Shown here piece after piece: positions 1-20,000 of a DNA stretch of 20,000 nt; position 1 is the stretch's first letter; every line of letters begins with the position of its first letter. Source of the stretch: an uncultured virus (IMG/VR IMGVR_UViG_3300030613_000009) (lineage: Duplodnaviria > Heunggongvirae > Uroviricota > Caudoviricetes); the IMG/VR virus record IMGVR_UViG_3300030613_000009, positions 53,974 through 73,973 of that record; one strand, written 5' to 3'. The notes below the pieces were generated by a model. That model saw only the letters and a list, made by a program, of their open reading frames with translations, was not told the DNA's origin and searched no databases. A program made the translations under genes and the position numbers.

Positions 1-1
1 C

Positions 2-184
2 AAAACTTCATACACCGTAGAGCAGGTAAAGGCCGTAGACTGGTGTCGTTGTGGTAACTTGGATGTGGACCGAGACAGACTCATGGCCACAGCCGTAGAG
101 TTAAAGGCGGCGCTCGCCAGGGTCAGCGAGCTGGAGAAGGCTTTGGTCTTCATGTTATTTGAGAAAAAACCACGGGGCTCTTGA
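2..184 (+). CDS. Hypothetical protein, 5'-truncated by the window edge
   Basis: Frame 2 is open from the edge (KTSYTVEQVKAVDWCRC...LARVSELEKALVFMLFEKKPRGS*). Its TGA (182-184) lies inside the TTGACG of the next promoter. Confidence 0.6.
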   Translation, partial: KTSYTVEQVKAVDWCRCGNLDVDRDRLMATAVELKAALARVSELEKALVFMLFEKKPRGS

Positions 185-219
185 CGAAACCTCCTCCGAT
201 GGGTATTATTCCGCACATA
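181..219 (+). promoter_or_regulatory. Sigma70-like early promoter, leadered type
   Basis: TTGACG-17nt-TATTAT-7nt-ATA, followed by an AAGGAG SD before ATG 237. Confidence 0.8.
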
Positions 220-236
220 CGCAGCAAGGAGACACC

Positions 237-731
237 ATGAAGGTCTGGACCCCAGAATACACAAAATGGCTCGCATCTATTAAGGCTGGAGACTTGGTGG
301 CGTGCACGGATGCGCTCCTTCATGCGAACTTCACGCGCGAAACGTACGGGTATCGGATTCTAATGGTCCGCCACATCACACCCAAGCGAACCAGATTCGA
401 CTGCTTCGACCCTCTCGAGCATGACCCAGAACCCGGCCGCATCGGCTACCTCAACCCGGTTGTCTCTTTTGGCAAGGACGGGGGCCGAATCGTAGGTGAG
501 GGCTTCCGCCGCGAATCCTTCTTCATCGACCCCGTTACCCCGGAGGTCACCGCGTCTATCATCGACGACACCAAGACGGCCGAAGCTATCGAGTCATTAA
601 CGCACCTGGCTCGGAATATCGAAGAGCTACTGAAGAATCCATGGGGCCGCGACAGGAACCTGGTGCGTCAACTCGCCGCTGAGGCAGAAGTCATTCTTGG
701 TCTGTTTGAAGCAAACCGAAAGGTAGAGTGA
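237..731 (+). CDS. Hypothetical phage protein (164 aa)
   Basis: ORF 159..731 restarted at ATG 237, which has an AAGGAG SD and lies downstream of the promoter. Confidence 0.8.
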   Translation: MKVWTPEYTKWLASIKAGDLVACTDALLHANFTRETYGYRILMVRHITPKRTRFDCFDPLEHDPEPGRIGYLNPVVSFGKDGGRIVGEGFRRESFFIDPVTPEVTASIIDDTKTAEAIESLTHLARNIEELLKNPWGRDRNLVRQLAAEAEVILGLFEANRKVE

Positions 732-732
732 T

Positions 733-1623
733 ATGGGATACCTTCACATCAACAATTTGTCCAAGGACGGGCGCATCCTCCAGCTTTTTAAGCGTGTATA
801 CGCATGTGAGAAAGTGCATGGAACTAGCGCACACGTGCGATTCGCGGGTGGTAAAATCTATTTCTTCTCTGGTGGCGAGAAGCACGAAACCTTTGTTAAT
901 ATCTTTAACGCAGCGGACCTTCAGAAGGGGTTCGAGTGGGCCTTCCCTGAGCCCCCCACCAAGGTCGTAGTGTACGGGGAGGCCTACGGCGGCAAGATGC
1001 AGGGTATGAGTGGCACCTACGGCACGAGGGCACGCTTCATCGCCTTTGACATGGCTATCAACGACCGCTGGCTGCAGGTCGAACACGCCAAGCACCTGGC
1101 AGAAAGCCTCGGACTCGAATTCGTGGCCTTCAATCTGGTCGAATGCACCCAAGAGGCTCTGGACCATGAGCGGGACATCCCGTCGCGGATTGGCGTCCTC
1201 AACGCGCAGCGGGATGGGGTGGTCGATTACGTCCCGAAGCCTGCCGAGGGCGTTGTCATTCGCCCCACCATCGAGCTAGACTACCGGCCCGGGGATAGGA
1301 TTATCGCCAAGCACAAGCGCAGTGATTTCAGTGAGCGCAAGTCCAAGTCAGATACGAACCTCAACCCAGATAAGGCTCTGGAGTTGGCCACCGCAGAAGC
1401 TGTGGCTGAAGAGTTCGTGACAGAAATGAGATTGAGCCATGTCGTCGACCACCTCAAGGGAGACCTTGGGCGCGAACTGACCTTCGCGGACATCCCGGAA
1501 GTCATTGACGCCATGATGGAGGACGTGTTACGAGAAGGGGCCGGTGAAGTCGAGAATACCAAGCCCAACCGCAAGGCCATCGGTAACGCTACAGCCAAGA
1601 TGCTCAAAATGAGGACGCCATGA
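733..1623 (+). CDS. rnl2: RNA ligase, Rnl2 family
   Basis: Nucleotidyltransferase motifs I (EKVHGT), III (VYGEAYGG), IIIa (FIAFDM), IV (EGVVIRP) and V (IAKHKRSDFSE), plus a T4-Rnl2-like C-terminal segment (FVTEMRLSHV). Confidence 0.9.
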   Translation: MGYLHINNLSKDGRILQLFKRVYACEKVHGTSAHVRFAGGKIYFFSGGEKHETFVNIFNAADLQKGFEWAFPEPPTKVVVYGEAYGGKMQGMSGTYGTRARFIAFDMAINDRWLQVEHAKHLAESLGLEFVAFNLVECTQEALDHERDIPSRIGVLNAQRDGVVDYVPKPAEGVVIRPTIELDYRPGDRIIAKHKRSDFSERKSKSDTNLNPDKALELATAEAVAEEFVTEMRLSHVVDHLKGDLGRELTFADIPEVIDAMMEDVLREGAGEVENTKPNRKAIGNATAKMLKMRTP

Positions 1624-1925
1624 ATAACTATGCTATGTACCCAGAAGTCCGATTGACCATCGACAGCATGCGGCACACTATCATCAACCACATGGGCACG
1701 TTTTTCGACCAGCAGAAGGGGGCCATCAAGGAGGCGGTTGACCGGGCCGTCGAAGCCTTCGACTTCCAGGCAGAAGTCGCCAGGATTGTAGACGGAGAGG
1801 TCAAGAGACAGCTACAGGAGATGGCTCGCTTGGTGGTTCGGTCTGCCCTGTTCAAGCAAGAAGAGAAGTTCCTCAAGCTGGCGCAAGAAGCTCTTGTCGT
1901 TGCATTGAAGGATGGGGTACGATGA
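1620..1925 (+). CDS. Hypothetical helical protein
   Basis: ATGA overlap with the ligase stop; 101 aa. Confidence 0.8.
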   Translation: MNNYAMYPEVRLTIDSMRHTIINHMGTFFDQQKGAIKEAVDRAVEAFDFQAEVARIVDGEVKRQLQEMARLVVRSALFKQEEKFLKLAQEALVVALKDGVR

Positions 1926-2143
1926 GAATTCTGCAGATGATTGAAGAGGCTCAGGACCTGGTCGGGCGCACCAACGACCTACGCACCAGGCGACGCGCAC
2001 TTGACACTCTGACCAAGATGAGGCGAGACCCAGAGCAGCTATACTTCGCTGCACTTCGAATGACTACAGCCAAAGCACGCTTGGCTTTGGCAATGGCGTG
2101 TGAGCGAGAGCTGGTTCGACTCGAAAAGGGAGATGTGGTATGA
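1922..2143 (+). CDS. Hypothetical protein
   Basis: ATGA overlaps at both ends. Confidence 0.75.
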   Translation: MRILQMIEEAQDLVGRTNDLRTRRRALDTLTKMRRDPEQLYFAALRMTTAKARLALAMACERELVRLEKGDVV

Positions 2144-2322
2144 CACGAGAAGAACGATACGCAGCAGTCATCGAAGAGGTTTTGGACATTCTCCTGGAAT
2201 CTGGCAATGGCGACTTAGATGACGCCATACGGCTGCTTTTCTGGGCTCAGGACGGGTACGCCCATCGGAAGTCTCCAGACGGACGTTGGGTGACTTCGTG
2301 GTTGCCGTCAGATGAGCCATAG
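2140..2322 (+). CDS. Hypothetical protein
   Basis: ATGA overlap with the previous gene and a GGGAG SD. Confidence 0.7.
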   Translation: MTREERYAAVIEEVLDILLESGNGDLDDAIRLLFWAQDGYAHRKSPDGRWVTSWLPSDEP

Positions 2323-2330
2323 GAGAAAGA

Positions 2331-2525
2331 ATGACAACGACCGACGAAAAGGCTATGATGGACGCAGAAGACGCCGCTAGGTCGCTAGAGGCGTTAAAGC
2401 GCTTCAGGCCGCGCTGGATTCTCGCTTGGCGGTTCGTCCAGGACGAGCTGTGTTTGGACACTCCTGAAATGAAGGATGTCTTGGCTGTGTATGACCGAAT
2501 TAGAGACCTGGAGGAAACACGATGA
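2331..2525 (+). CDS. Hypothetical protein
   Basis: AGGAG SD upstream; ATGA overlap with the next gene. Confidence 0.75.
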   Translation: MTTTDEKAMMDAEDAARSLEALKRFRPRWILAWRFVQDELCLDTPEMKDVLAVYDRIRDLEETR

Positions 2526-2752
2526 CCGAGCAAGACCTTATCGAAACCCTAGACTATCGCATTGAGGCCGCCTTGGCTATTATTCAATGCTATGGATGCG
2601 ACGACGGACCCCACAATAAGCAGTGGGTGCTCGACCAGGTGGTCCGCCAGCTTGTGTCAAGTCCTGAGGACTACAAGCAGTGGGTAGCCGAAACCAAGGC
2701 CGGAGAAGATGGACCAGACACATACGAGTGGGACGAAGGGGTTGCACCATGA
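2522..2752 (+). CDS. Conserved small phage hypothetical protein
   Basis: GGAGG SD. The pattern YGxxDGxHxKQWVLDQVVR...GEDGPDTYEWDEGxAP is one I recall from many phage hypothetical proteins. Confidence 0.85.
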   Translation: MTEQDLIETLDYRIEAALAIIQCYGCDDGPHNKQWVLDQVVRQLVSSPEDYKQWVAETKAGEDGPDTYEWDEGVAP

Positions 2753-3408
2753 CCGATAAATTTTCCATTGCGTGTGAAGACTGCGCGTTTGATGGCGCCT
2801 ATGGTCGCGAAATATCACGACCATGCCCCGATGGGTGCCCCACCTCCGTCGAGGAGTCCAAGAGACTATTGGCATCCGCCCAAGGGCGCTCCAAGTACGA
2901 TATCCGGCCCGTCGCCGACGACCCGACACGTTCTACGTGCGAAGGCACCACAAACGGGACCGGGGCTTCTGACGTTTGCGTGAAGGTCGGTACGCCGGTA
3001 GCTCTGTCTTCTGGTGAAGTCCGAGCCGTGTCGAAGACGGGAGGCGCGAAGGGCACCAAGCCAGCCCAATACGCTCTGATTCCTACATGGCCCTTGCGCG
3101 CGCTGGCTGTCCTCTTCGGTAAAGGCAACTCCAAGTACCCTAAGCCTGATGGCACGTTGGGAGGACCAGACGAGCAAAACTGGATGAAGGGCTACCCGTG
3201 GAGCTATTCCATCAGCGCTTTGATGCGACACCTGGAGGATTGGCGTGAAGGGGAGAAAGAAACCCCCCAGAATCCGCCCGGCGAGCCACAAGACCCCACC
3301 GCTGGAACACACCCACTTATTTCGGTTGCGTGGCATTGCTTCACTTTGTATACCTTCGAGAAGTTCGGGCTCGGCACCGATGACCGTGTGAAGGCCCCGA
3401 AGCCGTGA
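2749..3408 (+). CDS. dATP/dGTP diphosphohydrolase domain protein (DUF5664-like) with Cys-rich N-terminal extension
   Basis: TGGAKGTKPAQYALIP...LFGKGNSKY...NWMKGYPWS...ALMRHLEDWREGE...HPLISVAWH matches the DUF5664 pattern. Start set at ATG 2749 (ATGA overlap). Confidence 0.8.
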   Translation: MTDKFSIACEDCAFDGAYGREISRPCPDGCPTSVEESKRLLASAQGRSKYDIRPVADDPTRSTCEGTTNGTGASDVCVKVGTPVALSSGEVRAVSKTGGAKGTKPAQYALIPTWPLRALAVLFGKGNSKYPKPDGTLGGPDEQNWMKGYPWSYSISALMRHLEDWREGEKETPQNPPGEPQDPTAGTHPLISVAWHCFTLYTFEKFGLGTDDRVKAPKP

Positions 3409-3662
3409 AAAAGGGTCTGTCAGCCAAAGTGGGACTGGCAATGACGCCGATTGGCGACCTAGAGGAAGATATGCTAGCACTAAACAACACAGTGAAGATA
3501 ATTAACCCGGACAGTTCCTTTCACAACAGGAAGGGCCGTATCTCGGATTTTCCCAAGAGCTGGTGCGTGGAAGTGAGCATCTCAGACTGGAATAATATGT
3601 ACTCGGACGACAACCGCGTACTATTCCAATTCCACGAAGTGCAGTGGGTCCGAGACCTATGA
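3405..3662 (+). CDS. Hypothetical protein, possible KOW/SH3-like barrel
   Basis: GTGA overlap; alternative start at ATG 3471 with GAGGA SD. VKIINPDSSFHNRKGRI resembles a KOW motif. Confidence 0.65.
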   Translation: MKKGLSAKVGLAMTPIGDLEEDMLALNNTVKIINPDSSFHNRKGRISDFPKSWCVEVSISDWNNMYSDDNRVLFQFHEVQWVRDL

Positions 3663-3862
3663 GTCCCGTGGAAATCCACCCAGGAGCCCCGAACTCGCCT
3701 CTGCCGACCGACATCAAAGACGCATGGGATGAAATCCTAGCACTGCGGTCAATCCTCATCCGCGAGCGTGAGGCACACGTAGCCCTCGTCGAGCGATACG
3801 AACTCGCTCGACGGTCTATGCGTACGATGTGCCTGAAGCTGGAGCAGGCGCTTAAGGGTTAG
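3659..3862 (+). CDS. Hypothetical coiled-coil protein, last gene of the + operon
   Basis: ATG 3659 overlaps the previous TGA. Its stop overlaps the convergent gene's stop (TTAG 3859-3862). Confidence 0.7.
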   Translation: MSPVEIHPGAPNSPLPTDIKDAWDEILALRSILIREREAHVALVERYELARRSMRTMCLKLEQALKG

Positions 3863-4935
3863 GCTATCACCCGGTAGACTTCTCGCCACAAACATCTAGC
3901 AGGAGAGGGAGCTTCGTAGTTAGCCATCAAATGTAGATGGTCGCCAGGCTTAATTACTATCGAAGCGGTGGTCAATACGACACCAGAAAAGTGCGTCGTG
4001 TCGTCATCGCTATAGATGGTTAGGTTGCCTGTATAGCTCGGACCGAGGGAGCTTTGGATATGTACTTCATATCCATTCGCGTAGCTGACTTCGATTACGG
4101 GCCCTGTAATCGCGTCGTCGTCCAGGGTGACGTCTGTGGTTAATAGCGTGGTAAAAACTACCCTAGATGGGTTCAATCCAGCAAGAGCTGCGTCTGTCAA
4201 TCTAGAGGTGGCGTCCGATACGGTCACTTCCGAAACAAATGACCCTGACGAGCCGAGCAGTTGACTTACGTTTGCTGCGTCGGTAGCGCTAACACCAGCC
4301 GCCACTCCAGTTATTGCCTGGCTGTTGAGGGCGATACCTGCGCTGAAGGTCTTGACGCCGGCGAAGGTTTGGGCCCCGGTCGTTACTCCACCAGGGTTCG
4401 TTGCGTCGGCTGGCTGTAGCGTTAGAGTCGTTCCAGCAATAGAACCGCCGTTTGCGTTTGGAGTCGAGCCAAAGGCGCCCATCGTGTCTACGCCGCCACC
4501 CCCACCACCACTGCCGCCAGCTCCTTCGTTGTCATAGATGACGTCGATACGGTCAGTGGCCGACAGCTCGTACCCAGCAATCGAGCCATTCCAATACAAC
4601 TGGTCCCCGGCAGTCAAAGCGCCGTAGGCTCGTGCGGTCGCGCCGCTGTCGCCCGACATATAACAAGCTTTGGTCTTGACGCCGTCTCCCATTTCAACGC
4701 CAGCTCCGTTGACCTGTACTTCAACCCATGCCGTGATAGTCGCCGCAAGTGTAGTGGCTGTAGCTAGCTGGCCATCGGCCGTAGTGATGCTGGCGACCAT
4801 ATCTCGGTTAGAGACCGAGAGTCCACCAGCTAGGTTGGAGTCGCCGGGCTCGTATTTGCCGGTTGTGTCGTTCCAGGTCACCACTTGACCCTGCGTTGCG
4901 CCGTCTTGTCCGAGTTGCTTTAGTGGTAGTCGCAT
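3859..4935 (-). CDS. Putative virion fibre/appendage protein (358 aa)
   Basis: KQL-type N-terminus, CYMSGD module, poly-Gly linker, GSTPNANG/QPAD module and DAANVSQL fibre motif. AAGGA SD. Confidence 0.8.
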   Translation of the reverse strand: MRLPLKQLGQDGATQGQVVTWNDTTGKYEPGDSNLAGGLSVSNRDMVASITTADGQLATATTLAATITAWVEVQVNGAGVEMGDGVKTKACYMSGDSGATARAYGALTAGDQLYWNGSIAGYELSATDRIDVIYDNEGAGGSGGGGGGVDTMGAFGSTPNANGGSIAGTTLTLQPADATNPGGVTTGAQTFAGVKTFSAGIALNSQAITGVAAGVSATDAANVSQLLGSSGSFVSEVTVSDATSRLTDAALAGLNPSRVVFTTLLTTDVTLDDDAITGPVIEVSYANGYEVHIQSSLGPSYTGNLTIYSDDDTTHFSGVVLTTASIVIKPGDHLHLMANYEAPSPARCLWREVYRVIA

Positions 4936-4950
4936 TATTGTTTTCCTTTG

Positions 4951-4963
4951 AATCTTAGATTAC
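4951..4963 (-). promoter_or_regulatory. Putative late promoter motif (GTAATCTAAGATT)
   Basis: Intergenic and upstream of the 4935 start; the motif recurs before four other minus-strand genes. Confidence 0.65.
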
Positions 4964-4971
4964 GGGATGGT

Positions 4972-5904
4972 TTAGCTGCTAATCCATGGGGCTAGGAGTG
5001 AGGTCACCATCCAACTGAAACCAGTATTGCCTGAGGCTGCAGATGAAAGGTTAACCGTAAACGAGCCGGCTGCCCTCGTAACCCAACTACGCGCTGCGCC
5101 GTGGTCGCCTAGCCAAGTAATAAGTATATGCGAACTAGTTGTAGCGAAGGATGTAGTTATTGTCGTCGTCGTACCTCCTGATGCGATAGCGTTTATGCCT
5201 ACCGGAGCGTATTCGCTTTGAATGGCGGGGTCGCTTGAGCTGTCGCGCCCATATCTGGCAATCATGCCATCAGTACGAATCTCAGTGGAATTGTGGACGT
5301 AGTCGGCATCTGCTACCCAAGCCGATGATATTACATTGCAAGCAGTCTTGGTGACAGAGAGGTATTCGACCTCCGTGGTCCCGGTGATGTTTGTTCTTAC
5401 AGAGAATAGCTTAGCTGCGGCATCGCACTCAGCATCGGTCCCTGAAGAGCCTGCCCTCACACATATGTCGCTTGCGCCCGAGCCTAAGTTTGTGTAAATC
5501 GATACGCGCCCGCCGTCGCCCAGCCCAGCGGTATTCAAGAGCACTGGGGAGCTGACGCTTTCGGAGACCAATGCTTGAAACGTTTTAGTGCCATACGGCA
5601 TTATCTGGTTGCCGGCGGACACCCCGCCCGGATACCATGGGCCGGAAGGGTAGGTGCCTGCGGCTGGCTGTAGATACAGTACGCCCGCCGTAATTGTCCC
5701 ACCGTTGGCATTTGGGGTTGACCCAAATGAGCCCATCGTGGTACCGCCAGATCCACCACCAGCAGCGACCCAACCAACATCTGTTCGGAACTTGAGGAGA
5801 TGCTCGGTCGAGTCATAATATACTTGACCTTCTGTGGGCGTGCCTGGAGCCGCACCTGGAGCGAAGATTTCGCCGTTAGACGTTTCGACGTTACGATTAG
5901 CCAT
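4972..5904 (-). CDS. Putative virion fibre/appendage protein (310 aa)
   Basis: APGTPTEGQVYYDS fibre motif, GSTPNANG module, GASDICV module and shared C-terminal DHGAARSW domain. Confidence 0.8.
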   Translation of the reverse strand: MANRNVETSNGEIFAPGAAPGTPTEGQVYYDSTEHLLKFRTDVGWVAAGGGSGGTTMGSFGSTPNANGGTITAGVLYLQPAAGTYPSGPWYPGGVSAGNQIMPYGTKTFQALVSESVSSPVLLNTAGLGDGGRVSIYTNLGSGASDICVRAGSSGTDAECDAAAKLFSVRTNITGTTEVEYLSVTKTACNVISSAWVADADYVHNSTEIRTDGMIARYGRDSSSDPAIQSEYAPVGINAIASGGTTTTITTSFATTSSHILITWLGDHGAARSWVTRAAGSFTVNLSSAASGNTGFSWMVTSLLAPWISS

Positions 5905-5905
5905 A

Positions 5906-6112
5906 TTATTCTACCTTTGGCAACGGGAGTGACTCTAGGAACTTGTCGAAGTCTGGGTCGCTTTCGGCGTAAGCGGCCGGTGCGCTAGTGATTAGGACGT
6001 CTAGCTTGGCTGCGTACGACTGGAATAAATTGATTGCATCGCCAACTTTGGAGCGTAGGTCCTGCTTGGAGGTGGCTGTTGCAATCATGGTAGCGAGTAG
6101 TTGTGATGGCAT
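5906..6112 (-). CDS. Small helical protein between fibre genes (possible assembly chaperone)
   Basis: 68 aa, fills the gap between the two flanking genes, AAGGT SD. Function inferred from position only. Confidence 0.65.
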   Translation of the reverse strand: MPSQLLATMIATATSKQDLRSKVGDAINLFQSYAAKLDVLITSAPAAYAESDPDFDKFLESLPLPKVE

Positions 6113-6123
6113 AATTTAGTACC

Positions 6124-7998
6124 TTATAGGATTGCGGAGACTTCCCAGCCAAACGACGTGTCGGCGGTAGCGGCCGAAGAAAGAGTGACAGTGAACGAGC
6201 CAGCGGCACGGGCCACCCAAGACCTGGTAGCACCATGGTCACTATACCAAGTGATTGTGACGCGGCTAGTAGCAGTGGTGAGGGAGTTATTGATTTGGCA
6301 TGTGGTTTGGCCCGAAGCGATTGCAGAAACGCCTGTGGGCTTGTTGATTGTGGCTGCACCGGGGGTACCAGAAGAGTCGGTGCCTGATTGGTCGATGCGG
6401 CCGGCTGAAGATATAGCCGCCTTCTCTACCTCAGTCCCACCGACACCGGTCCGAAGGCTGAGCAGCTTGGCTGTGGCATTGACCGAAGCGTCTGCTGTGG
6501 TAGTGCCGACCTTAAGACAAAGGTCCGAGGCTCCAGTGCCGTTCTGGCCGAATAAATTGAGACCAGTGGAGGTATGAGTATAGATAGTGTCGCACTGAAG
6601 GTTTAGACCGGTCGAGACTTCGCAGTAAGTCGCAAAATGGATGACCGTTCCTTCTGTCCAGATGGTCGGTCCTGGGGTGACGCCTGTGCTCGACGGCTGG
6701 AGCCGTAGGGAGCCGATAGAAAGCCCTAACTTATCGACTAACAGCTTCTCTACTTCAGTCCCGCCGATGCCGGTCCGAACGCTAAATAGCTTGGCTGTTG
6801 CATTGACTGAGCCGTCCGCTACCGAGCTTCCGATCTTGACACAAATATCAGAGGCGCCGGTCCCGTTCGTGTTGTAAATGGTCGGGGATATAATATTAGA
6901 GAAGGTCTTGGTTCCGGCAAAGGTCTGAGCTGCGGTACTGACCCCACCTGGGTAAGTACCATCGGCAGGCTGTAGGGTTATGGCCTGTGTGCTGAGTGAA
7001 GCACCGTTGGCGTTAGGCGTCGAACCAAACGCACCGAGCGTCACGTCACCCGAGTTGGTTCCAGACTGGTTTCCGAGGTTGGTAAACCCGGCCGCAGTCA
7101 TAATACCTGGGTTAGACGCGTCGGCGAGGCTGAGGTGCAGTACCTGACTTGAAATACTAGCGCCATTGGCCTGAGCTGTAGTTGTGGTTCCAACCGTTAC
7201 GTCACCCGAGTTGGTTCCAGAAGTATTGCCGATGACTGTCTTTTGTGCGTCGGTGCAATACCTAGCGTTGGTCGAGTCAGCAATGTCTGCGGTTGTAGCT
7301 GCGGCACCTGCAGTTACGAGGCCCTTTGCATCGTAGGTGATTTTGGTATTGGTGCCAGCGGTGATGGCCGCATTCTTAACCACCAAGCCGGATAGGTCTT
7401 GGTCGCCTGTATTTGAGCCAGACAGGTTAGAGGCTGCTACGGTTCCAGCGAAGGTAGCTGCGGTTTTGTTGATGCTGAAGTACTCAGTTTCCGTCGCGTC
7501 GAGTCCGGCCCGCACACTGAATAACTTGGCTGTGGCGTGCACCGATGCTGCAGCAACACTCGAACCGGCCCTAACACAAACGTCTGAGGCGCCAGCCCCG
7601 AGTCCGCCGTAGAGCCGAGCGCCGGTAGGGCCCAACATCAACCGTTGAGAACTACCTCCGGCCGTAGTTAGGCTTGTGTCTGCCGTTCCGGCTAGTAGAG
7701 CGAGTACGCCACCGCCACCCCACCCTGGCCCGTAGAAATAGCCGCTGCCGGTGGTTACTGTACCGTAGACGTCAATAAAAAAGGGGATAGCCGCGCCGTT
7801 GCCAGTGACCAGCTCCAGCAAGCGGGTAGTTGGGTCCATGTCTCCAACAGCGGTGGAGGTGCCCATCCTAATCATAACTTCGTCAGCAAAGCCTAGGGCG
7901 GATGTTCGAAAGCCCCACTTGCCAGTGTATCCATCGTAGATGGGAACACTGCCGTGGGTTGCGCCAGACGGACCAAGCTGTTTCAAGTCTGATTTCAT
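6124..7998 (-). CDS. Putative tail-fibre-like mosaic protein (624 aa)
   Basis: KQL N-terminus, three GASD[VIL]C repeats, ITYDAKGLVTAG fibre repeat, GSTPNANG module and C-terminal DHGATRSW domain. Confidence 0.85.
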   Translation of the reverse strand: MKSDLKQLGPSGATHGSVPIYDGYTGKWGFRTSALGFADEVMIRMGTSTAVGDMDPTTRLLELVTGNGAAIPFFIDVYGTVTTGSGYFYGPGWGGGGVLALLAGTADTSLTTAGGSSQRLMLGPTGARLYGGLGAGASDVCVRAGSSVAAASVHATAKLFSVRAGLDATETEYFSINKTAATFAGTVAASNLSGSNTGDQDLSGLVVKNAAITAGTNTKITYDAKGLVTAGAAATTADIADSTNARYCTDAQKTVIGNTSGTNSGDVTVGTTTTAQANGASISSQVLHLSLADASNPGIMTAAGFTNLGNQSGTNSGDVTLGAFGSTPNANGASLSTQAITLQPADGTYPGGVSTAAQTFAGTKTFSNIISPTIYNTNGTGASDICVKIGSSVADGSVNATAKLFSVRTGIGGTEVEKLLVDKLGLSIGSLRLQPSSTGVTPGPTIWTEGTVIHFATYCEVSTGLNLQCDTIYTHTSTGLNLFGQNGTGASDLCLKVGTTTADASVNATAKLLSLRTGVGGTEVEKAAISSAGRIDQSGTDSSGTPGAATINKPTGVSAIASGQTTCQINNSLTTATSRVTITWYSDHGATRSWVARAAGSFTVTLSSAATADTSFGWEVSAIL

Positions 7999-8024
7999 TC
8001 ATTGCCCCAGTCTGTAAAGCACGC

Positions 8025-8110
8025 CCAACCTTTGAAGATTGGCCCGACACCGTTTGTTGGATGCCGAGGCGCCACGCGCGTGTTGGGTTGCAAACCGTTA
8101 GTCTGCAACC
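8025..8110 (-). other. Intergenic triple stem-loop (candidate cis-regulatory RNA or terminator)
   Basis: Three hairpins (8086-8110, 8043-8068, 8025-8042) whose non-Watson-Crick positions are all G-U on the minus strand. Confidence 0.45.
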
Positions 8111-8127
8111 ATTACCAGCTTACCACA

Positions 8128-9450
8128 TTATGGCATGAACATTACGTCAACCACATCGGAGGCCGCGAGCTGATACCCAGCAACGCTGCCAACCCAGTGT
8201 AGAGTGTCACCAGATGCAATCGCCGCGAAGGTGCGTGCGGTGGTTCCGGCGTCGCCAGAGAAGTAGCAATCGCTGGTCTTGTTGCCGGAGCCGACCCACT
8301 GCTTCATGCCGTTGACGAATACTGCAACTTCGCCACCGTGTGTGTTGGTTGCGCTGACGGTGGTCGTCATTGCCTGGTCGAAGTCCGTGGTGGTCACAGA
8401 CGCGGTGAGGTGGCGCATGCCCGTGGCAAGTGCCTGGTCGCCTGTGTTGGTACCAGTGATTGCAGCGAGCTTGCTGAAGTCGGCTGCGACCATGAGACCG
8501 GGGTTGGTTGCATCAGCGACGCTCAGGTGAAGAACCTGGCTCGAGATGCTAGCACCGTTGGCTTGTGCGGTTGTGGTGGTTCCAACCGTTACATCGCCGC
8601 TGTTCGTGCCGCTGGTGTTACCGATTACAACGAGCTGTGCGTCAGTGACGTACCGAGCGTTGGTGCTGTCGGCGATGTCTGCGGTTGTTGCAGCGCTGCC
8701 GGCAGTGACGAGGCCCTTTGCGTCGTAGGTGATTTTGGTATTGGTGCCAGCGGTGATGGCTGCGTTCTCGTCGACCTTACCGTCGAGGGCAGTCTGTAGG
8801 TCAGTCTGGTTCGAGAGAGTCCCTGTGATGCTACCCCATGCGGCCGCAGCAGCTTGTGAAAGCTGGCTGAAGCTGAGTGAGGTTGTGTTGAGGGTGATGG
8901 GGTCAGGAGTTACAAGGACCCAGCCCTTGAGGCCGTTCGCGGTACCTTCAACTGCGAAGGTGTACATACCCGACGTAACTTCGGCGTCGCTATTGGCGTC
9001 GGGAGCACGGGTAAGGACGAAGGCTGTTCCGCCATCTCCAAGCGTGGTTACTTCGTAGATACCGTTGTCAGCTCCGGCTGCGCCGTTCTTCAAGAGCAAG
9101 CGCTTCTTGTTGGTGACGTCGAGGGTAACGCCGTCGATTGCAGGGAGAGCGCCGGCTGCATCTGCCGTGATGACGTTGCCAACACGCGTGTACGCAGGAA
9201 GAGCTGCGGCCGTTACTGCCGATACTGAAGCCTTGGGGTCTAGACCTGACGCAACTGCGTCAACATACGTCTTGTTGACGGCCGAAGTCGCCGTAAGTGG
9301 CGTCGTGGGTAGGATGATGTCGCCAGTGCCGCTGACTGTGATTACGCCCGAGCTAAGTGCACGAGCGCCATCTGTGGTAAGTACAGTGCTGTCGACCTTA
9401 GCCGAAGTGACTGTACCATTCTTGAGTTGTTTGCCGTCTAGAGTAGCCAT
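8128..9450 (-). CDS. Putative fibre/head-decoration protein (440 aa)
   Basis: Contains a phage fibre domain I recognise as widespread (AVNKTYVD...GLDPKASV...IDGVTL...RLLLKN...NGIYEV...LTRAPDA...EGTANG), a WGSITGTLSNQTDL module and a C-terminal CYFSGD module. Confidence 0.85.
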   Translation of the reverse strand: MATLDGKQLKNGTVTSAKVDSTVLTTDGARALSSGVITVSGTGDIILPTTPLTATSAVNKTYVDAVASGLDPKASVSAVTAAALPAYTRVGNVITADAAGALPAIDGVTLDVTNKKRLLLKNGAAGADNGIYEVTTLGDGGTAFVLTRAPDANSDAEVTSGMYTFAVEGTANGLKGWVLVTPDPITLNTTSLSFSQLSQAAAAAWGSITGTLSNQTDLQTALDGKVDENAAITAGTNTKITYDAKGLVTAGSAATTADIADSTNARYVTDAQLVVIGNTSGTNSGDVTVGTTTTAQANGASISSQVLHLSVADATNPGLMVAADFSKLAAITGTNTGDQALATGMRHLTASVTTTDFDQAMTTTVSATNTHGGEVAVFVNGMKQWVGSGNKTSDCYFSGDAGTTARTFAAIASGDTLHWVGSVAGYQLAASDVVDVMFMP

Positions 9451-9534
9451 TGACTATTCCCCTATTGTATTGCGCCAAAGTGTGGTATGATGCAACCGAC
9501 GCCTGCTGCACCACGATGGTTTTACTGTCTACGA

Positions 9535-9541
9535 AGATTAC
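9535..9541 (-). promoter_or_regulatory. Putative late promoter motif (GTAATCT)
   Basis: Same core as the other copies, followed 8 nt later by A. Gives a leader of about 75 nt with a hairpin (9488-9513) before ATG 9450. Confidence 0.5.
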
Positions 9542-9577
9542 ACCCTAGAGAAAACAAGCCCACCAATAGCCCTTCGT

Positions 9578-9712
9578 TCACCTCTTACGACTCGAGATAT
9601 CGCACCGCCGCAGGCGAGTTTTCATTGGCCGTATCGTCTGACCCACATAACGAACGTTATCGTAGCGTGGGTCGGTGAGAGCGTATATGACGCCATCTTG
9701 GCGGTCAGTCAC
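9578..9712 (-). pseudogene. Truncated GIY-YIG homing endonuclease (44 codons)
   Basis: My translation from GTG 9712: VTDRQDGVIYALTDPRYDNVRYVGQTIRPMKTRLRRCDISSRKR*. It has the GIY-like IY, the YIG-like YVG and the downstream Arg, then stops early. Confidence 0.75.
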
Positions 9713-10025
9713 AGGCGTCACCAGAGCGCGTCTTCTTTTGTAGGGTCCTCATTCTATCCGTTAGCTCTTGGTACTCCGGCAAACAGAACTCATAGTCCGA
9801 AAGAGCCGCCCACTCCCCCTTGGACAATTCGGTCCACTCTAGACCTGGCTCGTGCTGTTGGGCTATGTGCCTGGCCACGGCTCGGTGTGAAGCTGCGCCT
9901 ACTACTTCGCCGCCATCCAAAGCCATGAGGTGGAGTCCGCCGCGTGTCTTGACGTGCCACAGCACCTTGCCTTTGACCTTACCTACTGCGCGCTTGAATT
10001 CTATTTCGTTTGTGGGTATCCTCAT
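9705..10025 (-). CDS. Hypothetical protein in the structural operon
   Basis: 106 aa with AAGGT SD; co-directional and tightly packed. Confidence 0.8.
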   Translation of the reverse strand: MRIPTNEIEFKRAVGKVKGKVLWHVKTRGGLHLMALDGGEVVGAASHRAVARHIAQQHEPGLEWTELSKGEWAALSDYEFCLPEYQELTDRMRTLQKKTRSGDACD

Positions 10026-10033
10026 ACGTTACC

Positions 10034-10567
10034 TTACACGCTGTAGATGAAGTCGATTACGTCTGTGGCGGCTAGTTGGAACCCAGCCACAGTCGGATTC
10101 CAATACAAAAGGTCTCCTGTCGTAAGGGCGCCGGAGGCACGAGGAGTCACGCCACCGTCTCCGCTGAAATAACAATCAACTCCAACCTTGGTCCCATTGC
10201 CTAGACGAGCGCCTAGCCCGTTAGCTAGCACCTCAACCCAACCAGGAAGGGTTACGGCCAGTGCGGTCACACAAGCCAAGTCGCCATCGCTGGCTGTGAC
10301 GCTCGCCGCCATGTTGCGGTTGTCGTCTGACAGACCGACCGTACTTGTCCCACCCACCAGAACCCAAGTTCCCGGGCCGGCTATTTTCTGGTAGAGCTGG
10401 GTAGTGGATACACGAAGGTAGAGAGTCCCGGACGGACAATTCTGAATCTTGGCTGGAGCGCCACCACCATTGGGGTCGCCGTCGTAACCGCCGCAGTTGG
10501 CTGGGGTGAGGAGAACTGGGCGTTGGGGAAGTTCTGTTGTGACGAATGTCTCGAATGGAGTAGCCAT
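10034..10567 (-). CDS. Putative virion structural protein with C-terminal CYFSGD module
   Basis: GTLYLRVSTTQLYQK...W fibre-type motif; C-terminal ~95 aa paralogous to segments of 3859..4935 and 8128..9450. Confidence 0.8.
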   Translation of the reverse strand: MATPFETFVTTELPQRPVLLTPANCGGYDGDPNGGGAPAKIQNCPSGTLYLRVSTTQLYQKIAGPGTWVLVGGTSTVGLSDDNRNMAASVTASDGDLACVTALAVTLPGWVEVLANGLGARLGNGTKVGVDCYFSGDGGVTPRASGALTTGDLLYWNPTVAGFQLAATDVIDFIYSV

Positions 10568-12309
10568 TAGACGGTCTCCTGTACGGACAGAATCTGGGCT
10601 GTGCCCGTGGAGTTAGTGCTGGCCGCCGACACATCATTCCACCACAAGCTAGTAGGGTTGCTGCCAATCGAATCCACGGTGTACGTGTCTACGATATTGG
10701 AATGGTCCCCCTGCACAGCGTTGCGAAGCGCTGGCTGGTTCGTGGCGGTGAAGATACTGGCCGTGAGCTTCGAGTATGTAGTCACCGCGACGTTCATGGT
10801 TGTCGTTTGGCTGAATGCGGCAAAAGTCAAATCCCTGGCCACAAACCCGCCGAGTACGTATGTTGAGCCAGAGCCGATAGAGTTCTGTACTAGGCCTGCG
10901 AGTCCTGTAGCTACGAGTCCGTTGAAGGCGTAGCTGGCCTTGACGTCGTTGTCATGGACAGTCAGAGCGCGAGTCCAAACTGAAGGTCCGCCAGCCCAAC
11001 TACCGATGAACGTGCCTCCACCAACACCTTCAAGCATCGTAGGTGCGCTTAAGAGCTGTTGGTCGGCAGTCAAGGTAATTGTGTGGCTTTGGAGTGCGGT
11101 CCCATCGTTGCCTCCAGAGCGGAGGCGGGCTGCTGGTGTGGCGACGCCAACGGTCGGGGCCACGTTGGCGATGCTGACTACCGTGTCGCTGGTGGTGCTG
11201 GCTGCGTTTGCTGCTCGAGTCGCGAAGGTACGAAGGTTGGTTGTCGAGATATTGTATGTCCCGGCAATGCGAGTGACGGTCTTGGTGGCTTCGATGAGGG
11301 TCGGGTTGGCTATTGACACGTCGCCGTTGGGAGAAGTGAAAGCAACCGTGTCGAGGTTGGCTAATGTAATACCAACCGTGGCCGATTCAGAGTTCTTCAA
11401 TGCGAGCTGTGAGCCTGGGTAGGTCTTGGCTCCCCACGTAGCTGTCGGATAAAGATTGCACAACACAACGGTGTTGGATGTGTCGGCCGTGGCTCCATAC
11501 GCACCAGCAACGTTCTTGGCTTTGAGCCTGGCTGCCAAGGCTTGAGGTGTGGTACCTCTATCTGCGATGGTGATTGTGACGCTAAAGTTCGTCGACAAAC
11601 CACACGCGATAGTCTGCAGGACGCCAGCTCCAAAGTTCTGGACCTCGACCCCATTCGTGGGGACGTCAGTTGTACCGGAAACCTGGAAAGTGTCGCCTGC
11701 TTTTAGCTCAGTCTGTGAACCTGGATACCCGCCAGTGAAGGCGAGCGTAAGAATTGTGGGAGGGGCATCGTAGGTGAGGACGGCTGTGTCTGCCGCACCT
11801 GGGTTGCCATCGGGTGAAGTGACTCGGGCCACCAAATCGCCAGAACCAGCTACGGTTACGGCCACAGTACCAGAATAGAACCCGCCGCTGACGTCTCGGG
11901 CCAGGGTTGCTGGGGTTGCGTCGATGGTCACGATTGGGTATGATGCACGAACAGAGACATTGAGGGTCAGCCCAGAAATGGTGCATGACTGAAGGACCGT
12001 ATTGCCTGGTGGGTCTTCGAAGGTCTTGTCGGAAGCTACGCCGCCGCCTGTGACCGCGATGTCGTTGATGATAATCCAACCCTCAAGGCCTGTGCCTGGG
12101 GGTCCGGCTGGACCCGGCGGGCCTGCTGGGCCTGGGTCACCTTGTGGACCTTGACTGCCAGCTGGGCCCTGAATACCCTGTGGCCCTTGAGGTCCTGGCG
12201 GACCCGGGGGACCTCTTTGACCGGCAGAAGCCCCGCCATTGCTAGCGCCAGGGTCATAGACCGTGTATTCTGGATACGCACCCGGGATGTCTAAAATTGC
12301 TCGTGCCAT
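10567..12309 (-). CDS. Collagen-repeat virion protein with beta-rich (Ig-like) domains (580 aa)
   Basis: N-terminal (Gly-X-Y)15 followed by Thr/Val-rich beta-strand segments. TAATG overlap with the next gene. Confidence 0.85.
12088..12222 (-). repeat. Collagen-like Gly-X-Y repeat
   Basis: [45 protein letters not shown]. Confidence 0.95.
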
Positions 12310-12312
12310 CGA

Positions 12313-12324
12313 AATCTAGATTAT
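12313..12324 (-). promoter_or_regulatory. Putative late promoter motif (ATAATCTAGATT)
   Basis: ATAATCT followed by exactly 8 nt and then ATG 12309; no SD. Confidence 0.65.
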
Positions 12325-12328
12325 GGGC

Positions 12329-12367
12329 TTGACAGTCTCCCCCAATCCACTGTAGAAGTTACCCATG
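12329..12367 (+). promoter_or_regulatory. Sigma70-like promoter, leaderless type
   Basis: TTGACA at 12329 with ATG exactly 36 nt downstream. The -10 is weak (GTAGAA or TAGAAG) and there is no SD. Confidence 0.65.
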
Positions 12368-12958
12368 AACTCGAAAATCATCGCAGCGTGTGCAGTTGTC
12401 CTGGTCGGGTGTGAGGGCGGGTATTACTTCAACTGCCCCGACCCCATCTTCGGCAAGATTGGCATCGAAGATGGGGTGAAGCTGACCTGCGCCCAAATCT
12501 CGGAGCGGGCTCGGCTGGCACGGGACTTGATGGAAGACTCGAAGTTGTACGAAGACTTCACGGCCGAAGCTCCAGGTGTCGAACTCTTCGTCTACAATGT
12601 CCACGCCTGGGAGATTTTCGGGGTCGGAGTCGGAGGGGTGGCATACTACATCGGTGGGTCGGTAGACGTAGATGTGGGAATGATGTCTCTGGTACACGAG
12701 ATGTTCCATATCAAGGACTACAATGACAGTGGATTCCCGCTGGGTGACGGACACGCCGATTGGGACATCAATGGACGCTACGCCCTGAGTTCATTCTACA
12801 GCCACGAGGTTTACGGCCTAGACCCCACAGCAGGCAAGCAGTTTTACTGCAAGAGCACACTCCCTTTGAATATCAAGTATAACCTCATCGATGCTGGCTG
12901 GGGCGAGGATTTGTCGAACTGGTACAAGAACAAAGCATCGCTGTGTGACCCGAAGTAG
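12365..12958 (+). CDS. Putative lipoprotein zinc metallopeptidase (HEXXH)
   Basis: Signal peptide with lipobox (MNSKIIAACAVVLVG-C16), LVHEMFH zincin motif, and a further His in GDGHADW. Confidence 0.7.
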   Translation: MNSKIIAACAVVLVGCEGGYYFNCPDPIFGKIGIEDGVKLTCAQISERARLARDLMEDSKLYEDFTAEAPGVELFVYNVHAWEIFGVGVGGVAYYIGGSVDVDVGMMSLVHEMFHIKDYNDSGFPLGDGHADWDINGRYALSSFYSHEVYGLDPTAGKQFYCKSTLPLNIKYNLIDAGWGEDLSNWYKNKASLCDPK

Positions 12959-12959
12959 G

Positions 12960-14309
12960 TTACCCTATCTCTTCGACGCTCCACCCAAAAGCAGTATCAG
13001 CACTGGCAGCCGCAGATAGCGTCACCACGAAGTTGCCAGAATTGCGGACGGTCCAGCTTCGGGCCGCTCCGTGGTCCCCGAACCAAGATATAGATATCTG
13101 ACTCGTAGTCGCGGCAAGAGAGTTGGTTATGGTGCAGGTCGTTTGGCCTGACGCTATGGCGGAAATACCAGACGGCTTATTTATAATTGCGTCACCTGGA
13201 GTTCCTGAAGAGTCGGTGCCTGTGCGTACGAGCTTGGCGTCGAACTGTTTGGAACCGGTGATGACTTCGGTGCCGGCCAAATGTACCATCAAGCCATCGA
13301 GTTCGCTAAGTCCTGCCTGAACATCGATGGATGTGATGTTGCCTGTAGGCGTGTAAGTGACGGATGCAGCAGGAAGGGCGGTGGCGGTGGCGTTGGGGAG
13401 AGAGACAGAGGTGCGATAGTCGGTCGATTCGATGAAGGTAATAGTGGTTCCGCCCGTACGTCGGTAGACGACCGAATACAGCAGCTTCCATTCTTGGGTG
13501 GTCAAATTGGGAAAATTGGGCTGTGCGGCGGCTCGTGCGTTAGCTAGATTTCCTTGTGATTGGCCTACGACTACAGATATTGGGTAGTCAACTGCATTGG
13601 TCGCGTAAACCCAGTTCTTGACATAGTTGTTGTTTGGGACGTCTGTGAGCGTGCCCGCATTGTCGTATTTCAGAACGGAAGCTACAGCTTTGTAGGGGGT
13701 CGAGATGGTGCTTTCAAACTGCATCTGGTTGGAGGAGTTGCGGTACCACAGCCTACATGTAGTCAGCGGTCCGGTTACGTTGAGTTGTATGTCTTCGTCC
13801 CACAAAATCCCAGTCGCGATAGAAAAAGATGCATTGCCGAAGGTCCCTCCGTATCCATAGCCCCAAGCTGCGCCTCGGGTGTAGTGCAGGTATTTGTGTA
13901 GTTGTCGGTCTCGCTTGTATGAGTGTCGTTCGTCCGAAAGTTCGCCCTCGGTGCCATTCCAATAGACGGTTGCGGTAGGGGCTGCTAGGTTGGTTGTGAT
14001 TTCCCAAACAGACGTAGAGATGTTGAGCCCGCTGGATGTAAGATAGATGTAATAAAAACCTACGACGTTTGGGACTTCGATGGTTAGTGGTGACGTAATG
14101 GAATATTTGATATTTTGAAAGTATACGTTGTAGGCGCCAGAAATCGTAAAGATGCGGTTGGTGTTGTTGAATGCTAAAGTAGAATCAGTGCGGTTCTCGA
14201 AACCTGCCAAATCCTTTGTCTCGGTGGGCTGCCACACATCGCCGTCCCACACGACACCTTGTCCTAGGGACGCTCCAGACTGAGATAGCTGCTTGGTGTG
14301 GGTGCGCAT
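12960..14309 (-). CDS. Putative fibre/appendage protein (449 aa)
   Basis: KQL N-terminus, aromatic-rich central domain, YTPTGNITSIDVQAGLSEL and VHLAGTEVITGSKQF fibre motifs, C-terminal DHGAARSW domain. GGAG SD. Confidence 0.85.
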   Translation of the reverse strand: MRTHTKQLSQSGASLGQGVVWDGDVWQPTETKDLAGFENRTDSTLAFNNTNRIFTISGAYNVYFQNIKYSITSPLTIEVPNVVGFYYIYLTSSGLNISTSVWEITTNLAAPTATVYWNGTEGELSDERHSYKRDRQLHKYLHYTRGAAWGYGYGGTFGNASFSIATGILWDEDIQLNVTGPLTTCRLWYRNSSNQMQFESTISTPYKAVASVLKYDNAGTLTDVPNNNYVKNWVYATNAVDYPISVVVGQSQGNLANARAAAQPNFPNLTTQEWKLLYSVVYRRTGGTTITFIESTDYRTSVSLPNATATALPAASVTYTPTGNITSIDVQAGLSELDGLMVHLAGTEVITGSKQFDAKLVRTGTDSSGTPGDAIINKPSGISAIASGQTTCTITNSLAATTSQISISWFGDHGAARSWTVRNSGNFVVTLSAAASADTAFGWSVEEIG

Positions 14310-14331
14310 GTACTCCGCTCGGTGCTGGTCG

Positions 14332-14344
14332 AATCTTAGATTAT
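14332..14344 (-). promoter_or_regulatory. Putative late promoter motif (ATAATCTAAGATT)
   Basis: Intergenic; 12 of 13 nt identical to the 4951-4963 copy. Confidence 0.65.
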
Positions 14345-14360
14345 CCGACCAAGAGCCCGA

Positions 14361-15062
14361 TTAGGTTGGGTACTGCTTTCCAGCTCCAGCGTTGTACAGT
14401 TCAGTTATTTCGGCTGGGGTGAGCACCCTATCCCACATGGCGATTTCATCGATGTCGCCTTTGAATTTATTCAGGCCCAATGGCGCCTTGCCGATACCCA
14501 GCACGCCGGCAGCCGTATTAGGAGCGGCAGCCGTTGGCGTCCAAGCGACGTTGTCTAGGTAGCATGTGGCATTGACGCCATCATAAACCCAAACCACATG
14601 GTGCCACAGACCCATGACCACAATCGTCGGCCCCAAAACTATCGCCCCGCCTAAGTCTAGTACGAACGTCTCCATTATGGGTCCGCCCATTTCCATATGA
14701 TGGATTGTGGGCGTCCACATGCCCTGGGGCAAAGGACTGCCATACCCAAATATCGGCATCACAGTGAGCGCGCCTCCCGACATCGTACTCTTTACCCACA
14801 CGCTTGAAGTCCGCGAGCTAGCTCCCAATACGGTAGGGCTGACCGTCGTAACGATTTGGCTAGTGCTGCCGTCGAAGTCGCCGCCCTGGTTGATTTTGCC
14901 GTATGCCGAATCGTATAGGACGTTCGTATCGGTGCCGTTCGTACCACCTAGCTCTTCGTGCGAATTGCCGTCCATTTTGTAATAGAATTGCAACCCATTC
15001 CACAGTGGGTTTGGGGGTGGGCCAGCCTCACCACCGAAGAGCATACAAATGGAGCTAAACAT
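14361..15062 (-). CDS. LamG / concanavalin A-like lectin domain protein
   Basis: YYKMDGN...FDG...SVWVK...WHHVVWVYDG...YLDN...FKGDIDEIAMWDRVLTPAEITELYN is a typical Laminin_G_3 signature. Confidence 0.9.
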   Translation of the reverse strand: MFSSICMLFGGEAGPPPNPLWNGLQFYYKMDGNSHEELGGTNGTDTNVLYDSAYGKINQGGDFDGSTSQIVTTVSPTVLGASSRTSSVWVKSTMSGGALTVMPIFGYGSPLPQGMWTPTIHHMEMGGPIMETFVLDLGGAIVLGPTIVVMGLWHHVVWVYDGVNATCYLDNVAWTPTAAAPNTAAGVLGIGKAPLGLNKFKGDIDEIAMWDRVLTPAEITELYNAGAGKQYPT

Positions 15063-16558
15063 TAGCGCTTACCGTCTTTCAAGAGTTGGCAAAATGCGGT
15101 GGTGGCTCCAGGCAGCACTCTATAGACAAGCATGTCAACCGCACCTGCTGTAGCTGTCAATGTGGGAACCGTACCACCAGCGAAGACCCAGAACGTATTG
15201 AATGCCATCGTTCGGGGAATCGCTCCTCCCGTGATGGCAATCGAACCAGACTGTCCGGCAACCGCATTAGTTGGTGCGGCTAGGGTGGTGTCTTCAGTAG
15301 TGGTATGGCGGAAGTCGTTGGCTAGGTTGAGGTCGACAGCGATGGACCCGCCAGTTGATGTCAGGGCGACTTCGGCCACTCGCTTGGCCCCACCAAAGGT
15401 CTGGCCTGTGGTTGACACTGAGCCAGCATGTGTGGCGTCAGCCTGACCAATTAGAGTCAATACGGCTGGGCCAGCCGTAAGCGTGCAGTTGCCGAGTGAG
15501 ATTGGGTCCAGTGTGATGGCTTGGGTTGCATCCGTGCCAGTAACAGAGAACGGAGTCTCCATCGCCTTGCGACCGATACAAGACATCGAAAGGTAGGCGT
15601 TGGCCCCGGACAGAGAGATGGCTGACTGGGTGGACCCACCGTAATACTGCACAGCACTCGCATCGGTAATCGTAGTGGCCTGTGATGTCCCGTGACAGTC
15701 ATAGAACCACACAGACGTACCGTTCTGAATGGCCATGGCGCCAGTGAAGATAACGTCGAACACGTATAGAATGAGCGAGCCAGCTGAGTTGTCTTGGGTG
15801 AAGGTGACCGGGGCAGCGATGCGAGAATCATACACATAGATTCTGGGGACGTTCCCTCCCATCGTGTTGTTGCCATGGACCGTGAAGCTGCCCGAAGCGA
15901 TTCCAATCTCAGAAATCGTCGTATTCCAGGGAGAGCCGTCAGGCGCCACTAGGAAAGCTCCGTTGATGACAGTGCCCCAAGTAGTGTCTCCGGAGATGGT
16001 CACGTAGGGCTTAGCTAGTGTGACGTCCTCGGTGTACACTCCGGCTTCCACTTGGACAACGAAGGGGTTGGTTGGGCCGCTGCCTGAAATGGAGTTGATT
16101 GCACCCTGTATGGTCTTGAAAGGGAAGGCCGGTGAGCCGTTTTCGGTGTATGTGTCGGTACGGTCTCCGTTTACCCACAAAGTGTTTGTGGCATATTCCA
16201 TTTGCGGCTGGTCGCCAGTGTTGGTTCCGGACGTGTTGCCAATTACAACGAGCTGGGCGTCGGTCACGTACCGAGCGTCAGTACTGTCTGCGATGTCGGC
16301 TGTGGTAGCTGCAGCACCTGCAGTTACAAGGCCCTTTGCATCGTAGGTGATTTTGGTATTGGTGCCTGCAGTGATGGGAGCATTCTCACCGACCTTGCCA
16401 TTAAGGGAGGCTTGTAGGTCTGTCTGGTTCGAAAGAGTGCCGGTGATGCTACCCCACGTAGTGGTTGCGGCTGAGTTGATGGCATCGGCGATGTCTTGGG
16501 CTGAAGGAGGGCCAACGATGTCGCTTAATGTCCGGTGGGTGTAATATGTAATGGGCAT
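15062..16558 (-). CDS. Tail-spike/fibre protein with putative pectin-lyase-like beta-helix (498 aa)
   Basis: WGSITGTLSNQTDL module, beta-helix cap motif (NGSPAFPFKTIQGAI...VQVEAGVYTEDV) and C-terminal PTLTATAGAVD fibre domain. Confidence 0.8.
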   Translation of the reverse strand: MPITYYTHRTLSDIVGPPSAQDIADAINSAATTTWGSITGTLSNQTDLQASLNGKVGENAPITAGTNTKITYDAKGLVTAGAAATTADIADSTDARYVTDAQLVVIGNTSGTNTGDQPQMEYATNTLWVNGDRTDTYTENGSPAFPFKTIQGAINSISGSGPTNPFVVQVEAGVYTEDVTLAKPYVTISGDTTWGTVINGAFLVAPDGSPWNTTISEIGIASGSFTVHGNNTMGGNVPRIYVYDSRIAAPVTFTQDNSAGSLILYVFDVIFTGAMAIQNGTSVWFYDCHGTSQATTITDASAVQYYGGSTQSAISLSGANAYLSMSCIGRKAMETPFSVTGTDATQAITLDPISLGNCTLTAGPAVLTLIGQADATHAGSVSTTGQTFGGAKRVAEVALTSTGGSIAVDLNLANDFRHTTTEDTTLAAPTNAVAGQSGSIAITGGAIPRTMAFNTFWVFAGGTVPTLTATAGAVDMLVYRVLPGATTAFCQLLKDGKR

Positions 16559-16561
16559 GGA

Positions 16562-16945
16562 TTATTCCTCTTTGGGGAGCAAAAAAGCGTCAGCACCGTG
16601 TGCTTTGAACTTGTATTGTTTAGGCTTGTCTTCAGCCTCTAGGAGGGCTTTGACTTCGTCAGGAACTTGGTCGGTAGCGTCAAGCCCCAGAGCATCCATG
16701 TGGTGGCTGTAGGCTTCACCGTGCATTCGAGCTTCGTCCAAGTCTCCACCAGCTTGGGCCATACGCATTCCGCGCAAATGATGCGCCGACGCTTGAAGGT
16801 GCTGGGTGCGCTTATACTCTTTATAAGATTCTTTTTCCGCTTGACTTCTGGGCGTACCTTCGCCAAACTCCTTCAGGGCCGCTGCTGTCTCGAGGGCGTC
16901 GTAATCGGAGTCCTTCAGAATGGGGTTTTTGTACCAATCCTTCAT
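16562..16945 (-). CDS. Hypothetical protein (127 aa), first gene of the late block
   Basis: ORF 16562..17020 restarted at ATG 16945, 8 nt after ATAATCT. The longer TTG start overlaps a + strand promoter and ORF. Confidence 0.75.
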   Translation of the reverse strand: MKDWYKNPILKDSDYDALETAAALKEFGEGTPRSQAEKESYKEYKRTQHLQASAHHLRGMRMAQAGGDLDEARMHGEAYSHHMDALGLDATDQVPDEVKALLEAEDKPKQYKFKAHGADAFLLPKEE

Positions 16946-16953
16946 GTGTGGAT

Positions 16954-16960
16954 AGATTAT
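16954..16960 (-). promoter_or_regulatory. Putative late promoter motif (ATAATCT)
   Basis: Exactly 8 nt before ATG 16945, the same spacing as at 12309. Confidence 0.6.
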
Positions 16961-16966
16961 CCGGGC

Positions 16967-17005
16967 TTGACGCCTGAATGCTGAGGTGGTAGATATAGGT
17001 CCATG
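16967..17005 (+). promoter_or_regulatory. Sigma70-like promoter, leaderless type
   Basis: TTGACG-17nt-TAGATA-7nt-ATG (17003). Confidence 0.7.
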
Positions 17006-17092
17006 AGCGAGCCGACCCAATACGTCATCCGCTGGGCCTGGAGCAATGCGTCCTGCCCGGAGTTCATAACCCTTCTCAAGGAAATGCCATGA
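17003..17092 (+). CDS. Micro-ORF, 29 aa (MSEPTQYVIRWAWSNASCPEFITLLKEMP)
   Basis: Starts at the predicted +1 of the promoter; ATGA coupling to the next ORF. Below the ORF-track cutoff. Confidence 0.55.
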   Translation: MSEPTQYVIRWAWSNASCPEFITLLKEMP

Positions 17093-17241
17093 AAACCCTC
17101 AACCGATTGCAGATTAAGACCAAAATCATGTTGATGCGCTTGGGGCTGTTTGGGGGTTTGGCCTGGGTCATCGCCGACAAGGTGCGCAGCATCATTTCGA
17201 CGTCGGACGTATCCGCTAAACTCAGTCTACTGGACGCTTGA
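17089..17241 (+). CDS. Small protein, 50 aa, with a central hydrophobic stretch
   Basis: AAGGA SD; MKTLNRLQIKTKIMLMRLGLFGGLAWVIADKVRSIISTSDVSAKLSLLDA*. The stop lies inside the next TTGACA. Confidence 0.6.
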   Translation: MKTLNRLQIKTKIMLMRLGLFGGLAWVIADKVRSIISTSDVSAKLSLLDA

Positions 17242-17276
17242 CATCCAACCCTGACTCTGGCATATAGATACCCATG
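17238..17276 (+). promoter_or_regulatory. Repeated early promoter cassette, leaderless type
   Basis: TTGACA-tccaaccctGACTCtgg-CATATA-gataccc-ATG. Confidence 0.85.
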
Positions 17277-17618
17277 GACAACACGAACGCCGAGCTTCCC
17301 CTCACTGCCTCATCCCCCGCCCTGGTGTCCTTTGTGGACTGGCTCCAGAAGAATCGCACCGAGCTAGCCTACTACGTGGATGGCAATCCAGTTGGTCGTA
17401 CCGCCTTCAAGCTCACGTTCGGCCCGAAGTACATCCGGGTGGTGACCATCTGGACCCATTCTGGTGCCGGCAGCGCCTTTTGCTTCATCGACCGTTCAAA
17501 CGGTGACGTCCTCAGGACCGCTTCGTGGAAGTCGCCAGCCAAGGGAGCGCGGGGCAACATCTTCAAGAGCCCTGAGGGTTACGGTGTGGGTCAGTACGGC
17601 GCAAACCACTTGCGGTAA
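17274..17618 (+). CDS. Conserved phage hypothetical protein
   Basis: GPKYIRVV...SAFCFID...GDVLRTASWKSPAKGARGNIF resembles a family I recall from large myoviruses (GxKYxKI...FVD..GD..K.ASW.APAK). Confidence 0.85.
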   Translation: MDNTNAELPLTASSPALVSFVDWLQKNRTELAYYVDGNPVGRTAFKLTFGPKYIRVVTIWTHSGAGSAFCFIDRSNGDVLRTASWKSPAKGARGNIFKSPEGYGVGQYGANHLR

Positions 17619-17624
17619 GGGCTA

Positions 17625-17663
17625 TTGACATAACCTTCTGACTCTGGCATATAGATACCCATA
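17625..17663 (+). promoter_or_regulatory. Repeated early promoter cassette, leadered type
   Basis: TTGACA-taaccttctGACTCtgg-CATATA-gataccc-ATA, then AGGAG SD. Confidence 0.85.
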
Positions 17664-17679
17664 CCCAGGAGCACCACAT

Positions 17680-17940
17680 ATGAAAGTCCATGAATTGAGG
17701 GCCATGCTGGAGGGATATCATCCCGACCTGGACGTGGTTGTGAGCAATGGGTTCATCACCGTCGCAGACATCCTGGACGTGGTTGTGAGCAATGGGTTCA
17801 TCACCGTCGCAGACATCCTCCCCCACCCCACTTTCACAACCGGCAATCCTTGGAATTCGGCCAGGAACCGGTTTGGTGTCGAGACCGACACCCCCATCCT
17901 GGTGCTCAACCTCTCTATCGACCTCCCCTTTAAATTGTGA
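17680..17940 (+). CDS. Hypothetical protein with internal 15-aa duplication
   Basis: AGGAG SD; MKVHELRAMLEGYHPDLDVVV is a common N-terminal pattern in small phage proteins. Confidence 0.8.
   Translation: MKVHELRAMLEGYHPDLDVVVSNGFITVADILDVVVSNGFITVADILPHPTFTTGNPWNSARNRFGVETDTPILVLNLSIDLPFKL
17727..17819 (+). repeat. Exact 45-bp tandem duplication
   Basis: cctggacgtggttgtgagcaatgggttcatcaccgtcgcagacat occurs at 17727 and 17772, followed by cct. Confidence 0.95.
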
Positions 17941-17960
17941 CAGCCTCAAGGAGCAACACC

Positions 17961-18383
17961 GTGAAGATGCTTCAGATTCAGAAGGCAGATGGGACTGGGC
18001 TTGTCAAGCTCTCAATCGTCAAGGGTCTGGGACATGGGTTCTTTTTGACCAAGCCCAGCCTCAAGGCCCAAAAGGAGGGCTTCAAGGGTCCCTACCAAAT
18101 CACCCATGCTGGTGGATGTCGCCTGGCTTCAGCAAGCAAGCCAGAGGTCCTGGAGCAGGTGTACCTGGCCGTGGTCGCAAATCCGACCGTCCAGGTGGCT
18201 CTGACGGAGATGGCTGAAGTAATGGGTCACGCTTTGCCTCGCCTCGACGGCGCAGCCTCACGTATCGAAGAGATGGCCTCCAAGCTGAAGGGGGTCCTCA
18301 ACGATAGGGTAGTCGACGCGCAGCATCATTTCGATGTCGGATGTGGCCGCAAAGCTGAAGGCGCTGCTCTGATGGGCGCTTGA
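17961..18383 (+). CDS. Hypothetical protein (140 aa), C-terminus possibly frameshifted
   Basis: GTG 17961 with AAGGAG SD. See the finding on 18303-18372. Confidence 0.75.
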   Translation: MKMLQIQKADGTGLVKLSIVKGLGHGFFLTKPSLKAQKEGFKGPYQITHAGGCRLASASKPEVLEQVYLAVVANPTVQVALTEMAEVMGHALPRLDGAASRIEEMASKLKGVLNDRVVDAQHHFDVGCGRKAEGAALMGA

Positions 18384-18418
18384 CTCTACCTTCGGACTCA
18401 CGTATATACATATCCATG
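18380..18418 (+). promoter_or_regulatory. Repeated early promoter cassette, leaderless type
   Basis: TTGACT-ctaccttcgGACTCacg-TATATA-catatcc-ATG. Confidence 0.85.
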
Positions 18419-18622
18419 AGCCACTACGAAATCCTCGGTGCAGCCCGCAGCTTCCTCCACACCCTCAACAAGGCGTCCGCTGCCGACCTCGACAAGGTCT
18501 ATCAAACCCTCGCCAACGAAGTGAACGACTCTCACTACGCCGAGAGGCTGGAGCCCAAGGCTGGAGCCCTCGCTGCGGTGTTCGCCGAAATCAATCGGCG
18601 TTGCTGGACCCACCACGATTGA
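18416..18622 (+). CDS. Hypothetical helical protein (68 aa)
   Basis: ORF 18380..18622 restarted at ATG 18416, the predicted +1. Confidence 0.75.
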   Translation: MSHYEILGAARSFLHTLNKASAADLDKVYQTLANEVNDSHYAERLEPKAGALAAVFAEINRRCWTHHD

Positions 18623-18631
18623 GATTTTCCC

Positions 18632-18761
18632 CTAGGGGTTTTCAGAGTGCTTGGTGTCCTGCATAAGGATTCCAGGCACTTAGCTTTTGTAGAAGCCCGA
18701 AACGGGGTCGTTTTGGGACTAGGGAAATCTCTGGAGACGGCTTGACTCTACCTTCGGACTC
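18632..18761. repeat. 130-bp intergenic direct repeat, copy 1 (structured, ends in the promoter)
   Basis: Aligns without gaps to 19457-19586; 110 of 130 positions identical by my manual count. Confidence 0.9.
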
Positions 18762-18780
18762 ACGTATATAGATGGACATG
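18742..18780 (+). promoter_or_regulatory. Repeated early promoter cassette, leaderless type
   Basis: TTGACT-ctaccttcgGACTCacg-TATATA-gatggac-ATG; identical to the 18380 copy from -35 through -10. Confidence 0.85.
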
Positions 18781-18903
18781 AACGGCCAAGAGCTTCCAAG
18801 GTGTCCGAAGTGCGGTGAAGTAGCCCGGGTCGTAGTCGTGACTAAGGCTCGGGCCGCTGCGTCCTCATCGTCAGGTGCCAGGCTGCTGAGACAGTTAAGG
18901 TGA
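18778..18903 (+). CDS. Small CxxC protein (41 aa), possibly frameshifted and continuing to 18977
   Basis: MNGQELPRCPKCGEVARVVVVTKARAAASSSSGARLLRQLR* from the leaderless ATG. Confidence 0.55.
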   Translation: MNGQELPRCPKCGEVARVVVVTKARAAASSSSGARLLRQLR

Positions 18904-18989
18904 GGGATATCGACGACCTGCTCGAGGGCATCCGGGAACACATCTGTACCAAACACGGTAGCGACTTTTTTGACTGAGGTGGACGAATC

Positions 18990-19190
18990 ATGGTGAATCT
19001 AATTACAACGGTAGTGTTGAATCTAAGCAACGGCAAAGAAACGATTGCGTACTCACTGCAAACGGACCATGGTGAGACGTCATGCAGTCCTGAGGACGCC
19101 ATTTTGCTGCGCTCTGCGCTCCGCGCTCCCTCTCGAGAGGACGGACATATCGGTAGTTGCGAGTATCCCCTCAAAGATTGTACTTGCTGA
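18990..19190 (+). CDS. Hypothetical protein with C-terminal His/Cys cluster
   Basis: GAGGTG SD; ends HIGSCEYPLKDCTC. Confidence 0.7.
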   Translation: MVNLITTVVLNLSNGKETIAYSLQTDHGETSCSPEDAILLRSALRAPSREDGHIGSCEYPLKDCTC

Positions 19191-19196
19191 AGGCTC

Positions 19197-19235
19197 TTGA
19201 CATCTAGTCCTGACTCTGGCATATAGATATCCATA
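19197..19235 (+). promoter_or_regulatory. Repeated early promoter cassette, leadered type
   Basis: TTGACA-tctagtcctGACTCtgg-CATATA-gatatcc-ATA, then AAGGAG SD. Confidence 0.85.
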
Positions 19236-19250
19236 CCAAGGAGAAACACC

Positions 19251-19430
19251 GTGAACGCCGACCAGTTGAAGGCAGATAAAGAAGAACTCAAGGACGCCGT
19301 CCGCCAGATGTTGAGTGCTTTCGACTCCCCTATCGCCCACATGCGCATGAAGAGTGAGTTTGCCAACGAGAGCCGGGCATTTGCCCGCGAAATTCTCGAG
19401 CGAATCTCAAAGAGGGATGACGAGCAGTAA
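19251..19430 (+). CDS. Hypothetical helical protein (59 aa)
   Basis: GTG start with AAGGAG SD; MNADQLKADKEELKDAVRQMLSAFDSPIAHMRMKSEFANESRAFAREILERISKRDDEQ*. Below the ORF-track cutoff. Confidence 0.8.
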   Translation: MNADQLKADKEELKDAVRQMLSAFDSPIAHMRMKSEFANESRAFAREILERISKRDDEQ

Positions 19431-19456
19431 GCGAGAGCGCGATTGAAGGTTTCGGA

Positions 19457-19586
19457 CTGGGGCTTTCCATAGTGCCTGGGGTCCTGCTTAAGGATTCTAA
19501 GCACTTAGCTTTTGCAGAAGCCCGAAACAGGGTCGTTTTGGGCCTAGGGGAATCCCTGGAGGGCGCTTGACGTCACCTTCGGACTC
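19457..19586. repeat. 130-bp intergenic direct repeat, copy 2 (promoter lacks its -10)
   Basis: Offset exactly 825 bp from copy 1. TTGACG and the GACTC spacer are present, but no CATATA/TATATA follows. Confidence 0.9.
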
Positions 19587-20000
19587 TGCTCAGGCCTGTA
19601 GTACTTTTGCCGATGTACCTCACGTCTTGGGTGCGAGGGTCGACCAAACCATAAACGAGCAGTGCTCTGACTCTAGATGACATCCAAACATCTTACCACT
19701 TACCTAGCACCAAAGCTACCTCCACCGTTCATGGCTGCAGTAACGGTCCGAAAGGCGTCTGCGTCTATACATGCAGGGCGCGCGGAGTCGGCGGGCTGGT
19801 CTTTGGTATTGACGACAAACTCGCGATGTAGTAATAATTGCTGTGGCATGCGCTCCATATGCGAGCCCTTTGGGGATTCAACCATCCGTGCCACCCGGAG
19901 TTCATGCATCATTTGGCCACAATAGAAATAAGGACGATATGTATATCTGCAGGCGCACACGGCTCCCCGGTCAATCACACTTCCATCTAGCCCGGGGCCA

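Follow-up and report, generated by a model that had tools for sequence, protein, structure and literature searches.

Sigma70-type promoters that abut start codons suggest systematic leaderless gene expression in an uncultured soil myovirus

Results

Gene content and promoter cassettes of the window

The window analyzed here, a stretch of 20,000 nt, is the rightmost part of a 74-kb fragment (the source contig, G000) of an uncultured phage from soil metagenomes. The parent phage is a contractile-tailed myovirus of ~165 kb with a G+C content of 55%, for which a ~97% identical relative with a complete genome (G001) is available. Its nearest cultured relative is Myxococcus phage Mx1 (OR576727), which is distant (43% amino acid identity for the tail sheath and 37% for the helicase). 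The nearest records in general are Mx1 and unclassified contigs, and the phage does not belong to the T4-type phages. All features described below lie on the + strand.

Exactly eight TTGAC-N30-CAT sites occur in the window (181, 12329, 16967, 17238, 17625, 18380, 18742 and 19197), all on the + strand and as listed in an earlier note on this DNA. At five of them the CAT continues to an ATG (12365, 17003, 17274, 18416 and 18778) that opens an ORF of 197, 29, 114, 68 and 41 aa, respectively; these starts were said to lack a Shine-Dalgarno (SD) sequence, and no GGAG-type motif is indeed present between box and ATG. The other three read ATA (A at 217, 17661 and 19233) and, again as claimed, continue into leaders of 20, 19 and 18 nt with an SD (AAGGAG 226-231, AGGAG 17667-17671 and AAGGAG 19238-19243) ahead of ATG 237, ATG 17680 and GTG 19251.

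The first site, TTGACG-N17-TATTAT-N7 with predicted +1 at A217 and its SD leader (181..236), precedes an SD-led 164-aa ORF without family match (237..731). The second, TTGACA-N18-TAGAAG-N6 (12329..12364), is located between divergent genes 55 nt apart and abuts ATG 12365 of a 197-aa ORF (MNSKIIAACAVVLVGC; 12365..12958) that has a 99% identical copy in the relative. ATG 12365 is the sole possible start of this ORF, since an in-frame stop is located four codons upstream.

The remaining sites are clustered. TTGACG-N17-TAGATA-N7 (16967..17002) abuts ATG 17003; two 1-nt indels that distinguish it from the relative, one a deletion and the other an insertion, cancel out, so that the 36 nt are kept. 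The two genes behind it (17003..17241) are a 29-aa ORF (17003-17092) and, with an ATGA overlap, a 50-aa ORF (17089-17241) whose TGA stop is located inside the next TTGACA box. This box belongs to the first copy of cassette A (TTGACA-N17-CATATA-N7, 17238..17273), which abuts ATG 17274 of a 114-aa ORF (17274..17618) with an in-frame stop three codons upstream. A second copy of cassette A, with predicted +1 at A17661 and a leader (17625..17679), precedes an SD-led 86-aa ORF containing an exact 45-nt tandem duplication (17680..17940; duplication 17727-17816) and an internal, SD-led 140-aa GTG ORF behind AAGGAG (17961..18383), of which the TGA stop again falls inside the next box, TTGACT. This box opens cassette B (TTGACT-N17-TATATA-N7, 18380..18415), abutting ATG 18416 of a 68-aa ORF (MSHYEILG..., 18416..18622); the relative has the same ORF and promoter. 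Just 5' of the second copy of cassette B (18742..18777) lies a terminator-like 130-nt repeat with two strong hairpins and U-rich tails (18632..18761; -52.8 kcal/mol, z -4.1), and this copy abuts ATG 18778 of a 41-aa ORF with a CPKC motif (18778..18903). The third copy of cassette A in the window, with predicted +1 at A19233 and a leader (19197..19250), precedes an SD-led 59-aa GTG ORF (19251..19430). Further downstream, a second copy of the hairpin repeat (19457..19586), 85% identical to the first, closes with a degenerate cassette B (19567), a TTGAC box lacking both -10 and ATG. An Rfam search returned no family in the window, hairpin repeats included.

Eleven ORFs, namely nine of the 16967-19430 cluster together with 237-731 and 16562-16948, were scanned against PHROGs and Pfam, and 9/11 had no match at E ≤ 1e-3. 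Among the five ORFs that start at the abutting ATGs, a genuine gene beginning at the predicted start is well supported for 12365 (lipoprotein-type N-terminus) and 17274 (full-length DUF7717, phrog_3274); the 29-, 41- and 68-aa ORFs have no family match.

The distance between TTGAC and ATG

The eight occurrences of the 36-nt spacing compare with 0.58 expected (sd 0.83, largest 3) in 200 dinucleotide-preserving shuffles of the window, none of which reached eight; the observation itself is confirmed. The eight sites are not independent, because they include two repeat families: 17238, 17625 and 19197 belong to cassette A (family D4), and 18380 and 18742 to cassette B (42 nt identical). Five independent sequences remain, which is still far above 0.58. 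The note had presented 36 nt as a fixed geometry; this distance is real, but 35 nt is the commoner one in the window's own contig, with 13 sites at 35 nt and 9 at 36 nt (mean 3.46 and maximum 9 for the other distances from 20 to 89 nt).

In G001, the TTGAC-to-ATG distance peaks at 35 and 36 nt, with 24 and 25 sites, respectively, and each of the other 68 distances between 20 and 89 nt is represented by 2-16 sites. When an ORF of ≥ 40 codons was demanded, 22 sites remained at 35 nt and 19 at 36 nt, with 0-8 at other distances. Dinucleotide shuffles gave 9.7 sites (maximum 19) at 35 and 36 nt together for G001 versus 49 observed, and 4.36 (maximum 10) versus 22 observed for G000. Phage Mx1, of similar size and G+C content, served as control phage; it also exceeds its shuffles (24 observed versus 8.5). 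Shuffles therefore overstate the significance, and the comparison with neighboring distances is the fair control. In Mx1, only 1/12 sites at 35/36 nt with an ORF have TA at -12/-11; its distances show no promoter-like 35/36-nt spike and peak at 54-55 nt.

About 8-10 of the 46 raw sites of G001 are probably chance occurrences within long ORFs. The high-confidence sites (n = 35) fall into 31 clusters at 65% identity, with a median pairwise identity of 31%. A greedy classification of 203 ORFs (12 leaderless, 95 SD-like, 95 'neither') was discarded, as spurious long opposite-strand ORFs displace small genes; since it is unreliable, we claim no leaderless share of all genes.

Promoter anatomy

The ~35 sites share the layout TTGACa-N17/18-(TGn)TAnnnn-N6/7-C-ATG. 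TTGAC was the search key and is hence given in every site; its sixth base is A in 12/22 sites with a distance of 35 nt, and a C precedes the box in 14/22. The -35 hexamer is thus close to TTGACA, as in sigma70 (group 1) promoters. Relative to the ATG, the same 22 sites have T at -12 in 19/22, A at -11 in 18/22, G at -13 in 16/22 and C at -1 in 16/22. Counted over all 544 TTGAC boxes, TA is found 23 nt past the T of the box in 51, compared to 11-35 at other offsets.

In a register-aware alignment of 33 sites, the spacer measures 17 nt in 27/33 and 18 nt in 6/33, within the 16-18 nt followed by TA that are typical of sigma70 promoters. The distance from hexamer to A is 6 nt in 22/33 and 7 nt in 11/33, a TGn precedes the hexamer in 13/33, and position -1 is C in 26/33 and a pyrimidine in 30/33. 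The A of the ATG sits at the expected +1, in line with the sigma70 geometry of 6+17+6+7 described earlier; that exact arrangement is a minority form (9/33), whereas 6+17+6+6 is the main one (18/33).

The final T of the -10 hexamer (-7), which is conserved in sigma70 promoters, is not conserved here: as the note had pointed out, it is mostly missing, occurring in 10/33 sites and in 4/22 of the 35-nt matrix. A standard consensus scan, which demands this T, called no cassette of the window. Two further candidates were dropped. A specific lack of the final T in leaderless as opposed to leadered promoters (10/33 versus 5/7) was not significant (p = 0.08), and GACTC, a candidate methylation or operator site in the spacers of cassettes A and B, is not conserved in other copies.

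At 12/35 sites, the upstream ORF ends on the TGA contained in the -35 box, versus 71/509 other TTGAC boxes (p = 0.003). At these sites, the 31-33 nt between the two genes consist entirely of promoter.

Start codons and conservation

No in-frame start exists between the ATG and the upstream stop at 21/35 sites. An SD-like 4-mer lies upstream of the ATG at 3/35 sites, and an SD-led in-frame start within the next 40 codons at 2/35. All 35 sites have ATG by selection; GTG and TTG sites at 35-37 nt are mostly without a TA -10. Internal genes of small operons in the same phage bear strong AAGGAG sites.

The distance is unchanged in 15 of the 17 promoters for which G001 has an orthologue; in another, 1 nt of the spacer is lost with the -10-to-ATG distance kept, and in the last the box is lost. 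The ORF at 18416 has the same promoter and spacing in G001, yet 5/7 bases between -10 and ATG differ.

Cassettes as module borders

Repeated promoters among small orphan genes are represented by family D4 (four copies) and cassette B (two copies). G001 carries a replacement for the block 17277-18376 of the window, with homology stopping at the ATG of cassette 17238 and resuming at 18377. Copies of cassette A in metagenome contigs match as far as the G of the ATG (base 17276), beyond which they continue into other genes. The evidence for module borders comprises one replacement and one duplication, which is a small sample. Among four cassette copies whose upstream sequence was folded, a stem-loop is present before 18742 (z -4.1) and before the degenerate copy at 19567 (z -2.2), weak before 17625 (z -2.46) and weak or absent before 17238 (z +1.05).

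Relatives and candidate host

A DNA search of a phage collection with window positions 16900-19600 returned zero matches, and no relative emerged when metagenomes were scanned with the leaderless 308-aa protein. G002 (42.8 kb, 37% G+C), reached via the 114-aa protein, proved to be an unrelated phage without the 35/36-nt spike. Eight contigs whose tail sheath is 40-42% identical yielded 0 sites at 35 nt and 2 at 36 nt; these contigs cover 72,880 bases of structural regions with 41-47% G+C, a sample too small to judge the wider clade.

Myxococcota as host phylum is only a lead, resting on Mx1 and on a tRNA gene discussed below. No exact copy of the G001 CRISPR repeat occurs among the genome contigs searched, and the Cas3-like protein of G001 is 33-42% identical alike to proteins of Myxococcota, Planctomycetota, Binatia, Acidobacteriota and others. 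The exact promoter-ATG geometry occurs only at control level in about five bacterial genomes (two Myxococcota genera, one Planctomycetia, one Binatia). Judged by titles and abstract openings, none of the publications retrieved addresses leaderless mRNAs in Myxococcus, and one supplement of PMC3160421 lists no Myxococcus entry.

Discussion

Probable leaderless mRNAs from host sigma70-type promoters

Leaderless mRNAs transcribed from host sigma70-type promoters are the likely explanation of this geometry, and the messages of ~35 phage genes probably carry neither a leader nor a ribosome-binding site. Near-consensus host-type (sigma70 group 1) promoters would drive many phage genes, with the polymerase predicted to initiate on the A of the ATG, so that the mRNA would open with 5'-AUG. 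This terminal AUG would be recognized by the ribosome and initiator tRNA without SD pairing (the leaderless route), and the downstream genes of each small operon would rely on ordinary AAGGAG sites. A minority of promoter copies are instead followed by an 18-20 nt SD leader. In about one third of the cases, the TGA within the -35 box ends the upstream gene, and in the cluster of small orphan genes the promoters occur as repeated cassettes, forming the borders of modules that differ between close relatives. While the distances, their statistics, their conservation and the module borders are read from the DNA, we infer from them where transcription starts, which polymerase acts and how the genes are translated.

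The boxes may also be promoters whose genes are mainly translated from read-through transcripts, by SD-independent ribosome loading on the A/T-rich -10 stretch or by re-initiation past the upstream stop. Positions -12 to -4 are A/T-rich in a genome of 55% G+C, the genes are arranged head to tail on the same strand with 12/35 upstream ORFs stopping 31-33 nt before the ATG, and only two window cassettes stand behind a terminator-like hairpin. A ribosome would nevertheless have no use for a TTGAC box fixed at 35-36 nt, a TGn or a C at -1, and the gene upstream of 12329 is encoded on the opposite strand, so that the transcript must start ≤ 55 nt from the ATG. The strong AAGGAG sites of internal phage genes also indicate that the host does use SD pairing, which argues against SD-independent loading; we consider read-through translation unlikely.

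The earlier note itself had suggested a single cassette in which the third transcribed base, ATG or ATA, toggles between leaderless and SD-led translation, with an activator or atypical sigma factor serving a defective -10. Cassette A copies do end in CCATG or CCATA, and the scarcity of the final -10 T is real. The ATA copies, however, differ by a whole 18-20 nt leader with a near-consensus SD: the difference is a module and not a base. The third base (G or A) is a by-product of the module that follows the shared promoter, and 'switch' can only be used descriptively. Most leaderless promoters of the genome are, moreover, unrelated to the cassette (31 clusters), and the final T does not differ significantly between leaderless and leadered promoters. 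In extended -10 promoters, a consensus -35 plus TGn offsets a weak -10, which could apply here as well. We found no supporting evidence for an activator or atypical sigma factor: sigma70-family, RNA polymerase and known activator domains were all absent from Pfam scans of 13, 11, 98 and 78 ORFs, from which seven ORFs crossing locus borders were left out and in which most ORFs had no family. Such a toggle is therefore distinctly improbable. It is still less credible that the repeats are recombination, packaging or protein-binding sites copied together with a first codon, even though 5/8 window sites fall into two repeat families with conserved spacers and differences between relatives begin and end at repeats, as the geometry recurs in 31 unrelated families in which only -35, TG, TA, C-1 and ATG are conserved, which fits a polymerase and not a site-specific recombinase, and no integrase or recombinase gene adjoins the window cluster in the PHROGs/Pfam scan.

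The genome of G001 contains a tRNA gene plainly derived from a bacterial initiator tRNA (91% identical to the initiator genes of one Myxococcus and one Vitiosangium genome) and altered at two initiator identity elements: pair 1:72 is now A:U, and in the anticodon stem the third G:C pair has been reversed. It is located in a small cluster among leaderless promoters, adjoining a short ORF that encodes a ribosomal L7/L12 C-terminal domain. We attach little credence to the idea that this phage lineage tilts the host initiation machinery toward leaderless messages; if the two genes do provide an initiator specific to the phage and a stalk protein that recruits factors, ~35 AUG-first phage mRNAs could be favored over SD-led host mRNAs.

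Leaderless expression as such is already known, and its known mechanism is unchanged by these findings; what stands out is its predicted, unusually systematic use in this soil phage. Gene finders and annotators that expect ribosome-binding sites will misplace or miss starts in such phages, in which the promoter itself marks the start codon. The compact joint, with a stop in the -35 box, a start at the predicted +1 and 31-33 nt in between, is a portable expression unit and may explain the swapping of small orphan genes between related phages.

Comparison with known systems

The cassettes resemble the PeSLs (promoter-early stem-loops) of T4-type phages, mobile regulatory cassettes described as repeated strong sigma70-like promoters that sit beside stem-loop terminators among small orphan genes, with closely related T4-type phages differing by modules bounded by PeSLs (PMC2839356, PMC4122927). 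Two window cassettes similarly stand behind a 130-nt hairpin repeat and G000 and G001 differ by a cassette-bounded block; the 'early' timing of the window cassettes is an assumption in this comparison. Unlike PeSLs, the cassettes occur in a phage that is not T4-type, and only 2/8 window promoters have an upstream hairpin. Here the 3' border is a start codon and, in several copies, the -35 box holds the upstream stop, neither of which appears in the PeSL descriptions within the consulted parts of PMC2839356 and PMC4122927.

In bacteria, the leaderless signature consists of a -10 element 6-7 nt before the start codon without SD, and leaderless genes were reported in 8/33 delta-proteobacterial genomes (mean 15.8%) and 3/3 Acidobacteria (13.3%) (PMC3160421). 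Leaderless operon-first genes of Actinobacteria, Deinococcus-Thermus and some delta-proteobacteria and Acidobacteria have TANNNT ~10 nt before the start, and the -10 without SD is shared by the phage described here. The bacterial signal keeps the final T, usually without a consensus -35, whereas the phage has a consensus -35 and the final T in 10/33 sites.

The closest phage parallels are the lytic Thermus phages phiYS40 and Lalka27a, for most of whose transcripts experimental mapping placed the 5' end at the A or G of the start codon (bioRxiv 10.64898/2026.04.20.719267); in their host phylum, Deinococcus-Thermus, leaderless genes average 39% (PMC3160421 Table 2). There, too, promoters for the host RNA polymerase abut the start codon, which is predicted from sequence for our phage. 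In contrast to the Thermus phages, the nearest cultured relative here infects Myxococcus, and only ATG is used, in sites that were ATG-selected. To our knowledge, the middle and late promoters of phiYS40 have no -35 box, which sets them apart from the consensus box found here. Our phage would broaden the range of systematic leaderless expression beyond Thermus phages, to a large myovirus from soil with Myxococcus-infecting nearest cultured kin.

Mx1 itself (169.6 kb, 55.5% G+C; PMC10720576) has, like the window's phage, repeated TTGAC-N18-TA promoters (37 sites). Its -10 boxes are TAGAGT-like with the final T in 84%, whereas those of the window's phage are mostly without it. The Mx1 promoters lie 54-55 nt before the ATG, so that its genes would be leadered, and no leaderless class was seen in its TTGAC-to-ATG distance scan. 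With its short leaders, Mx1 forms together with the window's phage a natural pair for studying why a phage adopts one mode or the other.

Phage genome and host leads

The window covers positions 53,974-73,973 of a single virus contig of 73,973 bp with 55.9% G+C. The large genes on the minus strand of the window encode tail-fibre and other tail proteins; sheath, baseplate, helicase and homing-endonuclease genes lie elsewhere on the contig. A complete relative, G001 (a virus record of 164,882 bp with a completeness rating of 100%), is 90-99% identical to it, block by block. The contig aligns to G001 in descending order from position 72,275 to position 1 and continues at the far end of G001, and thus represents less than half of a genome of about 165 kb. 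The closest record in the phage collection is that of Myxococcus phage Mx1 (amino-acid identity of 37% for the helicase and 43% for the tail sheath), a myovirus with a genome of 169.6 kb and 55.5% G+C (PMC10720576). DNA of the window is present in soil and sediment metagenomes, with no RNA run among its occurrences.

The kinship with Mx1 and a tRNA of G001 may be taken as a lead, and only a lead, towards Myxococcota as hosts. This tRNA is 91% identical to initiator tRNA genes of one Myxococcus and one Vitiosangium genome, versus 80-81% for one Planctomycetia and one Binatia genome. The Cas3-like protein of G001 is at roughly equal distance to many phyla, and in five candidate host genomes the exact promoter-ATG pattern occurs at control level only.

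TTGAC boxes at a fixed distance from ATG

TTGAC-N30-CAT occurs eight times in the window (181, 12329, 16967, 17238, 17625, 18380, 18742 and 19197), versus 0.58 expected, and none of 200 shuffles reaches eight. As the earlier note had described, five of these (12329, 16967, 17238, 18380 and 18742) read ATG and open ORFs of 197, 29, 114, 68 and 41 aa that lack a GGAG-type motif, and three (181, 17625 and 19197) read ATA and open leaders of 20, 19 and 18 nt with AAGGAG or AGGAG, followed by a start codon. Two repeat families, cassette A (17238, 17625, 19197) and cassette B (18380, 18742), account for five of the eight sites, which leaves five independent sequences.

The spacing also stands out genome-wide, versus both neighbouring distances and shuffles. 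When distances from all TTGAC boxes on either G001 strand to each downstream ATG were tabulated, 24 cases were found at 35 nt and 25 at 36 nt, of which 22 and 19, respectively, start an ORF of 40 codons or more. The remaining 68 distances between 20 and 89 nt have 2-16 cases each (0-8 with such an ORF). The window's contig alone gives 13 (35 nt) and 9 (36 nt), versus an average of 3.46 (at most 9) at other distances. Dinucleotide shuffles yield 9.7 cases at the two distances together in G001 (maximum 19; observed 49) and 4.36 in the contig (maximum 10; observed 22). However, Mx1, used as control phage, also exceeds its shuffles (24 versus 8.5): this control is too lenient because of the three-base periodicity of real coding DNA, and neighbouring distances were considered the fair control. 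By that control, 35 and 36 nt are unremarkable in Mx1 (13 and 11 cases), and only one of its 12 sites with an ORF at these distances has TA at -12/-11. The Mx1 distances to ATG peak at 54-55 nt, which would mean short, SD-led leaders. Mx1 has a repeated promoter family of its own (L050-L058, its record), namely TTGAC-N18-TAGAGT, with 37 sites and a final T in 84%. Of the 46 raw G001 sites, some 8-10 fall within long ORFs and probably arose by chance.

The ATGs as candidate translation starts

The start codons were evaluated on 35 high-confidence G001 sites, which form 31 clusters at 65% identity (median pairwise identity 31%). No in-frame start codon lies between the upstream stop and the ATG in 21 of the 35; an SD-like 4-mer precedes the ATG in three, and an SD-led in-frame start follows within the next 40 codons in two. 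The window ORF at 12365 has a lipoprotein-type signal (MNSKIIAACAVVLVGC) at its N-terminus and a stop four codons upstream; as it faces an opposite-strand gene across a gap of 55 nt, its transcript must begin inside those 55 nt. The ORF at 17274 is matched by DUF7717 and PHROG families (110-127 positions) over nearly all of its 114 aa.

Anatomy of the predicted promoters

Relative to the A of the ATG, the bases shared among the 22 sites with a 35-nt distance are G-13 (16), T-12 (19), A-11 (18), A-9 (14), T-6 (14) and C-1 (16), and T at -7 is found in only four. In a register-aware list of 33 sites, spacer and discriminator measure 17/6 in 18, 17/7 in nine, 18/6 in four and 18/7 in two. TGn precedes the hexamer in 13, the final hexamer position is T in ten, and position -1 is C in 26 and a pyrimidine in 30. 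Across all boxes, TA stands 23 nt past the T of TTGAC in 51 of 544, versus 11-35 at other offsets. The collection was restricted to ATG sites; by reading of the site list, a TA -10 is mostly absent ahead of GTG and TTG codons at 35-37 nt.

This is the layout of a textbook group-1 sigma promoter: many copies have an extended -10, the last hexamer position is weak, and the predicted start is a purine after a pyrimidine. The sigma70 geometry of the earlier note therefore holds as a layout, although its 6+17+6+7 form is only the second most common. That note also observed, correctly, that the -10 mostly lacks the final T; its suggestion of an activator or atypical sigma factor finds no support among the ORFs scanned, and nothing calls for a special factor. 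Pfam scans of 13, 11, 98 and 78 ORFs, from which seven ORFs crossing locus borders were excluded and in which most ORFs had no match at all, returned no family of sigma factors, RNA polymerase subunits or known activators.

The proposed switch by one base at +3 is not supported either: G or A simply follows from what lies behind the promoter, a coding sequence or a leader module. The leadered copies share a leader of 18-20 nt (ATACC-A/C-AGGAG...CAC), and G001 has additional leadered promoters.

Conservation and module exchange

For 17 of 20 sites of the window's contig, an orthologous ORF start was found in G001, and the TTGAC-ATG distance is kept in 15 of these promoters. In the G001 counterpart of 12329, one spacer base is lost and the 6 nt from hexamer to ATG are kept; one other promoter has lost its box. 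Site 16967 shows six substitutions relative to G001 and two 1-nt indels, one deletion and one insertion, that cancel each other, and the ORF at 18416 stands behind the same promoter in G001 with five of seven discriminator bases changed and identical spacing. The first codon of the minus-strand tail operon is probably the ATG with its complement at 16946-16948 (feature 16946-17040, minus strand); TAATCT lies 8 nt upstream of it, on the strand opposite to the 16967 cassette, so that two divergent control regions overlap.

At 12 of 35 G001 sites, an open frame of 50 codons or more terminates on the TGA within TTGAC; among other boxes, 71 of 509 show this (odds ratio 3.2, p=0.003); the corresponding figures for the window's contig are 6 of 18 versus 37 of 228 (p=0.10). 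With the upstream stop inside the -35 box, as at 17238 and 18380, the entire intergenic space is promoter.

Homology between the contig and G001 extends up to 17184, is weak through the cassette at 17237-17279, then ceases, and restarts at 18377, three bases ahead of the next TTGAC. In metagenome contigs with cassette A, the match ends exactly after 17276, the G of the ATG, with other genes beyond; two of these genes also stand behind other cassette copies in G001. Cassette B at 18742 and a degenerate copy at 19567 each lie behind a 130-nt repeat that contains two strong hairpins with U-rich tails and for which no Rfam family was found. An 86-aa ORF contains an exact 45-nt tandem duplication (17727-17816, plus strand) that doubles 15 residues (DVVVSNGFITVADIL), at which metagenome unitigs break.

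Other genes of the window and G001

The tail-fibre-like genes that form a run at 3859-16558 (minus strand) have repeated blocks of 40-245 nt in common (families D1-D13) and include collagen repeats, a YadA-stalk motif, a concanavalin-like lectin domain and a weak pectinesterase-like match; these genes look like paralogous receptor-binding proteins. The plus strand encodes an RNA ligase (733-1623; PF09414, phrog_548) and a 242-aa ORF (2680-3408) with a dATP/dGTP diphosphohydrolase N-terminal domain (PF18909, E 1e-18), a family known from modified-adenine phages. No adenylosuccinate-synthetase-like (PurZ) match occurred in any Pfam scan.

The tRNA-Met of G001 (L048:12490-12564) derives from a bacterial initiator tRNA: an A1:U72 pair replaces the C-A mismatch, the third anticodon-stem G:C is flipped and A11:U24 is kept. 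About 500 nt upstream, a 96-aa ORF (L048:11687-11977) matches the ribosomal L7/L12 C-terminal domain (29.5 bits, cut-off 25.9). Both lie amid predicted leaderless promoters. A phage-borne CRISPR-Cas system (L045:19761-L046:408 and L046:539-6535, about 99.8-106.5 kb of G001, outside the window's contig) has an array of about ten 36-37 nt repeats, 73-75 nt apart, adjoining Cas6 and Cas3-like genes; no exact copy of the repeat was found in genome_contigs. G001 (L044-L048) also encodes a Cpn60-type chaperonin, DNA polymerase III alpha, ribonucleotide reductase, ThyX, a GGDEF-domain protein, intein/LAGLIDADG insertions and several DUF4379 zinc-finger endonuclease-like genes.

Comparison with known systems

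Leaderless transcription from these promoters is a well-supported prediction, given the sequence statistics, the conservation and the control phage, and the phage would be an unusually systematic case of an already known mode of expression. Leaderless phage transcripts are established: according to a 2026 preprint, most transcripts of Thermus phage Lalka27a have the A or G of the start codon as their first base, as do those of phiYS40 (bioRxiv 10.64898/2026.04.20.719267), and a paper on AR9 describes phage transcripts as often leaderless. In bacteria, the accepted signature of leaderless genes is a -10 box about 10 nt ahead of the start codon, reported in PMC3160421 for 8 of 33 delta-proteobacterial and 3 of 3 Acidobacteria genomes. 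In a literature search judged by titles and abstract openings, no paper on leaderless mRNAs in Myxococcus xanthus was found.

The combination of cassette and module exchange resembles the PeSL cassettes of T4-type phages (PMC2839356 and PMC4122927). In contrast to those systems, this phage is not T4-type, most copies of its cassette are without a hairpin, and its cassette ends on the start codon.
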